A program made the position numbers and the translations under genes. This document shows, piece after piece, positions 1-64,000 of a DNA stretch of 64,000 nt (positions within the stretch are counted from its first letter, which is position 1; each line of letters starts with the position of its first letter). Under the pieces are notes generated by a model. That model ran no database searches, was not told where the DNA came from, and saw nothing but the letters and a program-made list of their open reading frames with translations. Source of the stretch: a virus; the IMG/VR virus record IMGVR_UViG_3300035666_000005, positions 56,877 through 120,876 of that record; one strand, written 5' to 3'.

Positions 1-1393
1 TTTCATAATCAGAAGGATCAAACTCAACAAATATATCTCCCGTATTTATGAAAAATTTCGAAACCAAGCCGGTTTTTAAACCAGTTTTGTATTCATATAC
101 AAAAGAATATTGAGAACATATTGAATTACTTGGATTCGCATTACAAATTGTATTGTAATTTTCTTCGCTAATCGGTGGTGGAACAAAATTACCATTTGTA
201 TCTAAATACCACCCCCTTCTTTCATCTGGTACTATACCAGTAACGATTCCAGAAAAAAATCCTGTTAAAAATCCACCGTTAAAATTTAAAAATCCTGTAT
301 ATAAAATATCAGGTTGAAAACCTTTTGCACCTATATTTGTTAATGTAAAAATATTGCCTAAACCAGAACCTAATACAGTATAATTTTTTTCAATATATTG
401 GTCCTCAGCAACTTTAAACTCTCTTACAATACCAGATCCCGTTCCATATTCATAATAATTTCTTAAAAGGTTAAAACCACTTACGAAACCTGACACATTA
501 CTAGATAAAAATCCACTTCCCGTAATAAATCCAGAAACATTTTGATTAGTAACAAAAGCTGTCCTTTGAACATTCCTATAATAATCCCCAGTTAAGCCAC
601 TAATATATTTTAATTGTATTGATAAATTAGCAGAATCAGCATTTCTAAAAACTATATTATAATCTTTATAATAATTATTTTCTACATACAAAATATTCGG
701 ACCAAATGACAAATAATAAGTTTCATCTTCAAGTCGTATTCCAGATAAAGTGACACGTAATTCTTGAGTACCAAAATCTGTATCTAAAATAATATTTGTA
801 TTAGATAAACTAATTATATTATTTCTATTTATTAAATAAAAATATCCTGAATTATTTTGCTCTATACTTAAATTATTGAGCCCAGTTACAGTAAAATTAT
901 TATTAGTTACTATACCAGAAAAAATTGTAAAATTATAATCACTATTATTAATAATATTGATTTTTATTAATTCACCAGATCGATAAGAAACCTTTTCGTC
1001 ATAGAAATATTCTGGGGTATCACCTAAAATACTTAAATTTAAAAAATTAACGTTTTGGCTGCCAATTGAATTTAAACTAAAACCAGTAATTTTATCATAA
1101 TTTTGAATTGGAAGTCCAAGATATAAAGGGTTAGCATTATTATATAAATCAATTCTATTATTAGAAATATTCCCAGATAAATTTAAATTTGAGTTAGTTT
1201 CATAACTTCCGATAAAATCGCCACTAGGAGAATAAATTTTTCTATTTTCAATCGAAAAAATATTAAAAATATTGCCGCTATTCGAATGAAAATTAAAATT
1301 AAAAATACCCGTAGATACAGGTCTTAAATTGAATAACCAATTAACCGTATCTTGTGGGTATATATACCGAAACCTTGTACCAGATATTAACAT
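1..1393 (-). CDS. Putative tail-tip/baseplate structural protein (partial, runs off the window start)
   Basis: ATG at 1393 (MLISGTRFRYIYPQD...). The same frame is open at the window start (...VEFDPSDYE). TG/SG-rich like neighbouring virion proteins, GTGTAA motif 10 nt upstream. Absent from the ORF track because it has no stop in the window. Confidence 0.6.
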   Translation of the reverse strand, partial: MLISGTRFRYIYPQDTVNWLFNLRPVSTGIFNFNFHSNSGNIFNIFSIENRKIYSPSGDFIGSYETNSNLNLSGNISNNRIDLYNNANPLYLGLPIQNYDKITGFSLNSIGSQNVNFLNLSILGDTPEYFYDEKVSYRSGELIKINIINNSDYNFTIFSGIVTNNNFTVTGLNNLSIEQNNSGYFYLINRNNIISLSNTNIILDTDFGTQELRVTLSGIRLEDETYYLSFGPNILYVENNYYKDYNIVFRNADSANLSIQLKYISGLTGDYYRNVQRTAFVTNQNVSGFITGSGFLSSNVSGFVSGFNLLRNYYEYGTGSGIVREFKVAEDQYIEKNYTVLGSGLGNIFTLTNIGAKGFQPDILYTGFLNFNGGFLTGFFSGIVTGIVPDERRGWYLDTNGNFVPPPISEENYNTICNANPSNSICSQYSFVYEYKTGLKTGLVSKFFINTGDIFVEFDPSDYE

Positions 1394-1426
1394 CTTCTAA
1401 TTATTACACATAATTGTTAATATCAA

Positions 1427-4219
1427 TTAGACGTTTCTAACGGCTTTTTCATATTTTCTAAGATTAGTTTTATTAATAGGAGATATAGAGCCACTATTTT
1501 TTGCCTGTTTAATAGGAATAAAATTTCTTAAATTTTGTTTTAATATATCAATACTTGGTGGAGAAATAATTTTATCTTCTAATACATAATCTGTAAAAAC
1601 TCCATTATCTGTGACACTAATTGACACAGTAGACAAACCATCTTCTAATCCATAAGATGAAGAAAAAACGCCTGCTGACCTAAAAGATGCTCTATTTTGC
1701 ACTTCAGTCATACTATAGCGTGTAAATTCGTTAGCTTTGGACATGTATTGTTCGATAGATTTTTTATCTACTTGGCAATCTGCTCTTGAAGAATTTCTTG
1801 ATCCTTTATTATTCCTAAATATATTTAAATTATCTTCATCAATTTGTTCATAATGATAAATAACTTTAGATGCTTTTCGAATATTTTCTGCGTCGTACTG
1901 TTGAACATATTCAATTTTTGGAAAATATATTTTAAAATTACTACTTGCTGTTGCAATTACATCATAACCTGTTGAGGACCCTTCTGGAGCCTCATCACCA
2001 TAAAGAATTTCTGATGGTGCGCCACTTGCAGTAGTTCTAGAAAATGATTCTACGGGAGTATGAATTATTATATCAGAATTTGCGCCAATTGTTAAAACAA
2101 CATATTTAGCATCTTCTCCTAATCCATAGTTACATATTTCATTAATTTGAATTTCTCCAAAAATATCATGCTCTATTTCATTTTTTACTGGTTTTCGTTT
2201 AGATTCTTTTGGATGTTCTGTAGAATTTTTAATATCAAATTGTACTTTATAAGCGTCTAAATTTCCTTTTCTCACTATATATAAACGAATTTGTGGATCA
2301 TCTACTGCTTCTCTATATATATCAAAAAGAAGATCAGGCCGACCATCTCCTTGGGTAAATTTTGATGGTATTTGTCCTGCATACCAATCGAATAAGTCTT
2401 TATACCATTTTGCAAAGTCTTGTTCTGGTTCCCATTTTGGTTCCCGTTCGTGTAGTATAAAACCTTTTACTGTGAATTCTTTCTCCTCTGGATCATTAGA
2501 ATATGTATCTAATTGGGTATCATATTCGTCTTCCGCACTACTGATTTCATTATCTAAATTTGAAATAAAAGAACCTTCTTCATGACCAAAATCAAAAATA
2601 CTTAAATTCTTTAATTGGGAATTTTTATAGTACCAACTACCATTTCCGTCAGGACCTTCTATTGTAACTTCTGTTCTTGAGTTAGATGCGTTAGGTATCG
2701 TCGTTTCATAGTCTTTTATCCAATACTTGCCCAAAAAATTTCGAGCCAATTCTGTTTCTCTATCTCGTTCTTTATTATATAAATCTTCATTAGATTTAGC
2801 AATGAAAAAGTAATAATTAGGATTATCATCGGAACCTCTTGTTGTAGATCCGTTTAGACCTAAATTTAAAACATCTCTTTGTTCTTTAGATAACAAATCG
2901 CTTAGCCTTGCAAAATCAGCTCTATCATCACTATTTTCGCTATCAGGACTTAAGACCTTTAGCACTTCCATATTTCCAAAAAAAGATAATGTTTTTGCTG
3001 GTAATTTTCCGGAAGAAGCTCCTTGCCCACTAGAAGCTTTTTGTTGTACAAATTCATCTAATTTAGAAGAGTCGAGAATACCATAATGATAAAACCAAAG
3101 TATTGCATCCCTCATTTCTAAAGAATAATAACTTAAAGCAACAGCCAATTCTTTAGCTTCGAAATCTTTTAAATTGGAACCCTCTCCGCCAGACTCTCCG
3201 CCAGACTCTCCGCCAGACTCTCCGCCAGACTCTCCGCCAGACTCTCCGCCAGACTCTTCGTCAGACACTTGGCCGTCACCACTATCAAAAGACCCGTCTT
3301 CTGCAAGAGCACCAAGGGTCAAACAATTTAAATTTTCTAAAGTTGATTGTTGACAAGTATAAGGCTCTACGTTTCCTTGTCTACTAAAATAACCAATAGA
3401 TCCTTGTGTATAAGTATTCTCTACCGTTCCTCCGTACTCTAAATCTATTAAATCATTATCACTTTTTAAAGTACTTTCAGGTGGAATATTTATTCTATTT
3501 TTTCTACTAATAAATTTTAGTTCGTTTTTAAATGGGTCCCAGAAAAACGCCAATCCTAAATCAGAACACCAGCTACTTAATACTTGCCTTAAAGGTCCGA
3601 TATGATTAGATTTATATGAAGAATAATTACTTGCATTAAAAGAACAATTAAAATTATTTGATATCGCTGAAATTAATTCATTAAAAGTATAATAGACTTC
3701 AAAAATACTAAATTCTGATAAAACAGGGTCACAAGCATTCTCATATTTATTTGGAGGCATTTCGGGGCAAGGGTCGCATGGATCAACTTGACCATCAACT
3801 TCTTCATATTCAACCGTTGAGTCCAAATCTTGATCGCATGGATGATAAGCTTTTCCAAGAATTATTAAACGAGGAGCATTACGATTATTTTTATAACCCC
3901 ATTTATTCTGTAAACCGACGTAATAACGATCTAAATCAACACTTTGATCTGAGTAACTTAATTCTAATATTTTTCTATCAGGACTATTTTTGAGTTGATA
4001 AGAAGTTAAATAACCTTGAAATTTAAATTGTCCAATATCAATAGACTGTGGACGATCATATCCCAAACTAGATTGTGGATTTGCATAAACTCCCCGTTCA
4101 TTAACAACGCTAATAGTTAATTTTGAAGGGCTATCGCCACCATTAAAAGACCAATTTACATCAAAAGGCATTCCACCAAAAAAATTTCCACGGATATTAT
4201 TAACATTAATTACCTTCAT
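1427..4219 (-). CDS. Putative tail-tip/baseplate hub-like protein (930 aa)
   Basis: Long ORF downstream of the tape measure in the tail module; function assigned from position only. Confidence 0.5.
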   Translation of the reverse strand: MKVINVNNIRGNFFGGMPFDVNWSFNGGDSPSKLTISVVNERGVYANPQSSLGYDRPQSIDIGQFKFQGYLTSYQLKNSPDRKILELSYSDQSVDLDRYYVGLQNKWGYKNNRNAPRLIILGKAYHPCDQDLDSTVEYEEVDGQVDPCDPCPEMPPNKYENACDPVLSEFSIFEVYYTFNELISAISNNFNCSFNASNYSSYKSNHIGPLRQVLSSWCSDLGLAFFWDPFKNELKFISRKNRINIPPESTLKSDNDLIDLEYGGTVENTYTQGSIGYFSRQGNVEPYTCQQSTLENLNCLTLGALAEDGSFDSGDGQVSDEESGGESGGESGGESGGESGGESGGEGSNLKDFEAKELAVALSYYSLEMRDAILWFYHYGILDSSKLDEFVQQKASSGQGASSGKLPAKTLSFFGNMEVLKVLSPDSENSDDRADFARLSDLLSKEQRDVLNLGLNGSTTRGSDDNPNYYFFIAKSNEDLYNKERDRETELARNFLGKYWIKDYETTIPNASNSRTEVTIEGPDGNGSWYYKNSQLKNLSIFDFGHEEGSFISNLDNEISSAEDEYDTQLDTYSNDPEEKEFTVKGFILHEREPKWEPEQDFAKWYKDLFDWYAGQIPSKFTQGDGRPDLLFDIYREAVDDPQIRLYIVRKGNLDAYKVQFDIKNSTEHPKESKRKPVKNEIEHDIFGEIQINEICNYGLGEDAKYVVLTIGANSDIIIHTPVESFSRTTASGAPSEILYGDEAPEGSSTGYDVIATASSNFKIYFPKIEYVQQYDAENIRKASKVIYHYEQIDEDNLNIFRNNKGSRNSSRADCQVDKKSIEQYMSKANEFTRYSMTEVQNRASFRSAGVFSSSYGLEDGLSTVSISVTDNGVFTDYVLEDKIISPPSIDILKQNLRNFIPIKQAKNSGSISPINKTNLRKYEKAVRNV
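3182..3253. repeat. Perfect 12-bp tandem repeat (CTCTCCGCCAGA x6) encoding (ESGG)6
   Basis: Directly visible; in frame within 1427..4219. Confidence 0.95.
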
Positions 4220-4224
4220 AATAT

Positions 4225-6087
4225 TTACATAAATAGAGTATTATTATTATATATTAAATTATTTTTTGTATCTAATATTGCAGCGCCATTATTTAAACTA
4301 AAATCACCATTTTCAATATAATCAAAATTTAATCTTTGCCTGATACCATTTTTATAAATTTTAGCAAAATTATTATAAAAAGTTCTATTAATAGAATATA
4401 AATGACCTGAACCGGTAATATTTATATTAAAGTTTTTTGGAATTAAAGCTAATTTACCGGAAATATCATCTCCTAAAATTTGGAAAAAATTATTAAAATT
4501 ATTATTAAAATAATGAATACCACTTGTAAGTTTTTGCCCATTAAAAAATACATCATATTCATTAAGATTATTAATATTTAATACTCCAGAATTGTTTTTT
4601 GTAAAACGGGTTTCTACGATAGAATTTCCCGTAATAAAATCTGCAAAAACACTATGAGTACTATCATATTCAGATAATAAAAATTCTCCTTTTCTTTGTG
4701 TAATATAATCACCACTAGCAATAAAAATATTTGGAGAATATACTGTGCCAATTTGACGACCAGACCCGCTGGTTAATAATACTCCATTTGCGTATATTGT
4801 ATGATTAAAATTATTAAAGTCAGATTTAATTCTAGAAAAAACATAAGTCTTATTAACTTCATCATAAAATGATCCAAAATTTTTTGTATACCTTAAGTCA
4901 TAATTGCCAGTAATAAACTGGGCTTCAATAATATCTTGAACATCTGTTTTAACTAATAAATTAATTTTATCTTTTCCGAACTCAACGACTTTTTTTTCAT
5001 CAATTTTTATAAATTCTTCAATAGTTCCGCTTTCAAATAATCTTAAACGCCCACTTAATGGCAAAAATCCCGTAATGAACAAATCGCCTATTAATTCAAC
5101 TTCTTGATAACCAGGCTCTTCATTACCGAACGCATCAATATAAGTACCTGTTATAATATATTCTATACCGGTTACGACATTTGTTTGAATTTCAATTATT
5201 CCAGTTTCATATCCAGTTATTCCAAATAAGTAGCCAGTTAAAAGAATTTCTTCACCCAAAACGCCTGTTGTAACCCCAGTCACTCCGGTTAGATATTCGT
5301 CAATAAAAAAATCGGTAGCTGGAAAATAATTTGATATAAAACTTTTTGTAATATTTTCAATTTCATATTGATATATAGAAGGAGAACAAAAAATTATTTG
5401 TTCTAGATATCCTTGGAACTGTTTATTATAATTATAAGAGTTTAATGATACTGGATTTTTACCTATAAAAATATTGTTAGGATTAAAAATAAATTGACTA
5501 TTAATATTAAAATTGTTTGAAACAATTCCAGACTCTATGAAATCATAATAACCGAAAGAAATATTACGATTCGCAATATTACAAAAAACAGCTGATTTAT
5601 CTCCAACGAAAAAATCAGAAGTGAAAACTTTAGGCCCTTCAGAATCGTAAAACTCGAAATAAAGTTTATCATTTGCTGTGAAACCAAATTCAAATCCTTT
5701 ATAAACAAGACTATTTAACGGAACCCCAAATTCATTAAAATATTCTTCTTCTTCTGCAAAAACTGTGGATAATAAAGTAGAACCTGTTTTTGCTATATTT
5801 TCATAAACACATACAAAACTAAAATCTTCAAAATCAATTATATTATCTGTATTATATATATTAATATAATTATTTTCAATGTACCCAGCGCCACTTTTAA
5901 ACCAAAAATTATTAACACTAGGTAAAATTTGACCACTAAATAAAAAATTATCATTAAAATCAGCTTTTCCTGATATGGGCGTAATAATAGAACTACCAGA
6001 ATCAAAAGAAAAATAAAATAAAAGATTTTCGTCAAGTTTTCCTGGAAATCTTTCGTTATAAAATTGTATTTCTGTAAGTTTATTCAT
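4225..6087 (-). CDS. Tail protein with N-terminal LamG/concanavalin-like domain
   Basis: LLFYFSFD and FQGYLEQIIF resemble LamG-like signatures; lies in the tail module. Confidence 0.55.
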   Translation of the reverse strand: MNKLTEIQFYNERFPGKLDENLLFYFSFDSGSSIITPISGKADFNDNFLFSGQILPSVNNFWFKSGAGYIENNYINIYNTDNIIDFEDFSFVCVYENIAKTGSTLLSTVFAEEEEYFNEFGVPLNSLVYKGFEFGFTANDKLYFEFYDSEGPKVFTSDFFVGDKSAVFCNIANRNISFGYYDFIESGIVSNNFNINSQFIFNPNNIFIGKNPVSLNSYNYNKQFQGYLEQIIFCSPSIYQYEIENITKSFISNYFPATDFFIDEYLTGVTGVTTGVLGEEILLTGYLFGITGYETGIIEIQTNVVTGIEYIITGTYIDAFGNEEPGYQEVELIGDLFITGFLPLSGRLRLFESGTIEEFIKIDEKKVVEFGKDKINLLVKTDVQDIIEAQFITGNYDLRYTKNFGSFYDEVNKTYVFSRIKSDFNNFNHTIYANGVLLTSGSGRQIGTVYSPNIFIASGDYITQRKGEFLLSEYDSTHSVFADFITGNSIVETRFTKNNSGVLNINNLNEYDVFFNGQKLTSGIHYFNNNFNNFFQILGDDISGKLALIPKNFNINITGSGHLYSINRTFYNNFAKIYKNGIRQRLNFDYIENGDFSLNNGAAILDTKNNLIYNNNTLFM

Positions 6088-7703
6088 TATTGATATTTGA
6101 TTGTTTCACAATTTTCGGATATATTAAAACTATAATTAAAACCATTATCAGAATTTATAGGTGTAGTAACATTATCTTCGGTAGTTACTGATCTAATTGA
6201 ACCAACACTAGATTTTAAACTATTTAACTTATTAAAAGCTCGGCTCCTAATAGACCCCTTAAGAAGCGAAGAATCTCCCACGGCGGAACCATCAATACCA
6301 ACCGTACCTCTTTTAAAGAAATTTAAATTAAAAACCCCATTATCGCCATTTAAAAATTGAATTGGATTGTAAACATCTATAGATGGTGTTGCAGACAATG
6401 TATATTCAAATCTTTTTAAACCAGGAACTTCTTCAAATTGATTACTATATTCAGTAGAAAAAGAAAGCGAAATAATAGTATCCTCATATTGATTATAGGT
6501 CACGGTTGAGTTTATTGGATTAGAATTTAAATTTAAAGTTTTAGATTCCGCGTTTCTATTAAAAAAATTATTAGCTAAATTAAATAAATTTAAACTATTG
6601 TAGGCTGATTCTAATTTTATTTTTTTATCTTTTTGAGGTCCGCGCGCTGTTAAAGTTCCATTTATAGTAATAGTTGTAATATCTTTAATTCTATCATAAT
6701 TCATTTGATAACTAATATCTGATTTAACATCGTAAGGATCATTGGTAAAAGTATAGTTAAAATTTAAAGAATTATTGATCCTATCCTCGGTAATAGAAAA
6801 ATTTTCTGGATCTGGGTTTAAATAATTTAAGCCCGTAAGCTCTTTAAATCTTGTGAGCGCAAGGTTAAATAAGTTAATATTTTGTAAACTAGATTTTAAT
6901 TGAGTTTGTATCTGATCTGAATTGTCGTTTATATCAGATATATCAGAAGTAATTAAATTACCTTGTATATTTACTGTGTAAAGACCTGATTTTTCATCGT
7001 AATTAATATCAATAGAATTTGATAATATAATATTATTATTAGGTGCATTGGAACGATATATAAACTCGACATCTAGAGAAACAGTTCCTTCCATACGGTT
7101 AACTGTTTCAATCATCCGTCTTGGCTTTAAATTCGAGCCTGGATCTGTTAAATTTCCAATTGCAAACAAAATTGGTGGTACGATATTTTTTTGTGGGGTA
7201 ATTCCATTATTAATAAAATTTCTAGCATTATTTATTGCATCTGGCCCAAGACCTTGGGCAGAAATTTGTCTTGTGATAACAATTGTTCCGTCTGCATTTT
7301 CTGTAATTTGACGATTATCTACTGGATTTATTATTCTATAATTAATACTAGATAGATTATCTGGATAGCAAATAAAATTTGCCGTGTAATCTGCCCCACC
7401 AAAAAAACTAGATTGATTAATATCTACCGATTCGCATCTTGCAAATTGACCAGAAATATCTCCAGCGGTTATCGATTGAAAATCATTTTTTAAAGCTTCA
7501 AATAATGTATTAATTTTACTAGAAACATTTTGAGAATTTGAGCAAAAATTTGTAGGAAGAATTTTTCCTTGAATTGTAATTCTTTTTGAAGTTTTAAATT
7601 TACCGCCCACAATAACTTGCTCATCAGAAACACCTACAAAAGGATCTATTCCTTCAGAAATAGAAGAAAAATCAAAATTACCATAAGTTACTAAATTAGC
7701 CAT
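6087..7703 (-). CDS. Putative tail/baseplate structural protein (538 aa)
   Basis: Tail-module position; beta-rich internal repeats; resembles 7734..9302. Confidence 0.5.
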   Translation of the reverse strand: MANLVTYGNFDFSSISEGIDPFVGVSDEQVIVGGKFKTSKRITIQGKILPTNFCSNSQNVSSKINTLFEALKNDFQSITAGDISGQFARCESVDINQSSFFGGADYTANFICYPDNLSSINYRIINPVDNRQITENADGTIVITRQISAQGLGPDAINNARNFINNGITPQKNIVPPILFAIGNLTDPGSNLKPRRMIETVNRMEGTVSLDVEFIYRSNAPNNNIILSNSIDINYDEKSGLYTVNIQGNLITSDISDINDNSDQIQTQLKSSLQNINLFNLALTRFKELTGLNYLNPDPENFSITEDRINNSLNFNYTFTNDPYDVKSDISYQMNYDRIKDITTITINGTLTARGPQKDKKIKLESAYNSLNLFNLANNFFNRNAESKTLNLNSNPINSTVTYNQYEDTIISLSFSTEYSNQFEEVPGLKRFEYTLSATPSIDVYNPIQFLNGDNGVFNLNFFKRGTVGIDGSAVGDSSLLKGSIRSRAFNKLNSLKSSVGSIRSVTTEDNVTTPINSDNGFNYSFNISENCETIKYQ

Positions 7704-7733
7704 ACCTTTTACCTGTAATAATATTACACTAAA

Positions 7734-9302
7734 CTAAGGCATTCTGAAGTAAGTTGCGCTAAAATTAAATTCTCTCTCTGATGGAGAGTATGAATATGAA
7801 ACATTTGAAATATAACCAATATTAGGAGCTAAACTTCTGGCTTTTGATAAATATTGTGATAATGAAACATCTGCTTTTCCATTTAAAACAATATTATAAG
7901 TTGTATTGTTTTCCAACAAATTCCTTTGTATTTGGGCAATTTCTTTTTTACCGACAATATTAAAAGTACTAAATAAATTTCTATTATAATCTTCTTGCAC
8001 ATTACTTATAATTTTTGTGAAAGGTCCGGTTTCTTGTATAGAGCTACTAGAATTATAAGATTTATTATATTTAACAGAACCTTGTATTTCCGAATGAGTT
8101 TCTGAAGAAGAAACTTCTTTTAAAGTAACCCCAGGTACATAATTAGTAATTCTATTTTTAATTTGAGATTTTTTGCTATTGTATAAAGCTAATGCTTTTT
8201 GATATTTTGTATTTGTTATATTAACTTCACGAACCCCAATAATTGTTCCGTCTTCGCTTCCAGTAATTTCTCCGCTTTCATTTTTTTCGATATTAATGCT
8301 ATATTCCCAGAATCCTTGTTCGGCTATTAATTCTCGTGAAGTCGTATATGAAATAGAGTAAGAAACCCTGCCTTCAAAAACTACAGAAGTAAAATTTTTA
8401 GTAATTGGTGTTGGTATTAAACTTCCATACTTAGCGACATTATAAGAATTAGATAAGTTTGATAAAGAACTATTTAATAATTGAAGAGCACGCGTATAAG
8501 CCGCATCATATCGCGCATTTACAGTCCCAGCAATATTAGATACACATTCGACATTTTCAGTCGCAATAATTATTCCATCTTGTTGATATGAGATTGATGT
8601 ATTTCTTGTTACTAAAACATTATCAGAGCTTTGACTTTCTCTTGGATATAAATCATAACTGACATTAAAACTATAAGTATTTGTTATTGGGTCATACGCT
8701 TGTTCGTAATACTTTTTAACAGATTTTTGATACTGGCCGGTAATTAAACTAGTTAAAGAATTATTATTAATAAATTTTTCTATAATGTTTTTTGCAACTA
8801 ATCTATTATTGGCTTGATTTTTAACCGGAGGTATTAATGACAAAGAAATTGTTTGACTATAAGAATCTTTTATGCCCTCTCCTTTTGTAAAAGTACTAGA
8901 TTCTGAAAAACTTTCTAAAAATTTAAAATTCGAATCAGATATTGAGCCATTTAAACCTTCTATAGAAGTATTAATACTGCCATCTTGAGGTATAACAATA
9001 TTTACAGAATATCTTTTATCATTTACGTCATCTCCTTCTGGGCCAGAGGTAAAATTTGTTATATACCCACTTCCAAAAGAAACTCCATTAATTGTAATGG
9101 GTTGATAAAAATTAGCGCTACTTGCAAAAATTGTATTTTCTAAATTATTAAGCTGAGCATGAATTGCATTATAAGTAGTTGAAGACAGGTCTAAAAAAAT
9201 ACCTTCGACTGTTATTTCTAGAACTGTCTTCCAACGCAAATTCTCTCCGAAAAATTCGGAACGACTATTAGCGTTTAATATTTGAACATTTGGAAAATTC
9301 AT
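7734..9302 (-). CDS. Putative distal tail/baseplate structural protein (522 aa)
   Basis: Immediately downstream of the tape measure gene; resembles 6087..7703. Confidence 0.5.
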   Translation of the reverse strand: MNFPNVQILNANSRSEFFGENLRWKTVLEITVEGIFLDLSSTTYNAIHAQLNNLENTIFASSANFYQPITINGVSFGSGYITNFTSGPEGDDVNDKRYSVNIVIPQDGSINTSIEGLNGSISDSNFKFLESFSESSTFTKGEGIKDSYSQTISLSLIPPVKNQANNRLVAKNIIEKFINNNSLTSLITGQYQKSVKKYYEQAYDPITNTYSFNVSYDLYPRESQSSDNVLVTRNTSISYQQDGIIIATENVECVSNIAGTVNARYDAAYTRALQLLNSSLSNLSNSYNVAKYGSLIPTPITKNFTSVVFEGRVSYSISYTTSRELIAEQGFWEYSINIEKNESGEITGSEDGTIIGVREVNITNTKYQKALALYNSKKSQIKNRITNYVPGVTLKEVSSSETHSEIQGSVKYNKSYNSSSSIQETGPFTKIISNVQEDYNRNLFSTFNIVGKKEIAQIQRNLLENNTTYNIVLNGKADVSLSQYLSKARSLAPNIGYISNVSYSYSPSEREFNFSATYFRMP

Positions 9303-9312
9303 ATTATGCTAA

Positions 9313-12300
9313 TCATCTAGTTCTCGGTGCAACGCGTGGCAATATCCCCTGTCTTTCTGCGGAAGCGACCATTTCTGCAGCGCGACCATATTTCTGATCC
9401 ATTTCGCTTTTGATTTGAGTAATCAGTGGACCGACTCTTGCTTCAATTTCTGAACCGAGTTCTTTTGCGTAATCTTGGGTTTTTCCTCCGGTCTGGGCTT
9501 CGTTTACGGTTAAACCGCCCAAGCTAACAGAAACCGCAGAAAATTCTGGAACAGAATTGGCAAAGTTGGGAATGTACATACGATTAGCCATTGCCATTCT
9601 TTCTTTCGCAATATTATTTTTTTCTTGTGGTGTATTAAAAGTTGCCATTCCTTCGGGATTATTTAATCCCTGGACTTCTGGTTGACGTTTTTGATAAACT
9701 TCGTTTGGAGCAAAGCCAGCATTGACTTCGTCCATAAATGAATTTATTTTAGGCAAAAAGCCTTCTGAGTAATTTTTAATTCTAGCGTTTGCGTTATTTT
9801 TTTCCATTTCGCGCAATACTTCTTGTGCTGGCCGTCCATCAATAAGCCCAGCCCCGCCAGGACCATAAGTGGGCTGCTCAGAATTTAAAGGGGATCCCGT
9901 TTTTGGGTCAAGACCAGCAGCAATCATGGCTCTATCATAGGCGGGATCAGATGGACGATTCGTCCGACCTTCTGCTAAGACTTCTCGCGTTGGGCGACCG
10001 TCAATAAAACCTTGACTACGTTGATCCTTTGGAATTCCTACGATTTCATCGATTACAGATTCGTTTCTAGCTCTTTGATATAAAGCTTCTTGATCTCTTC
10101 CGTAAGCCATCGCTCTATCATAACCCTCATTCGGATCTATTCCCTGTTTAGCCCACTCTGCATAAGCTTGTTTTACAGGATCATTCTTTTCATGCTTTTC
10201 GTAAATTTCTCTCAGTGACTCATATCTGCCTTGTTCATATAAGCGTTTGAATTCTTGTGTTTTCGCCATCAAAGCCCTTTTTTGGTCCATAGATTGGCGG
10301 GTTGGCCTATTATAAAAACCTTCTTGGCCAGAAAGTGCTTGGGTATAAGCTTCTACCAAGCTTTGTAGCATGAATTTGGCATTTGCTTGGGTAGTTCTTT
10401 CTGCGCGGCGAATTTCTGTTGTGGGTTTTATTCCGGCGCGGTCTGTAGATGTAGCGATATTAAATGTTCCGCCAGCCCCAGGTCCGCGCAAACCAAGCCG
10501 TTGTGCATCAACAGTAAACGTACCCGCTCCACCATATTCATCAATTTCATAACGATCACCAGTCATTTCATAACTTCTTGCTAAAGTCTCGCGTCCTCTT
10601 TTAATAACTGCTTCTGTTCTTTTAATAACTGCTTCTGTTCTTGCTCGTTCTTTAGCCCTTTGAGCGGCTAATTTATCTCTTGCCATCATTTGTTTATCGC
10701 TTTGGCGAGATTTGTTCCATTCTTTTTGTCTATAAAATAAAGTACTTAAATTATATAATTCTCTTGGGTTCAAAAAGTCGCTTGCGTTAGCTCCGGTTTT
10801 TCTAAATTCTGAAACTAAAGGTTCAGCAGCCTTATCATAAGATTTTTCTATTTCATTTATTTTTTCAAGAGTTTTGTCACGTTCTTTTATTAAATTATTT
10901 AATTGATCATTATCTTTATATAGTGATGGATCCCATCCAAAATATTCTTTTAATCTACGATCTCTTTCGGGGGAAGTTAAATCTAATTCTGCCAAATTGT
11001 TCCAAGCTTGTTTTGAACGATTTTCGTCCCAGTTAGCTCTTTTTGCCATGTGATTATAAAAGCTCTTTTTTTTCTCTTCCTGAAAAATGTCAACAAGAGT
11101 ATTGAGTTCAGTTTTTGACTTCGTTAAAGGATCTAACTCTTTTTTATATTTTTGATTTATTTCGTTTGCTTGTTTGATAAGACTATAAGGTATTTCTGGC
11201 ATTGGCACAAAACCTTCTGCGAAATTTGGAATATAACCTTCCGCCATGTTTTTGAAAGGATTTTTTATAATTTCCGGCTTTTTCTTTTTCCTGCGGATAT
11301 ATTTTCCGTCTTTATCAAAATAAGGATTTGGTTTAAATTTCGGATTTTTGAGAAGAAAAAGCTCGTTTCGAAGTGCCTGCTTTTTGCCGTAATCTTTATC
11401 TTGATAACCAAAGTCACCAGGTTCTGGCGTGCGAGGAATCTCATATTCAAGCTCAGAGATTCTTTGGTATAGCTCCCACTCTGGAGTATCCAAAGCACTC
11501 ATGATGCTTCCCATCCCACTCGTTATTCTTTGATTCGATGATGACCCAGAAATGCCCGACTTTGGAACAAAACCTTCCGCCATGTTTTTGAAAGGATTTT
11601 TAATTTCCGGCTTTTTCTTTTTCCTGCGGATATATTTTCCGTCTTTATCAAAATAAGGATTTGGTTTAACGCCATCTTTTGTAAGAATTTCTGCTTTTGG
11701 ATTTTGAAGAAGAAAAAGCTCTCTTTCAAGTTGTTCTAATTCGACTCTTTGCAGATATGATACTGGGGGTGTTAATTGTTTAATTTTTGTTTTAACTGAT
11801 AAAATCCTACTTTCTAATTCGTGACGTGGATCGTCAAGATATTTATCAAGTTCTGTCGTATCGAGTTTTGGCAACGATCCTTTTGCCGCGCGTTGCATAT
11901 CACGAGTTAAAAGAGCATCTTCTCCGGTCCCCATGTAATTTTTAATTAATTGTTCTCCTATATTCGCAACAACAGGTGCGCCATTAAAATTGGGTATGAA
12001 TGTGGGACGATCTGATGGGCGTGCGCCACCAACGCCTCTTTTTACGTCGCGCTTTTCTGCGATCATTGCAGGAATGGCTTCTAAAGGAATCGATCCAGAC
12101 GAATATGTTTTCGGAAGTTCTGGCTTTGGTGCAGTTCTATCTATAACGGGTTTTTCAGTTGGCAGGGTTGCGTTAGAAAAAGGATCTTGTAAAAATTTTG
12201 CTATTTTTAAGTCAGCACTATTTTGCGTATTTTGAATAGCCTTTAAAATTTCTTCAAGAGTTTTATTCGCGGCAGAAAATTGCAAAGATATAATTTTATT

Positions 12301-15300
12301 AGTATCCCCCGCAAGAAGCGATAGAGCGCTATCACCACCTTCGCCGAGTAATTTTTGTAATTCTGGCGGGAGTGAAGATTTTGCCTGTTCAATAAGTTTT
12401 TGATTTAATTCTCCAACTTTATTTTCGCCTTCTACTTGTTGTGTCGCAACTGTTTTACTATAACGTTTAATAAGTTCTGCATCAGATAATTGAGCAGCTT
12501 CCGGCTCCCCAATTTGTTCGGCGATTGATCTCCTAAAGCCTTCTAAGATTTCTCTTCCAGCCTCTCCTTCTACTCCGCCAAGTCCACTGATGACATTCGT
12601 TAATTGATTTTCAATATCTAATGCCCTAGCATCACGAATTGCGCTAATAACCGCGCTATTTTGACCTAACTCGGGGCCAAGGTTACGCCCAGTAATTTTA
12701 CTTAATTCGCTAACAACTCTTTGCAAGTTCCTACCAACTTCAATAATGCCTTTTTCTCCAGTTGGTTCCCCTATAATTTTTAAATTTGCAACGGCTTTAT
12801 CAAGACCTTCTGTGATACTGATATCATCATTAATAAAAGCCTGCAAACCACCAAAAGCACTATTAATAGAGGTTATTAGTTCGCGTAAACTTTCTTGAAA
12901 TTTTTGATTGGCAAGAATTGTTTTTTGCTCGATTAAAACTGCTTTATTTTTTACGAGTTCTTGATTAGTTTTATTTATGGCCTCACGAATAGCGTCTAAA
13001 CGTTTTTCACCTTCGGGGTCACCTTCGGGAATTTGTAGTGCTTGTGCAATTTCAGATAATTTAGCTTCTACGTCAAAACCAGTAAAAGTTGTCGGGTCTC
13101 CGATATCCAATAAACTACGAAACTGCTCTATATCAAAACCTTGTTTAACTGCTTCAGCTAAAACTCCTGCGGTTTCTAAATTTGCTTCGGCATTTTTTTG
13201 TGCATTATCGTCTCCGCCGATTGTACTCAAAGCTGCAAAAGATTGTCTTTGTTGTTCAAGAAATGCGCTACCAATTAAACTAATTGTTTCCCCAACAGAA
13301 TCTTTTATCGTATTGGCAAAATCCCCTTCTATTCTAAGAAGCTCTCCTTGTGTTTTACTGTCTGCCCGTCCAGCAGGGGTAGTTATTCCAAAAAGTTCTT
13401 CTTGAACGGCTTTTGTTTCAAATTGCGATACGCCGATGTTTGTTCCAGATTTTCTAATAGATGATTCACCCAAAAGTTGTAAATCAAGGGCAGACTGGCT
13501 TTGTCGCGCTAATTTCGCATAATTAGATTGTACGGTTTGTAAAGTTTTAGTTATTAATGCTATTACTTTATTGTTTTCACCGCTATTTCTCCCCGTCGCC
13601 TCTAAAGACGCTTTTAATTTATTTGCGGGGTCCGCAAGTTCGGCTATTAATTTTAAACCAACGCTAGGATTAAGTTTAAGAACAGCAACAAGATCATTAA
13701 TATTACTTTTACTTAAACCACTAAGAGGGGCTGTTTGAGTTAAAAGGTTTTCAAACTCTTCAAATATTTTATTCGCTTCATCTGTTGCGAAACCGGTAGG
13801 GCCGCCATCTGTTATTAAAGACCTCCGAGATATTTCCGATAATTGATTTATGCTATTTTCATCTAATTGCGTAATATTAATAATATCAGAAAAATTTTCT
13901 CCAATTTTGTCAAATTGTTTTTCAGAAATATTACCAGTAGATCTAGGCAGGGATTCAACTAAACTTGTTACAGCTAAATTTTTTTGCTGCGCTAGTGTAT
14001 TTTCTAAAACAGCATTTGTATTTTCTCCGATTACTTTTTGTAGAGATATAAAATCTTGATTTATTACAGCGGCGCTAGCTCCAGAAACTAATTCCGGAGT
14101 ATCTCTAAATTCTTTTCTAATAAATGAAAGTAAATCGGCTTCTAATTGGCCAGCTCTCTCGCCTTGACCAGCTTCTCTTAATTGTTTAATCTGTTCAAAA
14201 CTAGTTTGAACTTTTTGTCCCGCGTCATTTATCTTTGTAAGATTTTCAGAAGCCTTTTGTGCGGCGGCAGATAATTCTGGAATATCGGTAGACGCTTGTT
14301 TAATAACATCTATTAGCCCAAGCAAAGCTCCAGCGCTACCACCAATTGCCGCGCCAACAAGTGGATTTGGTGCCAGCATTGCCCCAAGACCAGCAAAAGA
14401 TCCCACTTGACCCAGAGCGCTAGCCCCAGCACCTAATGTTCTATCTGCTTTGGTTTCTTTCCCAATGGCATTCGCAATTGTTTCTGCAATAATTGGAGCT
14501 GCGATGGTTAAACCAATACCGCCTGCGCCAATAGCTGCGCCAGCTCTTTGACCACCTGTAGCTCCGTATCTTCCTTCTAACCCTCGAGCTTGGGCCTCTT
14601 CACCTGTTATTTTTCCCATTGCGACGAGTTGAGTATTAGCTGCTTTTTGAGCCTTTGTTAATTCTCCTGTTACCCGACCAGCTTCTTTATTTTTTTGAGT
14701 TAATTCAGTTAAACTTTGTTTATAAGAATCTCCAAAACCTTGAAGGCCAAAACCTAAAAATCCAATTTGAGTTGCAAGAGCCCCGAGTGAAGATCCTAAA
14801 TCTGCTGCTTGGGTATCTTCTGGTGCGAAGTTTGGAACAAAACCGCGAGCGAGACCTTGGGAGGCCGCCGAATTTTGAATCGCGCGCTTTAGACCTTCTG
14901 GATGATCTTTTTTAATCATCGCATTAAAATTAGACGATTGTCCGGGCTGGCGAACATATTGCATTCCTTTGTATTCGTCAAGCACAGCCCCTTTTCCGGC
15001 TTTTTTCTCTGTCTGTATAGCTCTTTCTCTAGCTTCTGTAATTGTTTTAGCAAAATTTGGAATAAAGCCAGCAGCTTTTCCTACAATACCAAATCTATCC
15101 CTTAAAGCTTGTCTTATCGCAACACTTCCAGTAACCCCCTCTTTTCTTAATTGGTCTACTGCGGCAGATCTTTCTTTAAGATAAGCGGCTCCAGCTTTAC
15201 CACTAGTTTTTTGAACAGTTGCTCCAGGTTTAGTTTCATTAAGAAGCTTTTGTAAAACTTCATTCGTTAATTCTGGAGATCTTTTTGCATCATATATCCC

Positions 15301-18300
15301 AGGAGCATTATTAAATATTGATCTTAGTCTTGGACTGATCTTACGAAAATCAATTCCGGCGTTCTGTTTTCTAACTTGATTCTGTAACAATGTTGTAATA
15401 CCGCCTTCAAAAGCAACACCTACAGCGCCTTTTGCGGCACCAGCGTTTGGAAGTTCATCGGCAGATTTTAAGAAATTAAAACCACCCAATGACTGACCAA
15501 ATTGATTAGCTTGTTTTACTAAGAAATCATCTATCTCTGTATCTAAATCTGGTAGTTGTGATTTAAGTTTGTCTTTATTTATTCCTGCTACTGGAATATT
15601 ACCTGTATATTGTTGTTTTAAATATGTTGCAGTGGCTGGCGCTAATTCATATGGTCCAGAAAGCCCAGGATAAATAAGAGATAAAACTTTTTTACCAAGT
15701 TTATTTGGAATTTTATCTAAATTTCCTAATTGAATTGGAGGGTTTTTTGTTTGGGCAAAATTTGGGATAAAGCCAGAAGCTAAATTTTTAAATGGAGCAT
15801 AAGATAAAATAATATTTTTTAATTTTAATTCATCAATAGTTCTATTTTTATATTTACCTCCAGCAGTTTGACCTTCATATTGTAAAGCTTTTGCGATTAA
15901 TATATTATCTGAAACTTTTCTTTGTGTTATTTTAGATTCTACTAAATAACTACCCCCCTGTTTTTTGACTAAAAAGTCCGCCCCAAATAAATCACCTTGC
16001 TTTTCTGCTACGCGACCTTTAGAACCAAAACGTCGCTGGGAATCTATTTCCCCCATTGCCCCTTTAATATTTGTATTATTAGAACGATCTTTTTTGGGGT
16101 CTAATAATGTTTGTGGTTTAATTTTATCTGTAAATTTAGAAATTGGTATTCCGCGATATTGCGAATTTTGGAAAATTGAGGCAACAGAAGAAGGATTTGA
16201 AGAAGCTTGATTTCTTATATTTTTAATAATATTATCTGCTTCTTTAGTATATTCTTTTACATTTTTAGGTAATGGTAATCTTTTTATGTTTGGCCTAAAA
16301 TATTCATCTTTTATTCCTTTATCTTTCGAATCTCCAACATTATATAAGTTTTGCAATAACCCTGCGGATCTTGACGCTTGTTTTTGTAAATTAGCAATTG
16401 TATCAACCGCGAAATTTGGAATAAAACCTTTTGCTTTATTTCTATCACTCTTATCTAAAATACTTCCACTTTCGCCATTAGCGATCATCTTTGTCGCTTC
16501 TTTAATTCCGTTTCCATATTTTGGAATTACTGCTGTTTCGCCTGTATTGGCAAAATTTCTTATTTGTAATTCTTGATTATTTGCTTCAAAAGATTTGCCC
16601 CCAATTTTTCCTACACCACGAACAGCCTTAACATTAGATGTAGCTCCTAATACTTTCGCTTGAAACTCTTCAGCAAAATTAGGAATATACCCACCAGCTT
16701 TTCCAGGTTTTGAAGTTTTTGCAACGGGAACTCCACCAGCAACTGTAACACTACCAGACCGAATAAATTGTGACGCAATTTTTGCAGAAATAGCTTCTTG
16801 TTTTTGTAATTCTAAAGTTTGTGCTCTTAAACTATTTAATAAAATTTCAGCGCCTTTATTTAAACCAGCGCTTCCTTGCTGCATTAATTTAAATAGTTCT
16901 GGATTTTTTTGTAAAATTTGTGCTACACTTTGCTGTAATTGCTGTTGTTGTTTAGAAGCTGTATTTAAATTTAAAAGTTCTTTTAAACTTCCAGTCGCAA
17001 ATTTTGCCAAATCTGAAAAAAGTTTAATAAAAATTCCGCCAATTAGTGCAAGTCCTGGGCCAGCAATTACTTGACCTAATCCATCTAAAATACCTTTTCC
17101 TAATGTGGCTCCCACTCCTTGCCCATCAGATTCATTAATACCACCAAGAATCTCATTCGTATTACCTACAACCCTATCAAAAGCTGGGCCAAATAATCTC
17201 TCACCAATTCCAGCCCCAGCCTGTTTAGCATTTTCTCTTAAAGCGTTTAATTGGGCAGCGTAAGTTTTATTTAATTCTTCATTACGACGAATAGCTTGGT
17301 CAGTAGTAGAGGCAGCGACCTGTAAAGCGTTATTGTATATAGAATATTCTTTACCTAAGTCTGCCAATGCAGATTTTAAAATGTTAATTTGGAATACGCC
17401 GCCAACTTTTTCTGCGACCTCTGCTTGTTGTAACGTTCCAAGTTGATCGTAAACTTTAGCAAGATCTGTTAATAAATTAATAGTACTTTTAATTTCTCCA
17501 GAAGAATCTCTTGTATTAACTCCCAAGCCTTCTAGTAAATCAACAACTTTAGTTCTTTGAAGTCTTGTGAAAATAGTTTTAAAGGAGTTACCGATTACCG
17601 CGCCACCACGAGCAGTTGTTTGTTGAGCCGAAGTAACAATGGCTATGAGTTCATTTAACGAAACGCCTGATTGAGCCGCACTACTACCAACACGACTAAT
17701 TGCTTCTGCAAGATCTGCAGAACTTACCGCAAAAGCTGCATCAACATTAGCAAACTTATTAACAATTTCTGTCGCCGTTACGGCTTGGCTAGCAAAAGAG
17801 TTTACTGACGCGGTAAGAGCTTCAACACTTTTAGCGGCATCCAATCCACTCAAACGAGAAAGAATTAAGGCCTCGTTAGTTCTTTTTAATGTTTCTGCGA
17901 CACCCAAACCTTGACGAGAAAATTCTGTAGCGGCTTTGGCAACTTCTGCGAAACTTTGCCCAGTATTTTTAGCGATACTAAATAAATTAGAACCAAATTT
18001 ATTTAATTCAGAAGAAGAGACATTTAAAATAACATTAATATCTGCTAAAGCTTTTTGGGTTTCTATGACAGAGCTGGCTAAAGCAGTAAAAGCTCTTTGT
18101 ACTCCAAAAATAATTCCAGCACTAGCACCGAAAGCGATAACACGCGCATTAGAAGCATCTAACGATTTAGTAAATTCATTTACTTTACCAGTAATCCTTC
18201 CAAGAGGCTGGTCGCCCCTTGTCTTTAAATTAATGTTGTAAGAACGACTAACAAGCTTTTGAATGTCTTTTTCAGCCTGTCTTGTATTTGCGCCTACATC

Positions 18301-18318
18301 AATATTAATAGCAGCCAT
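9313..18318 (-). CDS. Tail tape measure protein (3001 aa) with inserted cargo modules
   Basis: N-terminal TP901-type TMP domain (FSRQGL...FAVSSADLAEA...GGAVIGNSFKTIFTRL), Ala/Gly-rich hydrophobic stretches, canonical position after tail tube and chaperones. Confidence 0.92.
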   Translation of the reverse strand: MAAINIDVGANTRQAEKDIQKLVSRSYNINLKTRGDQPLGRITGKVNEFTKSLDASNARVIAFGASAGIIFGVQRAFTALASSVIETQKALADINVILNVSSSELNKFGSNLFSIAKNTGQSFAEVAKAATEFSRQGLGVAETLKRTNEALILSRLSGLDAAKSVEALTASVNSFASQAVTATEIVNKFANVDAAFAVSSADLAEAISRVGSSAAQSGVSLNELIAIVTSAQQTTARGGAVIGNSFKTIFTRLQRTKVVDLLEGLGVNTRDSSGEIKSTINLLTDLAKVYDQLGTLQQAEVAEKVGGVFQINILKSALADLGKEYSIYNNALQVAASTTDQAIRRNEELNKTYAAQLNALRENAKQAGAGIGERLFGPAFDRVVGNTNEILGGINESDGQGVGATLGKGILDGLGQVIAGPGLALIGGIFIKLFSDLAKFATGSLKELLNLNTASKQQQQLQQSVAQILQKNPELFKLMQQGSAGLNKGAEILLNSLRAQTLELQKQEAISAKIASQFIRSGSVTVAGGVPVAKTSKPGKAGGYIPNFAEEFQAKVLGATSNVKAVRGVGKIGGKSFEANNQELQIRNFANTGETAVIPKYGNGIKEATKMIANGESGSILDKSDRNKAKGFIPNFAVDTIANLQKQASRSAGLLQNLYNVGDSKDKGIKDEYFRPNIKRLPLPKNVKEYTKEADNIIKNIRNQASSNPSSVASIFQNSQYRGIPISKFTDKIKPQTLLDPKKDRSNNTNIKGAMGEIDSQRRFGSKGRVAEKQGDLFGADFLVKKQGGSYLVESKITQRKVSDNILIAKALQYEGQTAGGKYKNRTIDELKLKNIILSYAPFKNLASGFIPNFAQTKNPPIQLGNLDKIPNKLGKKVLSLIYPGLSGPYELAPATATYLKQQYTGNIPVAGINKDKLKSQLPDLDTEIDDFLVKQANQFGQSLGGFNFLKSADELPNAGAAKGAVGVAFEGGITTLLQNQVRKQNAGIDFRKISPRLRSIFNNAPGIYDAKRSPELTNEVLQKLLNETKPGATVQKTSGKAGAAYLKERSAAVDQLRKEGVTGSVAIRQALRDRFGIVGKAAGFIPNFAKTITEARERAIQTEKKAGKGAVLDEYKGMQYVRQPGQSSNFNAMIKKDHPEGLKRAIQNSAASQGLARGFVPNFAPEDTQAADLGSSLGALATQIGFLGFGLQGFGDSYKQSLTELTQKNKEAGRVTGELTKAQKAANTQLVAMGKITGEEAQARGLEGRYGATGGQRAGAAIGAGGIGLTIAAPIIAETIANAIGKETKADRTLGAGASALGQVGSFAGLGAMLAPNPLVGAAIGGSAGALLGLIDVIKQASTDIPELSAAAQKASENLTKINDAGQKVQTSFEQIKQLREAGQGERAGQLEADLLSFIRKEFRDTPELVSGASAAVINQDFISLQKVIGENTNAVLENTLAQQKNLAVTSLVESLPRSTGNISEKQFDKIGENFSDIINITQLDENSINQLSEISRRSLITDGGPTGFATDEANKIFEEFENLLTQTAPLSGLSKSNINDLVAVLKLNPSVGLKLIAELADPANKLKASLEATGRNSGENNKVIALITKTLQTVQSNYAKLARQSQSALDLQLLGESSIRKSGTNIGVSQFETKAVQEELFGITTPAGRADSKTQGELLRIEGDFANTIKDSVGETISLIGSAFLEQQRQSFAALSTIGGDDNAQKNAEANLETAGVLAEAVKQGFDIEQFRSLLDIGDPTTFTGFDVEAKLSEIAQALQIPEGDPEGEKRLDAIREAINKTNQELVKNKAVLIEQKTILANQKFQESLRELITSINSAFGGLQAFINDDISITEGLDKAVANLKIIGEPTGEKGIIEVGRNLQRVVSELSKITGRNLGPELGQNSAVISAIRDARALDIENQLTNVISGLGGVEGEAGREILEGFRRSIAEQIGEPEAAQLSDAELIKRYSKTVATQQVEGENKVGELNQKLIEQAKSSLPPELQKLLGEGGDSALSLLAGDTNKIISLQFSAANKTLEEILKAIQNTQNSADLKIAKFLQDPFSNATLPTEKPVIDRTAPKPELPKTYSSGSIPLEAIPAMIAEKRDVKRGVGGARPSDRPTFIPNFNGAPVVANIGEQLIKNYMGTGEDALLTRDMQRAAKGSLPKLDTTELDKYLDDPRHELESRILSVKTKIKQLTPPVSYLQRVELEQLERELFLLQNPKAEILTKDGVKPNPYFDKDGKYIRRKKKKPEIKNPFKNMAEGFVPKSGISGSSSNQRITSGMGSIMSALDTPEWELYQRISELEYEIPRTPEPGDFGYQDKDYGKKQALRNELFLLKNPKFKPNPYFDKDGKYIRRKKKKPEIIKNPFKNMAEGYIPNFAEGFVPMPEIPYSLIKQANEINQKYKKELDPLTKSKTELNTLVDIFQEEKKKSFYNHMAKRANWDENRSKQAWNNLAELDLTSPERDRRLKEYFGWDPSLYKDNDQLNNLIKERDKTLEKINEIEKSYDKAAEPLVSEFRKTGANASDFLNPRELYNLSTLFYRQKEWNKSRQSDKQMMARDKLAAQRAKERARTEAVIKRTEAVIKRGRETLARSYEMTGDRYEIDEYGGAGTFTVDAQRLGLRGPGAGGTFNIATSTDRAGIKPTTEIRRAERTTQANAKFMLQSLVEAYTQALSGQEGFYNRPTRQSMDQKRALMAKTQEFKRLYEQGRYESLREIYEKHEKNDPVKQAYAEWAKQGIDPNEGYDRAMAYGRDQEALYQRARNESVIDEIVGIPKDQRSQGFIDGRPTREVLAEGRTNRPSDPAYDRAMIAAGLDPKTGSPLNSEQPTYGPGGAGLIDGRPAQEVLREMEKNNANARIKNYSEGFLPKINSFMDEVNAGFAPNEVYQKRQPEVQGLNNPEGMATFNTPQEKNNIAKERMAMANRMYIPNFANSVPEFSAVSVSLGGLTVNEAQTGGKTQDYAKELGSEIEARVGPLITQIKSEMDQKYGRAAEMVASAERQGILPRVAPRTR
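11235..11669. repeat. Near-identical ~100-bp direct repeat inside the tape measure gene (copies ~11235-11336 and ~11571-11669)
   Basis: Both copies encode KPNPYFDKDGKYIRRKKKKPEI(I)KNPFKNMAEG; they differ by one inserted codon. Confidence 0.9.
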
Positions 18319-18356
18319 GGTGTAAATTCCTTTTTCCTAATATTATTATTTACACT

Positions 18357-19379
18357 TTATCTATTTTCACGCGCCTTTAAATACTGTTCTTTTTCTAAAG
18401 TTCCTCCAGCTTCTTGAGCCATTTGCAATAATGTTTTGCCACCTTTTAATTTATCTATCTGTGTGCCCATCTTTTTTAAATCTTCGGATGTAGCTCCAAC
18501 CGTGCTACTAACCATATTATTGCCACCAGTTTTTTTTCTGCTTTTGATAGGAGATCCCTTTTTATCTGGGGTTTGATTTTCTACCCATAAGACAAATTTT
18601 TCGGCGTCAGCCACAACATCATCTGGAACAGGCTTGCCATTTTCTGCGTAATTTCTAATTAAATTCTTATACATTTTACCATATACTAATAAATCAATTT
18701 GATATTTAGTGCATAAAACTGTGGGTTTACCCCAAAAACTATAAGCGTCTTCATTCAAATAAACTAAATTTTGAAAAAATCCAGAAGCCGCGACATGTTT
18801 TAAACTCAAAGCGCCAAAAACATTCGAATACTTGTTAAAAGCCTCTTTTATTTTATCAGAAAAACCGTCTGATAAATTGTAATATTCTTCTTGAGAGAAA
18901 GCTTGTTCTGTTAATTCTCGATTTTTAAAGGTTAAAGCAATGACTGTTTCATCTAAAAATCGTTTTGATGTATAATCTTCTGCCGTAAAGCTTACAATTT
19001 CATTACGTTCTTTGGCAAAAGTCATTAAAATACCTTGAGTTCTACGAATTTGTTTATCTATGCCTTCCCGCTGAGAAGGGAGAACTAACTTGGATTTTGT
19101 TTTGATTAAATTTGTAACGGTCTTTTTTAATCCCTGTATCTCCATTTCCTTTTCTTTTGACCACCACCCCTCCTCTATGGCTTCTCTAATTTTTTCTTCT
19201 TCTGTCGGAAGCCCTTGACGCTGAACATCTTTTAAAATTAAATCATAATTATTATAAATACTAAAGTATTCAGAAAAACTAGGATGTTTAAAATAAAATA
19301 TTTTTTTACTAATCTTTTCTTCTGAAAAGCCTTTTGCTATTTCATTATAGATACGACCATACTCAAAATCTTTATCCAC
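18357..19379 (-). CDS. Putative tail assembly chaperone
   Basis: Helical protein directly upstream of the tape measure gene; position only. Confidence 0.45.
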   Translation of the reverse strand: MDKDFEYGRIYNEIAKGFSEEKISKKIFYFKHPSFSEYFSIYNNYDLILKDVQRQGLPTEEEKIREAIEEGWWSKEKEMEIQGLKKTVTNLIKTKSKLVLPSQREGIDKQIRRTQGILMTFAKERNEIVSFTAEDYTSKRFLDETVIALTFKNRELTEQAFSQEEYYNLSDGFSDKIKEAFNKYSNVFGALSLKHVAASGFFQNLVYLNEDAYSFWGKPTVLCTKYQIDLLVYGKMYKNLIRNYAENGKPVPDDVVADAEKFVLWVENQTPDKKGSPIKSRKKTGGNNMVSSTVGATSEDLKKMGTQIDKLKGGKTLLQMAQEAGGTLEKEQYLKARENR

Positions 19380-19380
19380 A

Positions 19381-20232
19381 TTATGCTGGAGTTACTGGAG
19401 TTGAAGAAACTTCTTCAGTATTGATAGTTTCAATTTTTTCAACAACTACTTTTTCTTCAACTGTTTTTTCAGTAGAAACTATTTCAGTTTTTTCTTCGGC
19501 TTGGTCTTCAACAACAACTTCTTCAGATTCTTTAATTAAATTTTGATAAAAACTATCAAAGTCTTCTTCTGTTTCTACTTTACCTAAGAACCATAGAGTA
19601 ATTAAATAAGTTAAACGTCTTATAGCGATAAGATTAATATTGTTTTCACTATTTAAATCTTCAAAAATATCATATGAATTTAATTTTTCATCGAAAGTTT
19701 CTCCATCAAAAAATGAAACATATTCACCATTCTTTTCAGTATAAGAAGTAAATAATACCCACCATAAAATGGTACGATTACGGGCTTTCGCTTCCGCAGT
19801 GTTCTCAAAAATTGAAATTTGTGAAGATTCAAAACTTTGAATTTCTTTTCTAATTTCATCTAATTCAATAATAATTTCGTCTGAGCGTTTTTTTTCTGCT
19901 TCGGTTCTTTCGCTTTCAGTTTTTATTAAAATTGATTGTAATTCAAATGACGCGTCACGAAATTTTAGAAGAAGTTCTCCGTATACTTCTCTTTCTTTTT
20001 CACTAATACTTCCCCCGCCATTAGATAAAATAGTTCCCCATGCGGCTTTAGGTAAGACCCCAGCTTTGGCAAAACGTGAAACTTCTTTAGCGTAAAATAA
20101 TTCACCGTCTTCTTTTAGTTTACGGTTGGGTTTTAATAGGGCAAGCTTGGCTTTTTCTTCTACGGTTTCGCCATTATTTTTATTAACCTTATTGGTTACT
20201 TCAAATTTATACATCCACGTTTTGTTAGTCAT
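19381..20232 (-). CDS. Putative tail assembly chaperone
   Basis: Between tail tube and tape measure genes; coiled-coil with acidic tail. Confidence 0.45.
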   Translation of the reverse strand: MTNKTWMYKFEVTNKVNKNNGETVEEKAKLALLKPNRKLKEDGELFYAKEVSRFAKAGVLPKAAWGTILSNGGGSISEKEREVYGELLLKFRDASFELQSILIKTESERTEAEKKRSDEIIIELDEIRKEIQSFESSQISIFENTAEAKARNRTILWWVLFTSYTEKNGEYVSFFDGETFDEKLNSYDIFEDLNSENNINLIAIRRLTYLITLWFLGKVETEEDFDSFYQNLIKESEEVVVEDQAEEKTEIVSTEKTVEEKVVVEKIETINTEEVSSTPVTPA

Positions 20233-20241
20233 ATATTTATA

Positions 20242-20466
20242 TTATTTGTTTTTAAGTTTAAAATCAAAATTATCTAATTCTTCTTCTATATTTCTATAGC
20301 AGTTATTTCCATGATCAAGAACGCGTTTACGCATTCTTTGGAATTCCTCATCAGTAATTTTATCTTGATCTTTAAGGTCTTCTAAAGAATAAAGAAAACT
20401 TAAATATAATTTTTTTACGTCTCTATAAACGCAACCTTTTACAAAGTCATTTAAATCAATATTCAT
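20242..20466 (-). CDS. Small hypothetical protein (74 aa)
   Basis: Fits the operon; GTGTAA and AGGTAAAAGG motifs upstream. Confidence 0.6.
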   Translation of the reverse strand: MNIDLNDFVKGCVYRDVKKLYLSFLYSLEDLKDQDKITDEEFQRMRKRVLDHGNNCYRNIEEELDNFDFKLKNK

Positions 20467-20505
20467 CCTTTACAAACCTTTTACCTATTATTTCTTACAC
20501 TATAT

Positions 20506-20538
20506 AAAAAAAACGGGCACTCGAAAGTGCCCGTTTTT
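20506..20538 (-). terminator. Rho-independent terminator after the tail tube gene
   Basis: Minus strand ACGGGCACT-TTCG-AGTGCCCGT hairpin followed by a T-run. Confidence 0.9.
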
Positions 20539-20559
20539 AGATGAATAATTAATTTCTTA

Positions 20560-21663
20560 TTAAGAATTGAAAGAACCGGAAATAAAGACCCCTTTATTTA
20601 CATCTTGCGGTCCGCCCAACTGTACTTCGTAAGAAGCGGTCATTGTAGCATTATCACCGATTGCGCTCGAGAAACTTTGTGAAACAAGTTTAGCGCCTTT
20701 GAAAACATAGGCAAGAGCTGTAGGTTTATTGGCTTCGCAACCAGGTTCTTTCATCAAGATTGTAAATTCTTTTTCTGTTTCTCCGCAAAGAATATCAGCC
20801 AAATTACCATTGGCCAAATCTCCGACTTCAGCATTAACTTCAAGAGTTGCTGTTACTGGGAAATCAATCTCACGCGAAAAGGCAAAACGATTTCCAAGTT
20901 TTTGAAGTGGAGTACGAGAAAGATCAAACGAAAGTGTAAAATCTTGTACTTTTAAATCCGCTCCGTCAAAACCTAAAACTTTATTAGAATCTAAACTGAA
21001 AATAATATCGCCAGGTTGAAGGGCTGTAGGAATATCAGCGCCTGTGATACTTTGAGCAAGAGGCAATTTAAAAAATCTATCCGTTAAGTTGGCTCCGTCA
21101 ACAGGGTTAATAGCGGGAATCACTTCTTGACCAGTAGCATTTCCATAAACGCGAACATTTAAACCTTCAATTTCAACATCGGCTGTAGGAATTTCGCCAA
21201 CAGCGGCGCTAACACTATAAGAAGTTAAGAAACCATTACCTACGCCGATAACACCACTTTTAGATCCAGCGTATCCAGCAGCATCATTACCTTCTTCAAC
21301 GATTAAAAGATAGTAATTTTTTTCATCAGTAGCTTTCGTTAAAAGACCGGAAATACAAGAGCGTAAAGCGGAAGAATCGGTTCCAGTTCCATAAACATTT
21401 AAACCAAGATTTGTTTCATTTTGACCGTTTGTTAAATAATATGAAAAACTAGCTGTAACGTCAGGATTTTCAACTTCAATACGGTCAATAGCAGCCAAGT
21501 TTCCGAATTGGTTTACATCAGTAAAATTACGAGTAAAATCTTCGTCAAAACTTTGGACACGAGAAAGTTGCTTGATATCATTTGCGCCAGTTTGCATGCC
21601 AGTTGCACCAACTTGGCTTGCATAAAGGGCTAACACATTGTAAATTGTTCTATTTCTTGCCAT
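20560..21663 (-). CDS. Major tail tube protein (probable)
   Basis: Position after neck/terminator genes; beta-rich with two similar halves (LSRVQSF / LKVQDF); followed by a strong terminator. Confidence 0.7.
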   Translation of the reverse strand: MARNRTIYNVLALYASQVGATGMQTGANDIKQLSRVQSFDEDFTRNFTDVNQFGNLAAIDRIEVENPDVTASFSYYLTNGQNETNLGLNVYGTGTDSSALRSCISGLLTKATDEKNYYLLIVEEGNDAAGYAGSKSGVIGVGNGFLTSYSVSAAVGEIPTADVEIEGLNVRVYGNATGQEVIPAINPVDGANLTDRFFKLPLAQSITGADIPTALQPGDIIFSLDSNKVLGFDGADLKVQDFTLSFDLSRTPLQKLGNRFAFSREIDFPVTATLEVNAEVGDLANGNLADILCGETEKEFTILMKEPGCEANKPTALAYVFKGAKLVSQSFSSAIGDNATMTASYEVQLGGPQDVNKGVFISGSFNS

Positions 21664-21705
21664 ACTTATAATTACATTACATTCTTAAAGAAGACACTGT
21701 TTTTT

Positions 21706-22557
21706 TTAATAAATTCTTGGGTTTCTTATATCTGAAAGTTCAAAATCTATAAGTGCCGCAACACATTTTTTATTAATTTTTGCATTATCAATTTCGTCTA
21801 ATTTGGACACTGTTACACGGTCGATATGTACTAAATTGTAACGTGGTTGATTTTTACATAATTCTACATAATTAAAATTATTACCAGTTTTAAAATCACC
21901 AAAATAATTAAAAGGGAAATCATTGGGGCTTAATACTGGAAATACTTTTCTAGCGCTATCACTTAATACGGAAATAAGCCCGTCAAGAGAAAAACTATTA
22001 GAAGCTAATACAATACAACGAACCATTGTTTGAGTAGAATCTTCGCCGCCAAAAGCAAAAGGAACGTTTTCCCCCATCCGGTGTTTAATAAAAATACAAG
22101 GATATGGTGTATCTAAATAACCTAAAGCGCCAGTTACTTGTGTGACTTTTGGAGTAATATTATAAGCTTTTTCAAAAAGTAATTTTTCTTCACGCTCGTC
22201 TGTATAATAAATGCTGTACTCCTTAAAACTATAACGAGCAGTTACATTATTAAAATTAATTCCATTATTTAAAATTGCACGACCCTTATTAAAATCAATA
22301 TTTAAGCCACTAACCCCACGAGCCATATAATTTCCATTTACAAAAACTCCTGAAGGAATATTTACACTTGGAACGCTACTATCATAAACCCATTGACGAA
22401 ATGGCGCCCCATAAACAGAATTATTTGGAAAATTTGGATCTGGAGAATTATAAAGTTTTCCACTATAATTTATGAATGCCTCGCCGCGAGTTAAGATTTC
22501 ATGGTCTAGCCATAAATAAAAACTAGACATTAAATTTGTAATATAAGCCGCTTTCAT
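21706..22557 (-). CDS. Putative tail terminator/completion protein
   Basis: Immediately upstream of the tail tube gene; YPCIFI...VRCIVLA pattern is typical of tail terminators. Confidence 0.5.
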   Translation of the reverse strand: MKAAYITNLMSSFYLWLDHEILTRGEAFINYSGKLYNSPDPNFPNNSVYGAPFRQWVYDSSVPSVNIPSGVFVNGNYMARGVSGLNIDFNKGRAILNNGINFNNVTARYSFKEYSIYYTDEREEKLLFEKAYNITPKVTQVTGALGYLDTPYPCIFIKHRMGENVPFAFGGEDSTQTMVRCIVLASNSFSLDGLISVLSDSARKVFPVLSPNDFPFNYFGDFKTGNNFNYVELCKNQPRYNLVHIDRVTVSKLDEIDNAKINKKCVAALIDFELSDIRNPRIY

Positions 22558-23135
22558 TATTTAGCCCCCAGTCTTGTAAGAAATTTATTATACATATCAC
22601 TAAAATATCTTACATTTCTAAACCTACGATTTGAATAATTATATTTACTTTGAATACCACCACCAGAACGCGAATTCGCAAAACGGCCATATAAGTAGGC
22701 TCCCAATCCAGAAATTCCACGCTCAATATCTAATAACCAGCTACGACCACCCTCCCAAGGTAAACGACTGATTACAGCAAATTCTTCTTTTGATGGGATA
22801 TTTACTTTAAATTGGAATGTAGTCCCTTTATTTTTAATAAAATTACCCAAATTAATTTTTTGTATTAATAATTTTACTGGACCTGTTGGGTTTGACCCAT
22901 TATTAAAACCTAGAAAAGAAAATAAATTACCATAACCACCAAGAGTTCCTGATATATTAGATGCATTCTCTCCTCCGTCAAGTTCTTGTGTTACTGGGTG
23001 CGATTCAAACTCGGCTCTAAATAAAGCTTTTTCTTTTTCTACTTCTTTCTGAACAATATTTCTAACCATTCTTTGTACAGAGCGGCTTTCCAATATTTGT
23101 TTTTGAATAAGCTTTTTGTTAATTTTTCCAGCCAT
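22557..23135 (-). CDS. Putative neck/tail completion protein
   Basis: Basic protein in the head-tail joining block; position. Confidence 0.45.
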   Translation of the reverse strand: MAGKINKKLIQKQILESRSVQRMVRNIVQKEVEKEKALFRAEFESHPVTQELDGGENASNISGTLGGYGNLFSFLGFNNGSNPTGPVKLLIQKINLGNFIKNKGTTFQFKVNIPSKEEFAVISRLPWEGGRSWLLDIERGISGLGAYLYGRFANSRSGGGIQSKYNYSNRRFRNVRYFSDMYNKFLTRLGAK

Positions 23136-23566
23136 TACTCGCTCTCCTTAAAAAATAATGTATAAAAATCAATATTAAATAATCCATGAGGACGATTTGT
23201 ACCAAGGGCTTGAACTGGACGACCATCAATTTCAATACGTTCGGCATCACTAATAAAATCTACAAAATCTTTTTTCGCCTTAATGCGGCAAATATTACCA
23301 CGAACTTCTTCACGAATTTCTGGAAATCCACCCATTTTAGATGGATCTTGCCACTGAATGCGGCAATCAAATTTTCCGCTTACTGGAATATAAGTAATCT
23401 CAATTGATTCTTGTTCATTATATAGAAAATTGTAATTAGGATCGCTTGAAACAACTATCCGCTCTGGAGTTTTCCATGCCATAACGGGACGTGCAAACGT
23501 GTCATGCAAATTATTGAATTCATTTGCCAATGATAATTTTTCCGCATCTGAAACAAAACTTGGCAT
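23135..23566 (-). CDS. Putative head closure (stopper) protein
   Basis: 143 aa, beta-rich C-terminus (RIEIDGRPV...FYTLFF); canonical position. Confidence 0.5.
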   Translation of the reverse strand: MPSFVSDAEKLSLANEFNNLHDTFARPVMAWKTPERIVVSSDPNYNFLYNEQESIEITYIPVSGKFDCRIQWQDPSKMGGFPEIREEVRGNICRIKAKKDFVDFISDAERIEIDGRPVQALGTNRPHGLFNIDFYTLFFKESE

Positions 23567-23567
23567 A

Positions 23568-24101
23568 TTAATTTAGTGTTCTTTGATATTCTTGAATTAT
23601 ATAATGTGAAATGCCTTCGGTATCATCTCCAGCAATTTGATCGGGAATTGCATTATATTTTAAGTACATTTTTACAGTTTTATCTAATTCCGCTTTGCAG
23701 TCTTGAGCTAAACCCCTAAAGTTTTTAGATATTTCATTTTTATTAATTTTTGTAATAGTGCTATCGCCCTCTTTTAAAGTAGTCCAATCACTACCAATAG
23801 TTGCAGAACTTTTTGCCAAGTTTCTAGACTGGTTTTTTAAAAAATCGCAATCAAATATTATTTTATAAATAGCTAATTGATCATTGTTTGGTTCTGGGGT
23901 AATACCATAACCAGTAATAAGATTTTGTTCATTTTTATAGGCAACTCCAGAAAAAGATGTACCTATTAAATTATTTAGTTTCCCTAAATTAGAGTTATCT
24001 ATAAACCAAGAAGTCAACCGTGCTGGTGTATAATCTATAGGCTCTCCTAAATCATAATAAACGTTAGTAACAAATTGTGTTAAATAATCTTGACAGTTCA
24101 C
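23568..24101 (-). CDS. Putative head-tail adaptor
   Basis: Position after the capsid genes; TLKEGDSTIT hairpin-like motif seen in adaptors. Confidence 0.5.
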   Translation of the reverse strand: MNCQDYLTQFVTNVYYDLGEPIDYTPARLTSWFIDNSNLGKLNNLIGTSFSGVAYKNEQNLITGYGITPEPNNDQLAIYKIIFDCDFLKNQSRNLAKSSATIGSDWTTLKEGDSTITKINKNEISKNFRGLAQDCKAELDKTVKMYLKYNAIPDQIAGDDTEGISHYIIQEYQRTLN

Positions 24102-24120
24102 ACATTATTTTACACAAAAA

Positions 24121-24498
24121 TTAGGCACCTTCTCTTAAGATCTTTTTGGCTTTAGCGTCTAAATCATCAACGGATTTAACTTGGCCAGTAGCGACATTAC
24201 TACCATAACGTGAATTCCATTTTACAAACTCTTGGGCTAAACGATCTGTAAGAACTTTTCTATCTGGCGTGGGAACTAGTCCGATCTTATATGCATGTGC
24301 TTGTAAATCAGTCATATTCATTTCAGCTAATTGTCCACGATATTCTTCTGAGCTATTAGCCGTGTATATAGAAAGAGTTTCTCCCAAAATTTCATCTAAA
24401 GAAGAGGGTTGTTTTTGAACTTTTTCTTCTTTTCCGTGTACTTGTAACATTTCTTTTTTTGAAGGGCGTCCTCTTTTCTTTTTAGGTTGAGTATTCAT
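24121..24498 (-). CDS. Hypothetical protein with N-terminal AT-hook-like motif (KKKRGRPSK)
   Basis: RGRP motif; lies downstream of the major capsid gene. Confidence 0.55.
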   Translation of the reverse strand: MNTQPKKKRGRPSKKEMLQVHGKEEKVQKQPSSLDEILGETLSIYTANSSEEYRGQLAEMNMTDLQAHAYKIGLVPTPDRKVLTDRLAQEFVKWNSRYGSNVATGQVKSVDDLDAKAKKILREGA

Positions 24499-24542
24499 CT
24501 TAAATATTATATTATTTTATATAATAATAATCTAATTTTTAT

Positions 24543-24569
24543 AAAAAAAGAGCCACCCTTTCGGGTGGC
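24543..24569 (-). terminator. Rho-independent terminator after the major capsid gene
   Basis: Minus strand GCCACCC-GAAA-GGGTGGC followed by TCTTTTTTT. Confidence 0.9.
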
Positions 24570-24595
24570 CCTTAATTTTTAAACTACTAGTTTAA

Positions 24596-25720
24596 TTATA
24601 CAATTAAACCAACAGCGGCACGAGCGTCAACAGCTACGCGGCCTTCTTCTACATAACTGTAGAAACCAACTTTTTGGCTACGAGCCAAGAATTGATCGTC
24701 AGGAAGAACCTTGACTTGACCACGGCTTTCGCTTTGGATTGCGACTGGGCGCAAGAAAGCGTTACGGCTAGCGTCGATACCGAGGATTAACTCGTCGTCA
24801 GCGCTTGTGAATGTTGTTCCACCAGTTAGGCCATATTCATTGAATTGTGTTGTACCAGCGAAGGTATCGAACAAGTCGTTATATTTGCGGCCCGCACCGA
24901 GTTCAAGCAATTCATGAATTGTTACGCCGAAGATTTCGTTCGTACCAGCGGCACGATAGATTTCTTCACGAACGCTGTCAGGAAGAGCTACCGAAGTAGC
25001 ACCACTTGTAGTAACAGCACCAGAACGGGTGTTCATTGGCTGATAAGCGAACGCACGAATTTGTTCTTTGACTTCTGGGCTTACGAAGATGTCGGTCAAG
25101 CCACGGCTCTGAAGAGCTTGTGGCGTACCGCCTGTGTAAGCAGCATTAAGTCTACGGACTAAAGTCCAAAGTTTATTCATGTCGTCGAGTTGGAAGGTAT
25201 CCTGAGTACCGACACGGAAAACGTGTTTAGTACTGTTTGTGGAAGCTTCGGCCAAGAGTTTGAGAATAACAGCCCAAGCATTACGTTCTTGTTTTACAAG
25301 AATTTCATTGGCCATACGTTCTAAACCAGCGGCTACAACGTCGAGACGTGCTCTACGAACATAACGCTTGTCCATACTGATTGCACTGTCAAGACGATAG
25401 GTATTAACCTTCATTTCTTGCATGCCTTGGACAAAGTTTGTAGGAAGTCCACCGCCAACAGTTTGTGACCAAACGCTGATGTGTCCTTCATTAAGACCAT
25501 AGTATAAGTCGAGAGGAATCGATGGGGAATCGTCTTCGTCAAATTCTACGTCACGATAAATCATTGAAGCAGTACCGGCTTGTAAGAGAACTTGCTGAAC
25601 AACATCACTGATGAATGCAGCAAAAGCTTCTTGAGCTTCTACAGCTACAGTTTTGTTGTCTGAAGCAAGAGCCTTGATAAGCTCGATTTGCTCAGGATTT
25701 TTGTCGAATTGAATTTTCAT
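24596..25720 (-). CDS. Major capsid protein (HK97-like fold, probable)
   Basis: 374 aa following protease-scaffold and decoration genes; higher GC suggesting high-expression codon bias; capsid-like C-terminus (VGFYSYVEEGRVAVDARAAVGLIV); strong terminator. Confidence 0.85.
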   Translation of the reverse strand: MKIQFDKNPEQIELIKALASDNKTVAVEAQEAFAAFISDVVQQVLLQAGTASMIYRDVEFDEDDSPSIPLDLYYGLNEGHISVWSQTVGGGLPTNFVQGMQEMKVNTYRLDSAISMDKRYVRRARLDVVAAGLERMANEILVKQERNAWAVILKLLAEASTNSTKHVFRVGTQDTFQLDDMNKLWTLVRRLNAAYTGGTPQALQSRGLTDIFVSPEVKEQIRAFAYQPMNTRSGAVTTSGATSVALPDSVREEIYRAAGTNEIFGVTIHELLELGAGRKYNDLFDTFAGTTQFNEYGLTGGTTFTSADDELILGIDASRNAFLRPVAIQSESRGQVKVLPDDQFLARSQKVGFYSYVEEGRVAVDARAAVGLIV

Positions 25721-25746
25721 ATTTTTTATAATTTCTTTCTAATTGA

Positions 25747-26283
25747 TTAGAGTTCTACCTTGAGTAAAGCATATCCTTCGTCGTTTTTAGGTCCGAGGAA
25801 TTTACCAACTGTTGCGCTGCCATAGGCAACTACTTTAAGGTCTCCACCGCCAGCGTCGGAAACAGCTGCGCCGCTACCGAATCCTGGGGTGCCAACAATA
25901 CCGTTAACAAGAACAAGACCCTTCGTAAGAATAGGACATGCTTGACCACTGATGATGACATCCATCTCAGCTGCCTTGCGTGGGTTGAAAATTAATTGTT
26001 CACCGTTCTCATCAACTTTGCGAACGTCTTTGAGCAATAATCCAACGATTGCACCTTTAGCTGCGCCAGAAGCGGCTGGGCTAACAGTCCAAGGAACATT
26101 GAATTGTGCTGAAAGAGTATTCCCGTAGGATGAGAGGTTATCTAAAGATGAAGCGTCTTTGAGATTAACACCATTGCTGTCGGCTGTAACTACAGTACCT
26201 TTATTGGCACTTACGGCATTGACGGCGAAAAGGTTAATAACATCATGCTCATCATAATCTCTGAATGGTTTTAAATTTGCCAT
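25747..26283 (-). CDS. Putative capsid decoration/cement protein
   Basis: Gly/Ala/Val-rich 178 aa between scaffold and major capsid genes. Confidence 0.6.
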   Translation of the reverse strand: MANLKPFRDYDEHDVINLFAVNAVSANKGTVVTADSNGVNLKDASSLDNLSSYGNTLSAQFNVPWTVSPAASGAAKGAIVGLLLKDVRKVDENGEQLIFNPRKAAEMDVIISGQACPILTKGLVLVNGIVGTPGFGSGAAVSDAGGGDLKVVAYGSATVGKFLGPKNDEGYALLKVEL

Positions 26284-26305
26284 AATATTTTTTTCTTTCT
26301 TTTAT

Positions 26306-28126
26306 TTATTTGATTTTTACGCTATTTTTATTGAAAGCGGCACCGATTTTTTCAACCAGTGACACTTCTTGAGGAGAGGAAGCGTTTGGAAGGACTTCTT
26401 CCGTTACCTCTGCACTCGAAATTACTTCTTCTACAGTTTTTTCTTCGCTAGCTACAACTTCGGAAGTTTCGGAAGCTTTTTCTTCTTTTACTTCTTCCTT
26501 CATTTCTTCTTTTTTGTACTCAGCTTTAGCGGCTTTCTTTTTAGCGGCTGCGAATGTAGAGAACTTCTTATACCATTTTTCGAACTGTTCGTCGTTTTCA
26601 ATGGCGTTTAAATCTTCTGCGATGATACTACGATCTTCATCAGTAAGATCGAACTCTTCATCAAGCAAGGCCATACGGCGTTGGAAATTGGCTTCAATTT
26701 CTTTAGCTTTGAGGTCTTCTTGAATCTTCGTGAATTCTTCTTTTACTTTTTCACTATCAGCCTTGATTGCTTCGAGATCTGTTTTCAATGTTGAAATTTG
26801 ATCTTCGGCAGCTTTAAGTGCTGTTTCTTTTTCTTCAACTTTTGATTTCCATTCTTGGGCAAGTTCTGCAATACGATTCGAAATAAATTCACGAACAGCA
26901 CTAGCAGCAACTTCCTTGATGGAATCGTCCGTAATATCATCAATATTTTTTAGTTGCATATTATTTTTTACATTATTATTTTCTTCAGGGACACTTTTTT
27001 TATTCATTTTAATTTCAGAAGACTCTACTTCATTTTCTTCTTCATCATCTTCTTCTTCAATTTCTTCATAATCTTCACTACCACATTTGGGGCAAACTTC
27101 GGCTTCAGAGCCTTTGTATCCGCATTTAGCGCAAACATATTTTTCTTCTTCGGCTTTAACAGTTTCTTCTATTTGCGGCTTATCATAAGAAATAACTACA
27201 CCACTAACTTCGGCGGCTGGAGTATTGGTAAAACCAATTCCTAATGGAAGAACATTTCCTTGAAGATTTAAAAGAACCATCTCACCATCTTCAGTGAATC
27301 CGTTTCCACCAAATACTTTAAGGCGATCTTTTAATTCTACAATATCTTCTTCTTTCTCAATAATAGTTGCATCTGCTAAATTTTTATTACCTTTAGCAAC
27401 ATTAAATTCATTGAACCCGAGTTCCCAACTTGCACTAACAGAAAGATATTTATTAGAAGATGGGTCGCTACTCTCAACGAGTTCTGAAGCAAAATCAGGA
27501 TTTACAATTTTCCATACATATCCAGAAAGAACTACATTAAACGGATCTTTCATCGCTTTAACCTCTTCCAAAGTCAAAGGTTTGCTACTCCCAAATTCGC
27601 TGAAGCCGTATCCAGTACAAACACCAACAACGACTTTACGGTTATGTTCAATATTAAAAGGCTTATTAATAAAATTTTCAACCATTGCTAGTGCAACGTC
27701 TGTACTAATAATGTGTCCATTTTTATTTCCGCGATTAACAACGAAAGCATCAAAAGCAACGCCCATCAAATCACGATTCACATCAAGATCAACATTCTTA
27801 GGAAGATATTCTTTTAATTGGTCAACAGATGCCACTGCTAAATATTTGTCCTCGTCAGATGAAACCATCGCCTGAACTATAATCCCGTCAAAACGAATTG
27901 AATATTTAAAATCTTTCATTGTATCCATTGGTAAATTTACACTTTGTTCTTCTAATAGGGCAACATTTTTGAGTTTGTTGCTAATAACAATTTTATTGTT
28001 TTCAAATTTATCTAGCTCCATAGCGCACAAAGAGATAGGGCGCGAGAAAGAAAAAAGTAAATCGGACAAGTCAAACCCAGTTAAGGAGTCAACATTTTTT
28101 ACTGGCTCATCATCGTAAGTCGGCAT
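26306..28126 (-). CDS. Prohead protease fused to scaffold
   Basis: FINKPFNIEH, SASWEL and GIGFTNTPAA protease-type motifs; CxxC...CxxC linker; long acidic coiled-coil C-terminus. Confidence 0.8.
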   Translation of the reverse strand: MPTYDDEPVKNVDSLTGFDLSDLLFSFSRPISLCAMELDKFENNKIVISNKLKNVALLEEQSVNLPMDTMKDFKYSIRFDGIIVQAMVSSDEDKYLAVASVDQLKEYLPKNVDLDVNRDLMGVAFDAFVVNRGNKNGHIISTDVALAMVENFINKPFNIEHNRKVVVGVCTGYGFSEFGSSKPLTLEEVKAMKDPFNVVLSGYVWKIVNPDFASELVESSDPSSNKYLSVSASWELGFNEFNVAKGNKNLADATIIEKEEDIVELKDRLKVFGGNGFTEDGEMVLLNLQGNVLPLGIGFTNTPAAEVSGVVISYDKPQIEETVKAEEEKYVCAKCGYKGSEAEVCPKCGSEDYEEIEEEDDEEENEVESSEIKMNKKSVPEENNNVKNNMQLKNIDDITDDSIKEVAASAVREFISNRIAELAQEWKSKVEEKETALKAAEDQISTLKTDLEAIKADSEKVKEEFTKIQEDLKAKEIEANFQRRMALLDEEFDLTDEDRSIIAEDLNAIENDEQFEKWYKKFSTFAAAKKKAAKAEYKKEEMKEEVKEEKASETSEVVASEEKTVEEVISSAEVTEEVLPNASSPQEVSLVEKIGAAFNKNSVKIK

Positions 28127-28169
28127 TTTATTATTATAAATACATTACACTAATTTTTATAATTTATAA

Positions 28170-28865
28170 TTATAATCTTGCTGCTTGGATATGCATCGCA
28201 TCCATATTTCTTTCTTTTAACAAACTAACCCAGCCTTCAGATTCTACAATTTTCCAAAAATCATTATAAACCGGTTTTGCAAAAGATGCCTTATCTTTCC
28301 CCCATTTTAATTGATTATTATCTGGATCTAAATCAATTGCCGCTCCCCAGCTATGTATGCTCCAAGCTGATCCCCCGCGCATACGACGAACATTTAAACA
28401 CCCGCCAAAAATATCTAAACGCAATTTAGATATTTCTTTTTCGCCATATATTTTCAATGTATTTTCAAAAATTGTATAAAGTGATTTCGAAACTTTTTCA
28501 TGACAAGTAATTCGTGTTAATGTTGTCGATGGTGCCCATGCTAATTTAAGTTTATATGGAAGATCTAGTTTAGTTTGATTTTCACCGACTGGTCCATAAA
28601 AATTAACCATACTTGTATAATTTTGTTTTGGCCATTTTTGAGAAAGTGGCGTATTGTTAGAAATATTAGTTACAAGTTTCCAAGTTTTCGGACCTACAAC
28701 CCCATCTGGTTTTAAACCATTTTTAAGTTGAAATTTTATAGTCTCCCGTTCAGTTGCTGGACCAAAAGCCCCGTCAACATAAGGAATTTTATAACCAGCG
28801 CTCTGCAAAAACAATTGCCATTGTTTTACTTCTTCACTCACATCTCCTTTTTGTAAAACTTTCAT
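28170..28865 (-). CDS. Endolysin: peptidoglycan-binding domain plus M15-family peptidase
   Basis: DGAFGPAT...FQ...DGVVGPKTW (PG_binding_1); R...SIHSWGAAID...MH zinc-peptidase motifs. Confidence 0.9.
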   Translation of the reverse strand: MKVLQKGDVSEEVKQWQLFLQSAGYKIPYVDGAFGPATERETIKFQLKNGLKPDGVVGPKTWKLVTNISNNTPLSQKWPKQNYTSMVNFYGPVGENQTKLDLPYKLKLAWAPSTTLTRITCHEKVSKSLYTIFENTLKIYGEKEISKLRLDIFGGCLNVRRMRGGSAWSIHSWGAAIDLDPDNNQLKWGKDKASFAKPVYNDFWKIVESEGWVSLLKERNMDAMHIQAARL

Positions 28866-28869
28866 ATTA

Positions 28870-29343
28870 TTACCCTTCTTGATTAAACACCCAATCTATT
28901 GGGGCATATGATAGGTCATTTTTATATTTTTCAGCATAGACAACCGTTTGTTCTTCAATAATTTTTTCTTCACGTTGCTCAGATGTCAATACAGAATCTA
29001 AATTTGTGTTAGAGCTGCTGGCAAAACGAAAATCAGCAACAGTTTGAACGCCCAAGTAAGCTGCGATAATAATCGCAAAAACTTCTATTGTTTTTGAAAA
29101 AATTTGAACATAGCCAGCTATAAGCTCATTCCCTTTTGGTAAAAAAAACAAAACCGCAACAGAAATTATATAAAATAACATCAAACTAATAAATGATGTG
29201 AAGGCTATAAAAAATTTTTTAGATGCAAAGTGGTTTTCATTACGCATTGCTTTATACAATTCTATAGAAGTTCCTGGCGGCGCTTTGCTAGAGCTTAAAA
29301 ACGCTCCAGCTGATTTAAATAAATTAGTTATATTAGTCCACAT
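28870..29343 (-). CDS. Putative holin
   Basis: Two hydrophobic helices, SKKF motif before the first, adjacent to the endolysin. Confidence 0.6.
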   Translation of the reverse strand: MWTNITNLFKSAGAFLSSSKAPPGTSIELYKAMRNENHFASKKFFIAFTSFISLMLFYIISVAVLFFLPKGNELIAGYVQIFSKTIEVFAIIIAAYLGVQTVADFRFASSSNTNLDSVLTSEQREEKIIEEQTVVYAEKYKNDLSYAPIDWVFNQEG

Positions 29344-30094
29344 ATAATTGCCACCCTTTATATTCTTTACGTTTTCCCTGTATCATACGACAAAATTGTG
29401 TTTTTTCTAAACCTCTTTCTCGGCAGAAATTTAAACATCCAAAACCAGCTGGAACAATTTCATTTGTTAAAGTATTTATTAGAGCTGGTCTTGGTTTAGA
29501 TTTGTTTTCAGAAATTTTTCTACATGTTTCGGATGATCGTTTACGTCCAGTATGAAAAGCGATTATTTTTGCGATACTTTCGGATGATTTTTGACGACCT
29601 ATTCCCGCAAGTCCAATTTTTCGTTTTGATTCTTCAGTATGTTTTTTTCCTAAAAATCTTTTAGCATGTTTGCTATTTGTTCCTATTTTACGCTTATGTT
29701 CTTCGGAAAGTTTTTTGCCTTTATGTGCTAGAGACATTTTACGTTTAGATTCTTCAGTCCTTTTTCTTCCTTTAAGTTTTAAAATATTTTCTGTAGAAAG
29801 TTTACCTTTACTACCGCCACCTTCTCGTAGATTATAATTATCACGTTGATTTATAAATTCTTCTGTTACTAAACATTTTTCAAAAAAATTAAGAGCTACC
29901 TGATTAACAGCAAAAAGCAATATTTCTTTTTTAAAATTATCTTTACCATATTTTTTTAACGCCTTCAAAAGGCTAGATCCACTGCCCATATATCCATCAT
30001 TTAAATTTTTTGTGGTGTGTTGCCCAATATACGTTTTTCTATTTATTAAATTTGTTATTTCATATATATAATAATATGTTTTATCAGATTCCAT
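29333..30094 (-). mobile_element. Free-standing GIY-YIG homing endonuclease with NUMOD3 repeats
   Basis: YIYEITNLINRKTYIGQH...YMGSG catalytic motif; repeated GKK(H/L)(S/T)EE.KRK(I/M) NUMOD3 motifs; likely start ATG at 30094. Confidence 0.9.
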
Positions 30095-30098
30095 AAGA

Positions 30099-30620
30099 TT
30101 ATAAAAATACCCAAACAAGTGTTGCAAATAATCCAGCTCCGCCGATTGGAACTAACAAATTATATGGTGGTGGAACAAAAGTCATAAATTGTAATCCCAA
30201 CAAAACACCGCCAGCAGCCGCAATAAGCGCAGCAATCAATTTGAGACGATGATAACGTTTAATCGCATTTGTAAATTTTTCAAGCCATTTTTGTGCTTCG
30301 GCTTGTTGTACTACACCCCATTCTTTTAAAGTAGTAATATCTTTATTTAACTTTTCAATTTGTATAAATCCATTTTTAATATTAGTATTAGCTTCATTTA
30401 AATTTTGTTTCAACTTCGCGTTTTCATTTTTTGCAATTTTTAATTCGGATTGCAATTCTTTAACTATTTGTTTTGCGTCCTGTATTGGGTTTTTAGATTT
30501 TTCTACAACAACTGGAGTTGGTTTTGGAACTGGTGTGGGCTTTGGTTTTGGTTTCCAAAATTGTCCGAAACTTGTTCCAGACAAAATTAATAATATAATG
30601 AATGGTAATAATTTTTTCAT
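30099..30620 (-). CDS. Spanin-like membrane protein (signal peptide, Pro-rich linker, coiled coil, two C-terminal TM helices)
   Basis: Sequence features and location in the lysis cassette. Confidence 0.5.
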   Translation of the reverse strand: MKKLLPFIILLILSGTSFGQFWKPKPKPTPVPKPTPVVVEKSKNPIQDAKQIVKELQSELKIAKNENAKLKQNLNEANTNIKNGFIQIEKLNKDITTLKEWGVVQQAEAQKWLEKFTNAIKRYHRLKLIAALIAAAGGVLLGLQFMTFVPPPYNLLVPIGGAGLFATLVWVFL

Positions 30621-30889
30621 TTAATTGGTTCCTTTACATTCTTAGAATTTTCTTCTTGAATTTGTTCTAATAGTTTTTCTAAACGCTCAGCGAGTGTTAA
30701 AGCTTTATCTACTTTTTCGCCAACAATTGTATTTGAATCACCGGCTTTTTCTAATTCTGTTTTTGTTTTTTCTAAAGAATTAATAACTTCTCCGGTGTTC
30801 GCAATTGGTGGCGCAGATTTTTTATGATCTGGATTCAAACATACGCATCCAGTTAAAATAAGTGTTAAAACTAATAAAAAATATTTCAT
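30617..30889 (-). CDS. Lipoprotein, spanin-like
   Basis: MKYFLLVLTLILTGC lipobox followed by coiled coil; ATGA overlap with the next gene. Confidence 0.55.
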   Translation of the reverse strand: MKYFLLVLTLILTGCVCLNPDHKKSAPPIANTGEVINSLEKTKTELEKAGDSNTIVGEKVDKALTLAERLEKLLEQIQEENSKNVKEPIK

Positions 30890-30927
30890 ATTATATATGT
30901 ACACGTAAAATAAATTATTAAAACAAT

Positions 30928-31836
30928 TTATCCCAAATCTATAACTTCATATGGAATATAATCTAATTCAAAAATTCTAAAAGCAAATTTATAAGTACTA
31001 CCAGAGATTACGTTTAAAAATATAGAGTTTCCATTTGCCTCTAACGAGCCATCTAAATTAGAATCCCCATAAAAAAAAGTTCCAGCTTCGCCACTAAATA
31101 AAAATCTAAATTGTATTCCAGTATTTTGATCGAATGTTAACGTTTTTTCATAACGCCACCCATCATAATAATAATTATAGTCTAATAGGGTTGTACCAAT
31201 TGGGCTATAATCGCTTACTAAATATCCGGTAGTATTGCTAGCCACATTCGGAGACCCGCCAGCAGTAAACTTTAATGTATTGGGATTAAAAGTAATTCTA
31301 AAATTTCCTTTAGCATTATCTGTAATCGTAATACCGTTATAACCACCCGAAAGTATGGCCGTCCCCTCTAACCCAAAGACTCCTCCCCACGTTTTATTTA
31401 CTCCGGAGCCACCAGTTCCATCCCAGAATCTATAAAAAAGATTTTGACTAACAGGTAAAAAAACTGCTCCAAAATATTTTACCCAAGAACCATTGGATGG
31501 GTTATATGATAGCATTCTTTGTTCAACCCCAAGATTGTTAAAATCAAAGGTTTGCCCACTACCTTCTACATAATAAAAATTATCAGACTGGTAATTACCC
31601 CATGTATAATTATAGTTTACATTAGAATTAATTCCGCTAGTATTCCCATCTCCCCAATCGGCAGTAATACTCCCATTAGTATAGGTAACACGAAAGTTAC
31701 TTAAAGTTTTATTAAGGGGGTTATCCGAAAATTGCCACAAGTTTCCGCTTGGTGACGGCCAAACTAGAGTTGTTCCCATGTATAAACGGCTAACAATTCC
31801 AGACCCCAAATGAAAATTATTAGCCTGTTGTAGCAT
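30928..31836 (-). CDS. Fibre partner / receptor-binding protein
   Basis: N-terminal FHLGSGIVSRLYMGTTLVW motif, PKD-like ADWGDG, two carbohydrate-binding-like modules. Confidence 0.55.
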   Translation of the reverse strand: MLQQANNFHLGSGIVSRLYMGTTLVWPSPSGNLWQFSDNPLNKTLSNFRVTYTNGSITADWGDGNTSGINSNVNYNYTWGNYQSDNFYYVEGSGQTFDFNNLGVEQRMLSYNPSNGSWVKYFGAVFLPVSQNLFYRFWDGTGGSGVNKTWGGVFGLEGTAILSGGYNGITITDNAKGNFRITFNPNTLKFTAGGSPNVASNTTGYLVSDYSPIGTTLLDYNYYYDGWRYEKTLTFDQNTGIQFRFLFSGEAGTFFYGDSNLDGSLEANGNSIFLNVISGSTYKFAFRIFELDYIPYEVIDLG

Positions 31837-31837
31837 A

Positions 31838-34800
31838 TTAACCTACAATTACATAAAAAGTTGCGGAATCTTTTGGTGAAAGCGCGTTGTATTCGGCCTG
31901 TGTTAATTTTATCATTGTAGTTATTGTATTATTACTACGGATTGCCTCTCCACTTAGGAGCACTCCCGTATTATTTACTAATAATCGCTCATTTGTTATC
32001 CATGTCCCAGATAAAATTCTATTTCTATAATCTAAAGAAATTAGTGTTGTAGTCCAATATAACTGACCTAAATTAAGATCAATTTTTCTATTTGCTCCGT
32101 CATCACCTGATCCACGTATTTCTGGAGCTATAATTACCTGATTAAAGTTTTTAACACCACTTATCGTTTGATCCCCAGTTGTATAAACAACATTTTCTAC
32201 AACACCCGCAGCGGCTTCTCCTTGAAGAAGAACTCCCGTTCCATTTACTGTTGGGCGTGAGACAAAATTTTTTGTTCCGCTTATTGTTTGATTTCCTGTT
32301 GTATAAACAATATTTTCAATAGAAGCGCTAGCACCAGCAGCTTCTCCCTGTAATAATACCCCTAATCCATTGACTGTTGGTCTTTTATTTAAAGATAAAT
32401 TACCATCAATTTTTACGTTTCCAGATATTGATAAAAATTCTAAATTTTGTGGATGCCCAATTTCGAAATTACTTTTATCAGTGGTATAAATAAGCCCACC
32501 ACCATAACCCACGCCATTAGATTGTACTTCGAAATTAGAACCTAATAAAAATATATTTCCACTTTTGTTTATCGCAGCAGCGTTTAAAAATCTTCCGTAA
32601 AGAGGTGCAACACTAGCCGCTTTGTAAGCTGCGTCAAAATCACCCAAAAATGTTTTAGATAAATTCCAACCATTTGTAGGGTTTCCAGTATATGCATATG
32701 CAATTCCCGCATTTCTTGCCAATTGGTCATCACTGCCAGCGCCAATTAATAGAATAGAACCATTACTATTCATTTTTAAAGAAGATCCGAACCCCTGTCC
32801 AGAATTAAAACCAGTGATTACTTGTTTTAAATTCCAAATACTTACAGAATTACCAGTAAATATTAAAACTGCGCCGACAGAATTATCAGAAGAAGAAACT
32901 AATGGAGAATTATAACTTGGGCCACCTAAAGCTATTATAGAAGCATCTTCACTTGCGGCTAAACTACTTCCAAATCTAGGGCCAACTGTAGACCCAAATT
33001 GACTTCCAACCGGGCTTGGAATACCTAATATTTTTTCTTTAAAAGCCCAACCATTTATTCGATTGCCTGTAAATACTGCAGCTCCTCCGGCATTATTACC
33101 ACCGTCATCATCATTTCTAGAAGTTATAATACATATTGTACCATCATAATTTAAATATGTTTGACTACCATATGCATCTCCACCTATTACTGATAATTTT
33201 TGTTTAAAATTCCAACCATTTATTGAATTACCTGTATATAGCCTAATGGATCCGTCAGCAGGATTTGGTAATAAAGAATCGAATGAACTACTAACTCCAA
33301 TAACAGAGGCGTCTTTTGAAATACCTATTGAAGTAATTCCATTATTCAATGATTCATTTAAAATAGAATCTTTTAATTCCCATTTACTATTAGAATTTCC
33401 AGTATAAATAGAAACGACTCCAGTTCTTGAAAAACTATTATTATTAAGCGTCGAACCAATAATTACAGATCCATCACCATTCATGCCGATCCTAAGTCCC
33501 AAATTATCGTCTGGAAAATTACCAGTTATTTTTTGTTTAATTTCCCAACCATTATTTTTATTTTCTGTATAAATTAGAATGGCTCCACGATTATTTGCAC
33601 CTGCGGATGGTCCACCAAAAGCAAGTATATCACCATTATCATTAAAAACTGAAAGATTGTAATTAGCAAATTCACCATCTCCAGTAATTTTTTGTAAAAA
33701 CCTATAATCTTGCTCAAAAACACCCGAATTTATTTTAAAATTATCTTTTGTTAATGCTTCGCCGCTTAAGAGAATTCCACTATTATTTACTGTTAATCGA
33801 TTGTTAAAATTTTTAATACCACTAATAGTTTGATTACCGATATTATAAACTAAATTTTGTGCGTAAATATTCCCATCTATCATTTCGTCTGCTTTAGATA
33901 AATAAATAGGATTATTAAAAGGGCATGCTACAATATATTTTGCATCTGAAGAGATAGAAATTCCCTGCCATTGAATAAGAGCTATACTTGATAATGGAGT
34001 TTTTTCTACCCAAGTTTGTCCATAATTTTGTGAAAAATGAATATTATTATTATTAGAAATAAAAATTTGATACTTTCCACATGAAGACATTCTAATTTTA
34101 TTAATTACTCTATTACTTGTTAATTTCCAAGTATTACCATAATCACTAGAAATATAAATACCATTAAAAGTTCCAGCTGTTTGAAATTGGCCATCGGAAG
34201 ACATTGCCAAATCTAAATAAGTTGTTGTTATGTTTTTTTCTGACCAGGTTTGGCCATAGTCTTGTGAAATAAAGATTTTTCCATTACCACCAGCAACAGT
34301 AATATATCTTCCATCAGAAGAAATAGCTGCACTTACCCATTGAACCGATAAATTTAAATTTCTACTACTCGTGTTTTGTATCCAAGTATTACCATAATCA
34401 CTAGAAATATAAATAAAATTACCATTACCAGCCCCAGCCGCAATTTGATATTGACCATTTGAAGATATGTCTACATAATTCCAAGATGTAGATGGACCCT
34501 TACTTATCCATGTATTTCCATAATCATTTGAAACATAAATATTTCCATTTTCAACAGAGGTTATTTGGTATTTTCCGTCAGAGGATATTCTAACGGATTT
34601 CCAATCCCTAATCTCTTGTCTCTCCCCCCAAGTTTCTCCATAATTATTAGAAATATAAATTCTACCATTACCAATGACTGCTGTTATATATTGACCATTT
34701 GAAGACATAGACACATCTGTCCATAAACGAGCGGTCTCAGTAGAAATCCAATTATCGCCAATATTAATAAGTTTTGTATTATTTTGTGTTAATTTAGTCT

Positions 34801-35095
34801 TTCCTAAAAAATTACCCCCATCATAATAACCAGTACGATTATTGCCTGTAATTTGTCCACTAGGCTGAGAAACAAAAAATAAATTATCTGATAACACAAA
34901 AGAATCAAATATTCCAGATACATTACCCGTTAATAAAAAATCTATTTCCGTAAAATCTCCGAAAGTAAGCAGTCCAGTATTTAAATATCTAGGACGATCA
35001 TAAAAATTTTTAACACCAGAAATAATTTGATCACCAACCGTATAAACAATATTTGGTGATCCAAGTGGATAATAATCTGATAATCTAAGACTCAT
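31838..35095 (-). CDS. Fibre protein with BNR/Asp-box and FG-GAP-like beta-propellers
   Basis: Repeated S.DYG.TW Asp-boxes; second propeller with FGSSL...G.V.I(Y/F) repeats; linker repeats; C-terminal LTQAEYNAL...TFYVI motif. Confidence 0.8.
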   Translation of the reverse strand: MSLRLSDYYPLGSPNIVYTVGDQIISGVKNFYDRPRYLNTGLLTFGDFTEIDFLLTGNVSGIFDSFVLSDNLFFVSQPSGQITGNNRTGYYDGGNFLGKTKLTQNNTKLINIGDNWISTETARLWTDVSMSSNGQYITAVIGNGRIYISNNYGETWGERQEIRDWKSVRISSDGKYQITSVENGNIYVSNDYGNTWISKGPSTSWNYVDISSNGQYQIAAGAGNGNFIYISSDYGNTWIQNTSSRNLNLSVQWVSAAISSDGRYITVAGGNGKIFISQDYGQTWSEKNITTTYLDLAMSSDGQFQTAGTFNGIYISSDYGNTWKLTSNRVINKIRMSSCGKYQIFISNNNNIHFSQNYGQTWVEKTPLSSIALIQWQGISISSDAKYIVACPFNNPIYLSKADEMIDGNIYAQNLVYNIGNQTISGIKNFNNRLTVNNSGILLSGEALTKDNFKINSGVFEQDYRFLQKITGDGEFANYNLSVFNDNGDILAFGGPSAGANNRGAILIYTENKNNGWEIKQKITGNFPDDNLGLRIGMNGDGSVIIGSTLNNNSFSRTGVVSIYTGNSNSKWELKDSILNESLNNGITSIGISKDASVIGVSSSFDSLLPNPADGSIRLYTGNSINGWNFKQKLSVIGGDAYGSQTYLNYDGTICIITSRNDDDGGNNAGGAAVFTGNRINGWAFKEKILGIPSPVGSQFGSTVGPRFGSSLAASEDASIIALGGPSYNSPLVSSSDNSVGAVLIFTGNSVSIWNLKQVITGFNSGQGFGSSLKMNSNGSILLIGAGSDDQLARNAGIAYAYTGNPTNGWNLSKTFLGDFDAAYKAASVAPLYGRFLNAAAINKSGNIFLLGSNFEVQSNGVGYGGGLIYTTDKSNFEIGHPQNLEFLSISGNVKIDGNLSLNKRPTVNGLGVLLQGEAAGASASIENIVYTTGNQTISGTKNFVSRPTVNGTGVLLQGEAAAGVVENVVYTTGDQTISGVKNFNQVIIAPEIRGSGDDGANRKIDLNLGQLYWTTTLISLDYRNRILSGTWITNERLLVNNTGVLLSGEAIRSNNTITTMIKLTQAEYNALSPKDSATFYVIVG

Positions 35096-35112
35096 TATTA
35101 TTTAATTTACAC

Positions 35113-35340
35113 TTATATAAAGGTATTTGTTTCTGAATTATATGTTTTATACATATAATCTGGATTATAACCAGTAATAACACAAAGCGGTTTTATATAC
35201 ATAATTCCAGTTGTTTGATTATTTTCATCAATTAAAAAACTTGGTATTGCTGGGATTGGTTCTCCAGACGTATATATTTTATACGTATAACCATCTATAC
35301 GATTACTTTTTGGATCAATAAAATATGTTACTTTTCTCAT
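35113..35340 (-). CDS. Small hypothetical protein (possible fibre chaperone)
   Basis: 75-aa ORF tightly packed after the collagen-like gene. Confidence 0.5.
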   Translation of the reverse strand: MRKVTYFIDPKSNRIDGYTYKIYTSGEPIPAIPSFLIDENNQTTGIMYIKPLCVITGYNPDYMYKTYNSETNTFI

Positions 35341-35341
35341 A

Positions 35342-37018
35342 TTAAATTATTTTACTTATAAACATAAATGGAAGATTTCCATAGGGTGGTAAATATACAG
35401 GGTATCCCCATGGCTGGTCAGGTTGACCCTGTACAATTCTTAAAGCCCCAGCATGTAAAAAATCAGCCACTACATATTGAGGAGTTGTTATTTTAAAAGT
35501 GGTAAATCCTGCACACATAGCTTCTCCATTAAAAGTTGTTGCAATTGGGCCCTGCGCAAAAGATGAAAGCACGCGAGGTCTTTGAGGGCTAAAAGGAAGT
35601 AATGGTGGAGGATTTCCGGGGCCAAACCCCACATCTAGAAGAGGATTATTTATGGTTAACCCTCCAGGGATTTCAGTATCCCAAGATCTTAATCTTGCTC
35701 TTAAAAAATCACTTGTATCTCTTAAATTATAAGAACTGTATCTTAAATCTACATTATAAACCCCAGGTTCTCTAAAATAAATATTTTTTGTAGTAGAATT
35801 ATAAGTTATAAATTTTGTATTATCTATTGTAGAAGAAATGGCAGTATAATCGGTGTTAAAATATTCAATATTATTCCAAGGTATTTTATAATTGTTAACA
35901 TCTAAACTATCAAATAGTTCATTATTATTATTTTCTTGAATACTCAAATATAATAATGGAATAACATTGTTATTATTTACAAATTGATTATTTGAATAAC
36001 TATTATCTAAAATACTTATTCTCCACCCATAGGGTTGACCCTCCCAAACTAAAATAAAATGCGCGCCTCTTATATCACAAATTAAACCAGGAAGTCCAGA
36101 AAAACCTTCTATATTATGAGTGTTACTTTGAACAATTAAATTATTTATATGAAAACTTTTATTAATATCGATAATTTCTATAATATCCCCCAACTCTAAG
36201 CCAATAACTGGCAAAGATAATGTTAAACTATTAACAGAAGTATCAACTGCAATTTTTGAATTTCTTTGTATATTTCCGGAAACATTTTGAGAAGTAAATC
36301 TTAAAATAACTGGACCAGTTGAACCTGTAGCTCCTGTTGACCCTTGTATTCCAGTTGCGCCTGTTAAACCGGTCGCGCCAGTTGCTCCAGTTGAACCTGT
36401 AGCGCCTTGTGCCCCTGGAGGGCCTTCTAAATTAATTTGCCAAGATGTAAATGTTCCAGAACCTACTACACTTGTAATATTAACAGTAAGAGAATTTGAG
36501 GTATAGTTTAAAACTATACCTTTCATAAAATTAATTACAGAATTAGCTATTATTACAGGTTGTCCTATAGAATACGCTAACCCAGTAGACACGATAAAAG
36601 TTTTTGAACCAAGTGTAATTGAATGACTTGTATTAGAAGATGTGAAATACTTATCTCCTGATAAACCAGTTGCACCAGTAGAACCGATTCCCGTTGCTCC
36701 AGTTGCGCCTGGCGTACCAGTGCTTCCAGCTGGTCCAGTAGCGCCAGTACCTCCAATAGTACCAGTAGCGCCAGTGGCACCAGTAGCGCCAGTGGCGCCA
36801 GTGGCACCAAGTCCACCACTAGCAGTACTTAATTCTTGCCAAGACGTTCCATCATAATAATAATACTTGTTCTGATTTGTTACATAAACAATAATACCTT
36901 GATAAACACGATTTGATGCAACCAACGCATTTCTAGCTGCTTCATTGGCAACAACAATTCTATTATCAAGTGGAACTTGAGAATTTAAGTTAAAATTTAA
37001 TCCTAAGGGTATAGCCAT
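35342..37018 (-). CDS. Collagen-like (Gly-X-Y) fibre protein
   Basis: Two GAT/GST triple-helix runs; VDTSVNSLTLSLP...GDIIEIID T4 gp9/10-like domain. Confidence 0.8.
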   Translation of the reverse strand: MAIPLGLNFNLNSQVPLDNRIVVANEAARNALVASNRVYQGIIVYVTNQNKYYYYDGTSWQELSTASGGLGATGATGATGATGATGTIGGTGATGPAGSTGTPGATGATGIGSTGATGLSGDKYFTSSNTSHSITLGSKTFIVSTGLAYSIGQPVIIANSVINFMKGIVLNYTSNSLTVNITSVVGSGTFTSWQINLEGPPGAQGATGSTGATGATGLTGATGIQGSTGATGSTGPVILRFTSQNVSGNIQRNSKIAVDTSVNSLTLSLPVIGLELGDIIEIIDINKSFHINNLIVQSNTHNIEGFSGLPGLICDIRGAHFILVWEGQPYGWRISILDNSYSNNQFVNNNNVIPLLYLSIQENNNNELFDSLDVNNYKIPWNNIEYFNTDYTAISSTIDNTKFITYNSTTKNIYFREPGVYNVDLRYSSYNLRDTSDFLRARLRSWDTEIPGGLTINNPLLDVGFGPGNPPPLLPFSPQRPRVLSSFAQGPIATTFNGEAMCAGFTTFKITTPQYVVADFLHAGALRIVQGQPDQPWGYPVYLPPYGNLPFMFISKII

Positions 37019-37023
37019 AATTT

Positions 37024-38145
37024 TTAAAAATCAAATGTGTAACCAAATGGGGATGCAAAAGTAACAGAAAGAGTTTTTTCTCTAACTGTATACACATGAG
37101 TTGAGCCATTTGCTAATGTAAAATTTAAATTAGATCTTGTTATCCAGTCAGAAGTATTATCGAAACCATTCTGGTCTCTAATTTCTGACAAAGACCCCCA
37201 AGATTGCGGATAGGCAAAATATAATTTTTGATTATTTGCACCAAAAAATAAAGTTTTATCAGATGGTAATTCAACTCTTTTAACAAGTTGTCCAGTAATT
37301 TGTGCCGGTGTTAAATTTGCGACACCCGATCCAAAATAAAATGGAGCTTCGAAATTTATAGTTCTTACATTACTAGTAATTTGTACAATTTGATTATTTT
37401 TATTTCTAGAATTTGCCCTCATGAATACATTATTAGAAGTATTTGTTAAATTTACAGTAACGCCAGTCGTAAAATTTACTGTAGGACTTGGTATCACAGG
37501 AACTCTTGGAGTATCATTAATAAAAGATCCTAAATTCGTAATTTGATTTATGTTTACGCTACCAGTTGTTATAGTTCCTACGAAATTAACAGTATTTAAT
37601 GTTGTTCCTAATTCATATACAATATCAAAACTGTTTAAATTAATTTTTGCTTGTACGAAAGGATAAAATAAATTATCTAAAAAAGTAGCAAGGTTATCGC
37701 CACCAGGTTCTAAATTTGTGAATCCAGGAACTTCTAAACTAATTTTTCTATTTCCATCAAAAACAGTGGAAGCTGCTCCAATCTCACCAGTCGTTGCTAA
37801 CCCAATACCATTTAAAGAAGGACGGGTGATGAAATTTTTAGTGCCACTAATAGTTTGATTGCCAATTGTATATACAACATTTTCAATAGAACCTCCTCCA
37901 CCGCCTTCTCCTTGTAGTAAAACTCCTATACCTCCAACAGTTGGTCTATTAACAAAATTTTTAGTACCACTTATTGTTTGATTGCCAGTTGTATATACAA
38001 TACCTTGAATAGGTAATCCGGCTTGTAGATTAATAAGAGATTGAGTTAATTCTATAGGTGTTATAAAAAAATTATCACCATATCCACTAATTAAATCAGC
38101 AATATCTGGATGTAATTGATTTTTTCTAATTAAACTTCTGCTCAT
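37024..38145 (-). CDS. Virion fibre/adaptor protein
   Basis: Two VYTxGNQTISGTKNFxxRP linker repeats; follows the portal gene. Confidence 0.6.
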   Translation of the reverse strand: MSRSLIRKNQLHPDIADLISGYGDNFFITPIELTQSLINLQAGLPIQGIVYTTGNQTISGTKNFVNRPTVGGIGVLLQGEGGGGGSIENVVYTIGNQTISGTKNFITRPSLNGIGLATTGEIGAASTVFDGNRKISLEVPGFTNLEPGGDNLATFLDNLFYPFVQAKINLNSFDIVYELGTTLNTVNFVGTITTGSVNINQITNLGSFINDTPRVPVIPSPTVNFTTGVTVNLTNTSNNVFMRANSRNKNNQIVQITSNVRTINFEAPFYFGSGVANLTPAQITGQLVKRVELPSDKTLFFGANNQKLYFAYPQSWGSLSEIRDQNGFDNTSDWITRSNLNFTLANGSTHVYTVREKTLSVTFASPFGYTFDF

Positions 38146-38146
38146 A

Positions 38147-40051
38147 TTAATCTAGTTTACTATGATATAATAAAATGGCTGTTTTATAATCTAAACCATA
38201 TTCAGCAGCAATTTCATTTATTTTTTCCATATTTGCATTTAATTGAACTGGTTTATTAATATAGTCATTGATTTTATTCATCCAGTCTTTTGGAGATTCA
38301 TTTGTTGCAATTGTTTCTGCAATTGTTTGAATAATTTCTTTTTGTTCTTTTGTTAATCTTTTACGATCATACTTTTCTTTTAAAGTTGTTTCCACGGCTT
38401 CAACTAAACTATCAAATTTTACTAGATTTTTGGCTACAAGATCTGCGTTAATTTTAGGTTTTACTTCCGATGCTTGAACGGTTGGCGCTGTTCTAGGCGC
38501 TTTTGTTGTTTGGGGGGTTCCGGTTCCAGCGGGGCGGCCAGTTTGTTGTTGTTGAGGTTTATTTAAAAGTGGTTGATATAAACCGTCTTCTTGAAGTTTT
38601 CGAAATTCTTGTTGAGATTCAACACTTTCTTCGGGTAGGGGTAATCTTCCAGTATCTATAGCCGTAATTCCCTCTTCTGGAGTCAGAACACCTAATTCTA
38701 TAAGCCTTGAATAAACGCGCGTTAAATTTGCGTCACTCTTAAAGTCAGCGTCTTTAAAACGTGCGACTGGCAAATTTTTAAAACCAAGATTTTTACCAAT
38801 TTTTTTCATTTCTGGTAAGATGAACTCATTCATAAATGTTTCACGCGCATGCTTTAATCTTGATAAGAATACTTCTATTTTAGTATTAGTATTGGCATAT
38901 TTTTCTTCGCCAAAAAGAACGTTATTTAAACCATAACGAATATCACGATCAACAACTTCATATTTTTTAGGATCAAGAATATTACTGATTTCTGGAATAA
39001 TAAATTTAATATTAGTTGTATAGTCAGTTACCAGAATACGGCCCACGCTTTCATTTTCGAAAATTTTTCTTAACGTTCCGATTTGTTCTTTAGTTGGCAT
39101 ACCGACTTCATCATTTCCCATTGTAACCAATAAGACCGCTTGCTGTATTGTACGGCTGATTGCCATATCCATGTTTTTAAGTTCTTGCTTCCAGTTAATA
39201 TCTTCGAGAACTGGGAAACCCATCGGGACGCTAAATGGTTCATAATCTTGTTTTTTATAAAATACTGGAATAAATCTTTCTGGATCTAATTCAAATATCA
39301 TGTATTGATTTGATTGGGTAATATTACTGGTAGTTTTTAAATCTTTTACATTTTTAACTCTTTGGGCAAGTTCTCTATCTTGTTCATTATCTGGATTCGT
39401 TAAAACTTGCATTTCAAAATCGTTTAAAACTTTAATATATTGAGGAGTAATAAATGAAGCTGATCCAATAGCTTGAATATCAGCAGGATTTAAAATAATA
39501 TATCTAACAGGAATTTCTCCGGTGCGAGCTTCTGTCGTGATTAAATCCGTAAGAACGCGCATATCTTGTTTGGTAAACTGAGCATTTAATTTGTATAAAA
39601 ATACATTTCCACTACGGAAAAATTCGCGGAAAAACATATCTTGTAATTTCCATAAATTAACACGGTCTCCCCATGCTTGGAAAAATTTACGGGATTGTTC
39701 ATTGCCACCAGTAAAATAAATAGGCGAGCAACTAAACTCGGTCATTAAATCAATAGTATTTCTAAAAATAGAAAAATTATAATAGGCTTTTTGACATAAA
39801 ATAATAGTGTCTTTAATACTTATATTAGAAGTATATTTACCATAACCGCCACCATAAATAAAAGGAATTACCCCACCTTCAATATTTGCATATTTATCAG
39901 TCCTAGAGATTGTGGATGACCTATTTCTTCTTACGGAAGTATTCACTTCACCACGACTAGCTTTGACTTCTATAGTATCTTTTGATTTTATAGACCCTTC
40001 AATTACCTGTGGTTCTGGGAACTTAATATTTTTATTGGTATTACGCGCCAT
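38147..40051 (-). CDS. Portal protein
   Basis: Directly after the terminase; portal-like pattern (IFRNTIDLMTEF...FFRSGNVF...ILNP). Confidence 0.8.
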   Translation of the reverse strand: MARNTNKNIKFPEPQVIEGSIKSKDTIEVKASRGEVNTSVRRNRSSTISRTDKYANIEGGVIPFIYGGGYGKYTSNISIKDTIILCQKAYYNFSIFRNTIDLMTEFSCSPIYFTGGNEQSRKFFQAWGDRVNLWKLQDMFFREFFRSGNVFLYKLNAQFTKQDMRVLTDLITTEARTGEIPVRYIILNPADIQAIGSASFITPQYIKVLNDFEMQVLTNPDNEQDRELAQRVKNVKDLKTTSNITQSNQYMIFELDPERFIPVFYKKQDYEPFSVPMGFPVLEDINWKQELKNMDMAISRTIQQAVLLVTMGNDEVGMPTKEQIGTLRKIFENESVGRILVTDYTTNIKFIIPEISNILDPKKYEVVDRDIRYGLNNVLFGEEKYANTNTKIEVFLSRLKHARETFMNEFILPEMKKIGKNLGFKNLPVARFKDADFKSDANLTRVYSRLIELGVLTPEEGITAIDTGRLPLPEESVESQQEFRKLQEDGLYQPLLNKPQQQQTGRPAGTGTPQTTKAPRTAPTVQASEVKPKINADLVAKNLVKFDSLVEAVETTLKEKYDRKRLTKEQKEIIQTIAETIATNESPKDWMNKINDYINKPVQLNANMEKINEIAAEYGLDYKTAILLYHSKLD

Positions 40052-40093
40052 AACTTATTATAACAGTCTATTACACTAAAATCTGATATTTTA

Positions 40094-41998
40094 TTAGATT
40101 AATTCTGCTACAAAAGTTGTATTCTTTTTTGTAAAGTTCTCTGGGGCCATTATATCAAAATAGGCTTTAACACCCCAATTGCCAAGCATAAGAGTTGTAT
40201 AATTATCTTTTCTAGCTCTATTTATACTTGTAGATTTTCTTAAATGAGATGGCAAATCAAAACTTTGGGTACCCCTAGATGTTGTAGTGACCTCAACATT
40301 GGCACACTGATCTTTCGTATCTTGAACAATGAAATCCTGCTCTTCTATAAATTCGCGGACGGTCAATTTCTTTGTTTCGTATTCATTATCCGCCTTTTCC
40401 CCGATTCCTCTAGGATATATATACTCCATCGGAAGATTCATTGTAAAAATATTTTCTAAAATATCAGGATGGTTGCTCGCGCGCGAGGCAAACCATATTT
40501 TTTTATGATCAATGCAAGTTTGTAAATAAGAGTTCGCGCGACCCAAAAAGAAGCTTGTAAAATATTGTTTAATACATATGTTGCCAAAATCTTTATTGTA
40601 TTGACGCGCACAATCTTTTAACATTTTAGTATAATCCTCATTTTCTTTATCTGAATCAAAATCCACAAAACCAATCTTACGATTCATGTCTTTGAAAAAC
40701 TGAGAGTTATTTACCGCATCTATAAAAGTATCTGCACCCGCATGGTCAATAATAATCAAGGCAATATTAAAGTTTTTATATAAATAATAAAAATATTTTA
40801 TATGATCTTGCAACGATGACCCTGCGGCTTGGTATCCATGAACTAATACGCCTTGTTTTTTTTCTTCATCTAGCTCAATAACACTCATGGCAAAATAATC
40901 GGCAACTTTAGAAGACGAAAAGTTAGGGTCAATTGCTAAAATATATTTTTTATCACTATCGCCAATTACTTTGGTAGTTGGATATTCCCCATCTGAAATC
41001 GTACACTCATGCATTTTTTTAGGTGAAAAATAACTATCCCCGCCATCAATAAAACGAGCGCAATATTCTCTTAAGAACGAATGATGTGAACTTCCGCCAC
41101 TTTTAGCTACTTGAATTGCGCCTTGGTCCACCATATGTTGTGGTAAGGCTTCATAACTTAATTGGGAAATAAAATATGTCCCAGGAAGCTCTCCCTCTTT
41201 AGACTCTTGTTCGTCTGGATGTTCTACTAAATGTGACCATTGTTGATAGACGCGAAATAAATGTTCAAAGGTATAACTTGCAGAACTTAAACATAACATT
41301 TGAGATGTGTTCTCAAAAATATGCCTATTGTCTGGATGTAGCAAGCCCTTTTTTATTAATTCTTCTTCTAATTTTCTAATACGAATACGTTCGCCTACAT
41401 CTCTTGGAGAACTCAAGAATGGAATAAGAACATTGTCAATAATATCCGGAGGTAAAAGTAAAAACTCATCCAAAATAAGTACGTTAGCGCGGATACCACG
41501 AATTTTTTCTCCAGTTAGTGGAATAGCTGTGATGCTGCCACCATTAATTTGCCATTCGTATTGGTCATTCCGCTTACTTTTTAAACCAAAACATTGTCTG
41601 GCTAAGGCCGCGCCTGGAGACATTAAAAATTTTTCAATTTCATTAAAAACACGGCGACTAGTACGAAAGTTAATAGATGCAATAAGTATTTTAGTTCCAG
41701 GCTCTAACATACATTTAAGAATACAATAGATCGCAGCGCAAAAACTTTTAGCACCACCACGACCCCAAACTAACATACAGTAATTTCTATTAAAAAAAGA
41801 ATTCAGCGTTAATTCTTGGTAGGCTTCTAATGTTAAGCCCATTGATAGCTCTGTAGTAAAACCAAGATTATATCTTAGGAATTTAGCAAGGCTAACCCTT
41901 GCCTCTTCGTCAGTTAAATCGCCCTTTAAATTAAGTAACTCTTTATTAACGTTAGCTAATGGTTTAGATTTTTTTTGATTTCCTACGATGAGTGCCAT
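40094..41998 (-). CDS. terL: Terminase large subunit
   Basis: Walker A GRGGAKS, Walker B IRGIRANVLILDE, LSSA motif, RNase H-like LAIDP and C-terminal KDNY. Confidence 0.92.
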   Translation of the reverse strand: MALIVGNQKKSKPLANVNKELLNLKGDLTDEEARVSLAKFLRYNLGFTTELSMGLTLEAYQELTLNSFFNRNYCMLVWGRGGAKSFCAAIYCILKCMLEPGTKILIASINFRTSRRVFNEIEKFLMSPGAALARQCFGLKSKRNDQYEWQINGGSITAIPLTGEKIRGIRANVLILDEFLLLPPDIIDNVLIPFLSSPRDVGERIRIRKLEEELIKKGLLHPDNRHIFENTSQMLCLSSASYTFEHLFRVYQQWSHLVEHPDEQESKEGELPGTYFISQLSYEALPQHMVDQGAIQVAKSGGSSHHSFLREYCARFIDGGDSYFSPKKMHECTISDGEYPTTKVIGDSDKKYILAIDPNFSSSKVADYFAMSVIELDEEKKQGVLVHGYQAAGSSLQDHIKYFYYLYKNFNIALIIIDHAGADTFIDAVNNSQFFKDMNRKIGFVDFDSDKENEDYTKMLKDCARQYNKDFGNICIKQYFTSFFLGRANSYLQTCIDHKKIWFASRASNHPDILENIFTMNLPMEYIYPRGIGEKADNEYETKKLTVREFIEEQDFIVQDTKDQCANVEVTTTSRGTQSFDLPSHLRKSTSINRARKDNYTTLMLGNWGVKAYFDIMAPENFTKKNTTFVAELI

Positions 41999-42918
41999 TT
42001 TGTATCAAAGTAATATTGTAAATCTATTTTATAGGCCTCTTCATTCATACCTAAAATATGAAGTGTTTTGTTTTTCGCTTCTTCGCGCCCATCACAAAAA
42101 ACAAATTGTAAATTATCATATTGACGTAATAATTTTCTCATATTATGAGCAATAAATTCACCAGAAGCTTTACCAAATTTTTGTTTTTGATACATCATAT
42201 TATTTAGAGTTGATTCTACCACAACAACAATATAACCTTTTAATTTCTTAGCTTTTTGAATTTCGCGTTCAAATCTTTCACGACCACCACTTAATGTTCC
42301 ATACAAATCACTTAAACTTTTACGTTCAACAGCTAATTTATTATTGGGATGTAAAGAATAATCACCATATTCTAATTTAGATTCAATTAAAGTATGTTCT
42401 TCGAAATGAAATGGTTTTTGTTCACGACTATCCACAATAATTTGTGCAATTGGAGTCCAAGGAATCTCATCTGGAATTTGATAATTAAACATGGAACGTA
42501 ATCCAATTTTTTGGCATAAATTATTGTAATGCATTCCAGAAAAGGCTTCAATTGTACTAACAGGTAATAAACAATTAATACTCTGGCACTCAACTTGACC
42601 TGGTGCGACATCAATGCTTTTTAAATCACAATATTGTGCTAATTTACTTTTAAAATAATCTGCACACTCTTCTTTGGAAAGAGTCTTTAACCAGTTTTTA
42701 TAGTTTTTCTTATCGACAAAATCGCAAGTTATATATTGATCAAAAGATTTATATTCTAATTTTTTGCCATCAAAACGGTCTATACGTTTCCAATAAGTTT
42801 CAAAATAGGTTTTGCAGGAAAGCTTATGATAATGTCTTAAATGTTTTTGAAGCTCGGCAAAATAATTAAACTCCTCACCACAAACTTTACATTTTAAGTA
42901 TATTTTGTTCTTATCCAT
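41983..42918 (-). CDS. ERCC4/XPF-family nuclease with N-terminal C2H2 zinc finger
   Basis: IIVDSREQ, GDY, VERKSLSDL, VVVE motifs; CKVC...HLRHYH finger. Confidence 0.85.
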   Translation of the reverse strand: MDKNKIYLKCKVCGEEFNYFAELQKHLRHYHKLSCKTYFETYWKRIDRFDGKKLEYKSFDQYITCDFVDKKNYKNWLKTLSKEECADYFKSKLAQYCDLKSIDVAPGQVECQSINCLLPVSTIEAFSGMHYNNLCQKIGLRSMFNYQIPDEIPWTPIAQIIVDSREQKPFHFEEHTLIESKLEYGDYSLHPNNKLAVERKSLSDLYGTLSGGRERFEREIQKAKKLKGYIVVVVESTLNNMMYQKQKFGKASGEFIAHNMRKLLRQYDNLQFVFCDGREEAKNKTLHILGMNEEAYKIDLQYYFDTKWHSS

Positions 42919-42929
42919 AATATATTATA

Positions 42930-44036
42930 TTAACTATGAACCATTTCATCTATATCAATTCCACGAATTATTGCCTTTAGTTCGTCCATGGATGATAAAC
43001 GTTTCGCTTCATCTTCTAAATTTTGTTTTTGAGCTTCTGCTAGATGAATAATACTTTTACGACGTTCCTCATCTTTCCACGCCTGCACTAAATTAAGAAT
43101 ACTAGCGTTTTCCTGTTTCCGCTCTTGTATTTTTTTAGATCTATCATCTACAAGTGATTTATATAATTTATTTTGCCTATTACGACATTGGTTATATTCA
43201 GTTTGTAAACTACTAATTGCCTCATTAAGACTCATTTTAATATTGCGCCCCTCGTCCTCTTCAGATGCTTGACGTAATAATTGACGCAAATCTTCAACTT
43301 GTTGTAAAATTGTAGAAGCCGTAACAACTTCTGTACATAAGGTAATAAATTGATCTAATTCTTCTTGTGTCAAATCTTCTTTATCATAAGTATAACGAAT
43401 AAAAGCATCTTCAAATAATTTACGGTCATCGTCACGACGATAAGTATTAATTTGATAACAAAAACTAAAAGTATTCAAATATCTTTGCAACATTTCTACC
43501 TGTTTGATTTGAACGGCTTTTAATTTTTTTTCTTCCCATCCTAAATTAAGATATTTATTAATTCTAAACAAGGTTTGATCCATACGGCGCGGCGGAAAAT
43601 ATTCTCCAATATGACTTTGTACCGGAGCCTCTGATTCTTTCGGTACATAAGTCGTCATATCTAAATATGTAGGATCAGCCTTTTGGAGTTTGTTAACATA
43701 TTTGTTGACTTCGCGTGATTCGAGACTGAGATGGGTCAAATTATTATTTTTAAATAAAATTTTAGCCATATCAAGATAGTGCTGATTTTTATAATTATTT
43801 TTTATAAATTCTTCATGATCTGTTGTTAATGAAATTCGATCTCTTTGAAAAACAGAGCGATTTTTATATTCAATATTATTATCTAATAAAAACTGTTTTA
43901 GTGCGCGCCCTTCTTTGCTACGACTATCTATATTTTCATTTTCATAAACATAGGCAGTAATTTCTGTTAAACTCGATTCGGGATTTTTTGTTAAAATTTC
44001 TTTTGCGCGATTTTGCTGATATTCATTTAAATGCAT
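42930..44036 (-). CDS. Hypothetical coiled-coil protein (terminase small subunit candidate)
   Basis: Helical N-terminus, long C-terminal coiled coil, near terL; function inferred. Confidence 0.35.
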   Translation of the reverse strand: MHLNEYQQNRAKEILTKNPESSLTEITAYVYENENIDSRSKEGRALKQFLLDNNIEYKNRSVFQRDRISLTTDHEEFIKNNYKNQHYLDMAKILFKNNNLTHLSLESREVNKYVNKLQKADPTYLDMTTYVPKESEAPVQSHIGEYFPPRRMDQTLFRINKYLNLGWEEKKLKAVQIKQVEMLQRYLNTFSFCYQINTYRRDDDRKLFEDAFIRYTYDKEDLTQEELDQFITLCTEVVTASTILQQVEDLRQLLRQASEEDEGRNIKMSLNEAISSLQTEYNQCRNRQNKLYKSLVDDRSKKIQERKQENASILNLVQAWKDEERRKSIIHLAEAQKQNLEDEAKRLSSMDELKAIIRGIDIDEMVHS

Positions 44037-44746
44037 TATAATACCTCCCTTACTACTTCACGAGCTTTTTGTAAAATTTTTGATTTGATTTTACTAATTT
44101 GTCTATATGCTGGCCGCCCTTCTTTTAAACTTAATTTATAACCCATTTTTTTTGCTACTTCCGCCTCGTCTAAATGCTGTAAAAACATATAGTCGTATAC
44201 TTTCCACTCAATGATACTTAGATTTTTCTTCATGATTTCATGAAAAAGTGGCATTAAATTTTCTATATCCATCATATTCTCCGTATCATGTAAAACATTT
44301 TCTAAGGTTGTTTCGGGATTGTCATGGTTTGGACTATGAATACTTAATGGAAATTTTACATCATATGCTGATTTTTTACTTTTTTCCCATTTAGAATAGT
44401 CCTTACAAGAATTATTTTGTGTTCCATATATAGAACAACCATAATCTCCAGTATTAAAAGGACATTTTAAACATGGGCGCGAGAAGTTAGAATAATGGTT
44501 TCTCAACATGTTTGTCATTTGGTGGTTAATAACTTGATTAAGCCATGGCCTCATAGGGCGTAATGGATCCCATTTCTCCCATTTCTTATAGATATGTATT
44601 CTTAATCTTTGAGCAACATCTTCGAAATCCATCCATGCGATGGCAGTTAAATGCCAACGATGTTTGCGTTTTTGAATTTCAGAATTAATAATATCTATCG
44701 AGTCTTCGAAAGATGGCCTAACAACGCCTTTTTTCTTACGTGGCAT
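44036..44746 (-). CDS. Phage RNA polymerase sigma factor (sigma70/ECF-like)
   Basis: Region 2-like DFEDVAQ...WLNQVINHQMTNMLR and region 4 HTH LSIIEWKVY...EAEVAKKMGY; Cys-rich insert. Confidence 0.8.
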   Translation of the reverse strand: MPRKKKGVVRPSFEDSIDIINSEIQKRKHRWHLTAIAWMDFEDVAQRLRIHIYKKWEKWDPLRPMRPWLNQVINHQMTNMLRNHYSNFSRPCLKCPFNTGDYGCSIYGTQNNSCKDYSKWEKSKKSAYDVKFPLSIHSPNHDNPETTLENVLHDTENMMDIENLMPLFHEIMKKNLSIIEWKVYDYMFLQHLDEAEVAKKMGYKLSLKEGRPAYRQISKIKSKILQKAREVVREVL

Positions 44747-44747
44747 A

Positions 44748-45152
44748 TTATTTAGATCTTAACGAGCCAGCTTCTTTTTGAAATTCTGATAAAATTTCTT
44801 CTTTAGTTTTTGTTTGAATATTATTTTGATTATTTACCTCGATAGGAGCAGATGGGTTATCAATTAAACTTCCAAAAGATTCCCCTTTAGGCTGGTAAAC
44901 ATCTACTTTAAAAGATGGTTTAATTTTTTTAAAGTCAATATTACTCTCTACCGTATCATAACTTTCATCGCTAATTTCTATAGAGTTTATATTTTTCTTT
45001 AATTTTAATTCATTTAAAAATTTATTTCTTTTATCTTCTACTGGCGCGGAAGATGATTTACTAGCAAACGATTGCCCACAAAAAGCGCAAAATTTTGGTA
45101 GTTCAAAATTATATTGGGTGGTCTTGCCACATTTTGAGCAAAAATATTTCAT
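44748..45152 (-). CDS. Zinc-ribbon protein
   Basis: FCSKCG...FCAFCG. Confidence 0.7.
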   Translation of the reverse strand: MKYFCSKCGKTTQYNFELPKFCAFCGQSFASKSSSAPVEDKRNKFLNELKLKKNINSIEISDESYDTVESNIDFKKIKPSFKVDVYQPKGESFGSLIDNPSAPIEVNNQNNIQTKTKEEILSEFQKEAGSLRSK

Positions 45153-45239
45153 ACACTAGTATTCTATAGGTTTACACAAAAAAATTCCAAAATCTCTTCT
45201 GTAAACATTTTATAAAAATGTTAGTGTAAATAACTATTG

Positions 45240-45827
45240 ATGTCGTCTTTAATTAATTCCGAGGTGTTCGATATCATCAAGGAAGATATCGAATCTCTTG
45301 ATGGTCGTATTGTTTTATTAAAAGGAAATTATTGCGGTGGTAAGAGCAAATGCTCCGGCCTTTTTTATATGGATTCTAATGACGATCCAGTTATTAAAGT
45401 GGCCAAGGGTAATTTACATGAAGAAGAATGGTTCGGGGTTCTTTTACATGAATATTGCCATTTTATTCAATGGCGAGACGACTCTAAATTATGGAATAAG
45501 TTTTGCGATTATGATGTAACCTATTCACAAATTATTTTAAAGCCACAAAAATATAAAAAAGAACTTGCGGCCCTAATAGAATTAGAAATTGATTGTGAAA
45601 AATGTGCCACAAGTATTATAAAAAATAATAAGCTATTCGATTATAAGAATTATGTCCAAACCGCAAATGCAATTCTATATAAATATGCAATGTTATATAA
45701 ATATGGAAAATGGCCAAATGACAATAGAAAATATCAAAAAGTACAAGAATTTTGCCCAAAAAGAATTCTAAAATCTTATAAAGAATATCTGGAAATACCA
45801 GAACGTGTTATTCAATATTATAAGTAG
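45240..45827 (+). CDS. Zincin-like metallopeptidase (HExxH)
   Basis: LLHEYCHFIQ plus downstream ELEIDCE; GTGTAA 10 nt upstream of ATG 45240. Confidence 0.7.
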   Translation: MSSLINSEVFDIIKEDIESLDGRIVLLKGNYCGGKSKCSGLFYMDSNDDPVIKVAKGNLHEEEWFGVLLHEYCHFIQWRDDSKLWNKFCDYDVTYSQIILKPQKYKKELAALIELEIDCEKCATSIIKNNKLFDYKNYVQTANAILYKYAMLYKYGKWPNDNRKYQKVQEFCPKRILKSYKEYLEIPERVIQYYK

Positions 45828-46071
45828 AATCAAACTGGCTAGGCGGAAGAATCAAACTGTTGTCCGTAATATATTGATTTAATTCTTCTTCACTATCCGC
45901 AATTACCATCGTAAAAGGACTCGAAGCTCCGCCAGCACATTGCAATGGAGGTACAATTACTTTATTAGTGATGGCGTCATAAATCATCCACCATTCAGTT
46001 TCGTTTACTAATATTCCGTCTACCATTGGAACAACATCTGGACGTTCTTGATTTGAATATATTTTAATCAT
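45808..46071 (-). CDS. Small hypothetical protein
   Basis: ATGA-coupled to the LRR gene; likely start 46071. Confidence 0.5.
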   Translation of the reverse strand: MIKIYSNQERPDVVPMVDGILVNETEWWMIYDAITNKVIVPPLQCAGGASSPFTMVIADSEEELNQYITDNSLILPPSQFDSTYNIE

Positions 46072-47036
46072 AATAAGTTTGTACCCGTAAATACTGTCCA
46101 TCCACGATTTCTTAAGGTTGTAACGTCTGTTACGCCTTGCCCCGTTGGTCTGGAATTAGTTGTTCCACCTAAATTTAATATGCATTCTCCATTTACTATT
46201 GGAGTTCCAGTTGTTCTTCCAGCTGTTACGAAAGCAGATAAAATTGAATTTACCGCGCTTACCCTCAGTTGATTATCGTGTGCTTGAAAATCTCCTAGCG
46301 TATTAGAAACAGAGCCACCAGCAAAGCCTGTTATTTTGGATGTTCCCCGTTGATTATAGCATAAAAATCTTTCTAATTTGGTATTTGCACTAAGGCTTGG
46401 TATAGAGTCTGTTAAAAGATTATTATGAAACCAGCATTCAGTGAGATCTACATTATTTGTTAGATTTGGTATAGGGCCTGTTAAATTACATGAAGCCAAT
46501 AAAAACCTTTGTAACTTTGTACAAGAATTAATATTAGGAATAGACCCTGTTAAAGGGTTTTCATAACAAGAAAATACCAACATAGCAAATTGATTGCTTA
46601 AAGATGGTGGAATTGGTCCTGTAAAATTATTTTGATGCACCAAAAAGTTTGTCCAACCATTATTATTGGTTAAATCAGGAATTGTCCCAGAAAGATTATT
46701 ATTATTAGTGCATTGAAAGTTCCTTAATTGAGAATTATAATTTGGAATAGTTCCTGAATATAAGTTATTGTTATATACAGCAACCCTTAAATTTGGAGTT
46801 CCCGTAAAAGATGGCAGTGATCCTGAAATTTTATTATTAGCAAGATTTATAAAAGTTAAATTTGCATTATTTTGATAACCACTAATAGCTGTAATGTCAT
46901 GATTAATACAACGAAAATCTTGCAAATTAGGAAAAGCAGATAGATTAATAGCTCCTCCCAATTTAGGAGAACTTGATCCACAGTTAATTTCTGTTACTGT
47001 TGGGTTATTTTGTAATATTAAACTAATTCCGGCCAT
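46068..47036 (-). CDS. Leucine-rich-repeat protein (plant-type N.L(S/T)G.IP repeats)
   Basis: Seven repeats: NKISGSLP, NLYSGTIP, NLSGTIP, NFTGPIP, PLTGSIP, NLTGPIP, LLTDSIP; likely start 47036. Confidence 0.85.
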   Translation of the reverse strand: MAGISLILQNNPTVTEINCGSSSPKLGGAINLSAFPNLQDFRCINHDITAISGYQNNANLTFINLANNKISGSLPSFTGTPNLRVAVYNNNLYSGTIPNYNSQLRNFQCTNNNNLSGTIPDLTNNNGWTNFLVHQNNFTGPIPPSLSNQFAMLVFSCYENPLTGSIPNINSCTKLQRFLLASCNLTGPIPNLTNNVDLTECWFHNNLLTDSIPSLSANTKLERFLCYNQRGTSKITGFAGGSVSNTLGDFQAHDNQLRVSAVNSILSAFVTAGRTTGTPIVNGECILNLGGTTNSRPTGQGVTDVTTLRNRGWTVFTGTNLL

Positions 47037-47041
47037 ATTGT

Positions 47042-47611
47042 TTAATTCAAGGTTACAAAAACATTTGTAATTCCTGGGGTCTGACCAGCCGCCCCTTTCC
47101 AAAAATTAATGCGTATAGTGTTTCCAGCAGGAACATTTGAAGCTGATAGAGTAACTGTTTGAGGGGTATTATTTATACTTGTATTTGCCAAAGTAGTTGA
47201 GGTGGTTTGATTTACTATGTTACACCCAAGACTCCAAGAGTTTGCATTAAAAGGATTAGACCCAAAAAATGTTAAAGTAACATTAGAAGTTACAGGCATT
47301 ACAATATTTTGAAAAAAAGGTACTAATCCACCTGCTTGTTCAGCGGACCTTGATAGAATGTTAAGATTTGCATAATAAACACCATTAAGTAATCTTATTA
47401 CAAAATCACTAGTTGCAGGGGCTGTTGCATTAGTATTCCATCCAAAAGGAACTGCTCTTCCCCACCAATTAGTAACATTACTAGTCATTCCAGAAACATT
47501 AGAAAAATCTCCATTGACAACTAGATTAGTCCAAATTAAATTATTATTATAATAAATTTGTTTAGCAGATTTCGGGCCGTATTGAATTACTTTTGATTGG
47601 TTTAAAGTCAT
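47042..47611 (-). CDS. Fibre partner with carbohydrate-binding-like domain
   Basis: N-terminal IQYGPKSAKQIYYNNNLIW motif, then NLVVNGDF CBM-like start. Confidence 0.55.
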   Translation of the reverse strand: MTLNQSKVIQYGPKSAKQIYYNNNLIWTNLVVNGDFSNVSGMTSNVTNWWGRAVPFGWNTNATAPATSDFVIRLLNGVYYANLNILSRSAEQAGGLVPFFQNIVMPVTSNVTLTFFGSNPFNANSWSLGCNIVNQTTSTTLANTSINNTPQTVTLSASNVPAGNTIRINFWKGAAGQTPGITNVFVTLN

Positions 47612-50600
47612 TATATTAAAATATATAGCACTCCACTAATAGGAGTAAGAGAATTATATTCACCTGTAGTTAAGACTCGTATACCACTTGCGCCGCCTAA
47701 ATTTGTTACACGGTTATTAACTTGACCTTGTAACGTTGAACCTGTCGTCGCAAGGTTTGTTACCGTGGCATAAACAGATAAATCAAGCTCTCCTTGTAAT
47801 AAAACACCACTTTCATTAACTGTTGGGCGCGTATTAAAAGTGGCGCTATTAGCTTGAACGTTTCCAGCAAACGATCCATCGCCACTAACCGCATCAATAT
47901 AAAAACCTTTGCTAACCGACCCTTGGAAAAATACACCACTAAAATCATATGAACTAAAACTTAAGTTTGGTATTTGATACTGCAGGGTTAACCCTAAATT
48001 AGTTGGTGTTGGTTTGTGCCCCCATTGCAATCTCACGGGATAGCTTTGTCCAGAATTTAATGGTAAATTATCTAAAGCATTACCCGTATTTGTATTAATA
48101 TCCGCATTTCCACTCGTATAGCCATTAGAAGCTTTATCTCCTATCCAAAAATAAGCATCGTCATCTGCATACAAAGAAAAACTATAATTTTCTGTTACCT
48201 GTGGAACAAAATATCCAACCCATTCCCAAGAAGTGCCATTTGAAAGCGCACGAGCTGCATTAAAAATAGTACTATTTTCAGAATTTTGGGTTTGTGTTAC
48301 GGTAGAAATTTGAGTAGCTGGCAATTCGTCCCAATAATCTGTGCCATTTGCAGTACCATCTAGATAACCACCAAATGGTCCGTAACCCACTGGCGCATAA
48401 GCTTTACATATCCAATTAGATCCGCCATAACTTACAATATCATTAATATTATAGGTAGCTCCGCCACCCCAAGCCTGTATGCCTGTTGCTAAACCCCACG
48501 TTTCTAAATCAGATGATGTGTAGTGTTGAACATAATTTCCTGGATGCAAATACCAATAAGATTCTTCTGCTGGAAATTGACTATAGTAATCAATTCTCCA
48601 TCCATTTGGACCTTGAAAATAATTTGTCCCCTGATTAAGCGCGCTAGAAACTCTTGTATAAGTTCCAGAGGATGACACTCCAGTTAATACTAATTCATTT
48701 ATTATTGGTTTTAACGTGGCTGTTTTAAACCACTCTGAGTCGCCAGAAAAATAACCACTATATTGAATTCCTAGTAATCCATCTGTTAAAAGACCATTTG
48801 ATTGGGCGTATCCACCATCAATCTTATTTTCTGTTATAATTATAGAACTATTTCCAACTTTAATTCCGCTAGCAAAGAATCCGCTATTAGTAACTTTTAT
48901 ATTCCCAGCGACTTCTAATTTTTCAGATGGAGAATGCGTATCAATTCCAATTTTGCCATCGTTTTTAATTATTAACCTCTCAGTTCCATCACCAGGATTT
49001 ACAGAAGTAAAAAATCTTATATCTCCACCTTGCCAATTATATTGTTCAAAATCATTATCTTGTATTCCGAAAAATACCCCTCGATTAACCCCGCTATTAT
49101 TTAAAATTTCTAGCCATGTAGCAGGAGAATTGGTTTGAAGACTTAACGTATATTGAGAATTTGGATCTACGATACTATTTGCATCATTTCCAATTATTAA
49201 ACGGCCACTTTTAATTTGATTGCCAGTAGTAAAAACAATATTACTACCTGTAGAATTAATATAATCGCTTAAATTATCGACTTTCGTATTTAACGTCAAA
49301 CCTGTCGTCGCAAGGTTTGTCGTTAGCGTATCAAGATTTCCGCTTAATAGATTCAATTCTTGAACAGACGCAATATCATTTAAAATTGATAGATCGTCGC
49401 TTCTTCGGGCGATCCCAAATTTAAATTTGTTTGAATGATCAAAACCAATAATTGGGCCATAATCATTTACCCCTGTTAACCCACTTCCGGTAACAAAAAA
49501 TAAACCACCATCTACCGCACTGCCAGTTAAATTCAAAAGAATGTAGGGGCTTTCTATAAATTTATTTTCTACGTTCGCAATAAATTCTGTTCCAGTCACA
49601 TAAAGATCACTAATATATACAGTGTTACTGAAATATTTTGTTCCGAATATGGTTTGCTCTCCGTTTGTTAAAACTGCGTTTGTAATGAGTGCGTAACGGG
49701 TGTCTAATTCTCCAGTTTGGGTTGGAGAAATTTCTACATAATTATTTAATAAAGATATCCAAGCGTAAATTTTTGAGGTATCCAGTGCCGTATAAACACG
49801 ATTAACGTCTCCAGTAATTGGAAAAGAAGACCGGCTCGGAAGAATTGGAAAAAAATCAAGATGGGATCGCTGACTAGATAAACTACTAGTTAACAGGGTC
49901 CGACCAGCACTAGTTGAATTTGTAATATCTGATGCTACATGAGTATGATTTCCTGCGCTGACTTCATTACTAGCCGTTCCGACGTTACGAGTCGCTGCTG
50001 TCCCAAGATTTGTAACATCTGCAGCCACATGTGTATGTACTAAATTTGCCTTACCTGTAATTTGAGATTCTAGGTTTGAACCTGTTGTCGCAAGATTCCT
50101 CGCCAGTGTCGAACCTGTTGTCGCAAGATTTGTTACCGTCGCATAAACAGAAAGATCCAATTCTCCTTGCAACAAAACTCCGGTATTGTTAACTGTTGGC
50201 CTGTTCGAAAAACGCCACTCCCCACTTACGATACCGGTATTTTGTACGAAAATAACATTTGCCCCCGAAAATATATAATTATCGGCATAAAAAGTTTTAC
50301 TACCGCTTATAATTTGACTTCCGCTTGTGTAAACAATCGTATCTGGTAACCTGGCGGCTTCACCACTTAATAAGATTCCAGTTCCATTAACAGAAGGACG
50401 ATTAGTAAATTGACCATTAAGCTTTGTTACATAATTGTTATCTAAACTGTCAATTTGCGATTGTAGATTTTGTCCAGTTTGCGATAACTGCAAATCGCTC
50501 GCATAGTCAAGGTCTAGGTTATTGATTTGGTTTTGCAGGTTTTGACCTGTTGCTGTAAGATTCGATGAAATAGCCGCTCCAGTTTGCGATAACTGCAAAT

Positions 50601-50877
50601 CGCTCGCATAGTTAAGGTCTAGGTTATTGATTTGGTTTTGCAGGTTTTGACCTGTTGCTGTAAGATTCGATGAAATAGCCGCTCCAGTTTGCGATAACTG
50701 CAAATCGCTCGCATAGTTAAGGTCTAAGTTGTCGATTTGATTTTGTAATACAGACAAATCCCCAGAAGTTGCGAGTCCCGTAATTCCAATATCTTGTGGT
50801 GAAAGAGTAACAAAACCAATTTTGCCATTAACGGCCTGAACAGGTGCCGCGTCTAAAATTATATTAATATCAGCCAT
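47611..50877 (-). CDS. Long fibre/receptor-binding protein with CBM5/12-like and PA14-like domains
   Basis: AVNGKIG start, coiled-coil repeats, HTHxA repeats, WGGGATYNINDIVSYGG (CBM), WVGYF...YSFSLYADDDAYFWIG (PA14), C-terminal LTTGEYNSL...LYILI. Confidence 0.8.
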   Translation of the reverse strand: MADINIILDAAPVQAVNGKIGFVTLSPQDIGITGLATSGDLSVLQNQIDNLDLNYASDLQLSQTGAAISSNLTATGQNLQNQINNLDLNYASDLQLSQTGAAISSNLTATGQNLQNQINNLDLDYASDLQLSQTGQNLQSQIDSLDNNYVTKLNGQFTNRPSVNGTGILLSGEAARLPDTIVYTSGSQIISGSKTFYADNYIFSGANVIFVQNTGIVSGEWRFSNRPTVNNTGVLLQGELDLSVYATVTNLATTGSTLARNLATTGSNLESQITGKANLVHTHVAADVTNLGTAATRNVGTASNEVSAGNHTHVASDITNSTSAGRTLLTSSLSSQRSHLDFFPILPSRSSFPITGDVNRVYTALDTSKIYAWISLLNNYVEISPTQTGELDTRYALITNAVLTNGEQTIFGTKYFSNTVYISDLYVTGTEFIANVENKFIESPYILLNLTGSAVDGGLFFVTGSGLTGVNDYGPIIGFDHSNKFKFGIARRSDDLSILNDIASVQELNLLSGNLDTLTTNLATTGLTLNTKVDNLSDYINSTGSNIVFTTGNQIKSGRLIIGNDANSIVDPNSQYTLSLQTNSPATWLEILNNSGVNRGVFFGIQDNDFEQYNWQGGDIRFFTSVNPGDGTERLIIKNDGKIGIDTHSPSEKLEVAGNIKVTNSGFFASGIKVGNSSIIITENKIDGGYAQSNGLLTDGLLGIQYSGYFSGDSEWFKTATLKPIINELVLTGVSSSGTYTRVSSALNQGTNYFQGPNGWRIDYYSQFPAEESYWYLHPGNYVQHYTSSDLETWGLATGIQAWGGGATYNINDIVSYGGSNWICKAYAPVGYGPFGGYLDGTANGTDYWDELPATQISTVTQTQNSENSTIFNAARALSNGTSWEWVGYFVPQVTENYSFSLYADDDAYFWIGDKASNGYTSGNADINTNTGNALDNLPLNSGQSYPVRLQWGHKPTPTNLGLTLQYQIPNLSFSSYDFSGVFFQGSVSKGFYIDAVSGDGSFAGNVQANSATFNTRPTVNESGVLLQGELDLSVYATVTNLATTGSTLQGQVNNRVTNLGGASGIRVLTTGEYNSLTPISGVLYILI
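50474..50726. repeat. 105-bp (35-aa) tandem repeat, ~2.4 copies
   Basis: CCAGTTTGCGATAACTGCAAATCGCTCGCATAG recurs at 50474, 50579 and 50684. Confidence 0.9.
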
Positions 50878-50894
50878 ATATATTTATACACTTA

Positions 50895-51236
50895 TTATAC
50901 GTCATCTAGGATCGGTAAAATTCCTTTTAGATAAGTTACGGTTGCGTCTCCAGAATTTAATTCTAAATCATATTCATAATTTCCTTCTGTTAAATGACGG
51001 GTGTGATCTGCTAAAACTGCAGAGACAACGAGCCTATTTCCGGAAGTGGTAATAGAATTATTTTCTGTAGACCATAAAAGAGATAAACATCCATTTAAGG
51101 GGTTTTTTACTTTCAAATAAGCGTTAACCCCACCAACCTGTATTGGTTGGTTACCAGTATCCCAAAAATAAAAAGTTAATGGCCCATAGGAGTCACCACG
51201 ATATCCAGTGGGTAAATTATAAATTGCCGGAAGCAT
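50895..51236 (-). CDS. Small Ig-like virion protein (BppU N-terminal-like)
   Basis: RGDS...YEYDLEL...YLKG pattern; precedes the fibre gene. Confidence 0.55.
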   Translation of the reverse strand: MLPAIYNLPTGYRGDSYGPLTFYFWDTGNQPIQVGGVNAYLKVKNPLNGCLSLLWSTENNSITTSGNRLVVSAVLADHTRHLTEGNYEYDLELNSGDATVTYLKGILPILDDV

Positions 51237-51273
51237 ATTACCTATAATTACACTTAATAATAATAATTAAAAT

Positions 51274-51999
51274 TTATTTTTTAGATTTTTCAAATTGTTC
51301 TATGATATAAGAGAGAATTTCAGATCGCACAATATCTTCTTTTCCAAACTCAAAAGTATAAATACCATGTTTTTCGGCTTCTTCTGTATTAAACATTTCA
51401 AATACTTTATTAAAGCCGCTTTGTTTAATATCTGATTGTTGAGCATCACCGCAAATAAAAAGCGTTGAGAATTTTGCCATTCTTGTCATTACCAATAAAA
51501 AATCTTCGACACGGCAGTTTTGAGCTTCGTCCATAATAAACGAGGCATTAGAAATATTTAACCCACGCAAAAATCCAAGTGGAACGCCGACAATTCTTTC
51601 GTCAGCTAAAAGTGCTTTTACATGGGGCTCTGTTAATAATTCATTTAATTTGTCCACCATAGGTTGAGTATAAGGAGACATTTTTTCTTCAGATGTTCCT
51701 TTAATATACCCAATACCGTGAATCGAAGCTTCTACTGGAACGCGGCTATAATATATTTCACTAATTTTTTTATCTTTTATTTTTTGTAGTGAGCAATATA
51801 CAGCAAGAAGGGTTTTGCTAGTGCCAGCAACACCTCGAGTGATAATTACTTTCGTATTTTTATCACTCGCAAGTTTAATAAACTCTTTTTGTTTATCAGT
51901 CCATGGTAATTCTCTTATATTGAGTTCAATGTTTGATTTAGTTTTTTTCTTCTCCGTATATGGAGAAACGTCACGAGGTTTTTCTTTTTTTGACTTCAT
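51274..51999 (-). CDS. phoH: PhoH-family ATPase
   Basis: GVAGTSKT, FLRG, MDEAQN, MTR, GDAQQSD and DIVRS motifs. Confidence 0.92.
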   Translation of the reverse strand: MKSKKEKPRDVSPYTEKKKTKSNIELNIRELPWTDKQKEFIKLASDKNTKVIITRGVAGTSKTLLAVYCSLQKIKDKKISEIYYSRVPVEASIHGIGYIKGTSEEKMSPYTQPMVDKLNELLTEPHVKALLADERIVGVPLGFLRGLNISNASFIMDEAQNCRVEDFLLVMTRMAKFSTLFICGDAQQSDIKQSGFNKVFEMFNTEEAEKHGIYTFEFGKEDIVRSEILSYIIEQFEKSKK

Positions 52000-52103
52000 G
52001 AAAGAACACTATTATTTACACGTTATATAATTGGGACACTTTTTATTTAATTTTCTTAAATTTTTTTGAACGAATATAAAAACCATGAGTCTAATTAAGA
52101 ACT

Positions 52104-52511
52104 ATGAATATTAATGCAAGTCTCGTACCTAAATCTTATAGCGGTTATAACACATGGGAAATTGTTGATCTAATTGATGAAAATTGGCCCAAATGGGCAA
52201 CAATGTTCGATGTTGTTACAAGTCCGTCATATAGTTTCTCAAATATGGTTGGATTCAAAGAACAAAATAAAGATTCTTATAATTTAGAAATTGAACTTCC
52301 ACGTTTTCGTAAAGAAAATATTAAACTCTCTGCTGAAAATAATATTTTACATATTAGTGCCGAACAGGATAATCTTAAATTTTATCATTCTGTAAGTATT
52401 CCCGCAACTTTAGATACTAATACAATTGAAGCCGAACTTGACCATGGTGTACTCAAGATCTCCGCCCAAAAAGCCGAACAAGCTAAAACAAAAGCTATTA
52501 AAATTAAATAA
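52104..52511 (+). CDS. Small heat-shock protein (Hsp20/alpha-crystallin)
   Basis: IELP...L.IS...AELDHGVLKI and C-terminal IKI motif. Confidence 0.9.
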   Translation: MNINASLVPKSYSGYNTWEIVDLIDENWPKWATMFDVVTSPSYSFSNMVGFKEQNKDSYNLEIELPRFRKENIKLSAENNILHISAEQDNLKFYHSVSIPATLDTNTIEAELDHGVLKISAQKAEQAKTKAIKIK

Positions 52512-52551
52512 ATATTTACAAATGTATCATTTTTTGCTATACTAAAATATA

Positions 52552-53592
52552 GTGATAAATATATATTTTTTCCAATGGATTTCTGATCTTGGTGGCGCAG
52601 ATACGCGCCTAAAAGAATTAGTACAGTTATTGTCCTCAATGGGGCAATATAATTTATTTTCTATTCCAAACGATGATTCTCGTTTGCAGGAATCACATAA
52701 CGCCGCTTTTTTAAAAAAGCATAACGTAAAGACCATTTCGTGGAAAGAGCTTCCAGATAAAGATAATGGTATCGCAATTTCTTTTTGTAATTTTAGACTA
52801 TTCTCTGAAAAATGGAGGGTTGAAAAAATTAAATCAATGGGGCTAAAGTTTGTTTGGTCTAACGATATGATGTGGACAACCCCCGCAGAGTGCGAAGCGA
52901 TAGAAAATAAATATGTAGATGCGGTGATATTTACCAGTGAATTTCATAAATATATTTTGCAAAATAAATCGGGCCAGTTTTCGAAAGTTAAAAATTTTAT
53001 TGTTCCTAATTATTTTAATTTTGAAAATTATGTAAAATTAGATAAATACACCACATTAAAAGATAAATTTGTAGTCGGAAAACTCTCTCGGGCAGATGAG
53101 ATGAAATTTAGTGAAAACTTCCCACTGTTTTATGATAAAATGCCCATTAATAATCCAAAATTTAGAATTATGGGTTGGAATGATAAACTTCAAAAGAAAT
53201 TCGGTTGGTTTGATTTCGATTCTAATCGGTGGGATCTTTTGCCAGAAAATAAAGAAAGTATTATACAATTTTTGTCACAATTAGATTTATATGTATTCAA
53301 TGCTCATCATGAATATATAGAGAATCAAACAAGATCATTAATAGAAGCCCAATTGTTGGGTATTCCTGCGCTAGTCCCGAACTACGGAAATTTTCCAAAT
53401 ATGATTTGGCATGGTAGAAATGGTTTTGTTTACAAAAATAATGAAGAATGTTATCGTTACGCTAATTTAATAAATAAAAATCCTGATTTATATAAAGAAT
53501 TATCATATAATAGTAAAGATTTAAGTAAAACAATTTGGACAAATAAAGAATACCACTTAAACTTATGGGAAAATATTTTTAATAATTTATGA
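52552..53592 (+). CDS. Glycosyltransferase (GT-B, GT4-like)
   Basis: GGAD, VGKLSR, E.QTRSLIEAQLLGIP, HGRNGF motifs. Confidence 0.85.
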   Translation: MINIYFFQWISDLGGADTRLKELVQLLSSMGQYNLFSIPNDDSRLQESHNAAFLKKHNVKTISWKELPDKDNGIAISFCNFRLFSEKWRVEKIKSMGLKFVWSNDMMWTTPAECEAIENKYVDAVIFTSEFHKYILQNKSGQFSKVKNFIVPNYFNFENYVKLDKYTTLKDKFVVGKLSRADEMKFSENFPLFYDKMPINNPKFRIMGWNDKLQKKFGWFDFDSNRWDLLPENKESIIQFLSQLDLYVFNAHHEYIENQTRSLIEAQLLGIPALVPNYGNFPNMIWHGRNGFVYKNNEECYRYANLINKNPDLYKELSYNSKDLSKTIWTNKEYHLNLWENIFNNL

Positions 53593-54386
53593 ATAAGAAA
53601 ATATGTTATTGGTCAATATCTTGGGGTGATTATGACTACATGGTTCAATCCTTGGTGAATTCTTTTAAGGATGTTGGGATGGAAGAAGATTTTATAACTT
53701 TCACAGAAAAGCCAATTAAAAATTGTATTAATTATCGTTTAGACTCTTCTATTAATTTAGACCAATTACAATTCTTTAAATTCGAGTATCTTAAAAATAA
53801 AATGCAAAATATGGATTATGATATTTTTGTTTTTATTGATGCTGATCATTTTTTTGTTAGAAAACCTGAAATCGAAATTGAAGATATTTTACTAGATTCT
53901 CCTTGGCATTCTTTTTTAGAAAGTCCTATAAATACATTAAAAACAAGAAGAGATGATTGGTGGGGAATACCAAATCAAAATTTTACACAATTTATGCGCG
54001 CAAATGGAGTGATGTCTAAAGAAATTAGAAACACTAATGGCGGTTTTTGGATATGTAAAAAAGAATTTATAGATCAAGCTTCTAATCTTGCATATAAATT
54101 TCACAATTATTTAAAATCAAATAATTATACGGTTCCAGAAGAAGTATCTATAGCTTATCTTTCGCATCTAATGTCTCCAATTGTGCAGGAGAGATATTTA
54201 GAAAATTTTACAGATTATTGGGCCTCAGATTGGACTGAAAATTTTAAAGATCAAATACCTGAAAATCTGGAATGGGAATATACTTCTTATATGACTTATG
54301 AAAAAATAATAGTTAAACCAGCAATAGTACATGCGATGAGAAGTAAAAAAGCTTTAATCCAAAATGGTAAAAATCAATTAATATAA
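53589..54386 (+). CDS. Glycosyltransferase (GT-A, DxD)
   Basis: FVFIDAD, NGG and EE motifs. Confidence 0.7.
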   Translation: MNKKICYWSISWGDYDYMVQSLVNSFKDVGMEEDFITFTEKPIKNCINYRLDSSINLDQLQFFKFEYLKNKMQNMDYDIFVFIDADHFFVRKPEIEIEDILLDSPWHSFLESPINTLKTRRDDWWGIPNQNFTQFMRANGVMSKEIRNTNGGFWICKKEFIDQASNLAYKFHNYLKSNNYTVPEEVSIAYLSHLMSPIVQERYLENFTDYWASDWTENFKDQIPENLEWEYTSYMTYEKIIVKPAIVHAMRSKKALIQNGKNQLI

Positions 54387-55489
54387 TTTTTATATAAGAC
54401 TTCTAAATTTTTACCATCTTTTTCTGTATACCATCCTTTACCATTATATACATCAAGGATATCTTGGAAATATTTTTCATACATTGGAGCTACTTTTTCT
54501 AATGAAAAGTTTTCGCCCCATTTGCGGCAATTAATAGGCTTAATTTTATCTATATTTTTAATAGCTTGGACGAAATCTCCCATTGTGCGGCAACGATAAC
54601 CTGTAATCCCATGCAAATTATTTTCTGCAAAACTACCCCAATCAGTAGTAATAGTTGGTGTTCCAGAAAGTAAATTTTCAATTTGCACGCCACCAAACGG
54701 TTCAACATACATACTGGCTAGAAAACTGGCGCGAGCTTTTTTCATTAATCGTTTACGCGTTTCAACATCTGCATATCCAATATATTCAACATGGTCTGGC
54801 AATTTATATCCTTCTTCTTTTTGACCAGCGATAACTAATTTAACACCAGCAATTTGAGTTGCTTCGATTGCTATATTAACACCTTTACCATTATAGACGC
54901 GCCCCAAATAAAGAAAATAATCTTCTTTCTTATCGCAATAATCAAAATCTTCTAAATCAAAATAATTTGGTATAACAACTTCATACCAATCTTGATTACA
55001 TTGTCCCACGTTTTTTAATCCGCAGTAAGCATGATAAATTGCATAAGATTCAAAGATTTTCCAGCGCGCCCAATGTCCGCCAGCATATCCAATTCCAGGT
55101 TCAACCGTAATTAAATCAGGATGTGCATCACAGATCGCGCGCACGCCTGAGCCCCAAAATGGCAAAATAAAATCATGCTTTTGTTTTCTTTTACCAACTT
55201 CTATAATTGCATTTCTGAAAAAGGTTTGGTAAGCATGGTCATTTTGGTCAAATTTAAAAAATTTATTTTTCCAATCATGTGACCCGTAACTAATCTCAAA
55301 ATCACGATTAGTTAATACGGTAACGTGTTCATCGCAAATAACATCCGAATCTTCGTGCCCGTAATGAATGATCGTGTGACCACGAGCCTTCATCATTTTA
55401 CAAAATTTAACTACCTTTTGGGTATAGGCGCAGGCGTTAAACTCTTTACTGGTAACAGTATGTGGAAGACCTAATACGTGAAATCTCAT
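54374..55489 (-). CDS. Glycosyltransferase (GT4-like)
   Basis: LGRVYNGKG, EPFGGVQIE...GTP, HGITGY motifs. Confidence 0.9.
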   Translation of the reverse strand: MRFHVLGLPHTVTSKEFNACAYTQKVVKFCKMMKARGHTIIHYGHEDSDVICDEHVTVLTNRDFEISYGSHDWKNKFFKFDQNDHAYQTFFRNAIIEVGKRKQKHDFILPFWGSGVRAICDAHPDLITVEPGIGYAGGHWARWKIFESYAIYHAYCGLKNVGQCNQDWYEVVIPNYFDLEDFDYCDKKEDYFLYLGRVYNGKGVNIAIEATQIAGVKLVIAGQKEEGYKLPDHVEYIGYADVETRKRLMKKARASFLASMYVEPFGGVQIENLLSGTPTITTDWGSFAENNLHGITGYRCRTMGDFVQAIKNIDKIKPINCRKWGENFSLEKVAPMYEKYFQDILDVYNGKGWYTEKDGKNLEVLYKNYIN

Positions 55490-55722
55490 ATTAATTATTA
55501 TATGAGTATTTGTATTTTATATAAATTAAAAGTAGCGAAAGCTGGGCACGCAGTGACTTTATATGTATATAAAAATTCTACATATGTATACGACCCAGCT
55601 TTCGCCAGTTATCAATTAACACAGTTTCCAGTGTATGAACCTTATAAGATAGTTCAACTTATGCATCCTATGAGTAAAGTAGAATGGGCTGAATATGCTG
55701 AAAATGTAGTATTGTATAATCC

Positions 55723-55890
55723 TTAGAAAAGAATACTCAAAACATTCTTAAAGCATAGCTTTATTAAACGACAACCACGTTTTAAGGATTTTCTGAATTC
55801 TAAACTTTCACCAATATAACCGATACCACCATACATACCATAAACTATACCACTGTTAGCTAAATATTGTTCAGTTTTAAATTTATTCAT
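55723..55890 (-). CDS. Small hypothetical protein (55 aa)
   Basis: Perfect SD (AAAGGAGGTG) upstream of ATG 55890. Confidence 0.5.
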   Translation of the reverse strand: MNKFKTEQYLANSGIVYGMYGGIGYIGESLEFRKSLKRGCRLIKLCFKNVLSILF

Positions 55891-55950
55891 TCGCACCTCC
55901 TTTCTACTATATATTACAGCAAAAACGGTGCTAATCAAGTTACAATATTG

Positions 55951-56367
55951 TTATAAAATTTTTGTTACTATTGGAACAGGTAAATAAATAGAATTAATAG
56001 TTAGCCAATTTGTCACAAGCCATGGGTACAACACATTTTCGGTACTGTAATAAATGCCTTCTAAACTATTTTCACTAAAATCATAAATTTGCCATTTATT
56101 TTCAAAATAAGCTGTAAAATAATTAGAATTACCATCTTTATTATAGTATGGCTTTTCATCAAATTCAAGAGTGTAATTAAAAACACCATTTAAGACGCTA
56201 TATCCACCATTCTGAATAAGTACGCTATTTAATAATCCTGGAAGTTCTGGTGGCAAAGGATTTTGTATGAAAAAAATAGATGTATTTAAAACATTATTTG
56301 TTCCCGCAAAAATTTGAGACCCTGTTTCTATACTATCAAGACCCCTAGGTAAAAAAAGATTATCCAT
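55951..56367 (-). CDS. Hypothetical virion-type protein
   Basis: GTGTAA 9 nt upstream; aromatic beta-rich domain. Confidence 0.55.
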   Translation of the reverse strand: MDNLFLPRGLDSIETGSQIFAGTNNVLNTSIFFIQNPLPPELPGLLNSVLIQNGGYSVLNGVFNYTLEFDEKPYYNKDGNSNYFTAYFENKWQIYDFSENSLEGIYYSTENVLYPWLVTNWLTINSIYLPVPIVTKIL

Positions 56368-56413
56368 TAAAATATATTACACATTTTATAAGTTTAATGA
56401 TATAATAAATATA

Positions 56414-56989
56414 ATGCCATTTTCATCAAATACTTTCGATTCAGTTCTTAAAGAAAATTTATTACAAATAAATCCATCTAAAATATTAGATGTTGGTGCT
56501 GGAGCCGGTAAAAATTTTCAACTTATAAAACAAATTTGTCCTAACTCTATAATAGAAGCTATAGAACCAACAGATTCATACATTAATCAGTATAATTTAA
56601 ATCAATTATATGATAAAGTATATCATAAAACTCTACAGGAATTTTGTAAAGAAAATCCAGGAAATAAATATAATGTTGTGCTTTTCGGAGATGTTCTTGA
56701 ACATTTTTTTCGTTCTGAAGCTGTTGATTATATTGATTATTTTTTATATAGAAGTGATTGGGTTATTGCAATTTGGCCAACATTTATGCCACAAGATGAT
56801 TATGAAGGAAATCATTACGAAATACACAAAAGTAATTTTAATTTAATAGACCTTTCGCAAAAGTTTGACATTCATTATTATAAAAAACAATTTGGATGGT
56901 TTCATTGGAATGATTCTAAAAATACTCATTGTGAATATAATTATTGCGTTATGAAAGGTTATGTTACAAGACGCGATACGGGAATATGA
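56414..56989 (+). CDS. Class I SAM-dependent methyltransferase
   Basis: ILDVGAGAG, EAIE, DVLEH motifs. Confidence 0.85.
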   Translation: MPFSSNTFDSVLKENLLQINPSKILDVGAGAGKNFQLIKQICPNSIIEAIEPTDSYINQYNLNQLYDKVYHKTLQEFCKENPGNKYNVVLFGDVLEHFFRSEAVDYIDYFLYRSDWVIAIWPTFMPQDDYEGNHYEIHKSNFNLIDLSQKFDIHYYKKQFGWFHWNDSKNTHCEYNYCVMKGYVTRRDTGI

Positions 56990-57885
56990 AGGTTCTTTTT
57001 TATACGCAAAATCGTTGGGCTTTTGGTTCTATTCACCACGGATTAATAAAAGAATTATATAAACATGGAATATATGGTAACTTAATTGATTGGACCATAT
57101 CTTATACAGAAGAAGAATTTAGGTATTTAAATAATGTGTACGATCTTTTTGTAACCACTCCTGAAGCGGTAATTTCGCTACATCAAACTTATAATATTCC
57201 ATTAAATAAAATAATTGCCGTTGCACATGGTCAATGGGACTTATTATTAGCAAAAGAAAAATGGGGCACAGAATTCTATTCACAAATTTATAATTTTGGA
57301 GTAGTATCAGAAATATTAAAAATTAAATCACAAGAATTTGGGATAGGAACAATTCCAAAAATTGTTGAGCTTGGTTTACATACAGATGTTTACCAATGCA
57401 AGCCTTCGCAAGAATTAAAAACGGTTGGCTATGGAGGATTAAAAGAAACAAAAAATTATTTTGGAGAAGAAATCAAACGTGGATGGATGGTAGAAACAGC
57501 CCTACAAAATTTAGGAGTTAATTTTAAATTTAATTATGAATTAAATCATTTATGTATGCCTGGATACTATAGAACAATAGATTGTTTAGTGGTGTCTTCT
57601 TCAGAAGAATCTGCTGGACTTCCTGCAATGGAAGCGGCGCTTGCTGGCCGTTTAGTTTTAAGTACTCCTGTTGGATATTTCGAAAGAAACGCTAAAAATG
57701 GCGGTGGTATATTATTACCACTTGAGCCAGAACCGTTTATGCAAAAATTAAAAGAATATATTACTTTTTATAAAAATAACCCAGAAGAATATCGACAAAA
57801 ATGTACTCAAATACAAAAATATGCACAAGAAAATTATCGATGGGAAAATAAAATAGATAACTGGATAGCTTTGTTCAATAAATAA
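56986..57885 (+). CDS. Glycosyltransferase (GT4-like)
   Basis: SSEESAGLPAMEAALAGRLVLSTPVG; ATGA overlap gives start 56986. Confidence 0.85.
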   Translation: MKVLFYTQNRWAFGSIHHGLIKELYKHGIYGNLIDWTISYTEEEFRYLNNVYDLFVTTPEAVISLHQTYNIPLNKIIAVAHGQWDLLLAKEKWGTEFYSQIYNFGVVSEILKIKSQEFGIGTIPKIVELGLHTDVYQCKPSQELKTVGYGGLKETKNYFGEEIKRGWMVETALQNLGVNFKFNYELNHLCMPGYYRTIDCLVVSSSEESAGLPAMEAALAGRLVLSTPVGYFERNAKNGGGILLPLEPEPFMQKLKEYITFYKNNPEEYRQKCTQIQKYAQENYRWENKIDNWIALFNK

Positions 57886-57887
57886 AT

Positions 57888-58451
57888 ATGGATATTAAAA
57901 ATGATTTAAAATTTGAGAGTGAATATTGGGGTGATTGTACGAATACTTTTGATGAAGACCAAAAACACTATGTATATGCAAAGTATATGGGTTTACAACA
58001 AGAACATTTTAGTTTTAATATTTTTGGTAAATCAGTATTAGATATTGGCGGTGGTCCAACTTCAATGCTTCTTAAAACTAGAAACTTAAAAGAGGGTCTA
58101 GTATGTGATCCATTAAATTATCCACATTGGACAACATTAAGATATTTAGAAAAAAATATTAATGTAAAAGTAATTCGTGGAGAAGATGTCGTAGAAGAAG
58201 GGTGGGACGAAGTTTGGATTTATAATTGTTTACAGCATACAGACGATCCAGAAAAAATTATCCATAACGCATTAAAAGCCGCCAAAGTCCTTAGAATCTT
58301 CGAATGGGTAGACGTTCCTCCACACGAAGGTCATCCGCAAATGATTACTAAAGAATTTCTAGACAAGGCAATTGGTAAAGAAGGAAATACCGTCCAGCTT
58401 GCTGAAAATGGCTGCTTTGGTAAAGCTTATTTTAATATTAAGTTTATCTAG
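57888..58451 (+). CDS. Class I SAM-dependent methyltransferase
   Basis: VLDIGGGP and NCLQH motifs. Confidence 0.8.
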   Translation: MDIKNDLKFESEYWGDCTNTFDEDQKHYVYAKYMGLQQEHFSFNIFGKSVLDIGGGPTSMLLKTRNLKEGLVCDPLNYPHWTTLRYLEKNINVKVIRGEDVVEEGWDEVWIYNCLQHTDDPEKIIHNALKAAKVLRIFEWVDVPPHEGHPQMITKEFLDKAIGKEGNTVQLAENGCFGKAYFNIKFI

Positions 58452-60009
58452 TTTCGCGCCACTGTAAACTAGCAAAAGTATCACTTGCATTAGTGCCAAT
58501 TCCAGATCCAATTATAACAAAAACATTACTATTCGTACTATCGATATTTTGACTAATATATCCTCTTTTTGCGCTTGATAAAGCTGCTATTTGAGATTGT
58601 GCGCTAAATTTTCCAGCACCCTGACCGCCAGCAATGCAATATCCTGCGTCTACTAGCATTCCACTTGTAAAATTAACGCTTGTTGCACTAATATTATATT
58701 GAACAACGCTTTCATCATTTGCACTCACCCAAGAACCGCCAACTATCTGCCCCGTGCTTGGAATTCTCCAAAGCTCATAAGTTATTGCATCTGTTAAAGT
58801 ATAAATATTGGCCATGTTTGCTCTGACAACACTACGGTTTGGTTTTCCGTAATATCCAGTTTTTAATGCTATCGCAACTAAAGGAAGTTGACTGGTTGTA
58901 GTTACAGATCTTGCCATTGTATTTCTTGCTGAAAAATCTACACCTGCTTCATTGTAGCCACCCTCACTAATAACCGTTGCACAAATTTGATCCATCGTAT
59001 CTGTACCAACTGCGCTGCTATAATTTCTAATTTCACACCGGACTGGAAGATTTGGATTACTCCAATAAACGGCGGGTTTATTATTACTATTATAGAATTC
59101 GTGAGCAATCACGCTTTCGCCATTATGAACAAACCCAGCGCGTACTCTTCCAACCCCAAGCCATTGAAAATCTGCTGTAAATAATTGAGTTTTAGTAGGG
59201 TCTAAATTAAAACTCGACGCACCACTTCCATTGCATTTATCAATGTTCCAATTATTTTGTGTTATTCTTTCTTCCGATACAAATCCAGAAACATCACCTC
59301 TTAAAACAAGTGATAAAGTCCCATCGCCGCTCTGTTCAAAAAAGATTCCATTACGGTCATCAAAAAGACCAATTCTTTTATTTGTGCCATTACGATATCC
59401 TGTAAAATTAAAACTTTGGAAAGTTAATTCACTTTTACCTGGCATGTAGTGATGATACATGCGGCTTTGGTGGATGGTAAAATCATTTGCGCCAGTCCCA
59501 ACTTGCAATATTGCTTTTGCTTGATTAACATTGAATGATACAGAAGCATTCGCCCCACTAGTTTTAGTTAATAGTTCTGTTTCTTCTCCATAAACATGGG
59601 AATAGTCAGCGAGGGTAAATGGGTTAGATATTCTTTGGCGACCAAATGCATCTATTTGCGCTGATTGACTTGAAAAATTAGTTACATTAACATTAACTGG
59701 ATTGGTTACAGATACGTTACCCGTAACGTTTTGAACTGTTGGAAAATTCGCAACAGTTACGTTGCCCGTAACGTTACCCGTAACGTTTTGAACTGTTGGA
59801 AAATTCGCAACAGTTACGTTGCCCGTAACGTTACCCGTAACGTTTTGAACTGTTGGAAAATTCGCAACAGTGACGTTGCCTGTAACGTTTTGAACAGCTG
59901 GGAAATTGTTTACTAAAACTCCATCAACAACCGAAACTTGCACAGGTGTATTTTGGCCTTCTTGTTCGGCTTTATGTATTGTTTTGATCACTGTTGTACT
60001 ATTACACAT
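58444..60009 (-). CDS. Putative virion structural protein with NVT-rich repeat stalk
   Basis: DAFGRQRISNPFTL and DFQWLGVGRVR lectin-like phage domain; likely start 60009. Confidence 0.65.
   Translation of the reverse strand: MCNSTTVIKTIHKAEQEGQNTPVQVSVVDGVLVNNFPAVQNVTGNVTVANFPTVQNVTGNVTGNVTVANFPTVQNVTGNVTGNVTVANFPTVQNVTGNVSVTNPVNVNVTNFSSQSAQIDAFGRQRISNPFTLADYSHVYGEETELLTKTSGANASVSFNVNQAKAILQVGTGANDFTIHQSRMYHHYMPGKSELTFQSFNFTGYRNGTNKRIGLFDDRNGIFFEQSGDGTLSLVLRGDVSGFVSEERITQNNWNIDKCNGSGASSFNLDPTKTQLFTADFQWLGVGRVRAGFVHNGESVIAHEFYNSNNKPAVYWSNPNLPVRCEIRNYSSAVGTDTMDQICATVISEGGYNEAGVDFSARNTMARSVTTTSQLPLVAIALKTGYYGKPNRSVVRANMANIYTLTDAITYELWRIPSTGQIVGGSWVSANDESVVQYNISATSVNFTSGMLVDAGYCIAGGQGAGKFSAQSQIAALSSAKRGYISQNIDSTNSNVFVIIGSGIGTNASDTFASLQWRETR
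59714..59908. repeat. 57-bp (19-aa) tandem repeat VANFPTVQNVTGNVTGNVT, ~3.4 copies
   Basis: TTGAACTGTTGG recurs at 59731, 59788 and 59845. Confidence 0.92.
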
Positions 60010-60048
60010 TTTTTTTATTCTTTTTTTAAATATTAATATAATGTTTAT

Positions 60049-60207
60049 ATGAAACAGTGTCAAATGCACATATCCCCAGCGCCCGAATGTCTTGTGCCAT
60101 GCCCAGAAGAAGCTACCGAAATACTAACATTAGGTAATCATACAGACATGTTACTTTGTAAAGAACACTACAAGTCTTTTAATAATCTTCATAAACAAGA
60201 AGATTAA
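60049..60207 (+). CDS. Small Cys/His zinc-finger-like protein (52 aa)
   Basis: MKQCQMH...C...C...LCKEH; TATAAT at 60037-42, 6 nt before the ATG. Confidence 0.55.
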   Translation: MKQCQMHISPAPECLVPCPEEATEILTLGNHTDMLLCKEHYKSFNNLHKQED

Positions 60208-60535
60208 ATTAAAATCTAGAAAAATAAAAACCCCGCCGAATTTTTAGATTTGATTATTATTATTTATTATCTTTTACTCTTAAAGTTTTAGAAAAGGGTA
60301 GGGGGTGGCGTACATATATAAATACAGAGAAACCTATACATTACTATAGGAATATGTATAGAAACTATATATAAGAATAAGAGTAATGGGTTAAATTAAA
60401 TTAATTAAAATAAAAGTCCAGGAGATTGAAATTTCACCCCCCCGGCCCTAAAAAATAAAACGCCTGTTCGAATTTTTTCAAAAATGGGAGGGGGTTATCA
60501 CCTCAAAAAAAATTTAAAAAAATGCAAAAAATCGC

Positions 60536-60563
60536 TTGCTTTTCTGCCGTCCCGTGCTATTCT
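60536..60563 (+). promoter_or_regulatory. Sigma70-type early promoter (leaderless)
   Basis: TTGCTT-N16-(TGc)TATTCT with upstream A-tracts; ATG 6 nt downstream. Confidence 0.75.
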
Positions 60564-60569
60564 TTAACC

Positions 60570-60752
60570 ATGAAGAAGAAATACTACACCAGCACAGAGA
60601 TCATCGAATACGCCGAACAGGTCGGCGCGGTCTGCACCTTCGCCTCGCTCAGTCTGCGAGTGTTCAAAGGATGGACAGCGAAAGGCTCTTACGAGGTCAA
60701 ATTCCATCGCGTTGAGCCTTGCGTGTGGATGAAAAAAATCGTAAGAAAATAA
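60570..60752 (+). CDS. Small early protein (60 aa)
   Basis: MKKKYYTSTE...; start set by the promoter. Confidence 0.7.
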   Translation: MKKKYYTSTEIIEYAEQVGAVCTFASLSLRVFKGWTAKGSYEVKFHRVEPCVWMKKIVRK

Positions 60753-60761
60753 AAAAATCCC

Positions 60762-60789
60762 TTGACTCTCACCGCATCTCTGATACTCT
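60762..60789 (+). promoter_or_regulatory. Sigma70-type early promoter (leaderless)
   Basis: TTGACT-N16-(TGa)TACTCT; ATG 6 nt downstream. Confidence 0.75.
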
Positions 60790-60795
60790 AAAAGC

Positions 60796-60975
60796 ATGAA
60801 AGAAAAAACACCACAAAAAGGCCAGCTCTGGGTGAGCGGCAACACAGTCTACCGCGTCATTCGTAACGAGGGCGACAAGACTCACGCTCATAATCATGGT
60901 AAGATGGGCCTGTTCTACACACGCAATCTGAAGATTGCGACCCCTTCCCAAGTCGCAGAATACTTGGGAAAATAG
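60796..60975 (+). CDS. Small early protein (59 aa)
   Basis: MKEKTPQKGQLWVSGNTVYRV...; translated by hand, below the ORF-track cutoff. Confidence 0.7.
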   Translation: MKEKTPQKGQLWVSGNTVYRVIRNEGDKTHAHNHGKMGLFYTRNLKIATPSQVAEYLGK

Positions 60976-61011
60976 TTTGACAATCACCACAAAACCTAAC
61001 AGAATAACAAC

Positions 61012-61200
61012 ATGACAAAAAAACAATTCACCGCCATCGCTCACATCTTGGGAAAACGCTTGGCCGAAAAAGTCGAAGCACCCATCGCAGAATACGAAGT
61101 CATCGAAGCTATCGCGTCTGACTTTGTCGAATACTTCAAAACTCAAAATCCTTTGTTTAAGGAAGAACTCTTTTTGGAAGCCTTCTATACCAGAAAATAA
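61012..61200 (+). CDS. Small early protein (62 aa)
   Basis: MTKKQFTAIA...NPLFKEELFLEA; upstream TTGACA-N17-CAGAAT-N6-ATG. Confidence 0.75.
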   Translation: MTKKQFTAIAHILGKRLAEKVEAPIAEYEVIEAIASDFVEYFKTQNPLFKEELFLEAFYTRK

Positions 61201-61204
61201 AACT

Positions 61205-61294
61205 ATGTCAATCTGGGTTCCACTCTTTTACCTGTGCATCTTTCCTTCTGCTTGTGCGATCCTCATCCTCTGGGCTGATTCCAGACAAAAATAA
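61205..61294 (+). CDS. 29-aa membrane peptide
   Basis: MSIWVPLFYLCIFPSACAILILWADSRQK; fills the gap between neighbouring ORFs exactly. Confidence 0.5.
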   Translation: MSIWVPLFYLCIFPSACAILILWADSRQK

Positions 61295-61298
61295 TCAC

Positions 61299-61478
61299 AT
61301 GAAAAAATACATCACATTCGACAAGATTGCCTACGCAATGTCCCTCTCCACATTCATCTTCATCGCGGTAACGCTTTGTGCTGCTTGCATTGACTTGCAA
61401 CACCGAACCAGCAAAAACCAAAAGCAAATGCAGGAAGAAGTCCGCGCAATGTTTGCCCACATCGAGAAACCTCTATGA
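61299..61478 (+). CDS. Small membrane protein
   Basis: One hydrophobic helix; likely start 61299. Confidence 0.6.
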   Translation: MKKYITFDKIAYAMSLSTFIFIAVTLCAACIDLQHRTSKNQKQMQEEVRAMFAHIEKPL

Positions 61479-61675
61479 TCACACCCAACATCCAAAAAGC
61501 TCTTGAGTCAAACGGAGTCCGTTTCTTTGCAAAAGACTTCCTCATGGAAGGTATGCGGAAAGACTGCGTTGACGCCGTGCATGATGCAAAACTCGTTTAT
61601 GACTTACTGCGCGAACGCATGGAAGTCATTCTCTCACTCACTCCAACTTATCCAGAAACAGAAACAAATGAGTAA
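61475..61675 (+). CDS. Small early protein (66 aa)
   Basis: ATGA-coupled to the previous gene; RKDCVDAVHDA motif. Confidence 0.65.
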   Translation: MITPNIQKALESNGVRFFAKDFLMEGMRKDCVDAVHDAKLVYDLLRERMEVILSLTPTYPETETNE

Positions 61676-61856
61676 AGACCAAGTCAAAGCCGTGTGCGAT
61701 TACTCGCATGATGTCATAAAAAAAATCAGAGCAATGTTTGGCATAAAGAAAAAAGTGCCGTCACTTCTTTGTCATAGTCTCGCGCACCTGAACACCGCGA
61801 CATGGCTCGAGCGCGCCGTATGCAACGGCACAATCATGGACTACAAGCCGCGATAA
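61668..61856 (+). CDS. Small early protein (62 aa)
   Basis: MSKDQVKAV...; overlaps the previous stop. Confidence 0.6.
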   Translation: MSKDQVKAVCDYSHDVIKKIRAMFGIKKKVPSLLCHSLAHLNTATWLERAVCNGTIMDYKPR

Positions 61857-61857
61857 C

Positions 61858-62045
61858 GTAAAGCGCTAATAATCAAGCACTTACGGCGGCGCGCCCCGCC
61901 GCGCGACCTAAGTCCTTGATATTCAACGACTTACACAAACACACATTCACGAAGCATGCCAACATGCGTGTCAAGCACAAAAAATATTTTTTTTAATCGT
62001 AAAAAAATCCCTTGCTTTTTCCATGATCTGTGCTACTCTGTATGT
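61858..62045 (+). repeat. 188-bp intergenic element, copy 1 (palindrome - GC hairpin - palindrome - TGCCAA/TGTCAA box - A/T tracts - promoter)
   Basis: Colinear with 63122..63309; landmarks at identical offsets. Confidence 0.92.
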
Positions 62046-62399
62046 ATGAAAGATAAAGAAAACACCACGTTCAACGTCAACGGAACCCTCTGCACGCTCG
62101 TCGTCTCGGAAGACTTCGATGGAGATTGCACTAAACTCTGGCACGAACTCGTCAGCGTCGAGACTGGCAAGACCATCCACACTCTCGGCTGGTCGCCTTA
62201 CTCTTGCCCTTCTGATGAAGAAGTGCAACAGATCATCGACCTCGGTTTGCCCGATGGTTTGCGCTGGGCTAACTTCGATCCCTACTCTGGTTTCAACTTC
62301 GACAGCGAAACGCTGGCGAAATACCTCGCTGGCTACGAAGGTGTCAATGGTGGAAAAATGGAATTGACCTTCCGCAAGCGTTCCGCCATGGCCGCATAA
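62046..62399 (+). CDS. Early protein (117 aa)
   Basis: MKDKENTTF...; ATG 6 nt after the -10 box TACTCT (62034-39). Confidence 0.75.
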   Translation: MKDKENTTFNVNGTLCTLVVSEDFDGDCTKLWHELVSVETGKTIHTLGWSPYSCPSDEEVQQIIDLGLPDGLRWANFDPYSGFNFDSETLAKYLAGYEGVNGGKMELTFRKRSAMAA

Positions 62400-62442
62400 A
62401 AAATCTCTTGCCATTAACCTCAACATCCCATATCCTAACAAT

Positions 62443-62733
62443 ATGAACAGCATCCACGACGACTACAACACGCAAACGCAATCCGACGAATACGCGACCG
62501 AGCACGAGGAAGTGCGCGGCACGTTCGCGGCTGAACCCGCCAACGAGGACAACCTCACACCCGCGCAGGAGTTTGACATCCTGTTCGGTTACGCCGAGGA
62601 GCGTCACCGCAACGATCCGTGCGCGCGTCCCGCGCCGGAACCCTACGATGGGTTCGAGGGTCAATGGCCTGGGGATGGGTCTGGCTTCGACGACCTCGCG
62701 GACTTGGGCGAACAGGAAGGTTGGGACAATTAA
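62443..62733 (+). CDS. Highly acidic early protein (96 aa)
   Basis: 25 D/E versus 4 R and 0 K; promoter TTGCCA-N17-TATCCT-N6-ATG. Confidence 0.75.
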   Translation: MNSIHDDYNTQTQSDEYATEHEEVRGTFAAEPANEDNLTPAQEFDILFGYAEERHRNDPCARPAPEPYDGFEGQWPGDGSGFDDLADLGEQEGWDN

Positions 62734-62737
62734 AATT

Positions 62738-62968
62738 ATGACAAACACAGACGGCATCATCAAGTCACTCGAAACGCTCATCAAGCATGAGAAAGTTATC
62801 CAAGCGCAAGAGTGCGACATCATCCAACTCAAAAACCTTTTAGCGCAAGCCTTGCACACGATCACCGCACACGAGCAAAAACTTAACTTCCTGTGTGGCG
62901 TTTCGACTACGCTTGCGGTAGAATTGGGCGCAGTGAAAAATCAGCAATTCTCGCAAGGAGTCAACTAA
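62738..62968 (+). CDS. Small coiled-coil protein
   Basis: MTNTDGIIKSLE...; likely start 62738. Confidence 0.65.
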   Translation: MTNTDGIIKSLETLIKHEKVIQAQECDIIQLKNLLAQALHTITAHEQKLNFLCGVSTTLAVELGAVKNQQFSQGVN

Positions 62969-62969
62969 C

Positions 62970-63122
62970 ATGAGCAGAATAATTATGACAATCGACACGC
63001 GCCCACTCGCGCGCGCGATTGAGCGAAGCGTTCGCAAGACAACTTGCAAGCCTTCATTCGCTATGCGTGTCAAGAAAAAATTCGCGCGCAAGGCAAAGTT
63101 TTTTCGCGGTTGGTCTGACTAG
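62970..63122 (+). CDS. Small basic protein (50 aa)
   Basis: AAGGAG SD upstream; MSRIIMTIDTRPLARAIERSVRKTTCKPSFAMRVKKKFARKAKFFRGWSD. Confidence 0.6.
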   Translation: MSRIIMTIDTRPLARAIERSVRKTTCKPSFAMRVKKKFARKAKFFRGWSD

Positions 63123-63309
63123 TAAAGCGTTGAATATCAACGACTTACGGCGGCGCGCCCCGCCGCGCAGCGTAACTCATTGCAAATCAAGCACTTACAG
63201 AATATGCTGTTCAGATGCCGTGCCAAGTGTCTTGTCAAGCAGAAAAAAAATATTTTTTTAATCGCAAAAAAATCATTGCATTTTTGCGCGGCTGTGCTAT
63301 TCTTTAAGC
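63122..63309 (+). repeat. 188-bp intergenic element, copy 2
   Basis: Same architecture as 61858..62045 with an identical 20-bp GGCGGCGCGCCCCGCCGCGC core. Confidence 0.92.
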
Positions 63310-63465
63310 ATGACAGAGAAAGAAAAACAAATCCAAGCCCTCGAGGAAAAACTCGAACAAATCGCAAACGACTTGATTGATCCCATGCTGGACGATCAAA
63401 CGACCGTTTTACTTCATGCAATGAGAAAAGTGCGCGAAAAAATAAACGCTCTCGTCGCGGAATAA
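63310..63465 (+). CDS. Small coiled-coil protein (51 aa)
   Basis: MTEKEKQIQALEEKLEQIA...; ATG 6 nt after TATTCT (63298-303). Confidence 0.7.
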   Translation: MTEKEKQIQALEEKLEQIANDLIDPMLDDQTTVLLHAMRKVREKINALVAE

Positions 63466-63503
63466 TCCTTGCAACCGAACGCAAAATCACAGAAAATAAA
63501 ATT

Positions 63504-63746
63504 ATGAAAATCACCAAGACTGACCTCTACGACACCCTCATCCAAGCTCGCGTTGCCTTGTCGAAAGACATCCGCGAAACCTTGCGGGGTCGCCACCTCT
63601 CCTACGTTCAAGACCTCTCGCGGAAATCCATCCGCGAAAAAATCGCGGCCTATCGGTTGCTCTCTAACCTCTCGGAAATCAACGCGGAAACCTACACGCA
63701 CAGCAAGCGTGACCTCGCTCGCGTAAAAAAAGCTCTTGCCAAGTAA
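63504..63746 (+). CDS. Small early protein (80 aa)
   Basis: ORF-track ORF with TTGCAA-N17-GAAAAT-N6-ATG upstream. Confidence 0.7.
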   Translation: MKITKTDLYDTLIQARVALSKDIRETLRGRHLSYVQDLSRKSIREKIAAYRLLSNLSEINAETYTHSKRDLARVKKALAK

Positions 63747-63771
63747 CGCAACCTCTGACAAAATCACCACC

Positions 63772-64000
63772 ATGACACTACTAAGCACCAACAACACCAA
63801 AATCAAAAAAGGCGAAAAGCTCGGCTGGCGCACTTACGGCCTTTCACTCTCACCCGCTGGCAAAAGTGGCAAACAATTCTGTCCGCATCGCTCGACTGGT
63901 TGCGAGTTTGCTTGCTTGGATGAAAGCGGCATGGGAATCTTTGCCAACGTGCAAGCGGCTCGCCTTGCAAAGTCTCGTTTCTTCATCGACAATCGCAACG
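63772..64000 (+). CDS. Phage gp88-like Cys-rich protein (partial)
   Basis: MTLLSTNNTKIKKG...LSLSPAGKSGKQFCPHRSTGCEFACLDESGMG...VQAAR; CP-x5-C-x3-CL pattern recalled from the GP88 family. Confidence 0.7.
   Translation, partial: MTLLSTNNTKIKKGEKLGWRTYGLSLSPAGKSGKQFCPHRSTGCEFACLDESGMGIFANVQAARLAKSRFFIDNRN

Follow-up and report, generated by a model that had tools for sequence, protein, structure and literature searches.

A composite palindrome and promoter-like element between early-gene cassettes of large uncultured phages

Introduction

What kind of signal lies between the small genes at the end of this phage record, and does it end genes, start them or allow them to be exchanged? The DNA that we analysed (the window, 64,000 nt) is the end of an incomplete virus record of 120,876 bp (~80% complete). 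A first-pass annotation had described two copies of a rigid 188-bp intergenic element in it, each thought to delimit early-gene cassettes, and had proposed a nucleoprotein platform acting as a cassette-exchange site, an injection-control signal or a regulatory unit. It had also likened the element to the PeSLs (promoter-early stem-loops) of T4-type phages. These pair a strong sigma-70-like promoter with a stem-loop that acts as a transcription terminator, and they are involved in the shuffling of gene modules (Arbiol et al. 2010, PMC2839356).

Two copies of the element at the end of the record

A computational search for repeats in the window confirmed the two 188-bp copies at 61858-62045 and 63122-63309, 1264 bp apart, and a re-reading of every offset bore out that their landmarks are equally placed. 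The TGCCAA-N6-TGTCAAGC module lies at +99 in both copies (61957 and 63221), the -35 box at +154 (62012 and 63276), the -10 hexamer at +176 (62034 and 63298) and the ATG at +188 (62046 and 63310). The 20-nt GC core is identical between the copies; no other site in the window matches it even at 3 mismatches, and the control for this search gave 0 matches in 100 shuffles. Other details of the description held for one copy only. Copy 2 does start at the upstream stop codon (TAG, 63120-63122, overlapping the first column of the element, column 1), but in copy 1 the TAA at 61854-61856 ends 1 nt before column 1. Similarly, both copies carry the 27-bp palindromes, but the first palindrome of copy 1 is a poor one, with 6/12 arm positions complementary by our own reading. 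The features, all on the plus strand, are as follows.

61858-61884, plus strand: first 27-bp palindrome of copy 1, weakly palindromic, with half-sites GTAAnnnnTTGA / TCAAnnnnTTAC, a 3-nt A/T centre and an IHF-consensus match at 61871
61885-61907, plus strand: GC-rich hairpin core of copy 1, with the 20 nt shared by both copies at 61885-61904 plus a 3-nt joint
61908-61934, plus strand: second 27-bp palindrome of copy 1, its centre 50 bp from that of the first
61957-61976, plus strand: TGCCAA-N6-TGTCAAGC module of copy 1; the reverse complement of TGCCAA resembles a sigma-54 -24 box
61977-62011, plus strand: A/T-rich, UP-element-like tract of copy 1, upstream of the -35 box
62012-62039, plus strand: putative promoter of copy 1, with -35 TTGCTT (62012-62017), TG (62031-62032) and -10 TACTCT (62034-62039); ATG at 62046, 6 nt past the -10
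62046-63122, plus strand: cassette 'B' between the copies, with four small ORFs (62046-62399, 62443-62733, 62738-62968 and 62970-63122)
63122-63148, plus strand: first 27-bp palindrome of copy 2, with complementarity at 10/12 arm positions; it starts on the final base of the upstream stop codon
63149-63171, plus strand: GC-rich hairpin core of copy 2
63172-63198, plus strand: second 27-bp palindrome of copy 2
63221-63240, plus strand: TGCCAA-N6-TGTCAAGC module of copy 2
63241-63303, plus strand: A/T-rich tract and putative promoter of copy 2, with -35 TTGCAT (63276-63281) and -10 TATTCT (63298-63303); ATG at 63310, 6 nt past the -10

None of the four small proteins encoded by the cassette matched a known family. 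Within the cassette, a promoter-like site at 62408-62436 ends 6 nt before the ATG at 62443. The last ORF, which is cut by the end of the record, matches GP88/phrog_1617. Because the record ends 691 bp after copy 2, the two copies in the window are an undercount.

A family of elements confined to early-gene arrays of related phages

The phage encodes a tape measure protein of 3000 amino acids (PF10145, E 4e-27), and the best relatives of its terminase, from Clostridium and Bacillus phages, have ~25% identity or less. A blastn search with positions 60400-64000 against 50,697 phage records returned no match, and literature searches for the core and arm words retrieved unrelated papers only. Judged from its sequence, the source is a large uncultured siphovirus without a close isolate and represents a new phage lineage. 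The 3000-residue ORF was also considered as an N4-like virion RNA polymerase, which would use hairpin promoters, and was rejected as such once recognized as the tape measure protein.

The further copies sought in relatives were found, with 7-15 plus-strand copies per relative, 0.5-2.4 kb apart and spread over 12-16 kb. In all, we collected 65 distinct copies of the element. They are confined to an array of small same-strand genes with a GC content of 45-50%, the rest of the genomes having ~30% GC, and tRNA genes are interspersed in the early arrays of the relatives. The element was present in 72/82 viral loci fetched with its framework pattern, and its geometry is rigid across these loci. The same pattern in 185,579 species genomes gave 24 matches, of which 5 look real and lie on contigs of 1.2-4.2 kb; the matches to core and framework in these genomes are tiny contigs binned into unrelated phyla.

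The palindrome module is conserved as sequence and geometry

The first part of the element is a 77-bp nested palindrome, in which two 27-bp palindromes 50 bp apart surround the GC-rich hairpin, and it adjoins the upstream stop codon. Sixty-four family copies align without gaps over 80 columns, and TGCCAA begins at column 100 in 34/62 members. The spacer measures 23 nt in 168/180 instances and the loop 3 nt in all 166 of 166. Core sequences vary by lineage and are still hairpins (mean GC 0.87), with CCCC on the sense strand in 49/63 copies and GGG(G) in 7. A stop codon lies no more than 4 nt from column 1 in 30/33 cases, 14 of these stops being a TAA that belongs to the element; in relatives, tRNA-Cys and tRNA-Met genes are also directly followed by elements. 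Palindrome pairs are spaced exactly 50 bp apart, or 60 bp apart in the chains of two relatives (L088 and L081), a difference of 10 bp or about one helical turn. Some relatives carry such palindromes and hairpins as tandem chains, L088 having 7 palindromes within ~430 bp. These chains go beyond the needs of a simple terminator.

Folding of the module is predicted to be more stable than that of shuffled sequence, both as RNA (z -2.0 to -3.5) and as DNA (z -2.3 to -3.1). The predicted folds differ between the window copies, one forming a long hairpin and the other three hairpins; the long imperfect hairpin is predicted for the RNA of copy 1 and for the minus strand of both copies. A covariation test for RNA structure was negative for both folds, with pairing at or below that in shuffled columns (72.5% vs 73.3% and 73.2% vs 75.2%). 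The top pair in a mutual-information scan, columns 20-58, is non-complementary and pairs in 6/63 copies vs 24.6 expected, so that pairing at variable positions is depleted. A 2x2 internal mismatch inside the stem likewise stays unpaired in most copies. A U-tract past the module is mostly absent (TTTT within 15 nt in 6/62 copies), leaving the module short of the definition of an intrinsic terminator; a consensus scan detected no terminator-like site at either window copy, an Rfam 15 covariance-model search of 60000-64000 gave 0 matches at E up to 1, and ARAGORN found no tRNA in the window. Without a regular U-tract or a terminator-like site in the scan, the module does not qualify as a canonical intrinsic terminator.

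By column, the conserved pattern of the palindromes is YAA-N4-TTGA-W3-TCAA-N4-TTA, and its variable columns coincide with the N4 block of the IHF consensus. The strict consensus WATCAANNNNTTR occurs at column 14 in 45/63 copies and at column 64 in 22/63, this being the E. coli consensus. On the minus strand, the E. coli consensus is matched at the two positions in 8 and 16 of 63 copies, respectively. Because the arms are conserved as sequence and not as base pairs, a protein partner of the IHF/HU type is probable, and a dimeric DNA-bending protein of this kind, once bound, would act together with the 5' half of the element. A search of 5 phage genomes found no HU/IHF-family protein encoded in them. 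The first-pass annotation's reading of the element as a nucleoprotein platform is plausible on these patterns.

A putative promoter module with a start codon at the predicted transcription start

The earlier proposal of a regulatory unit was borne out for the 3' half of the element, where a promoter module is recognizable by its sequence pattern, A/T tracts followed by TTGNNN-N16/17-(TG)n-TANNNT. The window holds 4 copies of this module, of which 2 lack the palindrome module; these 2 and a further promoter-like site are listed below.

60505-60572, plus strand: promoter module without palindrome module, the first promoter of the GC-rich early array, with -35 at 60536-60541, -10 at 60558-60563 and ATG at 60570
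60731-60798, plus strand: promoter module without palindrome module, with -35 TTGACT (60762-60767), -10 at 60784-60789 and ATG at 60796
63736-63774, plus strand: promoter-like site (TTGCCA-17-CAAAAT) placed 7 nt ahead of the ATG (63772) of the GP88-family gene that runs off the record

Across the family, TTGNNN-N16/17-TANNNT occurs within 340 nt downstream of 49/62 elements, the other 13/62 having no detectable promoter downstream. The promoter-bearing elements place the ATG exactly 6 nt past the -10 in 43/49 cases, in a search that allowed 4-9 nt, and have TG ahead of the -10 in 40/49. Because the ATG follows the -10 at this distance of 6 nt, each cassette probably begins with a gene translated from a leaderless mRNA; a Shine-Dalgarno motif precedes only 12/84 ORFs in the genome. 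A generic consensus scan did not list the four proposed promoters, whose hexamers each match TTGACA/TATAAT at 3-4/6 positions. We propose that the 3' half is an early promoter, with a geometry that is directly observed and an activity that would depend on the host RNA polymerase. Its parts would be an A/T-rich upstream tract, a -35 TTGnnn, a spacer of 16-17 nt ending in TGn and a -10 TAnnnT.

The reading as a rigid 188-bp unit did not extend to the relatives: their ATG lies anywhere between 120 and 280 nt past column 1 (n=49), most often at 188 (9/49). Exact spacing holds there for the first ~105 nt, that is, for the 77-bp palindrome and the TGCCAA offset, but not for the rest. Because the distance between module and promoter is not fixed, the palindrome module is autonomous. 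The 188-bp unit can be taken apart into two modules, a 77-bp nested palindrome and an A/T tract with a sigma-70-like promoter.

Two candidate signals on the minus strand were also considered. A sigma-54 promoter was dropped as a general feature: in the reverse complement of the CGTGCCAA region, TGGCAY-N5-YTGC was found in 13/62 copies only. A sigma-54-like -24 box alone occurs in 21 more of the 62, and the GC at -12 is, by our own reading, absent from both window copies; the comparison uses the familiar sigma-54 consensus. A sigma-70 promoter, TTGGCA-16-TATTCT at 63226-63199, is confined to copy 2 and its closest relatives.

Gene order breaks more often at the elements than elsewhere

The idea that the elements delimit exchangeable cassettes gained support from the relatives, where copies are many, gene order varies and the breaks fall at elements. 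Gene-family adjacency was kept in another genome for 44/140 pairs across an element (31%) vs 304/430 pairs elsewhere (71%), counts that use non-independent genome pairs and crude ORF calls. A comparison of the gene content between copies showed that order is not fixed and that cassettes are permuted, with the order A-B-C in three genomes and B-A-C in four. Single-gene cassettes between two elements are present in some relatives and absent in others.

Among element pairs, 28 share the upstream gene and differ in the downstream gene, 19 show the reverse and 6 have both genes in common, which gives 47 pairs with discordant flanks vs 6 concordant ones. Copies that share the upstream gene have identities of 0.94 in the first palindrome and 0.92 in the core, vs baselines of 0.70 and 0.73, and the downstream parts of the element travel with the downstream gene; for pairs sharing only that gene, similarity often begins only at the promoter. 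Similarity breaks off at scattered points between columns ~29 and ~174, with concentrations at a number of conserved patches.

A dedicated recombinase did not emerge: searches of 5 genomes, 2 of them complete, detected no tyrosine recombinase, serine recombinase or Y1 transposase. PF00589, the family of IntI-type tyrosine recombinases, gave 0 matches in these 5 genomes, with a positive control in 14/14 genomes, and PF01797 (Y1 transposase) also gave 0 matches in the 5. Element copies are direct repeats of one another, nearly identical over 50-100 bp, and because of these repeats we attribute the permutation of cassettes to homologous recombination. General recombination between copies would have permuted, inserted and deleted whole cassettes, as the observed pattern suggests.

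Interpretation

These observations are, in our judgment, probably best described by a PeSL-like composite boundary and promoter cassette of an early host-takeover-type array that is shuffled by homologous recombination. Adjoining or overlapping the upstream stop codon, or following a tRNA gene, the 5' half most likely delimits the upstream transcription unit at its 3' end. It could do so as a terminator or attenuator, as a stabiliser of the 3' end or as an insulator.

Several other readings address the same features. There is some chance, albeit a modest one, that the module is a DNA-level insulator, in which two IHF/HU-like sites flank a cruciform-prone GC palindrome and shield cassettes from the supercoiling and read-through of their strong neighbours, the RNA hairpin being incidental. 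Such a folded nucleoprotein or topological insulator would be similar to those REP/BIME elements that contain an IHF site. Arms whose sequence is conserved and whose variable N4 blocks coincide with those of the IHF consensus, the lack of covariation with depleted pairing at variable positions, the 50-bp and 60-bp palindrome spacings about one helical turn apart and a module autonomous of promoter distance all fit this reading, and REPs reportedly recruit IHF and influence mRNA turnover (PMC3479197, PMC2817692). However, the 5 phage genomes have no HU/IHF gene and the host may lack an IHF of E. coli specificity. A symmetric DNA site would also have no need of the sense-strand CCCC bias (49/63 vs 7), which common descent could nevertheless produce, and the tight coupling to stop codons fits an RNA-level role at least as well. 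A more elaborate version, which we consider rather unlikely, is a geometry-locked nucleoprotein boundary site for which there is no described phage counterpart. Two symmetrised IHF-type bending sites would clamp the cruciform-prone hairpin and insulate leaderless cassettes both topologically and transcriptionally; the site would also be a preferred point of protein-assisted exchange, as in an integron-like array without an integrase. If so, the complex would depend functionally on the internal mismatch that is kept in the stem and on the 50/60-bp phasing. Slightly less likely still is a signal for RNA processing instead of termination, comparable to the RNase III sites that separate T7 early genes; long early transcripts would be cut at it into cassette-sized mRNAs with a protective hairpin end. 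The long imperfect hairpin predicted for copy 1 RNA (and for the minus strand of both copies), a 2x2 mismatch unpaired in most copies and a module placed between genes of a co-directional array with no U-tract after it are what such a signal might look like. Yet there is no covariation, the Rfam search was empty at E up to 1, different folds are predicted for the two window copies and each cassette has its own promoter, so that cutting would be needless for separate messages.

Readings that invoke site-specific or selfish mobility would fit part of the pattern. In an attC-like scheme, an unrecognised phage or host recombinase would cut the invariant GC core and move cassettes. Such a scheme would suit cassettes that each have an imperfect palindrome at the 3' end, the permuted order, the cotransmission of first palindrome and core with the upstream gene and of the downstream parts with the downstream gene, and the mismatch kept systematically inside a long stem. 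The latter recalls the extrahelical bases that attC sites carry. Still, we regard the scheme as improbable: tyrosine and serine recombinases and Y1 HUH transposases were not found in the 5 genomes (2 complete), similarity-loss points are dispersed over >100 bp as homologous exchange predicts, cassettes bear their own promoters and the inverted arms stand 23 nt apart, a spacing well in excess of the crossover regions in known tyrosine recombinase sites. Nested inverted repeats, many copies and mosaic and tandem variants would also suit a selfish MITE- or REP-like miniature element that spread through the array without function for the phage. This seems very improbable for copies that sit at gene ends only, in one orientation and in the early array only, that are absent from bacterial chromosomes (5/24 framework matches look real, on contigs of 1.2-4.2 kb) and that come with no transposase found; position-specific conservation and rigid geometry over 72/82 viral loci argue for selection. 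The injection-control signal of the earlier proposal, a stop or pause in stepwise DNA entry as in T5, would agree with a location in the early region of a large siphovirus, but is hardly to be expected with 7-15 copies per genome across 12-16 kb, numbers that do not suggest a single stop signal.

If the reading as a PeSL-like boundary and promoter cassette is right, modular shuffling of the PeSL type extends beyond T4-like myoviruses: large uncultured siphoviruses that form an unrelated, widespread group follow the same principle by means of another element, one that is much more stereotyped. Three features lend themselves to testing: a compact boundary signal unlike a canonical terminator, an apparently symmetric IHF-type site present two or more times per junction, and an array of predicted promoters that would place the ATG at the transcription start of phage genes without a Shine-Dalgarno motif. 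For annotation, a 77-bp profile marks the early-gene arrays and likely assembly break points in this phage group.

Comparison with known systems

In large lytic phages such as SPO1 and T5, the early host-takeover arrays consist of numerous short operons of small genes, and each operon has a strong host-type promoter and a terminator. The arrays described here resemble them in their small-gene early operons with predicted host-type promoters of their own and, in the relatives, in the interspersed tRNA genes; arrays of the SPO1/T5 type are, to our knowledge, not known to share a single conserved boundary element of locked geometry at all their junctions. Integron attC sites are similar in that an imperfect palindrome directly follows the cassette coding sequence, cassette order and number vary among related genomes and stem mismatches are kept. 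They differ from the phage element in relying on an integrase, of which none was found here, and on one common promoter, in contrast to the cassettes' own promoter-like modules (49/62 elements) and the dispersed exchange points. The arms of attC sites are ordered R''-L''...L'-R', an order not followed here, where by our own reading a GTTRRRY-like word precedes an RYYYAAC-like word within one palindrome.

In the RIP or BIME-1 layout, REPs are arranged around an IHF site. The phage element reverses this layout, with IHF-like palindromes flanking a hairpin rather than REPs flanking an IHF site as in the BIME. In other respects the element is akin to the REP/BIME sequences of enterobacteria, which are described as intergenic and usually just past genes, with GC-rich hairpins regularly spaced with short motifs (PMC3333891, PMC2817692, PMC3479197). 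They too have mosaic and tandem variants and an association with the IHF consensus, and are proposed to act in mRNA 3'-end stability and DNA topology. The phage element, however, is found in phage genomes only and not in bacterial chromosomes, has no REP-associated Y1 transposase (RAYT) and is in most copies tied to a promoter.

The analogy with PeSLs was supported by the finding of exchangeable early-gene cassettes that are delimited by repeats and whose order breaks at the elements. There are differences. PeSLs belong to T4-like myoviruses, whereas the element here is from a siphovirus with a 3000-residue tape measure protein, and we noticed no sequence similarity between the two. The PeSL stem-loop most often lies between or over the -35 and -10 boxes (PMC2839356). 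Its counterpart here, the nested palindrome of 77 bp, is rigid, has arms conserved in sequence and lies ~40 nt or more ahead of the -35. PeSL stem-loops are stable, often contain G and C runs and serve as terminators or attenuators; the GC hairpin here has a CCCC run in 49/63 copies and folds better than shuffled sequence, with no covariation and with a U-tract in 6/62 copies. The 3' end of a PeSL is described there as a Shine-Dalgarno sequence (PMC2839356); the present element is without one and has its ATG 6 nt past the -10. Terminator activity, and cassette mini-circles that arise by recombination between neighbouring copies, are also reported as demonstrated for PeSLs, whereas for the present element both would be predictions. 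There are also likenesses. Both elements combine a G/C-rich stem-loop, an A/T-rich tract and a sigma-70-like early promoter (PMC2839356; Comeau et al. 2014, PMC4122927), and a dedicated recombinase is not known for either. Both also cluster in hyperplastic regions, among small genes of unknown function, and in both ~100 bp of conserved sequence is the exchange point at which cassettes are inserted, deleted or replaced.

Copies in the window and genome setting

Each offset of the 188-bp intergenic unit that the first-pass annotation had described before early-gene cassettes was re-read in the sequence. The two copies align without gaps and, as claimed, carry every landmark at an identical offset:

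61858-62045, copy 1 of the element
63122-63309, copy 2 of the element

The 20-nt GC core is the same in both and unique to them in the 64 kb, even at three mismatches (0 matches in 100 shuffles used as a control). Over their first 81 nt, the copies show 79% identity. Their last 77 nt recur twice more in the window, at 60505 and 60731, making a family of four, and neither of these additional members is preceded by a palindrome. Even in the window, the element thus combines two modules that are found separately as well.

The parent record (120,876 bp, linear, ~80% complete) has the window as its final 64 kb. GC content is 27-38% over most of the window and jumps at about 60,400 to 43-55%, a level kept until the record ends. 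The same jump, from ~30% to ~47%, occurs where the early-gene array begins in relatives (L003, L004, L007 and L012) and is therefore a genuine genome property rather than an assembly chimera. The GC-rich part consists of arrayed small genes on the plus strand that belong to no known family. Structural genes lie on the minus strand of the AT-rich part and encode the terminase large subunit, tail fibre proteins and a tape measure protein:

9313-18318, minus strand, tape measure protein of 3000 aa with PF10145 at residues 115-306

The length of this protein implies a very long tail and, with the other structural genes, identifies the phage as a large siphovirus. No relative of the terminase above 60% identity was found among 50,697 phage records (best match about 25%). 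Shine-Dalgarno motifs precede just 12 of 84 ORFs genome-wide, and the regions upstream of starts are A/T-rich without G enrichment. This scarcity suggests a host making little use of Shine-Dalgarno sequences, as would be expected of a host such as the Bacteroidota. Many ORFs of at least 150 aa in the AT-rich region have the recurring word (A/T)GTGTAA(T/A) some 12-20 nt upstream of the start codon, possibly as a middle or late promoter signal. At 59714-59934, a 57-bp unit is repeated three and a half times in tandem with 97-100% identity, so that the N-terminal part of another structural protein contains a repeated peptide of the NFPTVQNVTGNVTGNVTVA type:

58444-60009, minus strand, virion structural protein of 521 aa (phrog_1645, E 7e-94)

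Distribution of the element

Searching for exact matches to the core and six bases flanking it brought up 11 further IMG/VR contigs, each holding 1-3 copies. Five of these records, two of them 100% complete (166.5 and 170.5 kb), were searched and then scanned with a profile, as the annotation had proposed. Further copies were indeed present, 7-15 per record, all on the plus strand, spaced 0.5-2.4 kb apart and restricted to the 12-16 kb GC-rich array. The two copies first reported are thus real but an undercount, owing to the end of the record. We gathered 65 distinct copies, 64 of which (63 distinct rows) entered an 80-column alignment with zero gaps, numbered from the element start.

A framework pattern that specified the inner arms and left the core free matched 90 stretches in viral contigs, with a core of at least 70% GC in 72 of the 82 loci examined. 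Applied to 185,579 species genomes of bacteria and archaea, the same pattern matched 24 stretches. Five of them resembled true elements, all on 1.2-4.2 kb contigs binned into unrelated phyla, and the remaining stretches had neither outer arms nor a GC core. Matches so few, and on such short contigs, argue that the element belongs to phages and is not a host repeat. Element-bearing contigs in metagenome-assembled genomes of Alphaproteobacteria, Thiobacillus, Oscillospiraceae and Verrucomicrobia (L052, L053, L138, L142 and L153) are probably misbinned phage fragments. No isolate phage carrying the element emerged from a blastn search of window positions 60400-64000 against the 50,697 phage records, and a literature search on the core and arm words returned nothing relevant.

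Geometry and conservation of the 5′ module

Two 27-bp palindromes (columns 1-27 and 51-77), each with a 3-nt A/T centre, flank a GC-rich hairpin (columns 28-50). Since one consensus is common to all four arms, two drawings of the 77 bp are possible, three hairpins or one long nested hairpin; the predicted folds of the window copies differ, one copy following each drawing. Of 180 distinct instances, 168 have an inner-arm spacer of 23 nt; the palindrome centre never departs from 3 nt (166 of 166), and the two palindromes of a pair lie exactly 50 bp apart. Core sequence is variable: the exact 20-mer occurs in 17 of 63 copies, and distant lineages carry other GC-rich hairpins and, in one case, an AT-rich one. 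In 34 of 62 copies, the TGCCAA motif begins at column 100. Read on the minus strand, the conserved CGTGCCAA region (61957-61962 and 63221-63226) looks like a sigma-54 -24 box; the full -24/-12 pattern is found in 13 of 62 family members and in neither window copy. Two loci of relatives hold tandem chains in which 27-bp palindromes alternate with two kinds of hairpin, 23-nt GC-rich and 33-nt mixed, giving palindrome spacings of 50 and 60 bp:

L088:2650-3100, tandem chain with 7 palindromes within about 430 bp
L081:12190-12640, tandem chain

These chains are mosaic forms of the element, and the one with 7 palindromes exceeds the needs of a terminator.

The 77-bp module may be an RNA-level boundary signal or a protein-bound DNA structure. 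Where a conserved gene family ends upstream (33 cases), its stop codon is no more than 4 nt from column 1 in 30, and in 14 of those 30 it is the element's own TAA (columns 2-4). All copies share the orientation of the genes, and the sense strand carries CCCC in 49 of 63 cores versus GGG(G) in 7. This position fits a signal ending a transcription unit. Predicted folding was better than that of shuffled sequence (RNA z -2.0 to -3.5; DNA z -2.3 to -3.1). A covariation check for RNA structure, proposed in the annotation, came out negative when base pairs were counted for both drawings: 72.5% of cells pair as three hairpins versus 73.3% in shuffles, and 73.2% versus 75.2% as one long hairpin (500 of 500 shuffles at least equal). 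The complementarity derives from the conserved columns TAA, TTG(A), (T)CAA and TTA, with A3, T10, A18, T24, T25, A53, A54, T60, A68, T74 and T75 invariant; within each arm, four positions change freely and for the most part do not pair. Of all column pairs in the alignment, 20 and 58 are the most strongly associated; they are in long-hairpin register yet non-complementary, pairing in 6 of 63 copies versus 24.6 expected. The central dinucleotides are fully complementary in 25 of 128 instances of a wider set (40.8 expected). This depleted pairing may reflect selection for mismatch or two subfamilies. Two observations speak against a plain intrinsic terminator: TTTT follows the module within 15 nt in just 6 of 62 copies, and a consensus scan gave no terminator-like site at the window copies.

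For the protein-bound alternative, the conservation pattern YAA-N4-TTGA-W3-TCAA-N4-TTA equals the IHF consensus as printed in the literature, WATCAANNNNTTR, on both strands about a central A/T; the printed consensus is that of E. coli and may not be the host's. Of 63 copies, 45 match this E. coli consensus strictly at column 14 and 22 do so at column 64; the other strand gives 8 and 16 matches. In the IHF-DNA crystal structure obtained by Rice and colleagues in 1996, the protein dyad is reportedly near the W of the consensus, in which case the 27-bp palindrome would be the expected target of a symmetric homodimeric IHF/HU-type protein. We treat such binding as a lead suggested by the sequence rather than a result. 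An HU/IHF-family protein was encoded in 0 of the 5 phage genomes examined.

The element also directly follows tRNA-Cys and tRNA-Met genes in the early array of relatives, its first arm overlapping the tRNA 3′ end; the window has no tRNA gene.

L044:12322-12394, tRNA gene (Cys or Met) before an element
L044:16209-16282, tRNA gene (Cys or Met) before an element
L045:8348-8418, tRNA gene (Cys or Met) before an element
L045:11545-11618, tRNA gene (Cys or Met) before an element

The promoter-like 3′ module

Within 340 nt after 49 of 62 elements we found TTGNNN, a 16-17 nt spacer and TANNNT, with TG ahead of the -10 in 40 of the 49. The hexamers are moderate matches, and a generic promoter scan did not report these sites. 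The distance from the -10 to the ATG is exactly 6 nt in 43 of 49, in a search that admitted 4-9 nt. Since a start at the usual distance from the -10 would fall on the A of ATG, this geometry predicts that the first cassette genes would be leaderless. The distance from column 1 to ATG varies from 120 to 280 nt (188 in 9 of 49), so the palindrome module is not phased with the promoter. Part of this variation is explained by an extra palindromic module in 7 of 62 copies (columns ~110-150; e.g., L010:3332), which gives rise to the longer form of ~208 nt and could serve as a second operator. It consists of the palindrome TTCAAACG-N2-CGTTTGAA followed by TCAACAAAAATA, between the TGCCAA motif and the promoter. 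The single, rigidly spaced 188-bp unit of the annotation therefore holds for the landmark offsets in the window and for the 77-bp module, but not for the element-to-ATG distance or, across relatives, the whole unit.

Cassette shuffling at the element

The plus-strand ORFs of nine arrays were clustered into 61 shared families, and each array was coded as a string of families and elements. Gene content between copies, a comparison also proposed initially, differed as expected of exchange sites: cassettes were permuted or present in some genomes and absent in others, and breaks were commoner at elements. Cassettes A, B and C are ordered A-B-C in three genomes (the window's among them) and B-A-C in four, and single-gene cassettes (families 56 and 30) lie between two elements in some genomes and are missing in others. 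Across an element, family 7 is followed by four different families and family 6 by five. Adjacency was kept in another genome for 304 of 430 pairs without an intervening element versus 44 of 140 across one, an odds ratio of 5.3 that comes from non-independent pairs and crude ORF calls.

We then compared 980 inter-genome pairs from 48 elements by their flanking genes: 28 had the same upstream and a different downstream gene, 19 the reverse and 6 both the same. Same-upstream pairs were similar in the first palindrome (0.94) and core (0.92) versus baselines of 0.70 and 0.73, with the second palindrome near baseline; in same-downstream pairs, the promoter and gene alone rose above baseline. Similarity was lost anywhere from column ~29 to ~174, with clusters at 72-79, 100-103, 131-133 and 158, which argues for exchange within the element at several places. 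Homologous recombination between dispersed direct repeats predicts such dispersed exchange points. The suggested genome search for a recombinase was negative, with no tyrosine recombinase, serine recombinase or Y1 transposase in five genomes (two complete) and positive controls; a RecA-like match, below cut-off, appeared in one genome only.

Comparison with known systems

An attC site was ruled out by the 0 tyrosine recombinases in the five genomes and the dispersed exchange points. The element has a likeness to REP/BIME repeats with IHF sites; unlike them, it is not found on chromosomes and comes without a transposase. Among described systems, the PeSL, the promoter-early stem-loop cassette of T4-type phages, comes closest, and the analogy drawn initially was borne out by shuffling at the elements, the combination of promoter and hairpin, and dispersed crossovers. 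PeSLs are described as small cassettes with a strong sigma-70-like promoter, an A/T-rich upstream region and a transcription-terminating stem-loop, often with G and C runs; in these accounts they concentrate in hyperplastic regions as exchange points of modular shuffling, with crossovers mapped at several places inside the element and no dedicated recombinase known (PMC2839356, PMC4122927). The present element shares the promoter, A/T-rich region, stem-loop, hyperplastic setting and shuffling at several internal places so described, its termination and promoter activities being putative, and again no dedicated recombinase was found, here in five genomes. It occurs in another phage lineage, lacks the Shine-Dalgarno feature of the published PeSLs and differs from them in the position and form of the stem-loop. 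To the PeSL as described, it would add a geometry-locked nested palindrome, sequence-conserved IHF-like arms, stop-codon coupling and a leaderless design. We conclude that the element is a phage regulatory/recombination cassette of an already known kind, in a new form.

Follow-up and report, generated by a model that had tools for sequence, protein, structure and literature searches.

Paired palindromes with IHF-like half-sites in uncultured lake phages as candidate sites for a homodimeric DNA-bending protein

Introduction

Near the end of a phage DNA window (the whole stretch that was analysed, 64,000 nt long) lie four 27-bp palindromes, arranged in two pairs, and the question they raise is which molecule reads them. 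An earlier note, made from the sequence alone, had described them as dyads of IHF consensus sites at which a host IHF/HU-like protein would sharply bend the DNA. As possible purposes it had named the building of a recombination complex, help in drawing early DNA into the cell and titration of IHF, with consequences for CRISPR spacer integration and sigma-54 promoters.

Results

The Palindromes Belong to a Conserved 81-nt Module

Re-reading the sequence bore out the four palindromes, their coordinates and their 50-bp spacing. P1 (61858-61884) is paired with P2 (61908-61934) and P3 (63122-63148) with P4 (63172-63198), with exactly 50 bp from centre to centre in each pair. The four palindromes are parts of two copies of a single 81-nt repeat, 79% identical to each other, in which a 27-bp palindrome is followed by a 23-bp GC-rich core and a second 27-bp palindrome.

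61858..61938, plus strand: module copy 1 (81 nt as aligned), comprising P1, the core (61885-61907), P2 and 4 flanking nt; nhmmer score 79.0 bits
63122..63202, plus strand: module copy 2, comprising P3, the core (63149-63171), P4 and 4 flanking nt; nhmmer score 84.3 bits

The arms are imperfect, with the deviations in the left arms, and the head of the palindrome reads RTAA. Module copy 2 is identical to one copy in the relative locus L014.

Related loci were collected with an exact 26-nt probe, which identified 17 loci in 11 IMG/VR contigs. An nhmmer search of the window and 13 of 23 loci, with overlapping or near-duplicate loci left out, returned 80 places representing 67 distinct sequences. 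Alignment of 65 distinct copies over 81 columns required no gaps at all, and twelve columns are invariant (A3, T10, A18, T24, T25, A53, A54, T59, T60, A68, T74, and T75), a conservation of the module that is far beyond chance. Each genome carries 11-14 copies. The phages form a family of uncultured lake phages with genomes of about 120-180 kb. A blastn search of the block against a phage collection gave no match to a close cultured relative, and protein searches returned distant matches only, namely a structural protein with at most 41% identity to cyanophage proteins, plus a TerL and a DnaE-like polymerase with matches at 22-29%.

Modules Lie Behind and Before Small Genes of a Higher-GC Block

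The surroundings of the two modules in the window are organized as follows.

60500..64000, plus strand: higher-GC block (45-55% in composition profiles) of small plus-strand ORFs, which holds the modules and runs off the contig end
61668..61856, plus strand: small ORF with its stop codon 1 nt before module copy 1; no Pfam family
61957..61962, plus strand: TGCCAA box starting 23 nt past the end of P2
61981..62057, plus strand: putative promoter cassette copy 3, with an A/T-rich tract, TTGCTT (62012-17), a 16-nt spacer, TACTCT (62034-39), 6 nt, and ATG (62046)
62970..63122, plus strand: small ORF (50 aa); the first base of module copy 2 lies within its stop codon
63221..63226, plus strand: TGCCAA box starting 23 nt past the end of P4; its minus strand reads as a -35-like TTGGCA
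63245..63321, plus strand: putative promoter cassette copy 4, with an A/T-rich tract, TTGCAT (63276-81), a 16-nt spacer, TATTCT (63298-303), 6 nt, and ATG (63310)

The same jump in GC content is present in the relatives, where modules are confined to the higher-GC small-gene block (45-50% GC) of genomes that are otherwise about 31% GC. The ORFs of the block are small and mostly without known family; the last one belongs to the GP88 family (Pfam), and the small ORFs are presumed to be early or host-takeover genes. An ORF of 40 codons or more ends between -6 and +5 nt from the module start in 34 of the 65 copies, and two modules directly follow tRNA genes. The modules are oriented as the genes are in 12 of 13 cases in L018 and in 11 of 11 in both L020 and L021.

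On the downstream side, a TGCCAA box is found at the identical offset in 33 of the 65 copies. A sigma-54 promoter reading of the minus strand of this box was dropped as a general feature, TGGCAY-N6-TGC fitting 13 of the 65 copies. The -35-like hexamer starts 77 nt after P2 and 77 nt after P4. The promoter-like repeat is present in four copies, all of which scored below the threshold of the promoter scan; we infer that these cassettes function as promoters. The distance from module to promoter varies among copies (about 5, 17, 77, or ~100 nt), which argues against a single rigid promoter architecture.

The Half-Sites Reproduce the IHF Consensus

The description of the palindromes as IHF-consensus dyads holds for the individual matches as well as for the profile of the half-site. 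All four palindromes contain a perfect match to WATCAANNNNTTR.

61871..61883, plus strand: match in P1 (right half)
61909..61921, minus strand: match in P2 (left half)
63135..63147, plus strand: match in P3 (right half)
63185..63197, plus strand: match in P4 (right half)

WATCAANNNNTTR occurs 21 times in the whole window compared to 10.17 ± 3.28 times in shuffled sequences, none of 100 shuffles reaching 21. This excess is local to the higher-GC block, whose 3.5 kb contain 4 matches where 0.13 ± 0.35 would be expected, a count that none of 400 first-order Markov simulations attained. In the other 117,376 bases of the contig there are 26, compared to 22.40 ± 3.19, a number reached in 6 of 40 simulations. 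The half-site TCAANNACTTAC occurs four times in the entire 120,876-base contig, each time inside one of the four palindromes. Among the 65 module copies a perfect consensus match is present in the left palindrome of 45 and in the right palindrome of 36; 27 copies have it in both and 11 in neither.

The palindrome can be written as WATCAR-N4-TTR mirrored through its first base, that is YAA-N4-TTGAT-W-ATCAR-N4-TTR, with a half-site profile of W-A-T-C-A-R-n-n-(A)-n-T-T-R and the mirror axis at the central W. Through this dyad symmetry the second half carries the mirrored consensus instead of an A-tract. Taken together, the conserved and the degenerate positions of the half-site spell WATCARNNNNTTR, with its W and its two R classes, in the 65 phage copies and also in 153 chromosomal copies examined in the Bacteroidota genome G006, which show A75/T76 at column 14, A15 in 132, T16 in 148, C17 in 152 and A18 in 153 copies, A125/G28 at column 19, T24 and T25 in 153 copies each, and A145/G7 at column 26.

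In the structural literature, IHF with its WATCARNNNNTTR consensus makes two kinks 9 bp apart; WATCAR is enclosed by the kinks, and 6 bp separate the TTR thymine from the closer one (PMC8421141; bioRxiv 382655; PMC5829579). These published kink positions would place the IHF dyad at W or one base 5' of W, and the palindrome axis would then fall within 1 bp of the pseudo-dyad of the IHF-DNA complex (PMC5829579; bioRxiv 382655). The match to IHF is a resemblance of motifs.

The Palindrome Is Also Present in Bacterial Chromosomes

The palindrome is not private to the phage. A 20-base version was found at 37 loci in GTDB genomes of many phyla, where by our own estimate about 0.5 would be expected by chance. 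Genome G006 contains 1138 palindrome copies at up to 3 mismatches compared to 1 for the reversed control, and the palindrome core occurs there 4720 times at up to 1 mismatch; 144 of the 153 copies examined are intergenic. Matches were present in 34 of 120 other Bacteroidota genomes (71 matches vs. 13 in the control) and in 8 of 120 Pseudomonadota genomes (9 vs. 4), so the palindrome is more enriched in the Bacteroidota sample than in the Pseudomonadota sample. No common neighboring gene was found across 36 bacterial loci. The GC core of other lineages differs in sequence and remains GC-rich and self-complementary.

A Host Protein of the HU/IHF Family as Candidate Reader

Signals for translation initiation bear on the host. 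Shine-Dalgarno-like motifs precede 11 of 106 phage ORFs compared to 13 of 106 control positions, and 68 of the 106 ORFs have an A at -3. The lack of a Shine-Dalgarno signal together with A at -3 suggests a Bacteroidota host, and the pattern fits the description of Bacteroidetes in PMC6847099. This host call is soft, since the early promoter-like sites fit sigma-70-type and Flavobacterium-type spacing alike. Searches for HU/IHF-family genes (PF00216 and PF18291) in this phage and five relatives identified none; a phage-encoded HU/IHF reader was rejected on this result, and such a reader would have to be supplied by the host. According to a 2025 preprint, Bacteroidetes possess an IHF-alpha-like protein and no IHF-beta, and homodimerisation and sequence specificity of the former are unsettled. 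In G006 the only PF00216 match is a weak one inside a two-HU-domain SPOR protein, and HU-HIG gave no match; the assembly is fragmented, so such genes may have been missed.

We propose, with a probability of about 0.5, that the palindromes are sites for a homodimeric HU/IHF-family bender, whose identity, like the bending, the boundary function, the host and the early expression, we infer, and that they mark cassette boundaries. The reader would be a host-supplied dimeric DNA-bending protein of this family acting on double-stranded DNA, most likely as a homodimer, for example of the Bacteroidota IHF-alpha-like protein, with each half of the dimer meeting one consensus half-site. Two sharp bends 50 bp apart would flank the stiff GC-rich core and fold the DNA where one transcription unit has its 3' end, ahead of the next unit's promoter. 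The resulting protein-DNA knot might insulate or bound the units and also provide promoter architecture on the upstream side. Because it is repeated 11-14 times per genome, the module could double as a homology patch for cassette exchange between phages. The order of cassettes does differ among relatives, with homology breaking off at 61867/61873, 63119/63122, 63189, 63249, and 60732, each time within or next to modules and promoter repeats. More specific, and put forward only tentatively since we consider it rather doubtful, is a version in which the 27-bp palindrome is the cognate site of an orphan IHF-alpha-like paralogue of Bacteroidota and allied phyla, bound as a homodimer. Phages would then use pairs of sites round a GC clamp as portable insulators of exchangeable early or anti-defence cassettes, and the ~4,700 intergenic copies in at least one Bacteroidota genome would point to a genome-wide architectural role or a new mode by which a protein-binding site spreads.

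Alternative Explanations

An alternative that we regard as unlikely, but that keeps some weight, is that the palindromes are operators for a dimeric protein of another fold (MarR-, Xre- or winged-helix-type, from host or phage), which shuts off or insulates early units by roadblock or looping, the likeness to IHF being coincidental. Dyad symmetry, constraint on 24 of the 27 palindrome positions and lack of covariation are what an operator would show, and positions that are free in the IHF consensus are also conserved in the phage copies (A22 in 59, C23 in 57, C27 in 63 and G1 in 50 of 65). The sites lie between transcription units, as do the stoperators of mycobacteriophage L5, and the core TTGATTATCAA turns up in papers on the streptococcal FabT repressor. 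A coincidence would however have to explain that the half-site profile equals WATCARNNNNTTR position by position, degenerate classes included, and a specific regulator would not usually have sites in many phyla and intergenic copies by the thousand within a single genome. Pfam searches recognized no DNA-binding domain in 14 window ORFs (13 in or beside the block and one adjacent structural gene) or in 36 ORFs of the block of one relative. Resemblances to FNR, CIRCE, Fur-box and MotA-box sequences were set aside on spacing or arm orientation.

It is improbable that the palindromes serve a dedicated recombinase or belong to mobile elements of an attC-, REP- or MITE-like kind. This possibility is raised by the cassette order, which differs among relatives with breakpoints at or next to the modules. 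It would also accommodate the 4720 core copies of G006, compared to 0-10 in each of 120 other genomes of its phylum, and two chromosomal copies placed between the 3' end of a tRNA and genes further on, one of the two copies being followed by a phage-type integrase gene. Breakpoints are nevertheless found in the promoter repeats too, including weak joints between promoter copies in the DNA of lake metagenome contigs, as expected for plain homologous recombination, and no integrase or transposase domain was detected in the scanned blocks of the window and the relative. In G006 the sequence flanking the 27-bp unit is not conserved, and REP and attC elements need hairpins, yet arm covariation is absent from the 153 G006 copies (z -1.3 to +1.7). 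What remains of the recombination idea is homology-driven cassette shuffling, with breakpoints in or beside repeats; beyond that it is unsupported, and this analysis gave no support for drawing DNA into the cell, for IHF titration or for an action on CRISPR or sigma-54.

We attach very little probability to the view that the classical heterodimeric IHF of a proteobacterial host binds and bends each palindrome in either orientation. The perfect consensus match in all four window palindromes would allow it, as would the occurrence of single palindrome copies in genomes of Pantoea, Brucellaceae and Comamonas; one such copy lies closely downstream of a cas1 gene. Classical IHF is an unlikely reader because its sites are asymmetric; in those described in PMC8421141 the consensus occupies one half and an A-tract the other. 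In the 120 Pseudomonadota genomes the palindrome hardly exceeds its control, and the missing Shine-Dalgarno signals and the bias for A at -3 are not proteobacteria-like. Of the earlier proposal of a host IHF/HU-like bender, the general idea finds partial support in the consensus dyad and the lack of hairpin covariation; classical IHF as the reader is unlikely, given the symmetric sites, the Bacteroidota-like signals and the 11 of 65 copies that have no match.

Just as improbable is a function as RNA or single-stranded DNA hairpins, that is a terminator, a site for RNase processing or a stabiliser of mRNA 3' ends, like the PeSL stem-loop or REP. The position of the modules, which start at stop codons and after tRNA genes and upstream of the next promoter, would fit, and so would the altered but still self-complementary GC cores of other lineages. 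Single sequences fold well, with energies of -27.1 and -23.8 kcal/mol for the plus strand and -37.9 and -34.0 kcal/mol for the minus strand and z-scores down to -4.1. In the 65-copy alignment, however, pairing is at or below shuffled levels: on the plus strand 73.2% of cells are paired in a three-hairpin model vs. 74.0 in column shuffles and 73.6 vs. 75.7 in a long-hairpin model, and on the minus strand the hairpin models give 74.5 vs. 75.6 and 75.6 vs. 77.4. Base-pair covariation is absent on either strand and RNAalifold predicted 0 pairs for the module alignment, so the module reads as a double-stranded DNA site and not as a hairpin. Mismatches are kept at fixed positions across module copies, and the same arm sequence recurs across phyla, which a mere stem would not need. 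No Rfam family was found at E up to 1 in window positions 59500-64000, and L018, L064, L036, and L034 gave tRNAs and chance-level matches only. These results speak against an RNA or single-stranded DNA structure, and the lack of a terminator-like site, or of a U-tract, at the modules makes an intrinsic terminator improbable. We therefore favor reading of the palindrome by a protein as double-stranded DNA.

Columns 20 and 58 are unpaired in 59 of the 65 copies, which means that the inner half-sites avoid mutual complementarity. The HU/IHF-bender model leaves this unexplained.

Discussion

Repeated protein sites in intergenic phage DNA have precedents. The stoperators of mycobacteriophage L5 are many intergenic asymmetric 13-mers read by the phage repressor, and TF1 of Bacillus phage SPO1 is a phage-encoded HU-family bender with sites near early promoters. 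The lake-phage palindromes resemble both in being many copies of what would be one protein site, and differ from the SPO1 case, where the phage itself makes the reader; the lake phages searched yielded no HU-family gene.

In enterobacteria, REP sequences are combined with an IHF site in the RIP/RIB elements. REP and BIME are, like the palindromes described here, short extragenic palindromes with hundreds to thousands of copies, often at gene 3' ends; REP are GC-rich hairpins with GTAG or CGTC heads and a species-specific sequence (PMC3733652). Here the head is RTAA, the palindrome itself is the IHF-like motif and is common to several phyla and phages, and neither the phage copies nor the 153 G006 copies show the covariation expected of REP/RAYT hairpins. 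Compared to IHF sites of E. coli and its phages, the conserved and degenerate positions, the WATCAR-to-TTR distance and the location of the axis within 1 bp of the pseudo-dyad are alike. E. coli sites are asymmetric and bound by an alpha/beta heterodimer, whereas the candidate sites of the lake phages are symmetric, paired and have extra conserved bases, in a host lineage that probably is without IHF-beta.

The closest parallel in organization is the promoter-early stem-loop (PeSL) of T4-type phages, which combines a strong sigma-70-like promoter with an effective terminator stem-loop (Arbiol et al., 2010; PMC2839356). In either case small regulatory cassettes are repeated among non-essential small genes in plastic regions, with a promoter (here putative and sigma-70-like) plus an upstream inverted repeat, and in both recombination between copies shuffles gene modules; in the lake phages, too, small ORFs mostly without family change their order with breaks in or beside the repeats. 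The stem-loop of PeSL, as presented there, terminates RNA, whereas the lake-phage repeats have neither covariation nor a U-tract. The lake-phage module further differs in consisting of two sequence-conserved 27-bp palindromes and a GC core at fixed 50-bp spacing, and in that its palindrome is also found in chromosomes of many bacterial phyla. Searching full texts for the arm sequences and for the core of the palindrome gave nothing relevant, only primers or unrelated text (a lone match in ICEclc is a primer), and a keyword search on palindromic IHF sites gave only general HU/IHF papers.

If the HU/IHF-family reading is true, the palindrome would be a precise 27-bp candidate site with which to test homodimerisation and sequence reading of the Bacteroidetes IHF-alpha-like protein, and the more tentative version naming an orphan IHF-alpha-like paralogue would amount to the first evidence of sequence specificity in such a protein. 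Large uncultured lake phages would package their early genes as insulated, exchangeable units, each made up of a boundary module, a promoter and ORFs, with ORF start codons 6 nt after the -10-like hexamer. The PeSL idea would thereby be extended beyond T4-type phages and beyond RNA stem-loops, and a phage regulatory site would share its motif class with the chromosomes of several phyla, including a burst of thousands of copies in one genome.

A paired palindromic module in the higher-GC block of a tailed phage

The window is the final 64 kb of a virus contig of 120,876 bases with a completeness of about 80% (CheckV). Its source virus is a tailed phage encoding a 3001-aa tape-measure protein, a large terminase, a DnaE-like polymerase, a DnaB-like helicase, a primase, a ribonucleotide reductase, a thymidylate synthase, a UvsX-like recombinase and a sigma factor, and its cultured relatives are distant ones only. 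The length of the tape-measure ORF implies an unusually long tail. The best matches of the virion structural protein phrog_1645 are cyanophage and Puniceispirillum phage proteins (identity up to 41%).

Features of the window
9313-18318, minus strand, tape-measure ORF, 3001 aa, family match over the first few hundred residues
58444-60009, minus strand, virion structural protein (phrog_1645), N-terminal run of NVTGNVTVANFPTVQ-like repeats
61858-61938, module copy 1, 81 nt
63122-63202, module copy 2, 81 nt

The GC content of the phage is about 31% overall and 45-55% in the last 3.5 kb (window 60500-64000), with the step at 60450-60600, where a block of small plus-strand ORFs begins. Only one ORF of the block, GP88 at the contig end, scored above the curated Pfam cut-off. 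All related contigs examined (L001-L023) step up in the same way, from about 30% to roughly 48% GC, which rules out a chimeric contig and makes the break a real trait of the phage group; in complete relatives the higher-GC block spans about 15-17 kb.

The four 27-bp palindromes described in the earlier note (61858-61884, 61908-61934, 63122-63148 and 63172-63198) were found in the sequence as reported, each with its perfect WATCAANNNNTTR match in the expected place and with the members of a pair 50 bp apart (centre to centre). Each pair belongs to an 81-nt unit, here called the module, of palindrome, 23-bp GC-rich core and second palindrome. The two copies are 79% identical; copy 1 starts 1 nt past the stop codon of the upstream ORF and copy 2 overlaps that of its upstream ORF by one base. 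Counting the consensus against a null model, as the note had proposed, located the excess at the palindrome sites only: the 3.5-kb block holds 4 matches versus 0.13 ± 0.35 expected (0/400 simulations reach 4), and the other 117 kb holds 26 versus 22.4 ± 3.2 (6/40 simulations reach 26).

The module is conserved in relatives and reads as a DNA site

An exact 26-nt probe from the window identified 17 loci on 11 IMG/VR contigs of 36-178 kb, and three of five related contigs examined are rated 100% complete. A profile search of the window and 13 loci, leaving out overlapping or near-duplicate loci, gave 152 hits at 80 places, representing 67 distinct sequences. Without a copy truncated at the end of its locus and a hit of 16.9 bits, 65 copies remained, which aligned without gaps over 81 columns (alignment A1).

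Module copies in relatives' genomes
L018 and L019 (G003): 14 copies, gene orientation shared by 12/13 in L018
L020 (G001): 11 copies, gene orientation shared by 11/11
L021 (G002): 11 copies, gene orientation shared by 11/11
L023 (G005): 7 copies, gene orientation shared by 6/7

In 34/65 copies the module starts close to the end (-6 to +5 nt) of an ORF of at least 40 codons, and in 16 of these 34 the stop codon is the TAA inside the first GTAA. In two cases the module starts inside a tRNA 3' end or immediately behind it. Six tRNA genes lie within the higher-GC block of relatives (L018 7108-7261, 8348-8418, 11545-11617 and 15782-15993). In the complete relative represented by L018, this block additionally carries genes for a 748-aa GHKL-type ATPase (13265-15511), a DUF932 protein (9903-10682) and an Ogg-HhH-like protein (8538-9263; weak match). 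On a Flavobacteriaceae-MAG contig (L055), a module is followed after about 450 nt by a DUF932 gene.

Single module sequences fold well, the minus strand better than the plus. Pairing in the 65-copy alignments was compared with column shuffles on both strands under two models.

Paired cells, observed versus shuffled
Plus strand, three hairpins: 73.2% versus 74.0 ± 0.5
Plus strand, one long hairpin: 73.6% versus 75.7 ± 0.5
Minus strand, three hairpins: 74.5% versus 75.6
Minus strand, one long hairpin: 75.6% versus 77.4

On the plus strand, 487/500 shuffles paired at least as well under the three-hairpin model and 500/500 paired better under the long-hairpin model, and A1 columns 20/58 are unpaired in 59/65 copies, pairing far below chance. 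RNAalifold predicted 0 pairs on the module alignment, the modules matched no Rfam family, and no terminator-like site was found at them. Apart from conservation of the palindromic sequence, nothing preserves the pairing, and the module is therefore taken as a site recognised by its sequence in double-stranded DNA. The palindromes are almost certainly protein sites. At the inner half-sites (A1 columns 20/21 versus 57/58) the central dinucleotides are almost never complementary, CG standing with GC opposite, which no model considered explains.

The palindrome is a mirrored IHF half-site

Twelve columns are invariant in the 65 phage copies, including A3, T10, A18, T24, T25 and the corresponding positions of the second palindrome. 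The right half-site has the profile W14 A15 T16 C17 A18 A/G19 n n A22 C23 T24 T25 R26 C27, which is WATCARNNNNTTR with three extra conserved bases, and the left half is mirrored through column 14. WATCARNNNNTTR is the IHF consensus of PMC8421141. According to PMC5829579 and bioRxiv 382655, the two kinks that IHF introduces are 9 bp apart and enclose WATCAR, and 6 bp separate the mutated T of TTR from the closer kink; these distances would set the pseudo-dyad of the complex at W or at the base immediately 5' to it. The axis of the palindrome is at W, so that the palindrome corresponds to an IHF half-site mirrored to offer the consensus to each half of a symmetric dimer. A strict IHF reading is at odds with the number of imperfect copies: the full consensus survives in 45/65 left and 36/65 right palindromes, and 11/65 copies lack it altogether. 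The description of the palindromes as dyads of IHF consensus sites stands, and classical IHF is an improbable reader of them; the reader is more probably an HU/IHF-family homodimer supplied by a host outside the Proteobacteria. The proposed uses in DNA entry and IHF titration found no support.

The palindrome occurs in bacterial genomes

A scan for GTAAGTNNTTGANNNTCAANNACTTAC in one genome per species (185,579 species) returned 37 loci versus about 0.5 estimated by chance, in Fibrobacter (9 loci), Bacteroidota, Verrucomicrobiota, Planctomycetota, Alpha-, Beta- and Gammaproteobacteria, a CPR bacterium, Treponema and others. Several short MAG contigs show the palindrome-GC-palindrome architecture of the phage modules and are probably phage DNA; the remaining loci are single intergenic palindromes, and no neighbouring gene is common to the bacterial loci. 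In a Comamonas MAG a cas1 gene is followed after about 360 nt by a perfect palindrome (L038 1501-1527), and at two loci (L039, L040) palindromes directly follow tRNA 3' ends, in one case with a phage-type integrase gene next.

Copies in bacterial genomes (core, TAAN4TTGATWATCAAN4TTA)
Microscillaceae assembly (G006), full palindrome, ≤3 mismatches: 1138 copies, reversed control 1
Microscillaceae assembly (G006), core, ≤1 mismatch: 4720 copies, reversed control 2
Fibrobacter genome, full palindrome, ≤3 mismatches: 12 copies, reversed control 0
Pedosphaera genome, full palindrome, ≤3 mismatches: 12 copies, reversed control 0
120 other Bacteroidota, core, ≤1 mismatch: 34 genomes with a match, 71 matches versus 13 in control
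120 Pseudomonadota, core, ≤1 mismatch: 8 genomes with a match, 9 matches versus 4 in control

The core occurs about once per 1.4 kb in G006 (L027, L063-L082), and each of 120 other genomes sampled from its phylum has 0-10 copies. The 273,824 bases fetched from G006, on contigs chosen as already known to hold hits, contain 153 palindrome copies. The motif is seen most clearly in their profile: a W centre (A75/T76), A T C A, R (A125/G28), four weakly constrained positions, T T and R (A145/G7). Among these copies 144/153 are intergenic, in tandem, divergent and convergent contexts; they show no arm covariation (z from -1.3 to +1.7, n=153) and no preferred distance to gene ends. In Pedosphaera (G008), pairs 76 bp apart (870558/870634, 1341829/1341905, 3268079/3268155 and 441724/441800) recall the paired layout of the phage modules.

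Host and candidate reader

At least half of the sampled words of the 3.5-kb block are present in 23 lake-water metagenome runs, of which three may be the source, leaving 20 other studies. The promoter-like sites of the block are compatible with both sigma-70-type spacing and Flavobacterium-type spacing, which makes a Bacteroidota-type host call soft. SD-like motifs precede 11/106 ORFs versus 13/106 control positions, and 68/106 ORFs have A at -3; absent SD with A at -3 is the pattern given for Bacteroidetes in PMC6847099.

Preprint 10.1101/2024.06.24.600358 describes an IHF-alpha-like clade without IHF-beta in Bacteroidetes and leaves open both homodimer formation and sequence recognition by this protein. 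A homodimer binding specific sequences would need just such a site: a mirrored IHF consensus, enriched in Bacteroidota and in their probable phages. It weakens this reading that no HU/IHF-family protein (PF00216, PF18291) was found in this phage or five relatives, and the search of the G006 assembly returned only a two-HU-domain SPOR protein. In Fibrobacter (G007, L088), a palindrome relative with 3 mismatches (1434-1460) precedes, at a distance of 20 nt, an IHF-like gene (1480-1770) scoring best against IHF-alpha and IHF-beta models, a single degenerate case that hints at autoregulation.

Modules, promoter-like repeats and cassette shuffling

A promoter-like repeat is present in four copies in the 3.5-kb block and consists of an A/T-rich tract, TTGCnn, a 16-nt spacer, TAYTCT preceded by TG, 6 nt and ATG.

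Promoter-like sites (each ending exactly 6 nt before ATG) and TGCCAA boxes (each starting exactly 23 nt after the right palindrome)
60541-60572, promoter-like site
60762-60798, promoter-like site
62012-62048, promoter-like site
62408-62445, promoter-like site
63276-63312, promoter-like site
61957-61962, TGCCAA box
63221-63226, TGCCAA box

No SD motif is present at the ATGs of the five sites, so that the early mRNAs would have no leader or next to none. The TGCCAA box occurs at the 23-nt offset in 33/65 copies. On the minus strand, 13/65 copies carry TGGCAY-N6-TGC, which resembles a sigma-54 -24/-12 site oriented towards the interior of the module. In both window copies the right palindrome ends 77 nt before the -35-like hexamer of the promoter repeat that follows; elsewhere module and promoter are separated by about 5, 17 or roughly 100 nt, making a single rigid promoter geometry unlikely.

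The order of the small-gene cassettes A-D differs from the window among relatives: it is B-C-A-D in L006, and L021 has part of cassette A inserted between C and D.

Ends of homology to relatives
61867/61873, inside the first palindrome
63119/63122, start of the third palindrome
63189, inside the fourth palindrome
63249 and 60732, promoter repeats

In lake metagenome contigs, loose ends cluster in modules. Joints between promoter copies also occur there (60496 to 61980, 60500 to 61994) and are weak because their flanks are short (24-27 letters). The cassette logic matches that of the PeSL modules of T4-type phages (PMC2839356), with one difference: where PeSL has a terminator hairpin upstream, the phage described here would have a site of protein type. 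Judged from sequence, the constant stop-codon position fits a boundary or insulator role at unit ends better than a rigid promoter geometry; the module would then act as a boundary or insulator at the end of each transcription unit.
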